Positions 1-64,000 of a stretch of 64,000 nt of DNA are shown piece after piece. The position numbers and the translations under genes were made by a program. Positions within the stretch are counted from its first letter, which is position 1. Each line of letters starts with the position of its first letter. Under the pieces are notes generated by a model. The model saw only the letters and a program-made list of their open reading frames with translations, made no database searches and was not told the DNA's origin. The stretch is from assembly GCA_946965045.2 (NCBI GenBank), contig OX337229.1, positions 6,200,001-6,264,000 on the forward strand, written 5' to 3'. Origin of the DNA: Epithemia pelagica (Eukaryota > Protista > Bacillariophyta).

Positions 1-78
1 TTTTCTAAGTATAGAGTATAGTATTCAGCAGAGGCACCTTCCTCTTTGGTTCTTTGGTGTGAGTCTGTTCGACCAGAA

Positions 79-3000
79 CTAGTCCGACTTGGTTTGGGCA
101 TCGGCCGCCGCCTTTTGACGTTTTTCTTCCAACCAAAGGGTCATTTGTTGTTTGAGTTCCGTGGCGGGTTTCACCTCCTCAATACTCAATGGTTTCCGAT
201 TAAAGGGATCCATGGGATCATTGAGCAAATGTTGCGTAATGGTCGATCGATCCACGACATGGCCCGAGGGCAACCAAACGGGATCTTTCATGAATGTGGA
301 CAAAATTTCGTCCAAAAATTCTTCGGGAGCATCGGCCACGAGCAATTCATCTTGGGCGACGCGTTGGGCCGCTTGTTCCATCCACTCGGGCAGGGCCGAA
401 AAGGCTTGCAATTGCTCGCCTTCCAACAAGTGGAGCCGTGTCACGGTACTCAAGGCTTGTCGCAACAAGCGTGGATCACAACCGGATTTGGCACATTCTT
501 CTTGAAAGACAGGTGCTGCGGCAAACAAACTAAAGATGTAGCACAAATCCCGCAACATGACCTTGGGTTTGAAATCCAACTCTTCGGGATTGTCCACCTT
601 GAGTTCCAACCCTTTGGATCCCACCAGTTTGGTCAAGACATGCAACAACATGCTCACCAAACGAGAACTCAATTCTTCCAGCAAAAACAATTGACGAATT
701 TCGGGATCGGTATTGAGATAGCCAAACATTTGGAGGGTCTTGTTGCACAGCGGCAAGGCATGCTTCACTTCACGTTCATTTTCTTCCAGGCGTTCCGAGA
801 CTTGCTTTTGTTGTTCTTCCGTCATGGCCGACCATTCGGCCGTGTTTTTCATTTTCAATTGGGCTTCACGAATCTCTGGAAGCTTTTGCATGACCGTAGC
901 AATCAATGTATTGGTTTCGTTCATGATACCATTGGCAAATTTGATAAAGGATTGCTTGTTTTGTGTAATACGTCGAAAGGCGGGTCGATGTTCCTTGGAT
1001 TCCCACAAGTACTTGATGAGAGAGGAGATTTTGGCCCGATGACTCATGCGATCGTAGTAGCCGGTATGTTCCACTTCGCCGTACAAGAGCAAGAGGGAGG
1101 GTGCCAAACATTCTTGGGCACTGGGGTCTGACAAGAGATAGGTCTCACCCGTTTTGCTGTCGAGATAGACCGATGTTGGAACACTGTCGCGACGATCTTC
1201 GTCGGTCGATGGAGGCAAAAACAACTCGTACAAGACATCGCCCAACATGGCCCGTAAATTGTAGTTGCGCACCATCTGTAGTAGTTGTTGTAGTAAAAAT
1301 AGAGTACGAATTGCAATGCACATATATAAGTGTGTATGCGTGTGAGAAGGAGCATCGTATTTGGAACAAAAGAAGGAGAGAAGCACCCAAAACAACTACA
1401 ACGAAACAACTACAAACGTACCGTCGCATAGGTGGGGGACAAGAGTTTGACGACTTGTTGAAAGGTATACGTCATGTCAATGCCGCGCAACAACTTGGGT
1501 TTGAGTTTGGCCAACAAGGTGACGACATGACAGACATCACTCACCAATTCTTCGGGCCATTGGGCCACCACGTCTTGCGAGGCCGTACAGACGAGTTTGG
1601 CTTGGAGTTGCAAAAAATGCAAATGACTGGCCACAAAGTCGTCGGCCAACAAGGCCACTTCGGCCGATCGTTGGCGACTCACGTACAGGGCAAATTGAGG
1701 ATCGGTTTGCCAATCGGTCGCCGAACCTCGACTGGTAATGTGCCAATGCAAATGACTCAAATGGCGCAACAAGGATTCGTGTTGACTGAGTTGGGCCGAC
1801 AAGCCCAAATGAATGGCACGGGCCGTCAAGAAAAAGAGTTGGGTGACAAAGGCATTTTTGGGTTGATATTCCACGGCCATGGTGGTCGTGTCGTCATCCG
1901 TTTCGGTGGAAGACGACGACGACAGGCGCGGGACGGCATTGTCCCCCGTCGTGGCATAGAGGCCCTTGTGCGCGGCCGGATCCGCACAAAAGAGGGGATC
2001 AATCAAGCCATGTTTGGCCGGGTTACTGACAAAGGGCTGACACAAGTGCAATAAACTGGCCGAGAGATTGAGCAACAAACTGGCACTGGATACCTTGGTG
2101 GGATCGGGTCGTGTGGCCGAGGCACCGACATTGACGAGCAGGGCATCCGTGAACCAATCCAAGACGCATTGTCGCGAGGTGGGACCGGCCTTGATAAAGG
2201 TTTGGACCAAGGCCTGGCAGGCTTGTTGATAGACGTTCAATTGTTGTCGTTGTTGACTCGTGGCCGATTCCGACACGGCAAAGGATTGTCGGACAATGGT
2301 ACTGGGGCTAAAGGCTGGATTGTGTTTGGTCGGAATGCCCAAGCGCAAACAGGATCCCATCAAGGTCCCATGTTCCAATCCGGGACCGGATCGTTTGCAA
2401 TAGGGGGGAGTTTGGGATTGTTGTTGCTGTTGTTGCGCCAAATGGGTCATGAATTGTTGCAACAAGCGATTGGTGGAACCGCCCGTACCCGTAGGAGGTG
2501 TGGGAAGGACCGGCGGGGGAGGTGCGGGAGGTCGAACCTTTTCTTGGGCTTGGGGAGACGACGCGGGCGGTAACAAAAAGGAGGGACTCTGCGCCACGAG
2601 TTCAGCCACCTTCTTGTGCAGACACAGGGACGTCAAGGCCGAGACAATGGCGAGCGGACTCGTCTCTCGACGAACGTTACTGGTTGAGCTGTTGTTGGTC
2701 GTCGTCAAAAGACTGGGAAGGGCCTTGTGATCCAAGACCGAGTCGCAGTCTTTCAAGGCCGCTTGATACGAGTCCACCAATTGCGTCACGACCGTTTGGA
2801 GAGCGGCCGGGTCTTGGGCCTGCAATTCGTCCACCAACAAGTGATAAAAGGAGGGCGATCCAAAGGTAATGCTCCTGGTGACATCCATTGTGGTGGTAGT
2901 GGTTCCGAGCAGCAAACAATCCGACAATTGCGCCATGGAATCCTGTCCTTGTTCAAAGAGGGTCGGTTCGACCAAAATGGTGGCAGCATAACTCACGACT

Positions 3001-3863
3001 TGTTTTTGAATTTCCTGCAACAATTCCGTGAGTTCCGCCGTTTGCTGTTGGACCGTGGCCGTGGCTTTGGTGGTCGTACTACTACTACTACTACTTGCGG
3101 CCAACGTCTTGAGTTCGTCCGCCGCCAAGCGAAAACACTCGGCCAAGTAGGCCAACAAGGACTTTTTCGGATGGCTGCTGCTGTTGGACGACGACTCGTC
3201 GGGACTGGCTGCGGCGGCGACTCGATTGGACAAGACTTCGGCAATGGTTTGAACGGAAATATCACTGGCATCTTCCACTTCCATGGTGGTCATCCACTCC
3301 ATGTTGCTCTTGTTGTTGTTGTGATTGCTGCTGCTATTGCTCGCGGCATCGACCAAGACGAGGCCCAGGACTTTGCGGACCAAGACTTGTTTTTTGCGTT
3401 GAAATTTCCGTGCTTCGTTGCTGCTTGTCTCTTTTTCGGAACGACGCTTCTTTTTTTGGGACAACAACGACGACGACGACGAGTCGGCCACTGGTTTGCT
3501 GCTGCTGCTGCTGCTCGTAGTGGTGGGAGTGTCCACGTTCATGGGTTCCACACCTCCTCCTCCCTGTGGGTTGTTCTTGTTCTTGTTGTTGTTCTTGTCC
3601 TTTGCGGAAGGCGTTTCGTCACTGGCTGCTTCTTGTTGTTGTTGTTGTTGTTGTTGTTGCTCCAATCGTTCTTGTCGCAACAAATCCATGCGTTGGACTC
3701 GTTGGGCTCGCATTTCTTGCGGTGTCAAGGCGTCTTGTGGGGATTGTTGTTCCGTGTTGGTCGTGTTGTCGTCGTCTGGAGTATTCGTGTCGTCGTCGGG
3801 GGGTGCCGCAGCCGGCTGTCCTCTTAAGGCCCAACTGGCCAAATCCGGCAACAATCCACTCAT
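79..3863 (-). CDS. UFD2: Ubiquitin conjugation factor E4 (UFD2/UBE4-like) with C-terminal U-box; 2 exons (3863-1422, 1275-79)
   Basis: C-terminal U-box (APEEFLDEILSTFMKDPVWLPSGHVVDRSTITQHLLNDPMDPFNRKPL). Ufd2 core motifs (FIKFANGIMNETN, FVTQLFFLT). GTACGT...CTACAG intron at 1421-1276 joins the two long ORFs in frame. Confidence 0.93.
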
Positions 3864-4466
3864 ATTATTGGTGTGTGTGTGTGTCTGTCGTGTCGTTCCC
3901 TCTCCAAGAAACAAAGAAGAAGAAGAATGACTCTACGATCTATACTACTTTGGCAGCAACTCCCCAACGGCAATCCAGTCTCGCTCTCTCGTTCGTCTGT
4001 GTCTGTGTGTGCGAGTCGCTGCTTTGTCCTCGCCTCGTTGGATGATTTCTCTCTCCTTTTGTTTTGGTTTGTTGGTTGGCTCTCGTTGGATATCGAGTCT
4101 CTGCTGCTGCAACCGAGGATAAGGATATCGAATAGAGAGGATGACAGAGACAAAAAGGATGAGCAACGAGAGGCACCGAACAAATGTGGAGAGAGGGGCA
4201 CCTCTACCTAATCTTTTGGTGCATGCCCCCAAACTGTGGGGAATGGTCTGTGCGGCGTACGCAACCGTTCACCCACCCGTCCGTCCGTCTGCACCGCTTC
4301 GCGCGCAGGGCTCGCTCAAATTCCAAACCGTATTCGGAAACCAAAAATTTTCAACAAGCAGCAGCAGTCCGAACAAAGATCCCTCTCGCTTCCAAGAAGA
4401 AGAAGAAGAAGAACAAAACGAAACAAAGAACGCGTTGAGAGAGTTTGTCGTTGCCTAAAGTAGATC

Positions 4467-5606
4467 ATGAACGATCGGGACGGACCACCGCCCTCGTCGT
4501 CTCGAGGAGGAGGAGGTGATTCTCCGGGTCGAGATCGAAGTCTGGATCGCCACCACGATCCCTATCCTCCTCGTCGTCGTCCGCGCAGTCGAAGTTATTC
4601 ACCACCCCCGGACCATCATCATTATCGTCGTCGTCCGCGCAGTCGCAGTCGAAGTCCACCATCTCGTCGAGGTGGAGGTGGTGGCCGTGATCGAAGTTAC
4701 AGTCCCGATCGAGATCGTCCAGCGTCGCGACAAGCACCACCTCCTCGCGAGGGAGGAGGATATGGTGGTGGTGGTGGCTATCGAGACTATCCACCACCGC
4801 CGTTTGGTGGACGAGGACCACCACCGGGTCGAGGAGGAGACTATGGACCACCACCACCGGGTGGTCGCTATTATGACGATCGCTATTATCCACGCGATGG
4901 AGGAGGACCACGCGATGGCGGACCACCTCCTCATCGCGGCGATGGTCCACGAGGAGGAGGAGACTATCGGGGTGGTGGTGGTCCTCCTCCTCCCCACCGA
5001 GGCGGCGGTGGTGGTGGCCGTGACTATCCTCGTCGACCCCCACCGCCGCAGCACAATAACAACAATCACAATCGTGGTCCTCTCCAAGAAGATGCCATTC
5101 CGGGCGTCTCCCTCTTGGTGCGCAATGTCTCTCCCGATATTACCACACAAGATTTGCAACGCGCCTTTGGTCGGATTGGCGAAATTCGCGATGTCTACAT
5201 TCCCCGCGATTATCATTCGCAACAACCCAAGGGCTTTGCCTTTATTGAATATGCCACGGCCGATCAAGCCGAAGAAGCCCGCGAGGAAATGGATCGGTTC
5301 GTCATTAAAGGACGAGAACTCGAAGTTGTCTTTGCCCAAGAAAAACGCAAAACGCCCAATGAAATGCGCGGACGGGTCGTCAATCAACAAAATCGAGGAC
5401 GAGATCGATCCAATTTTGAACGATCCTCCTCCTTTGAACGACATCGACGCGAACAACAACAAGGAGGAGGACCTGGACCTCAAGGTTCGGGAGGACCACC
5501 ACCCCAAGATGCTCTCCAAGGGGGAAGCAGTGATGGACCGGCACCGGTCAAGGAAGAAGCAGAAGAACCCTCCTCGAATACGACTCGAGTCAAGGAAGAA
5601 ACGTAA
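4467..5606 (+). CDS. SR/SC35-like (SCL/SRSF10-type) RNA-binding splicing factor; RS/RGG-rich N-terminus, single RRM
   Basis: RRM SLLVRNVSPDITTQDLQRAFGRIGEIRDVYIPRDYHSQQPKGFAFIEY with RNP1 KGFAFIEY; RSRS repeats and RGG/Pro-rich low-complexity region. Confidence 0.88.
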   Translation: MNDRDGPPPSSSRGGGGDSPGRDRSLDRHHDPYPPRRRPRSRSYSPPPDHHHYRRRPRSRSRSPPSRRGGGGGRDRSYSPDRDRPASRQAPPPREGGGYGGGGGYRDYPPPPFGGRGPPPGRGGDYGPPPPGGRYYDDRYYPRDGGGPRDGGPPPHRGDGPRGGGDYRGGGGPPPPHRGGGGGGRDYPRRPPPPQHNNNNHNRGPLQEDAIPGVSLLVRNVSPDITTQDLQRAFGRIGEIRDVYIPRDYHSQQPKGFAFIEYATADQAEEAREEMDRFVIKGRELEVVFAQEKRKTPNEMRGRVVNQQNRGRDRSNFERSSSFERHRREQQQGGGPGPQGSGGPPPQDALQGGSSDGPAPVKEEAEEPSSNTTRVKEET

Positions 5607-6832
5607 AGTCAGCCAAGACCAGGAAACCGCAAGGAACGGAAATACATACAACAAGGTCCCCACGAAACACATACACACACGCACAAATATCTTCCGAACA
5701 CAAACCGCAAGGACAAGGTCCCCACGAAACAGTTTCTCCTACATGTCAACACAGTTACACGTTCATTGTCCATGGTCGTCGTCAAGTGCAAGATACTATA
5801 AAATGGCGCACACATTCCAGAGTCTTATAGTGAATAAAAAAAGAGGATGAAGGTAACACACTCGATACACACACAAGGTAAAAGCCAAGCAAGAGCTTGA
5901 AGATCTGCACACACAAGTTTGTTTTTGCGTAACCAGTCTATTATATATATTCTTTATTAATTCAAGAACTCTATGATCAAGATCCACAAGAATTTCAAGA
6001 AACACTCAAGTTCCCTCTCTCAAGAATTATTATGGATCAAGTCTCTCTCTCTCGCTGTGTGTGTGTGTTGTGTCTATTGTCTTTTTTCTGTGTATGTACC
6101 TCTGTATCCCTGTCCTTGTCTCTCTCTCTCTACTAGTACACACACACATGAAACGGGAGAGAATGATGAGTGGATGAGACATGTCCGCAAGGTGCCAATG
6201 AGTTGCAGTACTACTACTACTCTTACTCGTTGCGCTTGTGCCAGGTGGGGACCGAGAGTGTACGAATATGACTCTCGTCTCTACTTCTAGACGACGCTCC
6301 CCGAGAGAGAGAGCGCGCCAGGATGGAACGTCACGATCAATCACACTGTCTCTCTCTCTCTCTATGGAACGACATATATACCTCACTCGATGGGAATGGA
6401 GAAATAGGCATAGGACACGACAAGATCTACAAGATCTATACTATAGCGCTCTCCAAGATTTTGTTGTTCTTTCAAGTTCCGGTTCCCAAGTGTTGTACTA
6501 TGGCGCAGATACCCAATAAGCCATTGGTATTGGCCTTTGTCTATCTCGGTCGGATGCAGTCCATCCTGTTGGTTCCCATGGTTTTGCTTGTTTCATGTGT
6601 ATGCCAATCCGGACCACAGGGATCCAACTGTTTGTGAATGAGAAGAAAAGTATGTTTCTCCAAGACCGGGGACACAATGCTGTGGTACGTTCTATATAGA
6701 TATGCAATGCAACAATCAACGAATGGGGGGGGGGGTTCGACGGGCGGCGGAGAGAGAGAGAGAGCACTGGAACGAACAGAGCCAAAGGTCACACGAACCA
6801 GAACACAGTCACGAGAGAATTGAGCCACACGT

Positions 6833-6835
<3 letters not shown>

Positions 6836-6908
<73 letters not shown>
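6836..6908. repeat. (CT)n microsatellite, about 36 units
   Basis: Uninterrupted TC dinucleotide run read directly from the sequence. Confidence 0.97.
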
Positions 6909-6910
<2 letters not shown>

Positions 6911-6993
6911 GAATTTCGAGTGGTGTCGGAGCCAAACTCGGACCGAGATCTCTACTATACTACGTCTAGCTAGCAGTCATATATATAGAGAGA

Positions 6994-7197
6994 AATGGAT
7001 TAGAAGGATATGAACCCATCCCCGGCGATCGTCGTCGGAATCCTGAGCATCAACGGCAGGGGAATTCCGTCTTGTTGATGGTTGGGGTATTGGATCGTCG
7101 TCGTTTGGAACATGATCAGTTTCTCCAGGAGTGCGATTCGGACTGGAGAATGTGGTGGTACTACTACTAGTCGTGTCATGTTTGGTTCGTGTCGTGT
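6994..7197 (-). pseudogene. Decayed partial duplicate of the 3' end of the RPP30 gene
   Basis: Shared blocks with 8432-8731 (ATGGATTAG, GATATGAACCCATCCCC, GAATCCTGAGCA, AACGGCAGGGGAATTCCGTCT, GACTGGAG, TTTGGTTCGT). Both translate to ...AGDGFISF. Internal deletions are present. Confidence 0.8.
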
Positions 7198-7415
7198 GTT
7201 TTTGCCGTCCTTGTAGCGCGCGCGTCGATCACCAGCTAAAAACCTCGTGTGACACACACAATTTCCTGAATTTGTGCTGCGGGATTGCTTCCCTTACAAC
7301 ACTCTCGATAATAGACCATTCCCATTAGTTCTGCCCTGGTCACTTATCCTTGTTCACTTGTTTGTTTCATACTGGTCACCCTGCATCATTCATTTGTTCC
7401 ACACAGCCTTCCAAG

Positions 7416-8080
7416 ATGTCTGATTCTTCCATCGCTACGCCCAATTCGGACTGTTCCAGCGACGAGGAAGAAATCACCTATGGTGGAGGTAAAAACACAA
7501 GGTTGACACGAGAGAAGGGGAGGATCACCGACACGCCCTCCTCCAAGAGTCCCGACTCTCGAAAAAACACGGTGAAACATGATCCTGTTGCATCTTCCAT
7601 CGCTACGCCCAATTCTGACTATTCCAGCGACGAGGAAGAAATCACCTATGGTGGAGGTAAAAACGCGCGTTGGAAACAAGAGAAGTGGAGGATCACCGAC
7701 ACGCCCACCTCCAAGAGTCCCGACTCTCAAAAAACACGGTGAAACAGAGTATTACTGATCCTGTTGTATCTTCCATTGCAAAGCACCAGAACCAGCAGAA
7801 CCGCCATACTGCGGCTTCTCCCCCTCCCCCCATTGTTGCTCCTACAACCGAACAGTTCCAGACTGTAGTTCTTGCCCTGGTGGAAAGTCGTGCCGAATGT
7901 CATGATTTGCGGGAACAAGTTGCCTTCTTGACCCACGAATTATCCAAGGTCCTGTTGGAAAGTCGTGCCGAATGTCATGATTTGACGGAACAGGTGGCAA
8001 CCTTGACCCAGGAATTATCCAAGGTGCAAGTTTCATTCCCGAAACAGAACAAGGCTGCCGAAAGTACTCAAGAAGATTAG
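7416..8080 (+). pseudogene. Repeat-built ORF (2x 56-aa units, then 2x 25-aa coiled-coil units) split by a 1-bp frameshift near 7730
   Basis: 168-bp direct repeat starting at 7425 and 7593; 75-bp repeat at 7881 and 7956. Copy 1 reads CTCTC-GAAAAAA-CAC and copy 2 reads CTCTC-AAAAAA-CAC, which shifts the frame between ORFs 7350-7742 and 7670-8080. Confidence 0.65.
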
Positions 8081-8437
8081 AATGTAGCCGCTGGGGACGC
8101 TGCTGTACCGCAAGTTGCTGACCAAGCCGTCACAGCCCGCCGAGCACTCCCGAATGATGGTGAAAATGAGATACGACTATACGGTACGGAACAAAATAAA
8201 TCGTTCTCAAAACCTATACAGTCTATTCGTGCTCCTCCTATTAGATGCATGTTTCAACCCTCCTTCCTCCGCCATGAACGCCATTCCCAATCGTTTCGGA
8301 CGGAAGCTAGGAATCACACATTACGGATCAAAGATTTGTACAAACGGTTCTGTTGGTTCGTCTCAAACGAGGTGTAGGATGATCCTGGCGTGGGTGGAAT
8401 GTCAATCGTCACCTGCTTGGATAATCACATATATGGA

Positions 8438-9853
8438 TTAGGAGAATGATATGAACCCATCCCCTGCCACACTACGACTCTCGTCGTCCGAATCCTGAGC
8501 AGGAACGGCAGGGGAATTCCGTCTCTTGTTGTTGTTATTGTTGTTGTTGTTGTTTCCAGAGGAGGATGATCGTATTGGGCCATGCTCGTCCTCTATTCTT
8601 GGAGAATCATCATTTGTTTGCATCTGTGGAGGATCGGTCCAGGACTCCTTCTGGTCTATCCTGCGATCCGGACTGGAGGATGATGCGGTGGTACTACCAG
8701 GAGTCGTACCAGGTTTGGTTCGTATCGTGTGGTTGCTGTATTTATCCTCCTCCGGGGCACCACCACCCGCCGAAACCACTTGAACCTGTTGGAGCATCGT
8801 TGTTCCAAACCGTCGTTGCCATCCATGCTCCAGGGCCATTCGAGCGGTTTGGGACATGGTTTGGTGGGAAATGACTGCCGCCGGAAATTGAAGCACAGTG
8901 TGCAACAAATTTTGGACATCGCCCGGTGTACGAAGGGCCAAATCGCGCGCATCCTTCTTGTGGTTTCGCACCAAGGAGTTTGTCGTACTACGAGTTGTAT
9001 CGGCAGACATGGTTGCATCGGAATAGGTCCGAGGCCCCGAACTCACGAGAATGCGTGCCAAAGAACCCACGGCACGAGATGCCGTGAGCCACTCTCGACT
9101 GCACTGAATGAGTTTGGGTCGCAACGGGGCGTGCACCACGGCGGGGGCATAACAGAGTTCCAAGGTTGCTCCTCGATCGGCCAGGGCTTGCAAATCAGAG
9201 GATCGAATTCGATACGGCAAGCCGCCTTTCGTCGAAAAATAATCGAGGGTGACAATGTCCACGGCCGTCGCTTGACGACAGGCGGCTTGAAAACACGCTT
9301 CATTGGCCGGTGCCACGGAAAGAAGGTCATAACCATTCCACACGTGGTGCAGGCGTTTTTGCTGTGGCGTCCACAATTCTTTCGACGTATCAGTGGGAAG
9401 ACTGTAGGCTCCCACATCCGACAAGCGTTCCACGACGGCATGCAAGCGTCGCAAAATCTGCATAGAAGGACGACCCGTCGTCGTGGGCTTCTCATCCCTC
9501 ATTTCATCGATGACAAAGGGCAATTGTTGGTCGGCCGCATCTCGATCGACCTGTGGGATTCCATAAATGACATGGGTCCAGGCCATGCGTTGATATCCCA
9601 CACTTTGCAAGCGACGTTGCAACACGAGTCGTTCGGCGGCATCTCGAGACGACGAACCACCTGATGTCGACGACTCGACCAGGGGCACAAACAAGTCAGA
9701 TGTTATTGTCCGTTCTTGTTCCACAAGATGCCGTTTCGTGGCTTTCTTCTTCTTGTTGTTCTCTCTCTGTGGCTGTTGCTGCTGATCCGGTTGTGAACTG
9801 GGTTCGGTACTAGTGTGGTGGTTTCGTTGTGCCGGCCGTCGGCGCTTTCCCAT
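8438..9853 (-). CDS. RPP30: RNase P/MRP subunit p30 (PHP-fold)
   Basis: Motifs YDLLSVAPANEACFQAAC, VDIVTLD, LPYRI, LELCYAP, ILVSSG and LRTPGDVQNL match the RNase_P_p30 family as I recognise it. Confidence 0.85.
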   Translation of the reverse strand: MGKRRRPAQRNHHTSTEPSSQPDQQQQPQRENNKKKKATKRHLVEQERTITSDLFVPLVESSTSGGSSSRDAAERLVLQRRLQSVGYQRMAWTHVIYGIPQVDRDAADQQLPFVIDEMRDEKPTTTGRPSMQILRRLHAVVERLSDVGAYSLPTDTSKELWTPQQKRLHHVWNGYDLLSVAPANEACFQAACRQATAVDIVTLDYFSTKGGLPYRIRSSDLQALADRGATLELCYAPAVVHAPLRPKLIQCSREWLTASRAVGSLARILVSSGPRTYSDATMSADTTRSTTNSLVRNHKKDARDLALRTPGDVQNLLHTVLQFPAAVISHQTMSQTARMALEHGWQRRFGTTMLQQVQVVSAGGGAPEEDKYSNHTIRTKPGTTPGSTTASSSSPDRRIDQKESWTDPPQMQTNDDSPRIEDEHGPIRSSSSGNNNNNNNNNKRRNSPAVPAQDSDDESRSVAGDGFISFS

Positions 9854-10159
9854 GGTGTCGTCGGATCTGTGGTGGATCTTTTTGTGATGGATGGTGTGTG
9901 TGTTCCATCGTCTCGTGGCATGGATATAATGTGCGACCTATTATACGCGACTGAAATATACGGTCGCATTTATTCGCCACCAAAGATTCGCTGTGTCATT
10001 TTTCTTCACTCTCCATTTCGTCGTTGACTCGACGAAAAGGACAACCAGAACCAGCGACAGTCCTGGATACCTCTCTTATTTCTCATTGTGTTGTGGTGGG
10101 CGTTGGATACACCAGAAGCACTTGTGTGTGTGTGATATCTTTTGTCGGTCGTTTGTAAC

Positions 10160-12204
10160 ATGTACATTTGGAATACCTTGACGGGCTGGATTCCGTCTCC
10201 ATGTTGTGGTGGTGGTGGTGGCCGCAGCACTCCTCGCACCAACACCAACGACTCGAACAGCCGCACCGAATTGGGCAGGACAACGGATGAAGAGACGCCC
10301 CTCTTGACAACAAATACGACAACAATCAATGAGGAGGAGGGTCCCAGTTTGACATCCGGCTATACCGATTATTTGCATTCGTCCAGTGCCCTTCGATTGG
10401 TGGTGGTGCATGGGCTCTTGTATTATACGCTGGCCGTTGTCCTGTACAGTGTGGTCTTGGATACGAAATGGACCGTGATTGATTCCTTGTACTTTGCCAC
10501 CGTCTTGGTACGTGTGACTTGTAATAGTATTCCTGTGGTGGTTTTTGAATGTGTCAAGGTTGTGTTGCGTTGGTGGTCAAGGTTGTTGTGTCATTCTCTC
10601 TCTCTCAAACTTGTGTGTGTGTGTGTGTGTGTGTGTGTTTGGCATCCATGATGATAATGATGATGAATGTGTGTGTGGTCGTCCATTGTTGGACAATGTC
10701 GTCAGTTTACCACGATTGGCTATGGGGATTTTAGTCCCCTCACGGACGTGGGACGAGTCTGTACCATGGGATTGGCCTTGTATGGCATTGTCATGTTGGG
10801 CATTTTTCTGGGAATTTATGGAGAAACCTTGTTGGAACATCACACGTCGTCCACCACGGAACAACACACCACGGTGCGCAAAACCGTGGTGGAAGCCATG
10901 GTCCAAACCACGCAGGATGCGCGCAACAACTACAGCAATGCCAACAATACCAATGCCACGAATAATACCAACAATACCAATCACAGCAGTGATGTTGCCT
11001 CGTCCTCCTCCCAGTCCACCACCAATGGAGGAACCATGTCTGCGGCAGTCTCCTCCTGGGGAGCAACGAAACCCAAAACCAAGCTTCAAACGGTCATTTC
11101 CGGTGAGTTGCTTCAAATGGCCGACGACAATACCCAACAAGCTGTAATCACAAACAACAACGCCACCACCACCAACAACAACACGACTACGACTAGCACC
11201 GACAATCAGCAAGTGTTGGAGCAACTCCAAAAGAATCAACAGACGCTCCTCCAAGACATAATCGTCTTGATTTTTGACGAATTGCCCATTTTGACCTTTG
11301 TCTCCTTGATTGGCTTGGCCATTGGACAAATCGAAGGATGGGATCTCATCAAGAGGTACGTCCTATGCGTATTCGTATTCTTCGAGTCGTGCACTGTATA
11401 TTCTGTGGGGATGGGTGAAACCGGCACTTCTCATACATGATTCTGGACTTAATGCTCTGGTCTACGGATCCATCATATGATGCTGCTTTTTTTTTAACAT
11501 ATCCTACTCCTATACACAGTGCCTATTGGACCATCATCTCCGGCACGACGGTCGGTTTTGGCGACGAGGCGCCGGAAAATGAATATGTTCGATTGGCCTG
11601 TGTCGTCTTTTTACCATTGTGTGTGGCCGTCTTGGGGGAAATCTTGTCCAAAATTGCCGATTTGTATCTGTCGCGGAAACGACGCATTTCCCAACAAGAA
11701 TTCTTTTCCCGCACTTTGACCAAGGCTGATTTGGTCACCATGGATACCGATTGCAATGGCGACGTGTCCCAGGCCGAATTCTTGTCTTACATGCTCGTGG
11801 CCTTGCAACTCGTGGATCAAACGGATATCGATGAAATTAATGACTTGTTTCAAACCTTGGACAAGGATAAGACTGGTGTCTTGCATCAGGCCGATTTGGA
11901 ACTCTTGAATTGGGATGAATCCATGACACGATCCATTGCCCAAGTGGCCCTCTCGCAACAAGACGAGTCCTTGTCCCTGAGAAGTAGTCCTACTGGAACG
12001 ACAATGGGCAGTCCGGGTACGACCTCGATTCGGGACATGGCCGTCCGATGGGCGGGCATGGCACATCATCATTCCTCTCGACGACAAACCATTGCCGGTT
12101 CCACATCGTCTTCGTCCTCTCCCTCCCAACAACAAGGCAATGGACATGCCACTGCCGGTGCTGCAAGTACAGTATTAAGGAGTCGATCCACCTCGGGCCC
12201 GTGA
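10160..12204 (+). CDS. Two-pore-domain (TPK/KCO-like) K+ channel with C-terminal EF hands; 3 exons (10160-10507, 10706-11355, 11520-12204)
   Basis: Splicing at canonical GT-AG sites gives pore motifs YFATVLFTTIGYGD and AYWTIISGTTVGFGD. EF-hand loops DTDCNGDVSQAEF and DKDKTGVLHQADL. Confidence 0.9.
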
Positions 12205-12832
12205 GAGGGACGAATGGTCAGCATCCATTCGAACAAGGTACTATCAAACTGATTTGCGGGGATGCATTCGCGTGGGGGAAGAGCGATCATGATCGACACA
12301 AGGAACTACTATATATACATGATAGAAAGTGTATCTGTTTCGTCTAGAGACTTGAATTCATTATTCCCTGGAAATCTCCCTTCAGCAGGGCATCCTTCCG
12401 TAGAGTAGTACTCCTGCTCGCTAGAGGACGTTGTATCTGGGTTGGATGGCATAGCTGTCATAGCGAGAGTAGGATCAATAGAGTTGTCTCACTCTAGCAA
12501 GTTCGTTGTGTGTGTCATGTACGTCCATTCAAACATACTTTCGAAGGGACTCCAGGATAACTCTACAGTTGCGATCTCAACAACCCGGATCTTTGTGGTC
12601 ACGGTCTGAAAAGGCAGTCTTGTCTCAAAAGATTACTCTAGAAGATGGTTGCTACGTAACCGATGATGGACCATCATAATATGACAAGCGAATAATAATT
12701 GGAAAACTGCTATAGTAAAATACGAAAAGAAAATAACAAGACAACACATACAGATTGTGTGATGGTTATACATCGGTACCACATCCGTCCCCCTGACAAA
12801 GCTGCTGGCTCTTGTTCTGGTTGTTTTTATTC

Positions 12833-15800
12833 TTAGACAATTTCATCATGGGAAGCACCACGAATGTTGTTTGTGGGTATGGCACGAACGGGTGGAGCTT
12901 GTTCGGGAATGTCTTGAAATTTGACCGACTTGTTGCTCGTTGACGACACACCCACGGCAACCGTGGTGGTCACGAGTGGGATACCGTTCCGGTCTTCGAG
13001 GCTGCCATCGGATTTGGTTTCGTTCACAAATACGGTACTTGTAGTACCTTCCTCCTGGTGGTGGTCGTCCGGTGACAACAAGTCTTGAGCAACCCAATAG
13101 GTTTCCATTTTCCCCTTGCCCTTGACTGTGATTTTGCCTCGACGTGATACTTGGAGTTGAGGATTTTGATCCATGAGTAATTGCGCTGTGAAACTGGAAC
13201 ACTGAATCCGTCCCGCTTCCGACAAACTTTCCATGCGAGACGCTGTATTGACGGAATCTCCAAACAAGCAATATCGAGGATTGCGACTGCCCACCACATT
13301 GGCCACGACGGGACCGGAATGCATACCAATGCGCAAATTGACCCGTCCCAATGTGGGAGCCGACGGATCAATCCACGTGTCTTGTGCCGCACGCATGGCA
13401 TCCACGGAAAAGGCCACAATCCGTGCGGCATGATCCGGTTGATCCTTGGACAAGTTGGTGACACCCATCCACGAATCACCAATCGTTTCCACCTTGAAAA
13501 CATCGTGTTTGTGAGAAATTTCATCAAACTTTGTATACAAGCGATCCAACATGTCGGAAATTTTCATGGCCGATAAGGACGATGCAATGTTGGTAAAGCC
13601 CACAATGTCAGAAAAGACAATGGTCACCTCCTCCCGTGTTTCCGGTTCCACCTTTTCGCCATTCCTCAAGGCTTCCGCCACATGGGCTGGAAAGACTTCT
13701 TCCAGCAAGCCATCGGTACCACCAGTGTTTTTGACCCGTTGCATCGAGACGGATCGTCGTGTGGGTTCGACGCGAGCCGCATTGAGGGATTTGAGTTTCA
13801 TATCCAATTCACGACACGAGGGACGTTTCGCCGGATCCTTGTCCCAGCACTTTTTCATTAATCGTTCCATTTCCACCGGACAGCCTTCGGGAGTGGGTGG
13901 TCGTTTGCTCACCATATTGTCCAATACCTTGCCCAAGACGGAAGCCAAGTCTTCGCCCTCGTAGGGATTTTTGCGGGCATAGACTTCGTACAGAATGATT
14001 CCCACGGCATACATATCGGATTGCGTCGTATTGGTGGTTTCCCGACGTAGCAATTCAGGAGCCATCCAATACGGTGTCCCCGTTGCACCCAAGCGCTTCT
14101 TTTCCGACAAACCAAAATCCGCCACCTTGGCTCGCAACCGACTGTCGACCGAGATGTTACGGGCCTTGAGATCGCCATGGACCACCTGAGGATTGGCCGA
14201 ATGCAAAAATCGAAGGCCCTGCGCAAGGTCGCGCAAAATAAAGAGAATTTGTTCGCCATCCAAGCACACGGTATTGTTTTGGAGCAAATCGTACAAGGAT
14301 CCGTGGTCCATGTATTCCATAATCAACATGGGTTCTTCTCGACGACTAATGACGGCGCCTGGTGTAGTACAAACGAGGAGATTGGAAAAAAAAACGTGTG
14401 AGAGGTTGTTTAAAGGTTCGCTTGTAGTGTAGGGACCGATGATAACGTACCCATGACGGTGGTAATATTGGGATGCCGAAGTTTACTCAAGTGTCTCATT
14501 TCTTCATTGAAATCATGCTTGAGTTTGGAGTAGTCCGTCTTTTTGTTGTATTGGAAGGCCTTGTTCCAATAGGTGGAATGATAGGCTCGCGCCGCCGATT
14601 GGAGCGTTCCTTCGGGTGGGGACAAGGCCGAGTTGCCCAATTCCACATCGTCGGAATGCGTGACGGAACCTCCCAAGCTGACATGACCCCGTTCCGTCGG
14701 ATCAAACATATCCAACGCATTGACCGACATGGAACCCGACAAGGTTCCCGAGTTTCTGCGGTAGTGTTTGCGAGATCGTGGGGGAATGACACGTTTGACG
14801 GCAACTTCGGTACCTCGGTATTCCGCCAGCAGTACGAGACCAAAGGATCCACTGCCAATCACCTTGGGTGGATTTCCAAATTCCAATTCCGACTTTTGCA
14901 CATGCCAGACGGAATCGGCCTGTCGCTTTTTGCGTTCCACCAAATGCAAAAAGTAGACGGAAATGACGAGAATGACAAAGACACTGGCGCCAATCGAGAT
15001 CCAGAGATATTTGGTCGTCGTTTCACTGTCTTGGGGGACCACAACCTCGACAAAGACGGTGAGATTGGATTGCCCAATCGCAAAGGCCGTATCGCACGAC
15101 TCGACCATGGCTTCAATGACAATTGTCCCACCCTTGTCGAGATCCTTGCCATTTTGGACCTGCACGTCGACCGTCGCCACCGTGGCATTGTCGTACAAGA
15201 CAATCCGCGACGGCGATAGTGCAATTTCCATTCCATCCGAGGCGGAGCTCACGCGAGGTTGGATCCATACGGCACCTCGGAGGGGCATGGAACCGAGCGA
15301 TACCGCAAAGGTTGTCTGGTAGGACGTGGTCTTGTCGGCGACCAACATGGTCTCGTCCAAGACCACTTGGGCATTGTCATCGACATGACGCGTGCGGGGA
15401 ACCCGTCCCGACACCCATCCCGCAATGGTCTGATCGGCATCTTGGTAATGTTCCGCGGAGCAACAAATCTCGGTCGGCGTTCCACTATTTTCCAGCAAGA
15501 GACAAATATGTTCGGTATTGGGGAGACGGGAATCGTAGCTAAAGTAATTGCAATCGGATCGAATGTTGCAAAATTCGGCACACTTGTACTTGTCTTCGGT
15601 CGCTTCCGACATGAAGGGCGACGACGGGGTCAGGGCATCCAGGACGGTGGCACCCAAGTACTGAATAAAATCTTGATACATGGCATCAATGCCCGGTCGA
15701 TCCGATTGGAGGTTGCAAAAGGTCAAGGACGTTGCTTGGTTGGGAGAGGACGACGACGACGACAAGTCCAACGAGTCGCCCCGACTGCAACAAATATCGG

Positions 15801-17850
15801 AAAAGGCCGACGATTGGTCCAGGACGACATTGTTGATTTGCGGCAACGCCGTGTCATCATCTTGTTCAAAGGTTACCGTTTGCAATTGTGCCAGTCCTTG
15901 GAGGGCCGTTGGCGACAAGTGCACAATGCTGGAGGGCAAATGCAGTTCTTCCAAGGTGGACAATTCCGACAAGGCTTGCGATCCCACAAACAAAATGCCG
16001 GCATTGCCGCGCAAATCCAAGACACGGGGCAACCAGGCGGGAGGTCCGGGAATGCCCGACTCGTTGGGGTTGGGGTCAAAGACATGGGGCAAGGAGACAA
16101 GATTGCGACCCCGACAATCAATGGTAAAATCCGAATTGCGACATTCGCAGACGGTGCAAAAGTTTTGGTCCGATTGCTGCTTGACAAAGGTCACGAGACT
16201 GCCCTTGGCGTCGGGGGCAATCAAGGCAATGCTATCGGCATACAATTGTTCCGTCTTGTAACAATCTCGTCCATCGGAAAAGGCAAAGTTGCAACGGGCA
16301 TCGGCGGTACAGGAATCGCAACATTCTTCAAAATTCAAAAATTCAATCCGCGTAAACGTGGCCGATCGATCGGCTCGAAAGAGCAGGTCCGATTCCACAA
16401 TGCATTGGGAGAAATCAACGCGCTCCGGATTGTACTCTGGCACGGCCTGCAAGTCTTGCAATTCAAAGGTACCAGAAATGAGCGAGCCTTGTGCGCCTTG
16501 CGAATCCATGGCGACTTCAATTTTAAAGCCCTTGACGTGCGTCGTGTCCAAATAATTGTTGCCTTCAATGCCAAACCAATTTTTGCGTTCCAATGGACTG
16601 CCACTTTGATCATCGCCACGCAATTCCAAGACAATCGTGTCTTGCTGGTTGGCCTCGTCCAAAATGTAATGAAAGGAATAGTAATTCTCGACATTGGGAG
16701 AAAAATGTCCACACTGGACCAGACAATGACTGGTATCGAGCAAGAGGAATCGCAAATGGACGCGGGTGGGCGTCGAGGCGGCTCGAATAATGTGATAATC
16801 CATTTCGAGGGCTTGGGCTTGACTCAAATTGTAAAAGGCTCGACCGGGTACGGAAAAGTCGTATTGAATAAAGCCGCCCCAGGTTTCCGTTTGTTGGACG
16901 GTATAATCGACGTAGAAACTCCCCTCGTACACGACTTGACTGGTTTGATCGGCGGACAATTGCGAGGCAAAGTAAATGGGGGTAATCAAATCATCCTGCA
17001 AGGCCGTCTCCCAGGAATTGGCTTGAAATCCCGCACTGAGCAAGGTGCCTGGTCCCTCCAAGGCTACTTGCGACACGTACAATTGACCCTGGTACTCGTC
17101 TCCAGTATCGTCGCTGTCCGTCAGTGTAAATTCCAACGACCATCCCTTGAGTTTGGCCAAATCCAATTGCGAGTTTCCCACGGCCGACAACGACGCCAAT
17201 TGCCAGTTGGCTTCTCTGTCATCCACTAGAGGAATCACGACCGTGGCCCATTCGCCGTTGGTAGTAGTGGTCGTGGGGGAAGCACTGCTGGTGGATTCCC
17301 ACGCTTCCAACTTGGTCGGATTGGCACAATCCTCGGTACAATCGGACGAATCGTACAAGGTCAATTTCCACGACACGTGCGGCGTCGCCAATCCTTGGAC
17401 CAAATTGTGTTGGTAGGAAAAGGTGACAGCCGTGGCGCCGCGACACATGTACACGGCGTGATTGGAATATTCGCCGGCGCGCCATTCGAGTTGATCGGGT
17501 GGCACACCCTGCAACAGACTGTGAATATGAATCGAATGACTGTTGCTGCTGGTCGTCGCAGTGGTCTTGCGACGATAGTCGAGCAACAAGGAGGTGGATC
17601 CATGCAAGGTCTGGTCCGTGGAAATGGTGCGATTGAGTTCCAACGAGGAGGACGGTTCGACGAGGTCAACATGGACTTGAGGATCGGCCGTCTCGTACAA
17701 ACTACCTTCGTCAAAAGGTTCCATCACATAGGAGACCAACGAGGAGGATGAAGCTGTGACTGGAAGGACTTGGACGCTCCACAGACTCAAGAGGAGCATC
17801 CACATGGTCGTTGGTCTTGTACTATTCGATCGAATCATGTTCATGGGCAA
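12833..17850 (-). CDS. Receptor-type protein kinase-guanylate cyclase: signal peptide, large ectodomain, TM, kinase, class III cyclase; 2 exons (17850-14451, 14358-12833)
   Basis: Signal peptide; TM YLWISIGASVFVILVISVYFL. Kinase GSGSFG, VAVK, HGDLKARN, DFG, GTPYWMAPE. Cyclase FSDIVGFT, VETIGD, YCLFGDSVNTASRMES (Glu/Cys guanine-specificity residues). 92-bp intron 14450-14359. Confidence 0.92.
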
Positions 17851-19105
17851 CTCTTCTTCTTCTTCTTGTTGGGGACGTCAAGAATCAATCGAGAGGGGAT
17901 CACAATAAGGTTGCTGGCTTGCCAAGCAACAATGTTCTGACTGGAGTAGAAAAAGTCTAGAGCCTGACTGGGTTGGTTGATTTGGGGTTCGAAGGACTTG
18001 GCCCGTCTTCTTCTCCAAGAGATATCCATATATTCGACAAGAGATATCCATGAACACCCAATACTGCTTGTCCAAGTCGTCTTCTCTCTCTATTGGATAT
18101 CGAGGTGAGAGAAAAAGAAGCCAAACGCAATCTCACTTGCTTCTTCTTTGTCAAGTGTCTCGTTGGAGAGTGCTGATATCCAGATCCCATCCATCGAACG
18201 CCCAACCAAATGTTGTACTCGTATAGCTAATCGTATCCAGTCTTAAACCCAACAAGCCAGTGTGGACAAATGACTACTCCTTGCAAAGTATCACAAGGCT
18301 TAACAAAGAAGCGCGACTGATAACCGTTAAGTACCTATGGTCTTAACACTTCGGATCTTCGGAGGATTAAGTATGAGTACATTACATTTACTCGTAGTAT
18401 TAGGCAAACGGTTTTGCCGAATCTTCAAAAGTATCTGCGATTCGATAAACAATGAAAAGTAGTAGGGGCTAATGATAATCTGCACGCTATTCCGAAATCG
18501 ACACTACCAACCGTTTTTCGATCTAAAAGATATGGCTGGGTATTGTATATTGTATTAGTGGATCACTCGGTAAGCGGACGCGCAGATCCAGCGCTGAAGA
18601 AACTCTCGCAGAGATTTTGCTGGTGTTGGAAAGGTAAGCAGGAAAGCGCTACATTGTACATTGGTCACCGACCGTTGCATGTTGCTCCACACTACTACTA
18701 CTGACCCTGTGACATTCATTTGTTGGGGACTCCAGTTGTCATATTATAAAGTCAATGATACAACAAGACTCACAGATCCTTTGGCGTCATGGTGGAAGAT
18801 GAAAGTTCGTGAATATCCCAACAACATTTGGCGCCTAACTAGAAACGATCTTGCTTTTGCCTGCGACTGCTGCCTCTTCGGAACGGGCGTTCCGTCTTGC
18901 AGGACTGATCCTATCTGCGAAACAAGCATGCATCACTGGACCCTTCCACCGTTACAGATTTACAGTTTTGATGTGAGAATTGCGAACAAGTGTTCTCACC
19001 ATACACAAACGTGTTCTCACCAGAGTATCCTACTCCTACTCTTAGCTTCTAGAGCTAAGTATTTTCATCCTGGTAGCACAGGTAGTCTTTTCTCCAGCGG
19101 ATGCG

Positions 19106-19645
19106 TGTTACAATTCTTTCTGAATCGTAGGGACATTGATGCTCGGTAGAGCAGACAATCAGGTAGGTCACCAACCGATACAAGCTTCTCAGGGTCAGAG
19201 AAGCAAGCAAGTCGAAGTCTATCAGAAGGATAGTCGGGACACAAAAGAGGATGTGATAAATGGTGATATTGTTAGATTGTGTGTTGATTACTACGATAGG
19301 TCTACGTGAAATGTTCGGTCCTGCCAAGGGTCATGTGTCATAGGTTCTTGGCGGCAACAGGTTTGGAATAGTTGGAGTCGATTCATGTGATGTATATGAC
19401 ATGTATATGTGGGCGGATAACATATACAGGGTCAACAGCTCTTGCTTTGGGTTGGCATAGTTGTTTTCATGGCGCGCAGCTTGTTGACAATTTCATGATT
19501 TGCGAAGAAATATAGGTCGATATAGCGCGAAGCTAGGGAACATAGCTCGAAGCTAGATGGCATGATGCGATAGCACGAGGCTATGTGACATGGGGAATCG
19601 ATGAGATGTAGAATCTAACCACCATAGACGGTGAGAATTCTAACA
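19106..19645 (-). repeat. 3' LTR of Copia element 1
   Basis: Apparently identical by eye to 26464-27003. Confidence 0.96.
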
Positions 19646-22600
19646 CTCCCCACAACTCGTCGTTTCAGCCTTGTCATCATTGGATTTGTTGAGGTCTTGA
19701 ACTTCTCCTTTCCAAAACAACAATGGCTTGAGCATGGGCCAAATAGATACGAAATCCCAATGTTTGCTAAGGATATCGGCAGGGTTGGTCTTTCCATCTT
19801 TCCAGTAGAATGCAACATACTTTGCTGCGATGGCTTCACGAACTCGGTGGTATGACAGAAGATGGTGTCTCTTGGATAGTATGGAATGAGGAACGGTTGC
19901 ATTGAGCACAACAGATCTGTTATCTCCGTACATGTAACTTCGCTCTCGGATAGGTACTCCAAGGTAGCGGAGAGAATGTCGTAATTCTGTAATCTGATCT
20001 ATTGCTGTCCTTGCAGCCACAAACTCGGATCCATAGGTAGCAGTTTCCACCGTGCTCTGTCTCTTGCTGTACCAGTCAATAGGTGTTCCGTTCAACAAAT
20101 GTAGAACAGCAGTGACGGATTTACCAGTGACTATGTCATGCATGAGATTGGCATCAACATAATGAGTTGTGGTAACATAACGGCCAAGAGGTGTTGGGCA
20201 GTCTTCAGGAATACGTTCACTTGCATTCGAATAGACAGTGCGAGTCCAATCAAATTCTTGGGTAGGAAGACTTGAATAATCAGGCTCTCCAATCCTAAAT
20301 CTGATTGCGCCTTCTGGGAGATGTGCAAGGTATCCATAGATACGCTTGGCTCTATCAAGATGTCCTTTCCTCGGAGCAGCACGAAAGCGTGATAGCGTCA
20401 TTGTAGCGGTGAAGACGTCGAAACGACCAATAGTGATCACCCATTGGAGTTGTCCAATCAGAGTTTGGAAATGGCTAGTACCTTCTTCATCAAGGAGCTC
20501 AGAATCATCCAATTCAGGATGGTCTCCACCAATAAGAGGTGTTTTGGCTTTCTTGGGTTTCTCCTTGAAGATTCGTTCGAAAGTGTCCATCATCTTACCA
20601 ATGTAGCGTCTTGGATCTGCTACTAATGTTCCATCAGAATCCTTGGTGTAACAACATCCCAAGTGAAAATCAATAGGTCCATCTCCTTTGAGTTTGAAGT
20701 TGTATTTCTCCTTCAGGATCTTGCAGATATTCCCAGGATCAATAGAAATAATGGCTAAGTCATCAACGTATACGGCAATGTATTCGTAACAGTCTTCTCC
20801 AGGTGCCTTCCTCATCCAGATATCCGGATCTGCTTTGCTTGGTGAAAATCCCATGTCTGTCAAAACATCGAATAAGACATCATGCCAGCGTGCGCCTGAT
20901 GACTTCAATCCATAAAGTGCCTTGTATATAATCAGGATGTGACCTTCTAATTCCTTGAATTCAGGTCCTGCGACAATGAAAATTTTCTCCCCTGTCAAGG
21001 CTTCCAGATATGCGTTTCCAATATCTGCTCCCCATATTTCCAAGTCATTCAAAGTACCCAGGAATAAGGCAATGCGGAGGTTGCGAATGGAAACAACACC
21101 TGAATAGATTGTCTCAACAGGTTCTTTTGTGAGATGTCCATCTGCGACAAGTCTTGCTTTATGTCGTCCATCATGTTTTACGTCAAAGACAAGATGTACA
21201 CGTATCTTATGATATCCTTCAGGTGCATTGGATACTTTCCCTTTAATGAAGATGGCTTTCCCAAAATCCTTGAATGTCTTGTAGGACTGGATCTGTGACA
21301 ATTCTAATTCTGTTGCATCTTGCCACTTTGTGTTGCCATGTTGTTTATCAAGAGCGACAGCTTCCTCATAATTGCGTGGTACTTGGAATCCAAACTTATA
21401 CTTGACGGAATGGTGAACTTGTTTAATCCTTGACTGTTTGGCTGCTCGAATGAGACGTTTGCTTGTTTTGACATAACGTTTCAAATGCTTCCATCCAGGT
21501 TCGTTGAGTAAACCATGTTTCTTTCCATAAATTGCTACAGTGATCGGATCATCATTGGCGATGAGTGATAAAGGTTCATAGGTAGTCTCCCCAGTTTCCC
21601 AATCAACAAGCAAATTATATTTGCTCCCCTTGTAATCTGGATCAGTTGTGTTCAGTGGGCCTTGATGGGCGATGACATCCCTGAACCTGAAAAGATTATC
21701 TCCAGAGGTTTGAGCTTGGTTATCTCGTTCGATATACTCCATGAGTTGATTATAGGATATCATCTCATCAACATCAGAATTTGTCTTTCGGTAGATGTAT
21801 TTGACACGTTCTTCCTGTTTCGTTGCTTCTTCATTAAGATCAATGACTCGTTTGATGACACGTGCACGATGTAGCTCCCCATTTTCTTCTGTGTCGCATA
21901 GGAATGTGCGTCCTATCATGTCGTCAAAATCGATCGTGGACATTGGTTTGGATGGATCTTCACTATCACTGCGAATGAAGACAGTGTCAGCTTGCTTATC
22001 ATTGTCATCCTTCTCAGACGAATCCTCCCCTGAAGGTCGATCCACACGTAGGTTAGGTGTAGTGGATTCAACACGGCGAACGGCAGAACGGTAGATTATC
22101 TGGTTATCTTGGGTGAGAATCTTCCAAGTAAAAGAATCACCAACGTTGTGAGCAAAACCAACCCAGTGGCCAAGTTTCTCATCAGAAGAAGATGGATATG
22201 AACCAGAATTGGGTTCAGCGGGGTCGACACGGTAGTAAACCTCATCCCAGAAAGGAAAGAACAAGAGATGAGTAATGTCGGGTGGGCGTCCGGAGAGAGC
22301 CTCAAGAGGAGTGCGACCGGAATGGGTGGGTGATGACGTATGGTTCAATAAGTCACAGACATACTCAAGGCAAAGAAGCCAGGTGTTGGCAGGGCAACCA
22401 GTGGCATTCATGAGAGCGTTGGTCATACGTTTAACGGTCTGGTAACGGTTTTCAGCCTTATTCTGGTGTTGATGATAAGGTTCAGATCGATACTCCCCAA
22501 TAAGCAAAGTGCGAAGAATGTCTTTGACCTTTTGAGAGATGAGAGATGAACCACCATCACTGATAAGAGTCTCCATGGCACCACGAAACCTGATGTTATC

Positions 22601-25327
22601 CTGAAGAGTATTGACAAACTGTTTGGTTGACTTGATCCCATAGATATCAGTAACCAGAGTATCTCGACCAACAAAGATTTGTGCGACTTTACCGCCATGG
22701 TCAACAGCAGGGGTGTCGGAGAAAACCGAGTCAGTAGCAACGGGTTCATGACGTCGAGGTATATTAAGGACCGGATTGCGAGCCTTGAAATGTTTCTTGA
22801 GGGTGTCGTGGTCAAAAGTAATGCTACCATTACGTGTAGTGTGCTTGAACGTATCGGCAATAACATCTTCAGATTGCCAACCAAAGAATGGACGGAACTT
22901 CTTCCAGTCATACGCTTCCTGGTAACGACGGTGGACAGAGGCATGAAGTGTAGGATCATTACCTTCTGCGTCAGCATAGATAGAAAAGAAGGGTGCGTCG
23001 TCAGGTCCATGATCGTATGGGAGATCCAAAAGGAGATTGAGGTTACAAACAACACGATCAGTGTACTCCCCATAGTTGTCATATGGATGGTTCGACATAC
23101 TACCATCAGTCTTGACGTGTTTCCAATCAGGATCATTGTCAGAGGGTGTGGGAGAATACGAATGGTCCAGAACACCAGGATCCCATGTGTTGGGTGACGT
23201 GAAGATGATCTGAGGTAAGGTATCCATGTCATCGTCGCTGGGGATACCCAAGGAGTGGATATAGGCTAACCCATCCTTGATGTGAAGGGGTATGGCACGA
23301 CCATCAAGTGTAGTGATGCGTTGTTTACCATCAACTTTAACAGATCGTTCATCAACAGCAAGTCCGAAATGCTCGAATTGACCAGGAGCATGGATAGATA
23401 AGCCCTTTCCATAATAAGCATATTCATTGAAGATGCCGACAATAGGTCCGTCATTGGTCTCAAACTTTGCGGCACATGTGACGACAGGAAGTCCAGTAAG
23501 TTCATGGTTATCAATACCCACAATAGTGATATGGCGGCCAGTCTTAGAAAGGATGCGCATGTCAGAACCAGCAAGTCCTCCATTAGCACCACGGTCAATC
23601 AATTGATTTCCTGGTAAAGTAGATTTCCTGGAAAACAAATAGCGTGGAACATGTCCTGCTTGTTTATGCATGTTGGCTTTGAAAGTAACCTTCTTGCTCG
23701 TCTTGGACTTGGCGTTGGAAAGAACACTAGTCAGGTCAGTTGCCGGGTGATTGATATCAGTCGTCATGGCTTGGTTGATAAATTGTGTAACCGGATCTGA
23801 ATCATCTGAATGCTCAGGGACTACGCCAGGTGAGTTGTCATCAGATGCAACTTGGTTGGGGTCAGGGTCAGGTTCCGGATCAATGTCGAGGGCATGTGTT
23901 TGCACTTTCCTCGGTGTTGTTGATGAAGGTGCTTGAATCATCTTGTTATACTCAATGATCAACTTGCGATCTTCTTCAGAAAGTTTGAACCATAGGTCAC
24001 GCGGTAGACTAACCTTGGACGAAGAGGATGGAGATTCAGATGTCGCTGTGGTGTTGTGGACATGATACTCCATATCATCTTGTGAGGTTATGTCAGCATC
24101 TGTATCTTGGCCATATAGTGATTCATGTTGTTTGACATGTCGACGGCGACTATGAACAGATGACTGGGTTGCTTGATCATGGTCATAAGCTGCGTCTAGA
24201 AGGAGACGGAAGTATGATTGATAGCAAAGGGATTTTGCACCGGATTTGGTGTTCACCACATTATCCAAGATCTTGACTCGGCGGAGATCAGGTACCTTTT
24301 CTACAGCTTGCATGAGGAAGGTCATCCTGGTATGATCAGGGATGCGATCAGACAATGTCACTAGATTGTCTAGCAAACGTAGCTGCTCTTGAAAGTGTAG
24401 AAGAAATTGACGTGTTGTTCCGCGCCATGTGTCGTCAAGACGTAGATTGGAAATGTAGTTGGTTAAACGGAGGACTTCTCGCTTTGCTAGGTCGGATTCG
24501 GTATGCAAAGAGTGTAACTTCTGCAATACGGCACGCGCATCTTCATCATGTTCATGTTCACGTACATAGGCTCGACCTTGGTCAGTCTGAATGATACGGA
24601 CAAGAACGGAGTAAAGAAATACTTGTTGCTCTTGAAAAAGTTCTTCGGCATACTCATCATCATGGGGTGGTGTGTATTTGAAATTCAGAACGTTGGATAG
24701 GCCTTGAGCCTTAGCTGTAGTCTTGAATACACGCCAGAATGAATCGTAGTATCGTTCATCCTTGAATACCTCATATGCAGTTGCGTCGCGCTTAGTTCCC
24801 TTTCTGAATGCTGTAAGGTCTTGTTGAGATTGGGATGCGGCAGTAACTGTGCTGACAGATTTCGCAGATGACGGTGACTTCATTGGCGAGACTGGGACTT
24901 GGCTAGGTGGTCCCTTAGAGAAATCTGTGTTGATCCTCCAAGTGTTGAACTCTTTCCTCGTTAGGTTCATCCAGTCGCTATTGGATAGCTCGTCTTGAAT
25001 TTCATTGGTCTTGTATGTGGCCCAATAAGCCAAGAGCTTGATCTGCTGTCTTGTGGGGCCTTGTAGATCATGTGTCTGTTTGTTGACCTTGTATTGTGTC
25101 AGTTCCTTCATGGATTCCTCGGTATTAGTTTGCATATACGAGATAACATGGGTAATGTTCTCAAAACCATGGTATTTCATCCACTTCATTAAGTAGTCGG
25201 CCCTTTCTTTGGTGAAGAATTGGCAGACAGTAAATATGATGTGGTCGAATAGGTCTGTGTCCGAGACATTGTCTTGGTTATCTTCTCCCTTAGGAGTCGT
25301 AGGTGTCTTGGGTGATTGAGGATCCAT
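19640..25327 (-). CDS. Copia Gag-Pol polyprotein (1895 aa)
   Basis: Protease DRGANGG; integrase core ATDSVF...ISDGG...NKAENRYQ; RT HKARLVADG and YVDD; RNase H DWYSKRQSTVETATYGSEF...NPADILSK. Copia domain order. The stop codon falls in the first 6 bp of the 3' LTR (TGT TAG). Confidence 0.96.
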   Translation of the reverse strand: MDPQSPKTPTTPKGEDNQDNVSDTDLFDHIIFTVCQFFTKERADYLMKWMKYHGFENITHVISYMQTNTEESMKELTQYKVNKQTHDLQGPTRQQIKLLAYWATYKTNEIQDELSNSDWMNLTRKEFNTWRINTDFSKGPPSQVPVSPMKSPSSAKSVSTVTAASQSQQDLTAFRKGTKRDATAYEVFKDERYYDSFWRVFKTTAKAQGLSNVLNFKYTPPHDDEYAEELFQEQQVFLYSVLVRIIQTDQGRAYVREHEHDEDARAVLQKLHSLHTESDLAKREVLRLTNYISNLRLDDTWRGTTRQFLLHFQEQLRLLDNLVTLSDRIPDHTRMTFLMQAVEKVPDLRRVKILDNVVNTKSGAKSLCYQSYFRLLLDAAYDHDQATQSSVHSRRRHVKQHESLYGQDTDADITSQDDMEYHVHNTTATSESPSSSSKVSLPRDLWFKLSEEDRKLIIEYNKMIQAPSSTTPRKVQTHALDIDPEPDPDPNQVASDDNSPGVVPEHSDDSDPVTQFINQAMTTDINHPATDLTSVLSNAKSKTSKKVTFKANMHKQAGHVPRYLFSRKSTLPGNQLIDRGANGGLAGSDMRILSKTGRHITIVGIDNHELTGLPVVTCAAKFETNDGPIVGIFNEYAYYGKGLSIHAPGQFEHFGLAVDERSVKVDGKQRITTLDGRAIPLHIKDGLAYIHSLGIPSDDDMDTLPQIIFTSPNTWDPGVLDHSYSPTPSDNDPDWKHVKTDGSMSNHPYDNYGEYTDRVVCNLNLLLDLPYDHGPDDAPFFSIYADAEGNDPTLHASVHRRYQEAYDWKKFRPFFGWQSEDVIADTFKHTTRNGSITFDHDTLKKHFKARNPVLNIPRRHEPVATDSVFSDTPAVDHGGKVAQIFVGRDTLVTDIYGIKSTKQFVNTLQDNIRFRGAMETLISDGGSSLISQKVKDILRTLLIGEYRSEPYHQHQNKAENRYQTVKRMTNALMNATGCPANTWLLCLEYVCDLLNHTSSPTHSGRTPLEALSGRPPDITHLLFFPFWDEVYYRVDPAEPNSGSYPSSSDEKLGHWVGFAHNVGDSFTWKILTQDNQIIYRSAVRRVESTTPNLRVDRPSGEDSSEKDDNDKQADTVFIRSDSEDPSKPMSTIDFDDMIGRTFLCDTEENGELHRARVIKRVIDLNEEATKQEERVKYIYRKTNSDVDEMISYNQLMEYIERDNQAQTSGDNLFRFRDVIAHQGPLNTTDPDYKGSKYNLLVDWETGETTYEPLSLIANDDPITVAIYGKKHGLLNEPGWKHLKRYVKTSKRLIRAAKQSRIKQVHHSVKYKFGFQVPRNYEEAVALDKQHGNTKWQDATELELSQIQSYKTFKDFGKAIFIKGKVSNAPEGYHKIRVHLVFDVKHDGRHKARLVADGHLTKEPVETIYSGVVSIRNLRIALFLGTLNDLEIWGADIGNAYLEALTGEKIFIVAGPEFKELEGHILIIYKALYGLKSSGARWHDVLFDVLTDMGFSPSKADPDIWMRKAPGEDCYEYIAVYVDDLAIISIDPGNICKILKEKYNFKLKGDGPIDFHLGCCYTKDSDGTLVADPRRYIGKMMDTFERIFKEKPKKAKTPLIGGDHPELDDSELLDEEGTSHFQTLIGQLQWVITIGRFDVFTATMTLSRFRAAPRKGHLDRAKRIYGYLAHLPEGAIRFRIGEPDYSSLPTQEFDWTRTVYSNASERIPEDCPTPLGRYVTTTHYVDANLMHDIVTGKSVTAVLHLLNGTPIDWYSKRQSTVETATYGSEFVAARTAIDQITELRHSLRYLGVPIRERSYMYGDNRSVVLNATVPHSILSKRHHLLSYHRVREAIAAKYVAFYWKDGKTNPADILSKHWDFVSIWPMLKPLLFWKGEVQDLNKSNDDKAETTSCGEC

Positions 25328-25594
25328 GGTGTTATTTGGTTGGTTCGATGTTTATTTAATGTGCGGTGTGATGTGGTTTATTTAATGTGTGATGTGATGT
25401 GAACCCGGATGTACCACGTGTGCCACGTATGTACCACGTACGTTATACCCGGATGTGTGTTGTGATGTGCGACTCCTGGAAATTTCCGTTGATTTCGACA
25501 AATTTTCGCCGAGTTTCAACAAATTTTCGCCGAATTTTCGCGATTTGACGGGAATGTGTGGCGTGTTGTGCGACCAAGGGTACCCGGATGTGCG
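25322..25594 (-). promoter_or_regulatory. Highly conserved non-coding leader upstream of gag-pol, element 1
   Basis: Near-identical to 60202-60474 of element 3, although the flanking ORF0 and Gag N-terminus are diverged. Function is inferred. Confidence 0.7.
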
Positions 25595-25647
25595 TTGAGT
25601 TTAAGTCTTGGAAAGGTTTTGAGAGGACGGGAGTTAACTATGAGTAA

Positions 25648-26427
25648 TTAAGCTTCGGTCTCCGAATCCTCACCCTCTTCCGAATGATCAGAGTCGCTTC
25701 CAGGCTCAGATGGGGCAGCACAAGCAACAGAAGAAGGGGTATCACCTTCAGCCAGGTGGTTCTCGACCTCGGTACGCAAAGGGTAGATAGTTGCACGATG
25801 GTCCTCGATGGTATGGACCTCGTGGATGTAGGCAACGTAGTTATCTAGGCGTACAACGTTAGGAGGCAGAGGGCAAGTCGTCGCGTTCACGACGTGGATG
25901 GTATTGTAGTATCAAGTTGGGCGCTCGAAGGTTAGGAAGCGGAGGTGGACAGTACGGATGGGGTTGCCCGAGAGGGCGGCAAAGATGAGGCGACGCCTCG
26001 GAGAACGATGAAGTTGGTCGTTCAGACGGTCAATGTCTTCTTGGTCGACGATGTGGGTCACCGATTGGAACTGGCGTTCGATCTGGGTCTCCCCATGGAT
26101 GATCTCGGGATCGACGGTCGAACAAGTTGGTTGGCGGAAGTACTTGATATGATCAGCAATCAACCGGGTGGTACGACGGGATCGAGAAGGGACGAGCCGA
26201 CGAGGCGGACTCGGGGGCCGAAGCAACGGCGCAGGGATCGGAGCGTGAGGCTGGGTTGGAGTCTCGAATGGGTTGCTGTTGGAACTGTCGACGGAGATGT
26301 TGACCGATGTGTTGGCTGCCTTCGGCGTCGGCACCAGCTCCTGCTGCACCAGGGTATCGGGCTGCCCGGGATGCAGTTTGGCTCGATAGATCTGTCGTAC
26401 AGGAGTGATAAGTTCGTTAGTATCCAT
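25648..26427 (-). CDS. Extra upstream ORF (ORF0) of Copia element 1, with one in-frame TGA at 25912-25914
   Basis: ORFs 26427-25912 and 25890-25648 are in one frame (FERPT*YYNTIHVVN) and are colinear with ORF 59399-60154 of element 3. Confidence 0.8.
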
Positions 26428-26449
26428 GAAACCACAAGGAAATAAGCTT

Positions 26450-26463
26450 TGAGACTGTTAATC
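26450..26463 (-). promoter_or_regulatory. Primer-binding site GATTAACAGTCTCA (complement of a tRNA-Asn(GUU)-like anticodon arm)
   Basis: Abuts the 5' LTR end; identical 14-mer in element 3. Reverse complement is TGAGA-CTGTTAA-TC. Confidence 0.75.
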
Positions 26464-27003
26464 TGTTACAATTCTTTCTGAATCGTAGGGACATTGATGC
26501 TCGGTAGAGCAGACAATCAGGTAGGTCACCAACCGATACAAGCTTCTCAGGGTCAGAGAAGCAAGCAAGTCGAAGTCTATCAGAAGGATAGTCGGGACAC
26601 AAAAGAGGATGTGATAAATGGTGATATTGTTAGATTGTGTGTTGATTACTACGATAGGTCTACGTGAAATGTTCGGTCCTGCCAAGGGTCATGTGTCATA
26701 GGTTCTTGGCGGCAACAGGTTTGGAATAGTTGGAGTCGATTCATGTGATGTATATGACATGTATATGTGGGCGGATAACATATACAGGGTCAACAGCTCT
26801 TGCTTTGGGTTGGCATAGTTGTTTTCATGGCGCGCAGCTTGTTGACAATTTCATGATTTGCGAAGAAATATAGGTCGATATAGCGCGAAGCTAGGGAACA
26901 TAGCTCGAAGCTAGATGGCATGATGCGATAGCACGAGGCTATGTGACATGGGGAATCGATGAGATGTAGAATCTAACCACCATAGACGGTGAGAATTCTA
27001 ACA
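26464..27003 (-). repeat. 5' LTR of Copia element 1
   Basis: Apparently identical by eye to 19106-19645. Confidence 0.96.
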
Positions 27004-27471
27004 ATGCGCACGCCTAGCTTCAGCAGAGACGTCTCCAGCGCATACCTGGTTCCAGCAGAGAGGACCTGTTGCTGGCCTGCCTGGAGCTGTCTATTGTCCG
27101 ATGTCAGTCAACGTCAACAGTCAAGCCTCCCAACTACCAGCAACCCAAAATAATACAATCATCCCTTTGAGTTTCGGTCTCGAGTCCAACGTCGCGGTTT
27201 TCTGGTGAGGTGTGAGAGGCGAGAGGCGGATCTTATCTACAATAATAGGAGTAAATATTCGTATCTCTATAGCCTATAGCCTCAAAGAGTACCTGGTAGA
27301 TATCCCACGCCCCAGGCGGCTTCTGGGGAATTTATCCCTGGTGGCTACCGCACATTCTCTAAGTCAAATCCAGTCAATTTTCCGATTCTTTCCCGCCAAG
27401 ATGCAGAGGATTGGCGCTTATAATAAATAATACAGATCAGAAAACCGAAACAGCAAAGAGTGTGAAGGTTA

Positions 27472-27505
27472 CAAGCTGAGTTCAGGGAGTATGTTCCTGA
27501 CGTAG
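27472..27505 (+). repeat. Left TIR
   Basis: CAAGCTGAGTTCAGGGAGTATGTTCCTGACGTAG preceded by TA. Confidence 0.9.
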
Positions 27506-27776
27506 ACCCCTCGTAGATTTAGTACCATAAAATATAATCCTCAATAGCGTTTGGCCTGACTAGTGAATGAAAGTGTCCGACTCGTGACAACCCAGTGTCT
27601 GAATAATAAATTTTTTATTCGTACCGTGATGTGTGACAGCTTCCGAACGCTGAATTCCGTCGAAAATGATGAAAAAACGGTTGTTGTCTAACGACCATGG
27701 TGGAGGGCCATCCCAACCGCCTACCTTGTAGCCGAGCTGCATCCGGATGCTTTAGGGTTTACTTGAACCACCCTCA

Positions 27777-30700
27777 ATGGCGCTACAAGGTACGGGGTTG
27801 GCATCATACTCAATGACGCGATCATCCGACTCATCCCACGCAACACAGTCTCGGATGGAACGAAGTTTATCGGCACAAGAGATTCTTGACGTCTTTAAGA
27901 CGCAATGCTCCCCATCCTCGTTTGGGTTCTGCAACAAGTGGATCCAAGACACCCAGATTGTGAACTTCATGCACACTTGGCTGCCAGGACTGTCGCCATT
28001 CAGACTGAATCTTGTTTTGACTAAAGATGTTGTTCTTAAACTCTGTTTCGAAACTAAGGTGTCGGAATCAAACAAGTTTGGCTGGTACCGCCACAAAGTC
28101 ACAATCCACAATAAAAGATACACATTCTTTTATGTAAGCTCCGACACAACAACAGGGCCAGTGATGTTGGACGATCATCAAGAATGGCTGGAGGCTGCAG
28201 CCGAGAATGTGATTCGGCGGTCGGGACGAGCGAAGCCAACGAAGCGAAGGAACGAAGAGTCACCAGGGTTGCGTGAAGGCACGCTAAATACATCCAAGCA
28301 AGCAAGAAACACTTCAACTCCACCAGCAATCAAGAGCACTGCAACGCAGCAACATGGTCAACCGCCACAAATTGGAGACAGCCCTACCGAAATGCAAACG
28401 TCACCACCTCACGACAACACAAATCAGGTGCTTGTTGGAGCAATCCAACATCCTGAATTGGCCACAGACGAAATCGGCCATGACCATCCACAGAGTTTGC
28501 CGATTGGTTTTTCAGTTTTCGAGAGTGAGATGATCCAAGGTCTATCGCAACAAATGGAAAGCGCCTGTTTTGATGAGCCAAGGAACCGTAGGCTCTTTGC
28601 TGGCAAATGCGATTCTCCAGGATTGTCAAAACAAAATCTTGAGCGATGGATAGAAACCCTTGAAAGGGCCATTTCCAACGTGGAGGCACTTCCGAATGTG
28701 GTTAACAAGGGAGACATCTTCCCCCTCAACCAGGAACAGCAACAGAGGGTACTGCTCAAGGCAACGTATTTATAACTTTCTTATAAGATAGCGTTGCTTG
28801 ATATGCCACACGGTCGTACATGGCTGAACTGCATAAGCGAAGCCATTAGCAAAATGGAACAGATTTATGGTGAAAAAGTAAAAAAACATCCCAAGACCAT
28901 TGCTCGTTTTCACAGGTACTTTCGGGAAAACGACAGTTTCCCTCATCCCAACTACCACGTTCATATTGGGAAAGAGCCATCGCCCGTCATATTCGTTCAC
29001 ATACCTGAAGCAAAGGTAAAGTTTGAATGCTGGGCAAAGGAAAACCTGAGCACTCTTACAACAGAGTCTGCTCTAATGTACCTGAGGACAACATTGCTTC
29101 CGGATATGCATACCATGATCGTACAAGAGTGCATGGATACGAATGCAACGCCAGTATCGTACGAGGCCTTCTTGGCATCGATGAAGCTTTCCACCATTTC
29201 GCAAAGCACAGCGTGGCGATGTATTGCTGCTGCAGGGTTCGTGTTCAAGGAACACACGAAAACATACTTCACTGATCGACACGAAAATGCTGAGAATGTT
29301 GCCCACAGAGCTGCTTTTGTCAAGAAGTACTTTAAGTGGGAAGAGCTGTCGTATCGGTGGGTGCAGCTCCCTACCGAGGATGCAATCAAACTTGAAAACA
29401 AAGGGAATGCGGGCAAGGAGAAGCTCTTGCCAAACAGCTTTGTATTTGAGTACACTGATGTAACAACAGGCAAGCAGATGCGGGAGTACCATGTTGATGC
29501 CTTCCCAAGCGAATTTGAACGGTACATCAAACCAGAAAACACAATTCACAATGGAAACTTGTCACACAGGTTTCCCTCCGACCGCAAACCTGTCATCCTC
29601 ATCGGCCAGGACGAATCGATCTACAAGCAGTTTTCCTTCTCGTCTAAGGCATGGTACACTAAAGATGGCGCAACTAAAATGCTGCCAAAGGATGATGGAC
29701 ATGGGATGATGATCAGCGCTTTTGTAAGCCGATCATGGGGCTTCCTTATGAACGGAAACCCGTTGCTTGCTGCGAGTCGATTTCGGATTAATGAACTCCG
29801 TCTACATGCGACACACAACAAATACGTCTCTACCGAGGCTGCAGTGAACCTCAATGGTCACACTGCCAAGACTCCAATTACCAATGCCCAACCGTTCACT
29901 CGCTTTTTTGAATACGGAGCAGATAAAGAGGGATATTGGAATTATGAATACATGGCCTTGCAGTTGGAGGATATTGTCGATTGCCTCGTGGTCATGTTCC
30001 CCGCCCATGACTTTGTCTTTTTGTTCGACCAAAGCAGTGGTCATGGAAAACAACAATCCGATGGGTTCAATGCTCTGAACATGAATAACGACTGGGGAGG
30101 AGCTGTTCCCAGCATGCGGGACACACAAATTATTGATCAAGCTTGCCTTGGCCCGTACAACCATGACGACAAACTACGAGTTGGTGACGTACAACACCTC
30201 GTCTATCAGGAGAACGATCGTGGTCCAGTTGCTAAAAAAGGCCATCGTCTCAATGACGCGCAGCGTGTCGCATCGAAGAATACACACCGAACTGGTAGAA
30301 AGAAAAAGCGCAACCTCACAAAGAAGGAGCTCATGGCAAAACTTGTCCGGGTCATGGGACCTGGAATGCAACGTTCATTTCAATCGAAAAATGCTGGTGA
30401 ACTACAGGACCTTTGTAAACGCTCCAACATTGCAACGGTGATTGAAGATGATGTGATCGAGGAAGGCTGGATGAATGCTGCAAAAGGGCTCTTTCAAGTG
30501 TTATGGGAGCGGGGGTGGATAGACCCTAACAACATGATCAAGTACGTCAAGACAACCAGAGATGCATGGTGGGAAGCGGATAAGAAGACTGTGAAAGAAG
30601 CCTATCAGGCGGACTACAAAAAGTACTCTATGGTTCATCTGATGAGCGAATGCTCCGATTTCAAGAACGAAAAATCTGCAATGGAGAAGCTGGCGGAAGA

Positions 30701-31121
30701 CTTGTCTGAACGACATCGTTGCAGGATCGAGATTCTCGTATCGACCAAGTATCACTGTGAAATGGCCGGTGAGGGGATCGAGTATGGCTGGGGTTACTCA
30801 AAAAAAGTCTTTCGTGCTTTCTCACTGAATGAGAAGAAAGACAAAGCTGCCTTTTTACGATGTTTGACAGCAAGCCTGAAGAAAACAACACCCGAAATCA
30901 TGCGGAAAATGTCAGCAAAGGCACGTCGCTATATGCTCGCGTACTTGTTATACGATCAAAATTCCAACAACAGAGACTATGCAGCTGCGGGCCTCTCGTA
31001 TGCCGAAATTGAAAAGATGTCAAAAGCAATCAAGTGTCACCGATCCGCCTTCGACCAAGATCATGGCTTCATCTCACGTCTCTGGAGAGAAACGCAAGGA
31101 TCTGGTGCAGTAGAAACCTGA
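27777..31121 (+). CDS. DDE transposase (IS630/Tc1-like, long catalytic insert); about 1114 codons interrupted by an in-frame TAA at 28773-28775
   Basis: ORFs 27777-28775 and 28794-31121 share a frame (KATYL*LSYKIALLDMPHG). HTH-like ISQSTAWRCIAAAGF; catalytic motifs GQDESIY, FLFDQSSGH, KGLFQVLWERG and KYHCEMAGEGIEYGWG (equivalent to Tc1 SPDLNPIE). Confidence 0.82.
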
Positions 31122-31531
31122 TCTAATCTCCATTTATCATCAAAATGCATGTAACTTAACTATTTATAACAGCAATCCATTTTATTGAATGTATTTCTTG
31201 TCAGTTATTGGTATCAATGATCACTTCCGTGTTGCGTGCTCGTGTTGCGTGTTGGATTATCAGTTTGTAAGTTCCTCGAAAATGTGAGAGAGCGAGAAAA
31301 TGGACGATTTTCGGAGCAGACCTCGCGCGAAACACGCCTCCCTCTCCGAAAACGCGCACGCATCGCAAAACTGGCACGCAAATCCTTAAGTAACTCAGCC
31401 CACATACCAAAACTTCACCGTTTTTTAGTATGTGAGCTCAAGATTTTTTTTGGAATGTGAGCTGAGGGCTGAGGAGAATGCTGCGTTTCGTGTTTCTTGT
31501 GTTTCGTGTTTCGAGTTTTTGCGTTTCGACC

Positions 31532-33469
31532 ATGGGGAAACCAAGCCCTAAGAAACAGTATTCAAAAGCAGGCGCTCAAAAACGAGACAGCATGAGTGAC
31601 AAAGGAAATCTTGACGCTCTTATACTTGCAATAGATGCAGCGGAAGAGCAGTCAGCCAAAGCAGCAGCGGCGCCCGAAGCAGCAGCAGCCGCAGCACCCG
31701 AAGCAGCAGCAACAGACGAAGCGACAACAACAAAGCACCATCGGTTTCTTTCGGATCAAGACTTTGCCGAAGTGAAGGATAAAAAGCTTGCAGATGTTCG
31801 GCGTGGCCATCCAGAGAAGGACCACAGCAAACAGTATTCGGAAACTCAAATGCGGCAGCTCCTCATCGATACGCGCACAGCGGACTACAAGAAAGGCATC
31901 GAGGAAGTGGAGAAACTCCCTTCTCGTTCTGGACGGGATCCAATCAGGACTTTCACCGAAGGCCTCAAGACGCTCTCCAAGATCAAAGACAGTGCTGTAC
32001 TTGCCTGTGCTATGGGAGAGTATGTCTCACGGAAGATTTCGGCCACTTTTTCGGTCCAAGAAGCTCCAATTCGGAAGCCCGGTTCTGGCTTGCAAAAGGG
32101 GAAGATTGTGCCACTTTCAAGTGGAATGGGTCTCCCTGTCAAGAAGAACAGAAAACATACCTTCCCGATCGGCAAGCATGTCGGTTACACATTTGCGAAC
32201 AATCCGGTAGTCAAGATCTACCTTGGAAAAGTGCTTCTGTTTGAGGTGAAGGAGTCAAAACTCCCAGGCGCCGGGTTTGGCGTTTTTGCAGTTCGGACAA
32301 TCAAAGATGGTGAAGTGATTGGTGCGTACACGGGAAACGACGTCACGTCTCGGACAGTTGTACCCGACGAGTACGCGATTCAGTTCGGACGTGACAATCG
32401 AAGGCTTCAAGCAGACAACGACGATCACTTCTGCATGGGGCTGCACTTAATCAACGACCACCTACACCATCGGTACGGTACAGACAATCCACCGGATGAA
32501 TCGGATGATCATTACAACGTGAGAATCATGCCGAATCTTCTAGTCAAGGCAATCAAGCCGATCAAAAAGGGCAACGAGCTGTCTTTGTTTTATAACCTTT
32601 CGGACGAATCACCGACGTCCTCCGAACAGGTTATCCGACCGTGGACGAAAGGTGACGACGACGAAGACGAGGGAAAGAAACGCGGTCGACCCAGTGATGA
32701 AAATGAAGACGACGGGAAAAAAACAAAGAAGGCTTTCGCTACCTCTTCTACTACTGTTTTCCGCCCAGTTGCTGCTGTTGCTCGTCCTCCTGCTCTTCCT
32801 TCTCCGCCTCCTCCGCAAGACGTTTCTGGGCACTACAATTCGCCCCCTCAGCTGCCACCACATCATCCTCCGCCGTATCATCCTCATCCTCCGCCGTATG
32901 ATGATCCACCGCATCATCCTCATCCTCCGCCATATTATGATCCACCGCATCGTCATCATCCTCCGCCATATTATGATCCACCGCATCGTCATCATCCTCC
33001 TTCGTATCATCCTCCGCCGCATCATCATCATCCTCCTCCTTCGTATCATCATCATCCTCCTTCGTATCATCCTCCGCCGCATCATCATCATCATCATCCT
33101 TCGTATCATCATCATCCTCCTTCGTATCATCCTCCGCCGCATCATCCTCCGCCGCCGCATCATCCTCAGCCGCATTACCATGGGCATCCCCCGTCCTATA
33201 ATCAACCCCATTATGGAGGAGGTTACCAGGGGGCTCTGCCTTTATCGCAGCAACAACAACGCACGACCCAGCCGGTCGTAGGTTCACCGGAGCGTCCGAG
33301 CAATCCCGTCCCACCTGCAGCACAAGCTCAACCCGCCACTCGACCCGATCGCTCCCTTTCTGGAATGTTAGTACGAGTAATTGCCTTGCCAGAATTTTCA
33401 GAAAGTGACACCACGGATGACAATTCTTTTGATCAGGAGATGTCGGATGATCTTTTGCTCCGGAGATGA
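31532..33469 (+). CDS. SET-domain protein (putative lysine methyltransferase) with His/Pro/Tyr-rich repeat tail; transposon cargo
   Basis: SET motifs EVKESKLPGAGFGVFAVRTIKDGEVIGAYTG, HLINDH and VKAIKPIKKGNELSLFYN. First plausible ATG at 31532 within ORF 31478-33469. Confidence 0.82.
   Translation: MGKPSPKKQYSKAGAQKRDSMSDKGNLDALILAIDAAEEQSAKAAAAPEAAAAAAPEAAATDEATTTKHHRFLSDQDFAEVKDKKLADVRRGHPEKDHSKQYSETQMRQLLIDTRTADYKKGIEEVEKLPSRSGRDPIRTFTEGLKTLSKIKDSAVLACAMGEYVSRKISATFSVQEAPIRKPGSGLQKGKIVPLSSGMGLPVKKNRKHTFPIGKHVGYTFANNPVVKIYLGKVLLFEVKESKLPGAGFGVFAVRTIKDGEVIGAYTGNDVTSRTVVPDEYAIQFGRDNRRLQADNDDHFCMGLHLINDHLHHRYGTDNPPDESDDHYNVRIMPNLLVKAIKPIKKGNELSLFYNLSDESPTSSEQVIRPWTKGDDDEDEGKKRGRPSDENEDDGKKTKKAFATSSTTVFRPVAAVARPPALPSPPPPQDVSGHYNSPPQLPPHHPPPYHPHPPPYDDPPHHPHPPPYYDPPHRHHPPPYYDPPHRHHPPSYHPPPHHHHPPPSYHHHPPSYHPPPHHHHHHPSYHHHPPSYHPPPHHPPPPHHPQPHYHGHPPSYNQPHYGGGYQGALPLSQQQQRTTQPVVGSPERPSNPVPPAAQAQPATRPDRSLSGMLVRVIALPEFSESDTTDDNSFDQEMSDDLLLRR
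32850..33200 (+). repeat. Imperfect tandem repeats encoding (H)nPPSY/PPPYYDPP units
   Basis: CATCATCCTCC and TTCGTATCATC units repeated many times. Confidence 0.9.
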
Positions 33470-34494
33470 ATGCGATCGACGAGTTAATGCAGGAGGGTGA
33501 ATGGCAAAAGCAACAGATGTTGCAAAATAGAAAATTGCGCAAGAAGTATTTCAAATCGCTATACGATAGTGAAAACAAAATCTATCGAGGCTGTTTTTTT
33601 ACAACGCCGCCAGACCTCCTCCAGTTGCTGGAGCAAGTGTGGAAAGGCAAACACCTGAACAGTAAAGGAAAGGGCACCTTTTTCAAATCTGTTCAAGACT
33701 ACACCCCAAATTTGTTGATGGCGATGATGGAACATGAGGGCATGGTGGCCAACACTCGGTACTTCAACGACTGCGACCCAGAACATGTCCAAAAAGTCAC
33801 GACAGATTTCAAGCAGTTTCTTGCCTCAGCTCTCCATGGAATGAAGTACGCAAAAGATGAATCATTTGCAGACCAAATGAGCATTCACCTTTCGCTTATG
33901 AAATCCACTCGGGAAGAAGTGCAAGAACCTCACATCGACTTCTTGTTCCCGGCCGTAACAGGAAACATGTCCGAGAGTCCAAAAACACCATCCGGGAAGC
34001 AACAAAAAAGCAAAAGGATGACTCGGCGATCGTTCTCAGATCTGCCACTCCGGGAACGCATCCTTTTCATTGTTTTTATGCCCCTGACGGAGGAGGGTAT
34101 GTCCATTGAATTGTGGAGCTACCGTGCTGAGAAGCACGAGAACTATACGCATGAGTTGGGTAACGTGGTACAAATCCCGTACGGCAAGTTTCTCCTCGTT
34201 CGAGGAGATACTGTCCATGCTGGTGGCTTTAAGACTGGAGAGCTGGGAAATCCACGTGCACATTTTTACGTGTACCAAGGAAAAGATGGGACCATCCACG
34301 ATCCCATGCCAAAGAACAGCTACAATCTACCTTCTGGACAAAGGCTTTCAGAGTGCTACTTCCATCAAAAGGACATTCCTGGTGATCGCCCAAGTGGGAT
34401 CATTCGGGTTAACCTTACGCTCGATGGCCATCGCGTTGCCGTCCAGGGTGATTATCGTAGAGTGCTTCTGGCTAAGAAAAAACCTGGTATTTAG
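33466..34494 (+). CDS. Putative 2OG-Fe(II) dioxygenase (HxD...H); transposon cargo
   Basis: SLMKSTREEVQEPHIDF (HxD), FIVFMPL strand, LLVRGDTVHAGG (distal His), NPRAHFY (Arg for 2-oxoglutarate). This is a double-stranded beta-helix signature; the substrate is unknown. Confidence 0.72.
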   Translation: MNAIDELMQEGEWQKQQMLQNRKLRKKYFKSLYDSENKIYRGCFFTTPPDLLQLLEQVWKGKHLNSKGKGTFFKSVQDYTPNLLMAMMEHEGMVANTRYFNDCDPEHVQKVTTDFKQFLASALHGMKYAKDESFADQMSIHLSLMKSTREEVQEPHIDFLFPAVTGNMSESPKTPSGKQQKSKRMTRRSFSDLPLRERILFIVFMPLTEEGMSIELWSYRAEKHENYTHELGNVVQIPYGKFLLVRGDTVHAGGFKTGELGNPRAHFYVYQGKDGTIHDPMPKNSYNLPSGQRLSECYFHQKDIPGDRPSGIIRVNLTLDGHRVAVQGDYRRVLLAKKKPGI

Positions 34495-35002
34495 ATCGCG
34501 AACAAAGAAGCCAATCAAACTTAGATCTTTCCTTGTGGTGAAAGTGTGTTATTGTTGAAAAAGAATACCATGGTACGTTGAGTTGCAGTATGACATTAAG
34601 ATTTACTAGTTTATTCCTTCATTTTATACTTTAGTACATTGTCGTGTTGTGTCGAAAACGCAAAATATGAGATAAGAATCATAGCTCGTCTGGGACCAAT
34701 CACAAACTCCCTCGTACATCCATACGAGGCGTGCCCGCAAACCGGGACCCAACTACCGACACTGGCAAGCTGGATAACGACGATGACGATGATGATGAAG
34801 AGGACAAACAGGATGAGCGATGATAGCTACAACAAGGACGACTACAATACAACGACGACAATGATAGCCACGACAATGACGAGGACTTGGACGACGACAA
34901 TGATGATAATCACAACAAGAATGACTGTAGAAGCACTACCATGATGACAAATCGATTCATATTTAGTGATTAAGGATACCTAAAACGTCCATCAGTAGAT
35001 AT

Positions 35003-35909
35003 CTAGTACGCCTCGTCCTCATGATCCAAGTAATCGGGACCAAAAAGCCCGTTTTGCTGCGTACCGATGAAGTCTTCTTGGGTCTCAAGAAATCCATCAT
35101 CGGCATACAAATCAATGGATGTCCGGTATGCACGGGAAGGATCGCTAAAGAACAAAGGAGGAGACGACGGGATGTTTTCTCCCAATGCCAGCGACTCATT
35201 CAAAGTCTGGCGAGGGTCTGTCGCTCCACTTTCCTTCACCTGTTCCTCAGCAATCCGACGCTGGAAAGCATGCTTCTGGGAGGGGGTCAGTGCGAAAGCT
35301 CGAGACGCCACCTTCGGGGAAGAAGTTACTTTCTTCGGGGTCACATAAGACTCTGGAGTCTTGTTCTCGACGTCGTCCTCCTTCTTGATCTCCTTCTCGG
35401 GCTTGCTGTCGGGCTTGTTGTCGGGCTTGCTGTTGGGTTTGGTGTCTGTGGCAGCAGAGGGCGCGTCGTGAGAAAGGGAGACTCAAAACCAACAATGAAC
35501 AATCAAACTTACCTTCTTTGCCGACAGCCTCGATCGCAAGGAGCTCTGCCGCGATATCCGACAGGTTAGCGCATTCGACGTCCTTGTTGCTGACGAAGAA
35601 CACTGGGATACCATCTTCATCCCCAATGGTGAGTTGCCACTGTTTTGCGCGCTCGTGCCACGACGAAGGACCCTCAAGGTTGAAGGTCACATGCTTCTTT
35701 GTCGAAGCGGGAGACTTCGTCGTCGTCGTCTTCTTCTTCTTCGACGTTTTGTTGTCCACGGCCGTCTTTGTCTTCATTTTCTTGTTTGCCTTGTTTCCCT
35801 TGTTTCCCTTGTCGGAGGGAAATGCGGTTGTGGAGGGAGCTGCGGCGGAGTCCTCCTGCTCCTTCTTCGCAGACTCAGCTCGTTTGGTAGCACTACGCGT
35901 CTGGCGCAT
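35003..35909 (-). CDS. Hypothetical Lys-rich/acidic protein, 2 exons (35909-35513, 35445-35003); transposon cargo
   Basis: 67-bp GTAAGT...CACAG intron joins MRQTRSATK...AVGKEG to DTKPNSKPD...YVTPKKVTSSPK...DEAY* in frame. Confidence 0.65.
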
Positions 35910-36080
35910 CGTTGGAAAGTGAGAACACAATAGGGATTCGTTCGTTTGATTGTTGTGTTTGTTTGTTTGATTGTTGCCCGCTCTCCGTTCTTGTGTCATC
36001 TAGGGAATCCCCCCGCGCTCATTCGTGAACAATATCGGCGCGCGCCACAAAATCAACTTGCAGCATGAAGCAACTTCCGA

Positions 36081-36653
36081 ATGACCCGCCGTGCAATGGA
36101 ACAATCAAACAGAGACGACAGGAAGAGGCAAGGAAGAAGAAACAAGATGACCAACATGAGGACGAAGTTCGAGTTCAACGAAGAGGATGGCCGTGAGGGT
36201 GGTGCTGGTCTCCCGTTCAAGTCGTGCTTTTATGCCAGCGATGTTTGCGCGCTCATCGGGCCCATGTCGAGAAACAAGGACACTGGCCACAACATCGTCG
36301 ACCGTGGCCATCTGCTTGTGCAGCGGGAGCTTGCGACCGACTACCTACGGATTGCAGTCTTTGACCGGGATGCAACAAGCGAGCATGAGGAACCAGCGTT
36401 GGTTGTTCCAGTTGGGTTCATTGCTCTGTCGCACCTGGACCAGGTCTCTGGAAAGACGAGCAAGAACGGACCTCCCATGGGACGCATCCGCCTCTACACA
36501 CGCTGCTCCATCAACCCTAAAGCCTGCATGGAACCCCAGGTCGTTACAATCTACATGGGCAGCAAGGATATGGATCGCTTCAACATTTCGCTTGGTGCGA
36601 TGATGCTCAAGCACCCGCTTCAAAATCTCTTCTTTAATCATCAACAAGCCTAG
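36081..36653 (+). CDS. Hypothetical 190-aa protein; transposon cargo, divergent from the previous gene
   Basis: ATG-initiated ORF with globular-looking composition; no family recognised. Confidence 0.5.
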   Translation: MTRRAMEQSNRDDRKRQGRRNKMTNMRTKFEFNEEDGREGGAGLPFKSCFYASDVCALIGPMSRNKDTGHNIVDRGHLLVQRELATDYLRIAVFDRDATSEHEEPALVVPVGFIALSHLDQVSGKTSKNGPPMGRIRLYTRCSINPKACMEPQVVTIYMGSKDMDRFNISLGAMMLKHPLQNLFFNHQQA

Positions 36654-37247
36654 ATAGTGAACAATGTAGCAGCGTTTTATGATTATCATTTGAGTAGGAT
36701 CTTCATTCTCTATGAATACAATCTAATTCTATAGTTGTGTTACGTTTACCGTACAATACATTGCGTTCAGGTACGGCTGTGTGAGTCACAACAAAGAAAA
36801 GAACATCAATCTTTGTTGTGAACGACGCAACTTCTAGTCTAAGTTCCATATATCTAACGAGAAGAATATCAATTTTTGACGTGAACAACGCTACAAGTGT
36901 TCATAGTCTTTGTTCTATCTTCTATCATTCGATTCTACAATAGAGGTGCATTGGTTGCACCAAGTTTTGCCGTGAGTCGCCGTAGTAAATCGCGCGGCGA
37001 CCACCTTCAACTAGATAAAACGACACCTACAAAACGAATGCAGCGCCGACATCGTTCTCCATGCTCAACCCATGAATGGAGAAGAGGTTCAGAGCACGGG
37101 ATCATGGAGCCGTCTCCTATTTGGCAAGAGATCGGTCAAAAGGACCGTTCACCATGGTCAATTTTTGGTAGAACGGTAGAGGCATAAATAGAAGGGCTAT
37201 ATTAAGGGGATGGCTCGCGCGGATTACGTAGATTTCTTACTGGAGCG

Positions 37248-37281
37248 CTACGTCAGGAACATTCTGTCTGAACTCAGCTTG
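37248..37281 (-). repeat. Right TIR
   Basis: Reverse complement is CAAGCTGAGTTCAGACAGAATGTTCCTGACGTAG; followed by TA. Confidence 0.9.
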
Positions 37282-37879
37282 TAGTTTAGTTTCCATCTAT
37301 CAACCTACTTTTCATCCTCCAGTGTCTCGGCTCGCTCTCATCCACGCTGGCCCTTTTATACGTGACTCAACATTTAGTTAGAGCTCTCGGGATCTAAGGC
37401 GCGACACGCGCAGCTCTGCGAGCCGTTTGATACTCGCCTTCTCACTTCTCACATTTTCTGTTAGTAGCGTCCGATTGTCAAGAGTGTGCACAAAAGTCTA
37501 AACTGACCCCCTTTCCATAATGGCACGCTATGGAATGTTACCAACAGGTTACGCCCGTATAGGCCCAGCGTCGATGACCGTCATAAGGCTGTGGCTGTCC
37601 GTAACCCCAGGCGCCGTTGCTGGTGGTGGAACCAACGACAAAACCGTGAATGCCTTCACCATTATTCGCAACAATTTGCCGCAAGAACCCCTTGTTGAGT
37701 ACGGTGGTGGTACATATTGCAGAGGAATGACGACTCACTATGCTCTACAGGAATTAATTTAGGATAGGTAAGTGAGTGAGTGAGTGCCAAAGAAGAAACA
37801 TCCACAGTGCGCACAAGGACAGTGGTGTAGCTGCTGATGTCCAAGATTTCTCGACTCGTCGTTTTGGTGGAGTTTTTTA

Positions 37880-39280
37880 CTAGGGAAATTCATCATTCAA
37901 AGGTTTCCACGCCATGACCCGGGGGCGTGGAGTGTTGCTGTCGTCCTCCACCACTTGTTCGGCTCCCACCATGATCATTAATAAAAAGGCTTCGTACACG
38001 AAAGGATTGTCCACCACCAGGTCCCATTCCAATCGAGTCGTATTGCAAACAACGGTAGGAGTTTTGCCATTCGCCGCCTCGGCCGCCACGTGAGGAGGAC
38101 AGAGGGTTTGACCCTGCGTCCACTCCGAAATGAGCGTGGCTTTCGGAGTAGCAAAATTGGCCAAGGCACTTGCATTGGCAATGGTCACGGCCTGTTCGCC
38201 CCACGCCTCGACAAACACTTGAATGGTCATTCGACAAATGGGTGTGGCTACATAAACGGACACGGCCGTGGCTTGGCCTGGCATTTGAAAAAAGACAACT
38301 TGATGGGCTCCAAACACATTGAGAATGTAGAGGGAATTGGCACACGACGAATCGAATCGAACTTCTTGCAAGAGGGTCGAAGCATCTCGGACCGTCGCAT
38401 TGGCCGGCCACACACGAATTTGCGTCCGATTCGGCAAGGGTTGACGATTATTAAACAAAAAGTACAAACTGTCTTCTTGCACAATGCCCTGAAAGAGTGG
38501 TGGCAGGGCATTCCCAGCGGAACCACCGGGGGCGTCGCCCGGATCGGCATTGGCCACAATATGGGCCGATTCACCCGATCCCAAGGAGGTAATGCCGCCA
38601 TACATGCCCACTTTTTGCGGAAAATCGGTACAGGTATAATCCTGAATAGGTTGCGAGGTAAAGTTTTTTATCGCACAATCACCACCGCGAAACAAGAACC
38701 CGGTCAAAGAGGGTGGTTCGGTACAGACACCATTCAAGGTTGATGCGACACAGCCCGTCAAGTAATTCGTCATGGTAATGTCCAACCCCAGAGCCTGCGT
38801 CGGATTGGAAGAAGGACTCGTGGATGGGACAAGGGATGTGGTGGGCACGACCGAAGGGAGCAAGGACTGTGTGGGAACACTGGAGGGTGTCCACGAAGGA
38901 GATTGTGTCGGAAGTGCGGTTGGATTCGTCGCAGTGTCATTGTTGTCGTTGTCGGTTCCGTCGGGATTTGTATCGGCGTCCGTACTGGCACTCGTCGTAC
39001 CATTGTCTTGTTGGTCCAGGACGAGGGCGGTCGTGACGACAATCACCACCACGACAACGAGCACTACTGCCAGAACAATCCATAGAATGGGAGTCCAGGA
39101 CATGCGACGACGACTCGATTGTCCTCGACCTTTGGTTGGTTCATTGGCTTGTTCTACTGTCGCTTGCTCGTGCGCTGCTGGTTGTTCTTGTGGTTCGACG
39201 AGTGCGGTTTGTCGGCGAAACTTCCATGGTTTGTCCTTCCAGGACCATGAGCTCCGAGATGGGTTCGGGGTGGACGCCAC
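37880..39280 (-). CDS. Type II single-pass membrane protein with S/T/P stalk and Cys-containing ectodomain
   Basis: TM ILWIVLAVVLVVVVVIVVTTALVL; PTQSPS/PSSVPT mucin-like repeats; GGDC...CTD...CANS ectodomain. Confidence 0.65.
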   Translation of the reverse strand: MASTPNPSRSSWSWKDKPWKFRRQTALVEPQEQPAAHEQATVEQANEPTKGRGQSSRRRMSWTPILWIVLAVVLVVVVVIVVTTALVLDQQDNGTTSASTDADTNPDGTDNDNNDTATNPTALPTQSPSWTPSSVPTQSLLPSVVPTTSLVPSTSPSSNPTQALGLDITMTNYLTGCVASTLNGVCTEPPSLTGFLFRGGDCAIKNFTSQPIQDYTCTDFPQKVGMYGGITSLGSGESAHIVANADPGDAPGGSAGNALPPLFQGIVQEDSLYFLFNNRQPLPNRTQIRVWPANATVRDASTLLQEVRFDSSCANSLYILNVFGAHQVVFFQMPGQATAVSVYVATPICRMTIQVFVEAWGEQAVTIANASALANFATPKATLISEWTQGQTLCPPHVAAEAANGKTPTVVCNTTRLEWDLVVDNPFVYEAFLLMIMVGAEQVVEDDSNTPRPRVMAWKPLNDEFP

Positions 39281-40038
39281 CCACTGGTTCTTCTTGGTCT
39301 TGATGTAATTGCAGATTCCGATTCGATTGGCAGCATGTGGATTGAAGGAGTTTCATGGGAAGAAGTATTGTCATTTGGAGTGGCTCCTTCTTGGGTCGGA
39401 ACGGTCCGAGACAGTGTCTCTGCGTTCTGGTGGTCGGCCCCTGGCATCGTACAATCAACCGCGCCGCAACGTGACGTTCTAGGTAGAACAAGAAAAGCCT
39501 TGTGTCTTTTCTGTAAAACAACAACAGGAGACGAGATGCCGCAAAGGACGATTGTTAGAATCGAGAAAGGACAGAAATCTCTGGTATTGGCAACGAGCGA
39601 GAACGTGGCTCTTAAACGAGAGAAGATTCACTTTGCAGAATCATTTTCTCTCTAGAAACTTACTCGAACGGTACCAGATATTGTGTTTTATCTGTTCAGA
39701 TCTCCATCCCGACCACGACTCTTGGATTTGGATCGTTTCTGTCGTCTCCAACAGAAGCAGTGTGCAGAAAAGAGGGATGTGTTGTTGTTGCTATTGGAGC
39801 ATGAGAGAATCTCTTTTTACTCTTTATGCTCATTTCTCTATTTCAACTTTCAACGCGCAAGAGAAAACGTAGATGCTGCAACAAAGTCGAAAACTGCAAG
39901 AACTATCGTCGTTGTTCGTGTGTTGAATGTGGTTCTTGGTGTCGTTCTTCGTGTCGTTGGATCTTCACTGGGGGCTCAGAAAGATCTTTATATTATAATG
40001 CTAGAGAGGATAGAGGAGTATGTACGCTATCCGCTATG

Positions 40039-40215
40039 TGTCTTATTCTACTTGATAGAATCCGTTCCAAAGAAAGACTAAGATAAGCGTTACAACTACA
40101 TCCATCGCATAAAACCAGTAAAGTGGCCCCCGGCCATAAGGCCCAATCTACGTCGCCATAAGGCCCAACCTACGTCATGCTGACGTATCAATCCCGTATC
40201 GACCAGAATGAGACA
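40039..40215 (-). repeat. 3' LTR of element 2, containing a 22-bp tandem duplication (40133-40176)
   Basis: GCCATAAGGCCCAA(T/C)CTACGTC x2; LTR identical by eye to 46468-46644. Confidence 0.95.
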
Positions 40216-40261
40216 GTCCCCGCCAGTGGATCAACCAATGAGAGTTGAGTTACTGGCCCCA

Positions 40262-43200
40262 TTAGAGGTGTGCGGGATTGGTCCCATTGGTAGATAAGGA
40301 CGGAGGACCGCCTGCCCCGAAAGCGGCCGAATACGTAAACTGCGAAATGAGAATATTCCGACGTTCCCGTGGTAAGATCTTGGTGAAAAGATCAGCGATG
40401 TTGGATTCAGTATCTTCCTTGCCCACACGGATAATAGATGCCGCTGCTGCCTCGCGTACCGAGTGGTAGTTGATAGCATTGTGCCTCTTGCTCAAGACTG
40501 AAGACGGGAGACTCGTGTTTTTCACGACACCCCGGTTGTCACAGAGAACACTCGCCGGACCAACCAAAGGAACCCCAAACATCCGAAGTTTGTACCGTAA
40601 TGCGACGATCATTTCCTTGGCGATACGAAGCGCGACAAATTCGCTGCCAAAACTTGAAGTCTCAACGGTATTTTGCCTCTTGGAGTACCACAAGATGGGA
40701 GCATTTTGCACAAAGATGAGTATACCGGTGTGAGATCGACGAGTGACAACGTTTCCAGCATGGTCAGCATCCACGAAACATGTGATACTGACAGGACGCC
40801 CCAATGGTGGAGGCATTTTACTTGGAATCTCCTCGGCAACTTCGCCGTAAAACTCTTTCCAATCGTCAATTGGCACTTGGGGAAAACATGACTCATCCAG
40901 CACCACGTCCTTTGGATCAAAGACCAGCTTCAGCTTCGAGTGCGACTTGAGGAAAGCAAATATGTGATAGACTGCCTCCAAGTGACCGACCCTCGGGTTT
41001 GCCAAGAATTGTGAAAGAATGGACACTTCCAAGTAGATGTCCACTCGCCCAATCTCCACGGCCCAACGTAACACACCAATCAACTGTTGATACCGCGACG
41101 TTAATGCTGCGTTGAGTTCTGGGGTTGTGTCCAACTCCGGCTTGTAAGAAGAGACAACCGGTACCTTGGCCGTCGTTTTAAGGTGTTTCCCGTCCCCGTC
41201 TTCCTTGAGAAGATCTTCCACGATTCGAATCGCGTTGGCGACATATTTTTCACTGGACATGCCCCATGCCCATGACCCGCTTGGCAAGTTGTGTTTATAT
41301 ATCTGAGCGCCGAGATACACTGTTGGCTCACCCACGCTCCCTGCTTTAATCTTGTAATGTTTATCAATCTCGTCAAGTACCGGATGCGGATCTTCGCTTA
41401 CCAATAGTATGTCATCCACATAGACTAATATGATCTCATAATATTCCTCTCCCGAGCTTCTCCTCGCCTTCCTCCGTAGGACACATGGATCCGCTTGGGT
41501 GTCAATGAAACCCATATCATAAAGGGTCACCATGAGCGTGGCCCGCCAACTTGCACCGGAGGATTTCAGCCCGTATAGGGCCCTTACCATGACACAGACC
41601 TTTCCCTGAAACTCGTTCCCCACTTCCGGACCCCCATGAAACCAAATCTTCTCTCGACATGGCGCATTCAAGTAGGCATTACCTATATCACACGCGAGTA
41701 CCTTTAGCCCATTGAGTGCGGCAATGAGGAAAGCAATCCTGATTGAGTCTCGGCTGACGACGCTCGAGTAGGTCAGGCTTGACGGCGCGTCAGTCATATG
41801 CCCCCCTGCCACGAGCCGTGCCTTCCTGGTAAGATCCATTTTTATGTCAAAAACCATATGACATTTAATTTCCGTATACCCGATGAGCTGCCGCCCTGCC
41901 CGTACCTCTTCTAGATCCAGATCGTCCCTCGCTTCCCATGCTACCTTCACTACCCTGAGCTCCTTGTCTATCGCATCCCTCCAGAAGGTAGTTCCAGTTA
42001 CCCCATCAATCTTTAGTGCCTCTTCAACCGAATGGGGTAGCTTTATCCCATATTTCTCCGTGGTCTTCCAATATTTCTTCTTCACTTTCTTCACCATCCG
42101 ACGCATATGGTTTAGCGTCTGTGGCACCCACCACTTGAATGCTGGTTCTTCCACTAGTCCTTGTGCGACCGCGTACTCTGCCAACTCGACTGCGTACCCA
42201 TTTTTCGCGTCCCTAAGAGGTATCCACATTTGCGTCCCGTCTCGACATTCGACAGCTATTTCCCATCCTTTCGTCGTTTTCTTCGGGTGCCGATTCCCGT
42301 TCTGTCCCACATGGTATCCGTCCTCGATGGCCACAGCGTCCCCGTTTTTCCTGTGACCGACGATCTCCTGTATAACGACGTATCTCTTTCCCTCCGTGTC
42401 CAGCTGTGAATAGAGATTTTCCGCCACCAAGTTGGCAGTGTATTCCTGTATCACGCCACCAGGAAAGCTTACCTGGTACGTTCTTGTGTCGAATTTCGGG
42501 TTTCGATTGAACTTTCCTACTGGCTTGCCATCTAACCCTTTTTGCCGTTTTTCCACTGTGCCAAACATCTGCTCACCTCCCATCTCGACTTGTATCTGTG
42601 CTCCGATGTACTCGTCGTATCCTTCCCCGTGCAAATCGGCCTCATCTGTCTCCTCGACGATCATGTCACCATATTCGTCGTCCGTTGGGACGATCCCGAC
42701 ACGTCCCCGTCTTTCCTCTTCCGGTTCTACATCCTCGAGATAACCCGGCCCATTTCCTTCTTCATCGGTGAAATTCTGATCGTCTAACCTCTCCTCAACA
42801 ATCAACTTGAATTGTTTGACCCTTTCGGCAATGTCTGGCTTTCCCATATCTTCTTCCGTGACATGTTGCACCGTTGTCCGAGCAATCACCTTTCCCCCCT
42901 TTGTCAAGATCCAGTAGCAAAGGTCACTCCCGATTCGATGCGCAATCCCTAACCAGTATCCCAGCTGCACGAGATCGTCCGCTGCATCTGTTTTGGCATT
43001 GTTGTGAAACCACACGAGGTCATAGAAGGAAAAATCAATCCACTCCGAGATGTCCGGTGTATCTCCTGAGAGTCGTTCTAAGCCGGAACGGCCGTCATGT
43101 CCCCGGGCGACTCGACTGAGTACACCGGCCTCGTAAACAAGACCATAGTCCCAAAGCCTTCTTGGGACATGAAGATCCATGGCACGTCTGTGCCACCTCT

Positions 43201-46200
43201 GTTTGAGCAACCCGATCTCGCGTTCGGCACGGTGATTTTGTTTCCCCGTATTGCGCTCTGTCCAGTGCATGTCAATACGATGCATGCGGACCAATTTCTG
43301 GAACATGGTGGATTCACCAACCTGCTCTCCGGCCATATCTGCCGTCATCTTGTCGGGTATGCCGACTTCATCAATGAACCTTGCAAGCGCTTGCCCGACA
43401 TGTGCCTTGCTGACCATGGGATAAACCGAGGTGAACTGCCCGTCGGTGAAGACTTGGGCACACTTGTTCCCTGACAGCGAAGTCGTTTTCGAAAATAGAG
43501 TGTCCGTATAGATACGCGTTTGCAATCTGTTACGATGTAGGGCTAAGTTATCCACGCGGTATCGTCGTGTGATAGGCGAGATAGCCGTCCGGATCCCCTG
43601 TTGGGTGGTTACTCGGAGGGTAGCCCGAGCCGAATCGAGTCCAATGCGCCACTTGCGACTGAGTGATTCCGGTGTGACTGCCCCATGTCGCGTGCTCTCC
43701 ACTTGCTTGACACGCGGACGAGCGGCCAGCTCGCGGTTGATTCCTTGAGGTACCAGAGCAGCCGAGATCGCTCCGACCCCGGCCATGCCCATGTCATGCG
43801 TCTCGAGGTACGGACTGTCCCCTTTTTGCAACAAGTCTACCGTATGGGGATCCCATTTTTCCTGCCGAGTAAGGACGACCGACGGCAAACTCTCGATGTC
43901 TTGAGGACTGGGTGCCCGGGACTCAAAATACACCGTCGTTCCGCGTAGCTGAAACGGAATGTGGAACCCATCGATCCATATCCCAAACCCTTCCTTGTCC
44001 TGCCGCGTCGGGTCATCTCGGACGTCATGCCCCGCGTGGCGCACCTGATTTTGATTCAATAAGGATTTGTCTAATCTGTTACCGAACCACAGCATCTGAT
44101 GACCAATAATCACAATTTCCATCCCAGACTTCCGATCCCTCACCACCGTTGCACATGTCGCGACTGGGACGGATGTTGCCCCCACTTGATTGCCAGCGAA
44201 ATCATTCACTGTGCATTCCATGCCAGTTGTCTCCACCAAGGTCCAGTTGCGTCCAGCGCAACACGTATCTGCCATGGTATCCATTTCGTTTCTGCCAGTC
44301 TCTCCCCCGGATCCTTGCTTCAACAACCAACCTTTCTCCACCTTCCCGACCCGTCTCTGCGGACCACAATTCACTACCGATATGCCATGGCGGCTACTCC
44401 CCGAATCGTCCCCATAAGCCCCGTTCCCGAACCTTCTCCCATTGGTGCTTCCGCGCTCTCCCTGAGTATTGCCGTCACTTCCCCTATTGCCGTCACTTCC
44501 CCCATTGCCCCCGCTGGTGGTGCGATTCCCCTCGTTGGTGATATCCGTGATGACGGATTGGTTCTCCATTTGAATTTCGGCGACCCCACGGCCTCCACCA
44601 TGTCGTCCACCACCATGTCCTCGTCCACCGCGACCACGTCCCCGGCCACCGAAAGTACGGCCGCCACCACGACCGCCCTGTGCTCGAACACGTTCCCGTT
44701 CCTGATGGATGTAAGCTTGGCCACTGGGACCTAACAAGTTCATTTCTTGGCTTGAGAATCGGCGGGTGACATCAGTCACGTCCACGCCAAAGAAGGTGTA
44801 AACGCCATTGTTCTGCTCAAGGCCAGTAAAATTGCGCGGCCGATTACTTGATGTGGCTTCCGAAACAAAGCGGTGACGCCCTTGGTTGCGACGGTTCCCG
44901 ACAGCGACATCCGGGTAGATGTCAGATATCTCTCGAGAGATATACGCAATAGCCCCTTGAAGATCGGTCCGGTGGTTGCTTCGAACGTACGATTTAATCA
45001 CAGCGAACTCTGCTGTCGCCACCTTCATATTGTCGATGAGAATCTTGACCTGGTTCGCCGTAGACCGGCGATTTGGGGTGCTATCCAACGTCCGAAAAGC
45101 ACGCAATAGTTGTGCCGAGTACGAGTCAAAGCTAAATACACGTTCGTTTTGATAGACCACCGTTTCTAAAATAGCTTCAGCCTTGGAGATGCGACGTTCC
45201 TTCTGTCCCCCCCCATCGAAATGATCGACCAATGCCATCCATGCGCGTCGACCATCTTGTGAAGCCTGGAAAGGCTGAATCCACGTCGCAGGTTGATCCT
45301 TGACAAGGTCACTCAATAGGCGAAACACTTCCTTGTTGTCTTCTTTGAAGTACGGCCCACCTAGAGGGTAGCTATAGAGCTCTTGTTCCCTAGTGCTTGC
45401 AAAGACATGGGTAGGCGCTAAATCGGGACGAATCACGTAGTCCAATGGTGCCTTCTGTTTTCCATAGATATGCGATAGGTAGGTTGGGAACTCTTGACTC
45501 CAATCCTCCCAGTCTTCTTCCTTGAGGGCAGAGGGCTTAATATCAGGTGCAGAGGATTTCTCCGACTGGATCTCCATTGCGTCCAGGGATTCGGCTAGGA
45601 CAGCAGTTGTGAAGTCTCCGTAGTTAAGCGGACGGCCTTGACGACGCGCTCTGGCGGACCAGAAGCACATTCCTTGAATGTTCTTTACGACGCTTGAAGG
45701 AATCGCCACGTTGTGCGGGTACGGGCGCTTTTCCAGCCTCGACACCAGTTGGGTCACGTCATCCGATGTCATTCTTCCATATGACTCTAGGGTGTTAAGG
45801 CGTTCGGTATGTTCCAGGGCGTATATTTCGAAAGGATTCGCGCCACATACACTAAGTGCCATTCCCACAGCAGAGAGGGGTGGTGGTGGTGCTGGAACGC
45901 CTGGAGGTATTCCACCTCCTCCTCCTCCTCCAGCGCCACCACCGCCTGCTCCTCCTCCTCCGCCTCCAGCGCCGCCGCCTGCACCTCCTCCTGCACCTCC
46001 TCCTGCACCTCCTCCTGCAGCACCGCCGCCGCCTCCGCCTCCTGCGGCACCGCCACCATGTCCGCCTCCTCCCGCTCCCAGCGCACCACATCCTGCACCG
46101 GCTCCACCGCCGGCACCTCCCGTTCCGGCGCTTCCTGCGCCAGTCCCAGGCGCACCACCTGGTGCCGCCACTCCCGGGGCCGTTCCTGCAGCTGTCCCTG

Positions 46201-46429
46201 CTGCGGTTCCTCCTGTAGTTCCAGGTACACCTCCTGGCGGGTCACTCCCTCCCGCTCCCGTTCCCATACTTGCGCCATGGCGTGAAGTACGATCTCCTCC
46301 CCCATTCCCCGTGGCCCCGGGGTTCCCATTTCCGCTTCCGCCTCCACTTCCGCTTCCGCTTCCGCTTCCGCTTCCGCTCCTTCCACTTGCAGTTGCAGTT
46401 TTCGTATTCGATCGTGTCGATGTAGCCAT
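40262..46429 (-). CDS. Copia Gag-Pol polyprotein (2055 aa) with Gly/Ala-rich N-terminus
   Basis: Protease EMDTMADTCCAG; integrase IYTDTLF...ADMAGE...NHRAE; RT RKARLVAGGH and YVDD; RNase H WYSKRQNTVETSSFGSEF...ADLFTK. Confidence 0.96.
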   Translation of the reverse strand: MATSTRSNTKTATASGRSGSGSGSGSGSGGGSGNGNPGATGNGGGDRTSRHGASMGTGAGGSDPPGGVPGTTGGTAAGTAAGTAPGVAAPGGAPGTGAGSAGTGGAGGGAGAGCGALGAGGGGHGGGAAGGGGGGGAAGGGAGGGAGGGAGGGAGGGGGGAGGGGAGGGGGGGIPPGVPAPPPPLSAVGMALSVCGANPFEIYALEHTERLNTLESYGRMTSDDVTQLVSRLEKRPYPHNVAIPSSVVKNIQGMCFWSARARRQGRPLNYGDFTTAVLAESLDAMEIQSEKSSAPDIKPSALKEEDWEDWSQEFPTYLSHIYGKQKAPLDYVIRPDLAPTHVFASTREQELYSYPLGGPYFKEDNKEVFRLLSDLVKDQPATWIQPFQASQDGRRAWMALVDHFDGGGQKERRISKAEAILETVVYQNERVFSFDSYSAQLLRAFRTLDSTPNRRSTANQVKILIDNMKVATAEFAVIKSYVRSNHRTDLQGAIAYISREISDIYPDVAVGNRRNQGRHRFVSEATSSNRPRNFTGLEQNNGVYTFFGVDVTDVTRRFSSQEMNLLGPSGQAYIHQERERVRAQGGRGGGRTFGGRGRGRGGRGHGGGRHGGGRGVAEIQMENQSVITDITNEGNRTTSGGNGGSDGNRGSDGNTQGERGSTNGRRFGNGAYGDDSGSSRHGISVVNCGPQRRVGKVEKGWLLKQGSGGETGRNEMDTMADTCCAGRNWTLVETTGMECTVNDFAGNQVGATSVPVATCATVVRDRKSGMEIVIIGHQMLWFGNRLDKSLLNQNQVRHAGHDVRDDPTRQDKEGFGIWIDGFHIPFQLRGTTVYFESRAPSPQDIESLPSVVLTRQEKWDPHTVDLLQKGDSPYLETHDMGMAGVGAISAALVPQGINRELAARPRVKQVESTRHGAVTPESLSRKWRIGLDSARATLRVTTQQGIRTAISPITRRYRVDNLALHRNRLQTRIYTDTLFSKTTSLSGNKCAQVFTDGQFTSVYPMVSKAHVGQALARFIDEVGIPDKMTADMAGEQVGESTMFQKLVRMHRIDMHWTERNTGKQNHRAEREIGLLKQRWHRRAMDLHVPRRLWDYGLVYEAGVLSRVARGHDGRSGLERLSGDTPDISEWIDFSFYDLVWFHNNAKTDAADDLVQLGYWLGIAHRIGSDLCYWILTKGGKVIARTTVQHVTEEDMGKPDIAERVKQFKLIVEERLDDQNFTDEEGNGPGYLEDVEPEEERRGRVGIVPTDDEYGDMIVEETDEADLHGEGYDEYIGAQIQVEMGGEQMFGTVEKRQKGLDGKPVGKFNRNPKFDTRTYQVSFPGGVIQEYTANLVAENLYSQLDTEGKRYVVIQEIVGHRKNGDAVAIEDGYHVGQNGNRHPKKTTKGWEIAVECRDGTQMWIPLRDAKNGYAVELAEYAVAQGLVEEPAFKWWVPQTLNHMRRMVKKVKKKYWKTTEKYGIKLPHSVEEALKIDGVTGTTFWRDAIDKELRVVKVAWEARDDLDLEEVRAGRQLIGYTEIKCHMVFDIKMDLTRKARLVAGGHMTDAPSSLTYSSVVSRDSIRIAFLIAALNGLKVLACDIGNAYLNAPCREKIWFHGGPEVGNEFQGKVCVMVRALYGLKSSGASWRATLMVTLYDMGFIDTQADPCVLRRKARRSSGEEYYEIILVYVDDILLVSEDPHPVLDEIDKHYKIKAGSVGEPTVYLGAQIYKHNLPSGSWAWGMSSEKYVANAIRIVEDLLKEDGDGKHLKTTAKVPVVSSYKPELDTTPELNAALTSRYQQLIGVLRWAVEIGRVDIYLEVSILSQFLANPRVGHLEAVYHIFAFLKSHSKLKLVFDPKDVVLDESCFPQVPIDDWKEFYGEVAEEIPSKMPPPLGRPVSITCFVDADHAGNVVTRRSHTGILIFVQNAPILWYSKRQNTVETSSFGSEFVALRIAKEMIVALRYKLRMFGVPLVGPASVLCDNRGVVKNTSLPSSVLSKRHNAINYHSVREAAAASIIRVGKEDTESNIADLFTKILPRERRNILISQFTYSAAFGAGGPPSLSTNGTNPAHL

Positions 46430-46453
46430 TCTTCGTTCTTCTTTACCAGACGA

Positions 46454-46467
46454 TGGGTCTGATAAAC
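46454..46467 (-). promoter_or_regulatory. Primer-binding site GTTTATCAGACCCA (complement of a tRNA-Ile-like anticodon arm)
   Basis: Abuts the 5' LTR; reverse complement is TGGGT-CTGATAA-AC. Confidence 0.7.
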
Positions 46468-46644
46468 TGTCTTATTCTACTTGATAGAATCCGTTCCAAA
46501 GAAAGACTAAGATAAGCGTTACAACTACATCCATCGCATAAAACCAGTAAAGTGGCCCCCGGCCATAAGGCCCAATCTACGTCGCCATAAGGCCCAACCT
46601 ACGTCATGCTGACGTATCAATCCCGTATCGACCAGAATGAGACA
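46468..46644 (-). repeat. 5' LTR of element 2
   Basis: Identical by eye to 40039-40215. Confidence 0.95.
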
Positions 46645-47929
46645 TATGATCTATTCTATTTCAACGCTGCCCGCCTCGCTCGCAAGGATCATACTCCCTT
46701 TACTTCCGAATGAGCCAAAGTGGTTAAATCGTCTAAAATGTTGGTTTCTTCGCACACGCTGAGAATTGAAACCGCCAAGGCGGTATAGGACGGCTGAGTT
46801 CAGTATCCGTCGTATTCAGGAGCAACATACCCCCAAGCATGTAAGTGAGTCACGCGTGATCGCATGCACTGCGGGGCCCATTCTATCGACGCGCGAAAGC
46901 GCGATTTTGGTGCTCATGCTCACCAAAATTCCTTCCAAATCACATCGCGCTTTCACGCAGGCCATTCTATCAAAACGCGATTTTGCGATTGCGCTCATTA
47001 TATGCATGTGCGACCGGACCCGAAAATCGAAAGATAGCACGAGTAGCTTTTGCCCTAGTTACCCCTACTCCTAGATAGCTTTTACAAACCATAGCTTTTG
47101 TTTATGCCATTGTCGCATTTACGCAAGATGAGGAACAAACCTTGCAAACAAGCAACACCTCGAACATGGATCCATATCGAATGACAATGGGTGTACTAAA
47201 GAAGGCTACTTGGGCCACGGATTGGGTTCGTGTGACCTTGGAAAGACAAAGGCCTACAAGGTCACGACAATGGTCATGCCTGTACATTTGCGAATATCGT
47301 GTTCATCGGCACTAATACCACTGTAAATCAACCCATATCCCACCTGGTATTATACAGATACCACCAATCCCACAGCAGCATACATGTGTGCACAACGACA
47401 GTATGAGAAAACACATGGAATCATGGATACAACACAAACATGACAACCACCTCTCGGCAAATGTCCCTAGTGTCTTGTGCGTGTGTGTGCACGTACCGTA
47501 CTAAAGGTGGTCCAACTCGAAACAAAGGCATCAACACAAAGGCATCGGTAAAGTAATCTGCTTCATAAAAGTCCACGCCAGCCAAACACTTGGGATGATG
47601 ATGTCCCAATCCGTTCAAGACTGCGGCAAAGAGCAAGGTCGAGACCAAGAATCCGATGGCGGCACTCAAAAAACGGCAGCAAAACTGGACCGGAAAGACC
47701 AATGCAAATAATGAACCACCCAGGAATGCAAGGTAATACCCAACCACGAACAAGCACCCCCGCCATAATGCAAATCCGTCGGACTGTGCGACAGTCAAGA
47801 TAAGGATGACTTTTTCTTGCGAATGGTATCGGGTCGACGAGTACGCCGCCATTGCAAGGACGACGATGATCGACCAAACCCACACCATCCCAATCCACAC
47901 GAGGAATTCCGACATCGTGTGTCGGGTCT

Positions 47930-48850
47930 GTGTTCGAATTCGATGCCAGCAATCTCAATCTTTTGAATGGCGGTGTTCCGGTTCCGGTTCCTTTCCCTGA
48001 TGGTACAAATTTCTTCTACATCGCCGCGAACGTACAACCAAGTCCTGAAGAACCGCGGCCCAAATTCTTTCTCGTCTTTATTGGGATTGCGATTTTGTTG
48101 CTGCTTGTTGGATTGGTGGTCGGAAAATTGGACCTTCGGCGTACCTTGACGGCTGTTCCAGAAGAAACGAACCACAACAACAAGTGCTTTCTCCTCACGT
48201 CTCAGCAAGGAGGCCAATCACACGTGCCAAACAAGGGCGCTTCTTTGACACAAGCGGATCAAACCTTGGAAGACCTTGTTGCTCGTATGGAGACTGGCCA
48301 AACGTTCTCGACCGATATACTCCAGTCTCTCTACACGTCATTGTTGTCCGGCCTTGTGGATGATTCAGCAAGTCAAGACGGACTGGATATGGATTCAATG
48401 GTCCAAGATGCGATTGAATTTATTGATACCAACAAGGATGGTTCCATTGATACTTGGGAAATGGAGCATATTCAGCTCCCGGCCGGAAAATCAGGAAAGT
48501 TTTTGTTCGACGATGTAGTGGCCTGCACCGGTGTTGCAACTGGCGCCGAGGGCAGTGAAGCCGCTCTGGATGATCTCTGTATCACGGCGGACAATGTGGT
48601 GGATTTTGTCAACTTGTTTTTTGGTGGTTCTTCTGTAGTCAGTCCCGAATTGGCCCAACACATTCAAGAGGAGAGTGGAGCCGATACTTGTTTTACACGG
48701 ACGGAATTTGAGAACTTGTTCCAGTCATCCTTGTCTGCCAACAACAACCAGACCTCCTTATTGTCGGGTGCGGGTGTGACACTGCCCATGAATCCGTTCT
48801 CACTGGTGTTTGAGATTGGAATGGCCATGATGGTGTTTGGTCTCTCCTAA
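47930..48850 (+). CDS. Hypothetical membrane protein with an EF-hand-like loop
   Basis: Hydrophobic stretch FFLVFIGIAILLLLVGLVV; loop FIDTNKDGSIDTWEM; hydrophobic C-terminus. The 5' end is uncertain. Confidence 0.5.
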   Translation: MFEFDASNLNLLNGGVPVPVPFPDGTNFFYIAANVQPSPEEPRPKFFLVFIGIAILLLLVGLVVGKLDLRRTLTAVPEETNHNNKCFLLTSQQGGQSHVPNKGASLTQADQTLEDLVARMETGQTFSTDILQSLYTSLLSGLVDDSASQDGLDMDSMVQDAIEFIDTNKDGSIDTWEMEHIQLPAGKSGKFLFDDVVACTGVATGAEGSEAALDDLCITADNVVDFVNLFFGGSSVVSPELAQHIQEESGADTCFTRTEFENLFQSSLSANNNQTSLLSGAGVTLPMNPFSLVFEIGMAMMVFGLS

Positions 48851-49740
48851 GTGCTAGGTCAGCCACAGTCGAAGGATCTACTATGTTGAATCTAATTCAG
48901 AAGTAACCATGTTTCTGTTTGTCTTCATGTTCCTGCCGTACAAGTATTTTGAAAAAGTTGAGTATAGGTTTCCTTGTTGATGGATAAGAGGGTAATACCT
49001 TACATTCCAGCAATGTCCAAGTACGTCCTCGGCCTAATCCAATTTGCCCATGAATGCCTTCAAACACAAATAGTCACTATCATTGGCAAAAATCACAACA
49101 TGATATTCATCGCTTTGAATGCCGGCACTACCATTGTCGTAGACAGGGAGATGAAGGACTCGCCTCTACTAGATAGAGAGGTATTAGTGGTAGTGGATGA
49201 GCCCACATGAACTAGAGATTATGTGATGTTTGCAAAATTTCCCTGCTTTGAATGCGACATCATTCCTCTAGTTCATAGCAAGGGAACCATGAATGGTTGG
49301 ACTGATTCCAACCTACTAAGCTCGCCAGAACTTATCTATCCCGCAAACATCCAAACGAGGGCGAAATCCTACGATTACTATTGATGAGGAAAGGGTAGCT
49401 CGAGAAGCACCTTGCATTCGCTCGTGTCCCCATGACGATTCCACTTCCACCGAATACGAGTGGAGTGGAGTCGCTACCAGTAGTCGCTAGACGATAGCGA
49501 ATGGTAGCGATGTTTTTGCCCCGCACTTTTCTGTTCCCCAACCAAAACCACAAGAGAGAGGGATATCTACGCATTTTCGCCGCCAAATTATGGGGGAATG
49601 AGAGAGAGAACATGGTCAGCATGATGGCGGCCAATGATTGATTTTGGATTGTTTTGCCATGGGCGAACCATGAAGAAACAACCACAAGATCCTGCTGAGG
49701 AGGGTCGTTGACCATACGAACCGACCTCATATACTCCTCA

Positions 49741-51138
49741 TCATTTTGGATCATTGTTGCTAAAAGAAAAAGAAGGAGAATGATCGAGGCTCGTCTTGTC
49801 CTTTTTGCCATGCCACCACATCTTGTTGTGATGCGGGTTCTTGTTCCACCACCACCTCTTAGGGTGACGCTGCAGCTGCTGGTTCGGCTCGGTTTGGTTC
49901 ACCACCATTCTTCGATTACGGGACGAGTAGTACTCTGGAAAGGACCAGGCCAGGTCTGTGGAGTCCTTTCCTTGTGGTTTTTTTGGCAACTCGTGGAGGA
50001 TTCGCATCAAGGCTTTTTTGTTTTGGGCCGTGGTACCCGTTTGTTGCAAGCGATCCAACACAATGTTGCGCAGATTGCTGGACAAGGCTCGATCCAAGGC
50101 TTGCACGTGCAATTGTTCGACACCAAAGGTTTGAAACAACCAGGACCAACCCAAGGGAGGATCATGGTTTGTACGAGTGTCTGTTTTGTGATTGTAGTAC
50201 TTATTTGAATGGCGATTGCCTCGTCGTTTCCCACCCATGGCAGTAATACTCCTCACCCACGACGACGACGCCAGTGTCACGGCCCGCACGACAGCCACCT
50301 GTGTCGCCGCACCAGTCGGTGCTTGCAGGCGAGACCAACATTGAAACTGCACAAATTCACAGGGTGGCAATTGTCGCACCACTTGCGAGCGAGAAAGAAG
50401 AGTCGCTTTTGTACTGACATGGCTGCTACGGCTGATAGGAGGATTCTCGGACGAAAAGGACCAGGACAATGATCCTGTTTCGGCATCCGTTTCGTCTCCC
50501 CGCCCACGATCTGTACTGCTCCTGCTTGTCCTGCGGCTGCTGCTTGTCGGCAAATGATGCGGCCAGGTTCCGACATCATAACCAATGGTAAAGGCAGCCG
50601 TCGGACACGAGGTCAAATACGAGGCTGTGGAAGAAACAATCCTGGAGTCAACGGAATGGGGCTTGTCGTCGTCCTCCTCTAAATCACGTTCTGGATGTGC
50701 ATGTGTTGGAGGTCGTTTCTTGGCATAATTCCAAACATAGAAGCGACTAGCAGTACTCGAGGAACGATTCTCTGGAATGTCCTGTTGGTTCTTCTTTTTC
50801 TTCTTGCTGGTGTGCTGTTGTCGCTGGTGATGGTGGTTGTTTGGATGCAACCCTCCGTGCTTGTTTCCGTGCTTGTTGCATTCGTAGATTGGGCACAGCC
50901 TCGGGCACGACCATTTTTCGTCCAGTCGTGGTCGTTGTGGCCGCTCGTCAATAATGACGCTGTGTGACTCAACGTTTGTCGCATGGCGGAAGGAGAAGAA
51001 CGACCACGCGATCTTCGACTGCCACCACAGCTCCACGGTATCCACTCGAAGCAGCAGCAGCACCGCCACCATTGTCGCCGACAACAGAAGCTGTGTCGTC
51101 GTCTTCTGACAGATACTTCCTTGATGCTTCAAAACCAC
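49741..51138 (-). CDS. Hypothetical type II membrane/secreted protein, possibly continuing into 49332-49811
   Basis: 465-aa ORF with an N-terminal hydrophobic segment; no family recognised; structure uncertain. Confidence 0.4.
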   Translation of the reverse strand: MVLKHQGSICQKTTTQLLLSATMVAVLLLLRVDTVELWWQSKIAWSFFSFRHATNVESHSVIIDERPQRPRLDEKWSCPRLCPIYECNKHGNKHGGLHPNNHHHQRQQHTSKKKKKNQQDIPENRSSSTASRFYVWNYAKKRPPTHAHPERDLEEDDDKPHSVDSRIVSSTASYLTSCPTAAFTIGYDVGTWPHHLPTSSSRRTSRSSTDRGRGDETDAETGSLSWSFSSENPPISRSSHVSTKATLLSRSQVVRQLPPCEFVQFQCWSRLQAPTGAATQVAVVRAVTLASSSWVRSITAMGGKRRGNRHSNKYYNHKTDTRTNHDPPLGWSWLFQTFGVEQLHVQALDRALSSNLRNIVLDRLQQTGTTAQNKKALMRILHELPKKPQGKDSTDLAWSFPEYYSSRNRRMVVNQTEPNQQLQRHPKRWWWNKNPHHNKMWWHGKKDKTSLDHSPSFSFSNNDPK

Positions 51139-51609
51139 CCGTCTGATTGCCGTGTTTCAATTTCCGGGTCGTCCATCATTCCTTGACCCGAATTGAATCT
51201 TTCTCCGTCGTTCCTCCATTGTGATCTTTATCTTTCCATCGTTATCTGTCTTCATTGTTGATATTCTTGTCACGACTTTCCCTCATCACTCATCAAACTG
51301 GAAGACATTGCAAATGTAGTTGTAGCTCGATCAAACTATCCAACTCATCGCCGCCCTTTTCAACCTTCACGGTACAGTCCATTCTGAGGCATGCTTGATG
51401 GTCGGAGGAGTGCTAGCACCTTTCGTTGGAGGTGCACTGCGGCTTTACTGTTCATGGTGATGGTGGTGCTATAAGCTATTATGCATTGGTGCGATCGTGA
51501 GCCGGGAGCTCGTAACGTCATTCAACGTCAAGTTACAGGCTTCGACAGAAAAATGGCTTGTAGAGGTCATAGATTGATGGTTGGGAGTCTTACATTATTA
51601 GTAACGATA

Positions 51610-52486
51610 CGTCAAGGGTGAGTCGCCACTCACATTTTACGCGGTTGGAGGTGCACCTCAAAATCATACCATGACTGACCATTAAAATAATCATTGCTAT
51701 ATCATTGCCATATATATTTAACCGTTTCATCAACCGCCATGTTTGCTCAATTGTACTTTTTACTCTAGTGTCCATCCGTTTTCGGTACAGCTGGTCTTTC
51801 TGGAAATTCCCACCCCAGACCCCAAGCCTTACGGCCCACCCGTCCCGTTCATACTGAACTCAGACGAATTGAGCGATTGTGATATGTGTACTGAAATACA
51901 ATATGAGTGCCAATCGAGAGATATAAGGGCTTCTGCTTTTATCGTATACCAATATGCTATTATCAATACCACATGCATCCTGGTCAGCAGAACGAACGAA
52001 GAAAAACAAAATTCATAATATATGCTTTCCTAGTCAATTTATAATTCTTTGTTGCTGTATGATGATAATATGAATTTAACTCTGCCGTTGTAGCGATTCA
52101 TGCCCGTTATCGAACACAGCAATTCTCTCTAACGTCTTGCTACCTGTTCCTACGAGCTTTCAAACAAAAAGTCTTGTTTCAGTCATTCCAGAACGGTTGG
52201 GCGTCCTACATTACTACTAGAGATTCGTCAAGGGTAAGTCCCCACTCACATTTTACGCGGTTGGAGGTGCACCTCCAAATCATACCATGACTGACCATTA
52301 AAATATTCATTGCTATATCATTGCCATATATATTTAACCGTTTCATCAACCGCCATGTCTGCTCAATTGTACTTTTTACTCTAGTGTCCGTCCGTTTTCG
52401 GTACAGCTGGTCTTTCTGGAAATTCCCACCCCAGACCCCAAGCCTTCCGGCCCACCCGTCCCGTTCATACTGAACTCAGACGAATT
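51610..52486 (+). repeat. 261-bp direct repeat pair (51610-51870 and 52226-52486), about 7 mismatches; each looks like exon end + intron + exon start
   Basis: Direct comparison. Each copy has AAGG|GT(G/A)AGT and ...GGTACAG|CTG splice-like sites. Confidence 0.85.
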
Positions 52487-52780
52487 TACCGCTTGTACAC
52501 TGGTTCAGAAAAGAGCCTCCCCAAAATTCCATGGGTTGATGGTAGCTTCCATAGCTAGAGGTATCACAGACCTGATTCATTCCGATGGTCTGGTCGCAAG
52601 GATAACTATGAAACATGAATCGATAGAATGGTAAAGGAGGAGCCTTCCGAATGGCATTCATGTTCCTAATATGAGTAGAGCGAAAAGTTTGGTTGGGGCG
52701 TCTAAACAAGAACCAAGTACTCTCGTGTAATGATCAAGCTAGGTAAGTTATACTCCTAGAGGTAGTCAGTCGGACACCAC

Positions 52781-53898
52781 TTACTCCGACACAAACGAAA
52801 CTGCGGCAAGGACACCAAGTGCAACCATAGACATCCACGGCATGGCAACGATTGTTGCAGAGGATTCCTGATCACCATCAGCTTCCACGTCTGGCGGGCA
52901 ACAGGGCTGAGGACGAGCAAATCCAAAGTCAAAGGTTCCCGACACAAAGACTAGATCCAAGGATTGTGCTTCGGTACGATACGTGTCCAGGTCCGCATCG
53001 CTTCCCGTCAACTGAAGACTGACAAATGCTGCGTCCGCAATTTGGACCAAGTCGGGAAACTGAGTGACGGCCGTATTGGTCAAGTGGAACAGGGCCGCGT
53101 CGATATCCCGAAAGTCATTGCGCACAAAAAAAGCTAGTTCCATTCTCTCCATCAAAGAAACGGACCGAAAAGGCATCCGGTTCTTCTTCCTCCATGGTGG
53201 CCAAGATCGTGTCATGAATCAATTTCACTTGAGCGAGGTTGCCATCCTCCTTGGGTACCCATTTGTAGAAAACCGTGACAGCTTCGGAAAGAGGAGCAAG
53301 TTGACGGAGGTTATCGGTCGGATCGCACTCTTGTTCATCGGCAATTGCGTCGAGAAATCGGAATTGCGGTACTTGATCCGGATCATCAATCGCGCAACAG
53401 AGCAAGGGACGTTCGAGTCCGTCGTCCAAAGTGGCAAACTCTGCCGGAATGCCTGCGGCCGACATGGCTTGTTGAAATTCCAGAGGGACGCTTCCCAGAA
53501 TGAAAAAGGTACTGGGCGTGGCCAGCTGTGTCAAAAAGGCAAATTTGGGTGCCACCGTATTGGTAAAGTGAAAGCCAAAGGCATTGGCATCGACAAAGGT
53601 TTCTCGAATATGAAAGGCATTGAGCGCGTCATCGACATAGGCCACGGCCTCCAATGTTCCTGGCTTGCTCTTGCTCTTGAATGTCTTGTAACATGAGTTG
53701 CAACTCGTTCCGAAGCGTATCCAAGGTAGCCGAGTCTGCTGCGGTAAAACTATACGTGACAGTCACCTGATTGGGATCAATGGTTTCAATGGGAGCTTCA
53801 AGCAGACATTCCGGGGGGTTGTCTTCGTTGGCCAAGACATTGCTCAAACTCGAAATCGATAGAAGCAAGTAAGTCGCAGTGGTGAAGAAAGACTTCAT
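52781..53898 (-). pseudogene. Secreted, possibly GPI-anchored protein broken by two frameshifts (about 53655 and 53130)
   Basis: Signal peptide MKSFFTTATYLLLSISSLSNVLA; three overlapping ORFs; hydrophobic C-terminal tail SSATIVAMPWMSMVALGVLAAVSF. The second shift is an extra T in a T7 run. Confidence 0.7.
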
Positions 53899-55152
53899 GG
53901 TGTTTGTTATGGTTCTTAGGGAGATCTTTTGTAGTCAAGGGGAGAACAAAAGACGCAAAGCAACAAGCGTTAGAAAATCATGTTGGCGATGAGGGATCTT
54001 GAACGGATACTCTATAAACAACCAGAAATTACAAGCGCTTGTGATACTCTTGTCTCCCCAAGTCAACCACTTGCTTCTAGTTCCACTTCTCGTATTGTAC
54101 ACATAAGGAACCTACCTTTTAAGATGGAATGTAACTGTTGCAAACTCTGCAAACAAAGTTTTTATGAGCTCCAATGCAGACGAGCTCTTCTGTGGGTCGA
54201 CCCCGTGGATATTGGTATCAGTAGCATTGCAGCAACTAATTTCCATTTTCACTTTTCACGCCGCAAACTTGTAGCAATGATTCGCTCATCCGAAACAAAG
54301 GGAATTCGGAAGCAGCATCCGGAGCTTCCGACGCAAGCCAGACCATATGCTTAGGCGAAGCCGGCGGATACACAATAGCCTTTTGGTCTTGGTCACGCGA
54401 ATATGCCTTCCCAGCGCCCGGCGGACAGCCGCATCTCGCTATAGAGCTCGTTGACTACAAAATCGGGAATTTGCAAACAAAACAATCGCGGCGGAGCAAT
54501 GAAATGGCTATACCTAGTAAAGAGATTGAAGAATCTCTCGAATCCGAACAACCATCTCCGTGATGGTGGATATCCACTTGACAGATACTCTTCCGTGGGT
54601 AAAAAAGTGTCTGTTTATGCCTCGAGTGACTTTCTAGCATGCCTTGCCCCAGTTGTTCCTTCAAGAATGACCATAATGGTATACACCTCTCCGTTAGCAA
54701 CAGCATCCTTATCCTCTTTGGGGGGAGCCATTGCTAGTCATTCGTGATTTGTGAGCATCTTCAATTCACATAAAAAAACAGCACAATTCGAGTCATCATG
54801 GTCCAAACGCTCAGGGCCCTGAGGTGGAAAGAATGTATCCGTATTGGTTGTTCTTGAATTGATGAATCTCAAGGTTCAACTTGGAGTACTGACAACACGC
54901 AGTGTCATCTATCCTCATCCCTAAGCTGGTATCTTCGCGAAAGACTTACCGCAGATCAGTCGCTGACAAGATCGAAGAATCTATCCACTCTTTGATTTGG
55001 TCCGATAGCTTTGAGGGTATCTTTTTTGTCAAAGAACTCTTGACATTTGAACGGCTGTCGTTGGCCGGTGATCCCCTTGATGGTTGTTGCGAATTACTCC
55101 GATTGCCAATCCATTCTACGATCGTCTCCTTTCCATTGAATCGCGAACAGCA

Positions 55153-56070
55153 ATGTTTTCGAAAGCGCTGGCGACGCGTCGGCTTTTCCTGTCGGCAAGC
55201 AGCAGCATTCGCAGAACACCGACAATAACCTCCTTGGGGTCCATCCCACAACAGTGTCGTGAGATGCTGTCACCTACATTGCAGAGTTGGTTCTCATCTT
55301 CTGCACAAGCGACTACAACAAAACCTGTCCAGTTTCTGTATTTGAACAACCTACATGACAATCCAGGGGCGGTGAAAAAGAAAAAGCGTGTGGGCCGTGG
55401 AAATGGTTCGGGTCGAGGAAAAACCTGTGGACGAGGTCAAAAAGGTCAAAAGGCACGATCGGGCAGTTCCATTCCGGCTTGGTTTGAAGGTGGTCAAACT
55501 CCACTCCACAAGCGTTTGCCCAAGCGTGGCTTCAAATCGAAAAAGAAGAAACCGATTGCTCTCAATCTGGGAACTGTTCTGGACCATGTCGCCATGGGAC
55601 GTCTCCCGGGAGTGGGCGATTCCGAACTGAACCCAATCAACATGTGGCATATGATCGAAGCCGGAATGATTACACCCAACACGACATTGAAACGTGGTGG
55701 TATCAAACTTTTGGCACAAGGCAAAGAACGCATCGACACTCCTCTCCACTTGCTGGTTGGCTGGGCCTCCAAAGAGGCTATTGCGGCCGTGGAACGTGCC
55801 GGAGGAACCGTCACCACCTTTCACTACAACAAGTTGGCCTTAAGAGAACATGTACGAGGACCGGACAAGTACAAACATCGACAAGCCCGGCCTCCACCGA
55901 AATACCAGCCATATTATACCAGTATGCACTGCCGAGGCTATCTCCATCCCGGAATGCAGTTGCGAAAATGGTTTCTAGATCCTGCCAATCAACATCTCAA
56001 GGCCAAATTTGATGAGTTGATAAAAGAGAATAAGGAGAATCGCGTCCAAACGGAAACGGGAGAAGATTAA
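55153..56070 (+). CDS. MRPL15: Mitochondrial ribosomal protein uL15m precursor
   Basis: [41 protein letters not shown] and [17 protein letters not shown]; Arg/Ser-rich targeting peptide [21 protein letters not shown]; C-terminal YY...RGYL extension. Confidence 0.92.
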
Positions 56071-56166
56071 TTGGATGCACTGTAAATCTCAATAGATACA
56101 AAAAGGAATATTGCCAAGGCTGTTCCCCACGTTCCAAAATTGCCATTAACACGCAATCTTTTCATT

Positions 56167-57670
56167 CTAGTGTTTGTGCTTCTCAACGAGTTCCACTTCA
56201 ACCGGATGTTTTAGTGTCCCATCACCGAGCTCGCTTGGATTCGTCGTCTTTCGCAAAAAGGGTAGGAGCGGTCCAAACTTGGATTCTTGTTTGATGGTGA
56301 GAGGACCCAAATTTGGAACCAAAAATCGCCATTCCCAGTTGGAGGGTATGGCATCGGGAACCAAATCGCTTTCAATAACTCCGCGAAGCTGTGAGAATGT
56401 GGATCGCTTCCGAGATTTGAGCCTCACAAAGCCAATATTTGCCTTGTCAGTAGAAGCATTACGAGAACGCACCACCTTACAGTACATTTCGCCATCCTCT
56501 TCTTCTCCATCCGTGGATATGACGGAATCAACTACCGCCGGTGTCTTTGTTCGTTTGGATGAATTTGGCTTTCGTGCCGTAGCTTCCGATCTGTTTGTTG
56601 GTTTGCTGTCTCCAGATGTCGTCGTAGCACGGCGAGCCTTTCGTCGTTGATCACCCGAACTCCCCTGTTCGACCAGTCGTTCCCCTTTTGTTTTCAAATC
56701 CTTGTCTCCCGAAGCACCTGGTGATTAATGGGGAATGAGCGCCGAAGCTCCTTGATGGTTCCAATCCAGACGGAATTCACGCGGTTTACTCTCTTCAATA
56801 CTTGCCGCATGGAGGGCACATCGAAAGGCGGCAAACCGTGCTTTGGAACTGGCTTTGGCCGTTTTTCCAAGATGACAATCGTCCAGAATTCCTTGTTCCC
56901 ATATCATTATTTTCGACTCGGGCAAAATTTCAAAGGGAGCTTCGGCGCATTCAAAGAAATACACGAGATGTTTCTTCCCCAGATTTTTGGTGGCCTCGAC
57001 TCAGGCAGCTCCAATCGTTAACCTCGGATCGTAAATACACGCTGGCCACCATCCATATCCAACCCCTGAAAAAAAAACAGTTCAGCAACTCATTAGATAT
57101 CTGATGTATCCATTTCACTCGAGTATTTATGTTCAATGACTCACCACCCTGTGCCCAACAAATTTCACCAAATCGTGATTTCCAAGCGTCGGGAAGAACT
57201 GTTACCATTACTTCTAAATTGTCACTTTGTTTGCAGCGATCTGAAAAGCAATTCTTGTCAGTTGCCAGTCGGGTCCGTTCATGATATGATACGATTGCAA
57301 ATTAAGGTGGCGTACCACAGTACCATTCATTTTCTGGAATCTTTTCCAAAAGTGGGACAAGGCAGTACGTGTGGTACTCGCCGTTGTAAATCTCACAAAG
57401 CAACAACTTGTCGTGGTCGTTGTCAAGTCCACAGATGAAGCAACCAGATCCACCATTCTCGTCTCCCTCGATAGTATCGTTATTGTTTACTGCCCCTGAG
57501 AAACGAGAATTTTGCGGAACTGCATGGGAGGGCTGATCTTGTACTGCAGTGGAGCGTGTTTGCCAGTTTGATTGACTCAACTTTGTCCCTTGCGTTTGAA
57601 TGAGCCGTCCATCTTTACTTGCCATGGTGCATTGGTCTGCTACGGCTGCTGTACTCCTACTACACTGCAA
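56167..57670 (-). pseudogene. PHD finger + PWWP chromatin-reader gene with two in-frame stops; exons 57670-57316, 57240-57145, 57065-56167
   Basis: Splicing reconstructs the PHD (CFICG...LLLCEIYNGEYHTYCL...EWYCDRC) and the PWWP (FGEICWAQGGVGYGWWPACIYDP...HLVYFF). TGA at 57001-57003 and TAA at 56725-56727 are in frame. Confidence 0.82.
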
Positions 57671-58191
57671 GTCATTTCCAAACCGTTTACCAACAGTTTA
57701 ACTTATACAGTCAATAGTGACAGTTTAAAACTCTTTATAAAAACCCGCCCCCCCAAACCTTATTCGGTTAACCATATTCTCTTATTCTGACAGAAAATCA
57801 CCAATCCAGTTAATAATCGGTAAGTAAAATATAATCAGTTAACCCGGAACGCCTAACTGCTCAAGCTATTCAGTCGATAAGATATTTAATCTGTCACCTC
57901 TCATTATTAGTCAGTCATCAGAGGCATCATCTAACCGGTTAATATTAATCGAAGCAATCAACCGATTATATTGAACTCTTTATTCTGTTAAACTATTCAG
58001 TTACCACATCGTTTTTGTGTGATGGATCGTCGCGGGACATGAGAGATGGAGAGAGAGACGAGATATATATTAATACATAGAGACAGACACACCACAAAGA
58101 GGAGAGGTTGACGAAAGAACTATTATAAATTTATATTTGGTAGTACCAACTCTCATATATCTCTTTATACCATCACGCCACACCTTTTTCC

Positions 58192-58602
58192 TCATACCAC
58201 TCTTGATTTATTACGTGTCCTCATTGATCTCGTACCTGCTCCTGCTTCCATGTCGTCTTGTTTCATTTTCTCTCTCATCAAATTCACGTAACATTCGTTA
58301 CAATATGCATGTTTACATGGATGACCCGTCACACATGCGTTTTTGCAAGCCATTACCGGATTTGTTTGATTTACCTTTTTACCAAGGCCTCCGAACCTTT
58401 GGTTACATTTTACACATGTCGACGGCCAATTTGTATTTCGATTGTAATAGTCTTCTTTGAAATATGTCGACGTGTCTTGCCGAATCAGAAGGCCCAGATC
58501 ATGATTTTCTTTTGGACATTGTACACATTGCTCTCCCTCTTTCGGACTTCCTGCACACTGATGCTTCTTGGCTTGTTTCCGTGGGGAGACTCGTTTCGGT
58601 GG
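58192..58602 (-). pseudogene. 3' part of a Cys/His-rich (Zn-finger-like) gene truncated by Copia element 3
   Basis: CVQC...H...CVKC...CKNAC...CKHAYCNEC. The first five codons of the listed ORF (58603-58617) are LTR sequence. Confidence 0.6.
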
Positions 58603-59360
58603 TGTTAGGATTCTCACCGAAAACTAGGTGGCGAAACCTACAACTCATCGAATGATGCTAGTATTTTATGGCATCCGATGACATTTTCCTAAAAGTGAGA
58701 AAAGAATGTCGGCATGCTCGCGAAACTATAAATTTGGCCACGGCATGCTCGCAGTGCACGCGTTATCGGCGACCGCTCGGATATTAACTATGGCCCAACA
58801 CGTGCGCGCCCAAAACTATCAAGTGCGCGCCTCTACTATCCGAGTACGCGCATCCACGATTCGACCTAACGGTCTATGTAATCAAAGCACGAATCACGAT
58901 CACGCGAGACCATATCTCTGTTCCCACAAATCCAAGAATGCAAACAGCAACGCGCCCAGGACAAGACTTATACCACGACAAAGCAAGAGCTGTTGCATCC
59001 CATACACGTTATCCATCACCCTATACATTCAATATACACCAATGCCGGTCTACTCCAACCAGTGAGGACCTATCACACCAGATCCATGGCCGTATGCAAG
59101 AGCCAGGACTTCGACACCATCAACCACCTTAGTTAGTAATCGTCTCACAATCATTAATATCACCATTTTAACACTCATCTTAAGACTAACCTCTTATCAG
59201 TGGACCGACTGCCCCCACCCACGGCGGACTTCGACTTGCAACTCTTCTCTGACCCGTGGAGGATTGTTGTATCGGTTGGTGATTCGATTGTCGGCTCAAC
59301 GAGCCTTTTACCTATCCTACCTATCTGTCTAACCCCTGTTGAATCGAGAGAAGTTTATCA
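58603..59360 (+). repeat. 5' LTR of element 3 (about 758 bp)
   Basis: TG...CA; patches homologous to the element 1 LTR (AAAGCAAGAGCTGTTG, TTCTCTGACCC, TTGTATCGGTTGGTGA). The partner LTR is outside the window. Confidence 0.8.
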
Positions 59361-59374
59361 GATTAACAGTCTCA
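59361..59374 (+). promoter_or_regulatory. PBS GATTAACAGTCTCA
   Basis: Identical 14-mer to the element 1 PBS; the sequences diverge immediately after it. Confidence 0.78.
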
Positions 59375-59398
59375 TCGTTTATTTCCGAGAAGCTTTCG

Positions 59399-60154
59399 AT
59401 GTCTCACGACGATTCCAACCTCTCTATTCGACACATCTTTCATTCCTTCCAACAAAGCGGGGAGGAACTCCATCCACCCGTGTCCCATCCGGGCGAGCCC
59501 TTGGTTGAAACTCCGAAACAGACCCCGACTCAGGCCAGTGCTCCGAATCCCTTCCAGACCCCGGACCAAGTGGTCCAGCCTCCTTCGATCCCGACTCAAC
59601 CTTCGACTCCGCCTCGCCGTTTGAACCCTACTCGCACCCGACGTACGAGCCGTCTTCTTACTGCGCATATCCGACACTTCCGCGAGCCGACTGAGTCGAC
59701 TACCGACCCCGACGTGATCCGTTCCACAACCGAACGCGAGATCGATTTCCAGTCCGTCCAACCCGTGACTGACCTTGAGGACATCCAACGACTTCTCGAC
59801 CTCTTGAACCAGTGCTCGAGACGCCGTTTCATTGTCCAAGCCCTGTTGGGCAACCCTGTGGAACCCATCCGTATTCGATTCATCTCCTTTGAACGTCCAA
59901 CCAACTACTTCCACACCATCTGGATCGTCAACTCGACAACGAATCCGCTACCTACCCCGACTACTCGTCTCGACGAGTACGTCTCCTTTGTTCACGAGAT
60001 CCATCTCTGCCAGGATTTCCGTGCGACTATCTACCCTCTCTTCACTCAACACGTGAACCACTTGTTGGAAGACGACGACGTTGAAGAACTAGCCACTACA
60101 GTGACCGATTCCGCATCTCGTCTTCAGTACCGAGCCGAAAGTGACCAAGAATAA
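59399..60154 (+). CDS. Intact extra upstream ORF (ORF0, about 251 aa) of element 3
   Basis: MSHDDSNLS...RRTSRLLTAHIRHFREPT...RFISFERPTNYFHTIW...RATIYPL...; homologous to 25648-26427. Confidence 0.82.
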   Translation: MSHDDSNLSIRHIFHSFQQSGEELHPPVSHPGEPLVETPKQTPTQASAPNPFQTPDQVVQPPSIPTQPSTPPRRLNPTRTRRTSRLLTAHIRHFREPTESTTDPDVIRSTTEREIDFQSVQPVTDLEDIQRLLDLLNQCSRRRFIVQALLGNPVEPIRIRFISFERPTNYFHTIWIVNSTTNPLPTPTTRLDEYVSFVHEIHLCQDFRATIYPLFTQHVNHLLEDDDVEELATTVTDSASRLQYRAESDQE

Positions 60155-60201
60155 GTAACTTTACGTAGTTTCTACACCAAACCAGACACAAGACCGAGTT
60201 C

Positions 60202-60474
60202 CGCACATCCGGGTACCCTTGGTCGCACAACACGCCACACATTCCCGTCAAATCGCGAAAATTCGGCGAAAATTTGTTGAAACTCGGCGAAAATTTGTCG
60301 GAATCAACGGAAATTTCCAGGAGTCGCACATCACAACACACATCCGGGTATCATATACGTGGTACATACGTGGCACACGTGGTACATCCGGGTTCACATC
60401 ACATCACACATTAAATAAACCACATCACACCGCACATTAAATAAACATCGAACCAACCAAATAACACCATGGAT
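60202..60474 (+). promoter_or_regulatory. Highly conserved non-coding leader upstream of gag-pol, element 3
   Basis: Near-identical to the reverse complement of 25322-25594. Confidence 0.7.
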
Positions 60475-63400
60475 CCTCAATCACCCAAGACACCGTTTAC
60501 TCCTTCTGAGGACAAGTCAAGTCATATAACCGATCAAGATCTCTTTGACCATATAACTAAAGGCATCTTTGGTTGTAATGATGAACGAGCCCAATCACTT
60601 CAAAAGTGGATGCGACATCATGGTTTTGAACATATCCTTCATGTCCTCGACCATGTTGCAACTGATCCCGAGGAGACACTCAAGGATCTCATGCAATACA
60701 AGGTTGGAAAACAAGTCAACGACCTACAGACAAGTACAAGATTACAACTCAAACTAATGGCATATTGGTTACTACAACAACGGCAACTCCAACATGGAAA
60801 ACTACCCCGTGCTACATGGATGAACCTCACGAGGGACCAATATGACGATTGGAGGATCAACACCGACTTTACCAAGTCTGGTATGAACCAAGACCCAGTT
60901 TCTCCTCTGAAATCACCTGCACACTCCGTATCATCCCGATCTCCCACTACATCCTCTACAACATCTCAATCCATGTTAGATCTCTCTGCTTTCAAGAAAG
61001 GAACCAAAAGAGATGCAACAGCATTTGAATCATTCAAAGACGAACGATATTTTGATTCGTTTTGGCGTGTATTCAAATCAACTGCGAAAGCACAAGGATT
61101 GTCGAATGTTCTTGATTTCGATTACAAGGTACCCAAGGATGACGAATGCGCAGAGTTACTTTTCCGAGAACAACAAGTCTTTGTCTATTCTGTACTTGTA
61201 CGTATTATCCAAACCGACCAAGGAAGAGCATATGTTCGAGAACATGAACATGATGAAGACGCAAGAGCCGTCTTGAAGAAACTCCATGTTCTACACACTG
61301 AATCTGATCTAGCTAAGCGAGAAGTGTTACGCCTAACAAGCTACATTTCGAATCTTCGACTGGATGACTCTTGGCGTGGTACAACTCGTCAATTTCTCCT
61401 ACATTTTCAAGAACAGCTACGACTTCTGGATAACCTTGTACCACTGTCGGATCGTATCCATGACCATACAAGGATGACCTTCCTTATGCAAGCTGTTGAA
61501 AAGGTACCTGATTTAAGACGAGTCAAGATCTTGGATAACGTTGTCAACACAAAATCTGGAGCCAAGTCTCTCTGTTATCAATCATATTTCCGCCTGCTTC
61601 TTGATGCTGCTTTTGACCATGACCAAGCTACCCGAACTTCTGCGTCTAACCGCCGTTGTCATGTAAAGCAACATGAATTTCAGTTGTATGAACCTTTTGA
61701 ACCAGTGGAGTCCCCTGACTACCAGATCAACAACACGAATATCCAATCCGAAAAGTCCCCAACTTCGTCGAAAATCAGCCTTCCAAGAGATGTATGGTTT
61801 AAACTCTCTGAAGAGGATCGGCAAATCATTGTCGACTTCAATAAATCCGTCCAAGATTCCCCGACAACTCCACACAAGGTCCAAACACATTCTCTTGACA
61901 TTGATCCTGAACCAGACCCTGATCCTGATGCCAACAACATTGGTGATACCCATCAAGATGCACCAGAACAAGATCCATTCGATACATCCTCTGATCCGGT
62001 TACCCAGTTCGTACACCAGGCTATTGCATCGACAGATATCAATCATCCAGCATCTGACCTCAGCAACATCTTGTCAACTTCTACGACAAAATCAAGTCCT
62101 AAAGTCAAGTTCAAGTCTTCTGCTGATCACAAGCAAAAGGTTCATATGTCACGATATCTATTCTCCCGCAAATCCACCTTTTCTGGTAATCAACTCATCG
62201 ATCGAGGTGCCAATGGAGACCTTGCAGGATCTGACATGCGTATCCTTGCCAAAACCGGACGTCATATTACCATCGTAGGTATTGACAATCATGAATTGAC
62301 TGGCCTTCCAGTTGTTACCTGTGCTGCCAAGTTTGATACAAGTGATGGACCCATTATTGGTATCTTCAATGAGTATGCCCACTATGGAAAGGGTTTATCT
62401 ATCCATGCCCCAGCGCAATTTGAACATTTCGGCCTATCTGTCGACGAACGATCCGTCAAGGTTGATGGCAAACAACGCATTACTACCCTTGATGGACGCG
62501 CATTGCCCTTACGAATCAAGGATGGCCTTGCATACATTCAATCTCTGGGAATCCCTTCTGATGACGATATGGATAACTATCCGCATATTGTGTTCACTTC
62601 ACCCCATATCTGGGATCCTTCTGTACTTGACCATACCCATCCAGACCCCCATCAAGACCCTGCACCGAACTGGACATCTGTGGAGACTGATGGTAGTATG
62701 GAAACGTACCCCTATGACCAATATGGGGAGTATACCGATCGCGTTGTATGCACTTTGAATCTCCTCCTTGATCTCCCATATGATCATGGCCCCGATACAC
62801 CTTCCTTCTTTTCCATCTATGCTGATCAAGATGGCAACGACCCCACACTTCATGCGTCTGTCCACAAACTCTACAAGGAACAATACGACTGGAAGAAATT
62901 TCGCCCTTTCTTTGGGTGGCAATCGGAAGACGTAATCGCCGATACGTTCAAGCATACAACTCGTCATGGACACATTTCCTTTGACCAGGATACCTTGAAG
63001 AAACACTTTAAGGCCCGGAATCCTATCCTTAACCTTCCACGACGGCATGAACCCGTTGCCACTGACTCCATCTTCTCCGACACCCCGGCTGTTAACCATG
63101 GTGGCAAGATTGCTCAGATTTTTGTTGGTCGTGATACTTTGGTTACTGACATTTATGGTATCAAGTCTACCAAGCAATTCGTCAATACCCTCCAGGATAA
63201 CATTCGTACACGTGGTGTCATGGAGACTTTGATCAGTGATGGTGGTTCGTCACTTATTTCCCACAAGGTCAAGGATATTCTTCGCACCCTTCTGATTGGT
63301 GAATACTGTTCCGAGCCCTATCATCAACACCAGAACAAAGCTGAGAACCGCTATCAGACCGTTAAGCGTATGACCAATGCTATCATGAATGCATCTGGTT

Positions 63401-64000
63401 GCCCTGCTTCTGCATGGTTACTTTGTTTAGAATATGTGTGTGACCTCCTCAATCACACTTCCTCTCCCACCCACTCTGGCCGCACCCCTCTTGAGGCTCT
63501 TACCGGTACCCCACCCGACATTACCCATCTCCTTTTCTTTCCTTTCTGGGATGAGGTCTACTATCGTGTCGACCCTTCTGAACCTACCTCCGGTTCTTAC
63601 CCTTCGTCTCCCGACGAGAAGATTGGCCACTGGGTTGGTTTTGCCCACAATGTTGGTGATGCCTTTACTTGGAAGATCCTCACTGCCGACAACGTCATCA
63701 TCTACCGTTCCGCTGTCCGTCGCGTTGCCTCCACTACCCCCAACCTTCGTGTGGATATCTCTTCAGGGGAGGAGTCGCCGCATAAACCCACTGACAAGCA
63801 AGGTGACACTGTCTTTATTCGCAGCAGAAGTGAAGACCCATCCACACCTATGCCAACAATTGACTACGACGATTTAGTTGGACGCACATTCCTTTGTGAC
63901 ACTGAAGAAAATGGGGAGCGCCACCGAGCACGAGTAATCAAACGAGTTGTCGACCTGGAACAAGATGCAACCAAACAAGAAGACCGACTCAAATATATCT
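60469..64000 (+). CDS. Copia Gag-Pol, 5' part (gag, protease, integrase), open to the window end
   Basis: MDPQSPKTP start; Gag core highly similar to element 1; DRGANGD protease; ATDSIF...ISDGG...NKAENRYQ integrase. The ORF track shows no stop in this frame, which fits a run-off. Confidence 0.9.
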   Translation, partial: MDPQSPKTPFTPSEDKSSHITDQDLFDHITKGIFGCNDERAQSLQKWMRHHGFEHILHVLDHVATDPEETLKDLMQYKVGKQVNDLQTSTRLQLKLMAYWLLQQRQLQHGKLPRATWMNLTRDQYDDWRINTDFTKSGMNQDPVSPLKSPAHSVSSRSPTTSSTTSQSMLDLSAFKKGTKRDATAFESFKDERYFDSFWRVFKSTAKAQGLSNVLDFDYKVPKDDECAELLFREQQVFVYSVLVRIIQTDQGRAYVREHEHDEDARAVLKKLHVLHTESDLAKREVLRLTSYISNLRLDDSWRGTTRQFLLHFQEQLRLLDNLVPLSDRIHDHTRMTFLMQAVEKVPDLRRVKILDNVVNTKSGAKSLCYQSYFRLLLDAAFDHDQATRTSASNRRCHVKQHEFQLYEPFEPVESPDYQINNTNIQSEKSPTSSKISLPRDVWFKLSEEDRQIIVDFNKSVQDSPTTPHKVQTHSLDIDPEPDPDPDANNIGDTHQDAPEQDPFDTSSDPVTQFVHQAIASTDINHPASDLSNILSTSTTKSSPKVKFKSSADHKQKVHMSRYLFSRKSTFSGNQLIDRGANGDLAGSDMRILAKTGRHITIVGIDNHELTGLPVVTCAAKFDTSDGPIIGIFNEYAHYGKGLSIHAPAQFEHFGLSVDERSVKVDGKQRITTLDGRALPLRIKDGLAYIQSLGIPSDDDMDNYPHIVFTSPHIWDPSVLDHTHPDPHQDPAPNWTSVETDGSMETYPYDQYGEYTDRVVCTLNLLLDLPYDHGPDTPSFFSIYADQDGNDPTLHASVHKLYKEQYDWKKFRPFFGWQSEDVIADTFKHTTRHGHISFDQDTLKKHFKARNPILNLPRRHEPVATDSIFSDTPAVNHGGKIAQIFVGRDTLVTDIYGIKSTKQFVNTLQDNIRTRGVMETLISDGGSSLISHKVKDILRTLLIGEYCSEPYHQHQNKAENRYQTVKRMTNAIMNASGCPASAWLLCLEYVCDLLNHTSSPTHSGRTPLEALTGTPPDITHLLFFPFWDEVYYRVDPSEPTSGSYPSSPDEKIGHWVGFAHNVGDAFTWKILTADNVIIYRSAVRRVASTTPNLRVDISSGEESPHKPTDKQGDTVFIRSRSEDPSTPMPTIDYDDLVGRTFLCDTEENGERHRARVIKRVVDLEQDATKQEDRLKYI

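Follow-up and report, generated by a model that had tools for sequence, protein, structure and literature searches.

Transposons of the Tc1/mariner type are textbook examples of minimal mobile elements, in which accessory genes are rare. Accessory genes for SET-domain proteins and 2-oxoglutarate (2OG) oxygenases are already known from other transposon superfamilies. In Phytophthora, HarbingerS and MuDR elements carry a gene for a SET histone methyltransferase (Kojima and Jurka, Repbase Reports 2014, via PMC12730594). Red-algal Plavaka, Mutator and Zisupton elements carry the PAG cassette, of which PAG2 combines an N6-adenine methylase with SET and PAG3 a ParB-like part with a 2OG oxygenase; this cassette moves between transposon families, and the best template for PAG3 is a PhyH-type protein (bioRxiv 10.1101/2025.02.11.637652). 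Similarly, TET/JBP dioxygenases are encoded by fungal KDZ/Plavaka and other DNA transposons (PMC12730594). Lastly, SET and a mariner-type transposase occur in one genetic unit in SETMAR (Metnase) of primates (PMC2847698).

A 9,810-bp element of the diatom Epithemia pelagica shares features with each of these systems. As in Tc1/mariner elements such as Mos1 and Sleeping Beauty, TA is duplicated, the terminal inverted repeats (TIRs) are short, the architecture is of the cut-and-paste type and the fold of the catalytic domain is alike, whereas the transposase is roughly threefold longer and lacks a Pfam match, and the element measures 9.7 kb with three extra genes instead of 1.3-2.4 kb with one gene. 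The HarbingerS and MuDR elements, as far as described in PMC12730594, are likewise stramenopile DNA transposons with SET as a conserved accessory gene, but they belong to another transposase superfamily, and SET is here fused to a 2OG oxygenase and accompanied by two more genes. By description, the PAG-bearing elements also bring SET and 2OG genes together in large DNA transposons, with PhyH-type folds as the nearest ones; in contrast, the present element encodes one SET-oxygenase polypeptide on a Tc1/mariner-like backbone in diatoms, and a Pfam search found neither the N6-adenine methylase domain (PF01555) nor ParB domains in any element protein. A transposon-borne 2OG-Fe(II) oxygenase, with a presumed anti-silencing role, is shared with the fungal TET/JBP elements (PMC12730594), but no TET/JBP structure was among the best matches of the oxygenase found here. 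In SETMAR, the transposase was acquired by a host gene and fused to it, whereas the locus described here is a mobile element with a separate SET gene. The combination is not as new as supposed in the original prediction, which knew of none like it in a TA-duplicating element: SET, and SET with 2OG, have both been reported as accessory genes in other superfamilies.

The element occupies positions 27472-37281 of the window, i.e. the whole stretch of 64,000 nucleotides that was analysed (GCA_946965045.2, contig OX337229.1, 6,200,001-6,264,000); all coordinates are window positions (Table 1). It is bounded by 34-bp TIRs and outer TA dinucleotides, as had been predicted. Left and right TIRs match at 31 of 34 positions, and an equal match was reached in none of 100 shuffles. 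A terminal motif, CAAGCTG(A/G)(G)TT(T)CA, is shared with the relatives L003, L005, L006 and L032, the last being a metagenomic relative that is also flanked by TA on both sides. The surroundings are rich in transposable elements (TEs), and the element sits between two Copia elements.

Table 1. Features of the element in Epithemia pelagica (window positions)
Feature	Position	Strand	Basis or remark
Left TA target-site duplication	27470..27471	.	TA flanking both ends in 7/7 full copies
Left TIR, 34 bp	27472..27505	+	Same letters in L001, L002 and L009-L013
Transposase gene, ~1,100 aa, pseudogene in window copy	27777..31121	+	Two ORFs, one frame
Private nonsense codon, TAA versus CAA (Gln) in other copies	28773..28775	+	Comparison with copies
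RNase H-fold catalytic core, candidate triad	29610..30782	+	Homolog conservation and model
SET ORF, 663 aa, 5' part of fusion gene	31478..33469	+	SET domain 32273-32596
Pro/His/Tyr-rich repeat linker, 18/36-nt units	32789..33227	+	Direct-repeat families D1, D2
4-bp deletion site parting SET from oxygenase	33450..33451	+	Lesion of window copy
Fe(II)/2OG oxygenase ORF, 342 aa, 3' part of fusion gene	33466..34494	+	Fold and motif
Predicted two-exon gene, ~309 aa	35003..35999	-	Exon 1 35999-35513, intron 35512-35446, exon 2 35445-35003
ORF6, 190 aa	36081..36653	+	Conserved across subfamilies
Right TIR	37248..37281	-	Pairs with left TIR
Right TA target-site duplication	37282..37283	.	TA also at other copies

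In its TE-rich setting between two Copia elements, the window copy alone would be insufficient to exclude that the cargo ORFs are ordinary host genes with a separate small element, or a chance inverted repeat, on either side. This explanation is extremely unlikely in view of the other copies. Indeed, six further full-length copies (9,721-9,724 bp; 99.94-99.99% pairwise identity) were retrieved from the same genome, all with intact ORFs of 1,088, 967, 250 and 190 aa, and the seven full-length copies, that of the window included, have unrelated flanks, TA on both sides and the same internal order. Moreover, a diverged subfamily copy (L003; about 77% identical) has the same gene order inside its own TIRs, and a more distant subfamily (L005; transposase identity 43%) has retained the two-exon gene and ORF6 besides SET within its own TIRs; TA flanks both. 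The original prediction of a cargo-bearing element had named the lack of other copies or empty sites as grounds against itself; the full-length copies share the gene set, and these grounds therefore do not apply. A search for an empty site, which had been proposed as a check, or for an excision footprint recovered none. One further hit (L008), in a contig-level assembly, is the window locus again in the same genome and is therefore not independent. That six intact copies are almost identical implies activity at the present day, and the family is very likely a multi-copy cut-and-paste DNA transposon that is currently or was very recently active. Intact members measure 9.72 kb and have four genes, encoding the transposase, the SET-oxygenase fusion, the product of the two-exon gene and the 190-aa protein.

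The transposase gene of the window comprises two ORFs (27777-28775 and 28794-31121) in one frame, parted by a lone TAA. The first of these is accordingly the N-terminal third of the transposase and not a passenger, as which it had been counted beside the SET and oxygenase ORFs, which are real. The protein is unbroken in the paralog P0001 and in L002-type copies (1,053-1,088 aa), and its homologs (about 80) are mostly 950-1,100 aa long. A candidate triad, in ORF2 numbering, consists of D273 (29610-29612), D412 (30027-30029) and E663 (30780-30782), the aspartates being invariant and the glutamate nearly so (at least 90%) in 28 homologs. In a structural model (pLDDT 81.6), D273 falls within strand 267-278, D412 next to strand 406-411 and E663 within helix 658-674, and it is from this helix that E663 is put forward as the probable third catalytic residue. 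The contexts of the acidic residues, DE(S) and (F)D...H, presumably resemble Tc1/mariner motifs.

The predicted fold supports the Tc1/mariner-like DDE transposase of the original prediction. Mos1 was the top Foldseek match of the model, and its catalytic domain aligned by VIA with a Z of 14.7 (189 of 201 residues, rmsd 2.7), followed by Sleeping Beauty (Z 13.6), versus 6.7 for TnsB and 5.2 for ISCth4 as the next-best folds. The group has a bipartite helix-turn-helix DNA-binding domain at the N-terminus; full-length Mos1 chains aligned to model residues 7-721, but with an rmsd of about 12.7. The likeness might instead reflect a generic RNase H fold in an element of another DDE superfamily that duplicates TA or 2 bp. 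Indeed, the Pfam families DDE_3, DDE_1 and Transposase_1 had no match at E<=1 in the window transposase and 28 homologs, and a transposase profile had none among PDB sequences. In addition, the spacing (D...139...D...~250...E, with 250 residues between D412 and E663) fits no named family: the second D-to-E distance is 34-41 residues in named Tc1/mariner families, and the present one falls outside the 30-41 residues that serve as criterion for DD34E, DD34D, DD35E-DD41D and pogo DDxD. Yet this alternative is very unlikely, given the gap in Z between Mos1 or Sleeping Beauty and the next-best folds, language-model neighbours that carry DDE_3, TA duplication throughout, and weak HTH_33 matches that, as is the case in IS630/Tc1, lie immediately ahead of the core in seven of the 28 homologs (best E 0.002). 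In all likelihood, the element belongs to the IS630/Tc1/mariner group, as part of a deeply divergent branch associated with diatoms. Its transposase of about 1,090 aa, with a core of the Mos1/Sleeping Beauty type that is interrupted by large insertions, would bind the 34-bp TIRs and carry out both excision and insertion at TA.

SET and oxygenase, predicted as separate ORFs, form one gene in intact copies. L002-type copies encode a single 967-aa fusion, and the window frame is free of stops over 1,006 aa when the deleted CAAT is restored. The linker varies in length among copies; compared with L002, indels of 102, 54 and 51 nt occur. The fusion protein would join a SET lysine-methyltransferase-like domain, through this Pro/His/Tyr-rich linker, to an Fe(II)/2OG oxygenase. 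The SET domain, already recognised in the original prediction, exceeded the PF00856 gathering cut-off of 22.4 bits in the window (27.0 bits) as well as in L002 (26.7) and L005 (25.7). The SET ORF shares 84-94% identity with its counterparts in L003 and L002 and 30% with that of the L005 subfamily, and about 45 SET positions are invariant across subfamilies whose transposases share only 43% identity. Canonical SET motifs are GxG, NH and the tyrosine of ELxxxY; in five element-borne SETs, GAGFG, YxG and ELxLFY are conserved, and ND stands in place of NH in all five.

The oxygenase ORF had no Pfam match, but the predicted HxD...H...R dioxygenase was substantiated by residues and fold. H156/D158 (33931-33939) and H251 (34216-34218) are invariant and R264 (34255-34257) is nearly so in 57 oxygenase relatives. 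The model (pLDDT 84.8) gave 368 PDB matches in Foldseek at E<=1e-3, of which the best 50 are almost all 2OG oxygenases, a VIA Z of about 12, and a protein with an Fe2OG dioxygenase domain as best AFDB match (E 5e-16). The nearest folds are of the PhyH type (AsqJ, FtmOx1, AndA, OkaE) and prolyl hydroxylases, and the protein is, by its model, a PhyH/prolyl-hydroxylase-like 2OG enzyme with a double-stranded beta-helix fold. TET/JBP enzymes, which the original prediction had named for comparison, were rejected as its identity, as none occurs among the best 50 of the 368 PDB matches. JmjC was rejected too, with none in the same best 50 and one JmjC-named AFDB cluster at rank 14 (E 2e-6).

Downstream, the minus-strand ORFs, read as separate at first, would form one gene of two exons. 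A predicted intron of 64-67 nt joins both frames in the window, L002, L003 and L005, with the 5' splice site G|GTAAGTT in the same place. For ORF6, identity falls from 100% with L002 to 60.5% with L003 and 43% with the L005 subfamily; it had no Pfam match, the lead being weak and C2-like only.

All dN/dS values lie below 1 but differ along the element, being 0.24 for the transposase core, 0.28 for ORF6 and 0.32-0.47 for the two-exon gene, and 0.5-0.67 for SET and oxygenase, i.e. weak constraint only. The latter values would suit a cargo of functionless host sequence, passively captured by transduplication of the Pack-MULE type and hitch-hiking without benefit. In the same sense, intactness across six 99.95%-identical copies says little, and the ND-for-NH replacement might mean that SET activity was lost. 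Furthermore, the relatives resolved in metagenomes and in Fragilaria crotonensis measure about 3.5 kb and have the transposase as sole gene, and none of 80 metagenomic transposase loci (mostly short contigs) had cargo genes beside the transposase. Nevertheless, passive capture is improbable: the Pfam-significant SET with its invariant positions persists across the distant subfamilies, the metal and 2OG residues of the oxygenase are invariant or nearly so, the other two genes are more constrained and the intron is conserved, and the genes are full-length rather than fragments.

If the cargo is functional, the fusion may act on chromatin or on some other protein, either locally at the element or across the genome, allowing escape from silencing or favouring expression or integration, a role that is put forward tentatively. 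The chromatin writer and eraser against silencing of the original prediction is likewise speculative. The SET-oxygenase pair also occurs at L004 (37-44% identical), beside piggyBac-like transposase remnants in a second TIR-bounded structure, and the 43%-identity subfamily has SET without the oxygenase. A bolder and rather doubtful reading is that SET-oxygenase is a self-standing mobile 'chromatin-tampering' cassette, exchanged among subfamilies and unrelated diatom superfamilies (Tc1/mariner-like here, piggyBac-like at L004), maybe of common ancestry with PAG2/PAG3. Were this true, it would point to an ancient toolkit, shared across algae, with which DNA transposons resist silencing by the host. 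The lineage combines a transposase enlarged threefold with three additional conserved genes, including a SET-2OG fusion (putative protein-lysine methyltransferase), and offers an experimentally tractable system to ask whether diatom transposons carry their own chromatin modifiers against silencing and how such cassettes spread among element families. Diatom genetics might also gain from it a TA-targeting vector for large cargo.

The window copy itself carries two private lesions, the nonsense codon in the transposase and the 4-bp deletion in the fusion gene. C at 28773 was found in genomic contigs from all three runs (X1-X3), and CAAT is present after 33450 in the dominant genomic contigs. The window copy was most probably inactivated recently and is defective; it would be mobile now only with transposase supplied by an intact copy, for which its TIRs are still good.

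The TIR-bounded feature in the window is real. Its ends are inverted copies of each other, identical at 31 of 34 positions (a match equalled in none of 100 shuffles), and TA lies directly outside each TIR, giving an element length of 9,810 bp; the ends and TA duplications are as the original prediction described them. The transposon is TA-specific and present in multiple copies; besides a transposase of mariner fold, it carries three accessory genes that are conserved. Other full-length copies with the same gene set, which the original prediction proposed to search for, were retrieved; all other copies in Epithemia pelagica were taken from a single contig-level assembly of this organism in ENA. 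Six full copies (L002 and L009-L013; 9,721-9,724 bp) are 1-6 substitutions apart, have TA on both sides and flanks that are unrelated among copies, and each contain intact ORFs of 1,088, 967, 250 and 190 aa. This near-identity, together with the unrelated TA flanks and the intact ORFs, indicates that an autonomous element transposed very recently. A subfamily copy (L003; ~77% identical, 9,838 bp, TA/TA) has an unchanged gene order. The window copy is 95.4% identical overall to the L002 type, yet in a mosaic manner, namely 99-100% across most of its length and just 75-91% at 27770-28359 and 32460-34473, which indicates that subfamilies have exchanged sequence by recombination or gene conversion. 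For the reconstructed empty site, neither the window nor the retrieved loci contained a paralogous match, and a search from the flanking gene returned only the same insertion as represented in a contig-level assembly of this genome (L008). In an additional copy (L001), the SET gene is broken by a Copia-type LTR retrotransposon (RVT_2), in which a 636-aa ORF lies upstream of a gag-like 501-aa ORF.

The window copy itself has two disabled genes but TIRs that are still good; the family to which this defective copy belongs is apparently active. Neither a 97%-identical transposase paralog (P0001) nor more distant homologs have a break at the position of the in-frame TAA, and both ORF pieces are homologous to a single protein of 1,050-1,100 aa. 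Therefore, the first ORF, originally taken for a passenger, is the N-terminal third of the transposase. Position 28773 is a C in the genomic contigs of all three runs of the organism, resulting in CAA (Gln), and the TAA is private to the window copy. A 39-nt GT...AG intron over the TAA was considered and rejected, as CAA is present in all other copies and in the dominant genomic contigs. Similarly, the genomic contigs of the three runs contain four additional bases (CAAT) after 33450, which unite SET and oxygenase in one frame of 1,006 codons. The fusion is a single ORF in the other copies, and the members of its 90% cluster are mostly 948-970 aa long. Hence, the predicted SET and dioxygenase passengers are both present, but as one fusion gene in the other copies instead of separate ORFs. 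The length of the linker between them varies among copies through in-frame indels (102, 54, and 51 nt). The two-exon gene has a G|GTAAGTT donor at an identical position in the window, L002, L003, and the diverged relative L005, with acceptors 64-67 nt downstream that restore a single frame in all four; its product in the window is ~309 aa long, with a conserved acidic C-terminus. For ORF6, a language-model search produced nothing beyond a weak, poorly recognised C2-like lead, to which no weight is given.

Coordinates of the transposon, its genes and neighbouring features in the window, and of features in related loci
Feature	Position	Strand	Remark
TIRs	27472-27505, 37248-37281		
Transposase ORFs	27777-28775, 28794-31121	+	one frame, split only by TAA at 28773-28775
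SET ORF	31478-33469	+	
SET-oxygenase linker	32789-33227		Pro/His/Tyr-rich; 18/36-nt repeats
Oxygenase ORF	33466-34494	+	joins the SET ORF after adding CAAT
Two-exon gene, ORFs	35999-35247, 35344-35003	-	both ORFs joined by a predicted intron
ORF6	36081-36653	+	190 aa; last gene of the set
540-bp direct repeat	19114-19653, 26472-27011		99.4% identical
1,895-aa ORF	19640-25327	-	flanked by the direct repeat
Downstream gene	37880-39280	-	407-466-aa protein
2,055-aa ORF	40262-46429	-	downstream of the transposon
Copia-type retrotransposon	L001:14747-23162		
Second TIR-bounded structure	L004:741-12904		~12 kb
Metagenomic element	L032:560-4273		TA/TIR ends (CAGCTGGTTTCAC) resemble those of the window family

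Pfam and PDB sequence searches with the transposase gave no match. An AlphaFold model from 28 homologs (pLDDT 81.6, pTM 0.71) matched the Mos1 catalytic domain (Z 14.7; 189/201 residues; rmsd 2.7) and Sleeping Beauty (Z 13.6), the next-best folds scoring 6.7 and 5.2. Among the homologs, D273 and D412 were invariant and E663 nearly so. In the model, these residues of a candidate triad are placed as expected for such a triad, D273 within a strand (267-278), D412 just after a strand (406-411), and E663 within a helix (658-674). Between D412 and E663 there are 250 residues, a spacing that no named family has. DDE_3 occurs in the language-model neighbours, and weak HTH_33 matches were obtained with seven of the homologs. 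By its fold, TIRs, and TA duplication, the element was filed as a Tc1/mariner-like lineage, outside every named family, the class of both the transposase and the oxygenase being obtained solely by structure comparison. The giant transposase would move the element by cut-and-paste, and the window copy would be mobile only if the transposase of an intact copy acted on it.

Concerning the fusion gene, the SET domain of the window copy scored above the Pfam cut-off, and a profile from five element-borne SETs weakly matched PR/SET and EZH2 SET domains. The motifs GxG, YxG, and ELxxxY are retained, with ND in place of the usual NH; judged from sequence, activity of this domain is plausible. At E<=1e-3, 222 relatives of the oxygenase were found, part of them in MMETSP transcriptomes; none of the 222 matched Pfam, and Pfam and PDB sequence searches with the oxygenase itself gave nothing useful. 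H156, D158, and H251 are the same in all aligned relatives, and R264 in nearly all. The oxygenase model (pLDDT 84.8) resembled PhyH-type enzymes (AsqJ, FtmOx1, AndA, OkaE) and prolyl hydroxylases (Z ~12), its best match among AFDB clusters being a diatom-type Fe2OG protein. The protein is a 2OG oxygenase, neither TET/JBP nor JmjC. HarbingerS and MuDR elements of Phytophthora are on record as carrying SET genes, and fungal DNA transposons as carrying TET/JBP genes (PMC12730594). In red algae, Plavaka, Mutator, and Zisupton elements carry a mobile cassette in which one gene includes SET and another encodes a 2OG oxygenase; the template found for this oxygenase is PhyH-type (bioRxiv 10.1101/2025.02.11.637652). 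A limited literature search retrieved no published description of this diatom lineage, or of a Tc1/mariner-type element with such cargo. A tentative possibility, which we rate somewhat below even, is that the putative fusion protein benefits the element by acting on chromatin or on some other protein target.

Comparison of L002 with L003 yielded a dN/dS of 0.24 (dS 1.1) for the transposase core; the row 'Tpase_Cend' had just 45 aligned codons and was disregarded as invalid. In the N-terminal transposase segment of the window mosaic, dN/dS was ~1. Between the window and L003, dN/dS was 0.28 (dS 0.95) for ORF6 and 0.32-0.47 (dS 0.93-0.99) for the two-exon gene. For SET and oxygenase, L002 versus L003 gave 0.67 (dS 0.13) and 0.5-0.66 (dS 0.23-0.34), respectively. 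The backbones are far older than the SET-oxygenase segment that they carry, which indicates that this segment was exchanged between subfamilies. In the diverged L005 element (6.97 kb, TA/TA, related terminal motif, transposase 43% identical), the two-exon gene is present along with ORF6 at 43% identity and SET at 30% identity, the latter scoring 25.7 bits in Pfam; the oxygenase is absent. In two elements of 3.5-3.7 kb, L006 of Fragilaria crotonensis and L032 of a marine metagenome contig, a related transposase is the sole gene and the termini are similar; TA can be read plainly on both sides of L032, and the L006 ends are less clear. Likewise, tblastn found no homologs of SET, oxygenase, ORF5, or ORF6 near the transposase in 80 metagenomic relatives, mostly short contigs. 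The oxygenase-free L005 and the transposase-only relatives indicate that the cargo is a lineage-specific acquisition. SET was gained first and the oxygenase was fused afterwards. Many environmental transposase relatives (L014-L093) assemble as stand-alone contigs of ~3.2-4.2 kb, as expected from simple multi-copy elements. A separate structure (L004) is enclosed by long inverted arms, 0.2-2.4 kb in length, that consist of 193-bp units in tandem (9.6 on the left, 2.9 on the right). In its interior, fragments of a piggyBac-like transposase (PF13843) lie on the minus strand, and adjoining them are a SET gene (37% identical) and an oxygenase gene (44% identical), arranged as in the window element; a search for a second copy returned the same locus only.

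As to the surroundings of the transposon, the 540-bp-repeat structure is probably a young LTR retrotransposon, ending ~460 bp upstream. This LTR-type structure and the 2,055-aa ORF downstream place the transposon within a TE-rich stretch. The next gene on the downstream side codes for a protein whose N-terminal part includes a hydrophobic segment and which also has a region rich in Thr, Ser, and Pro.
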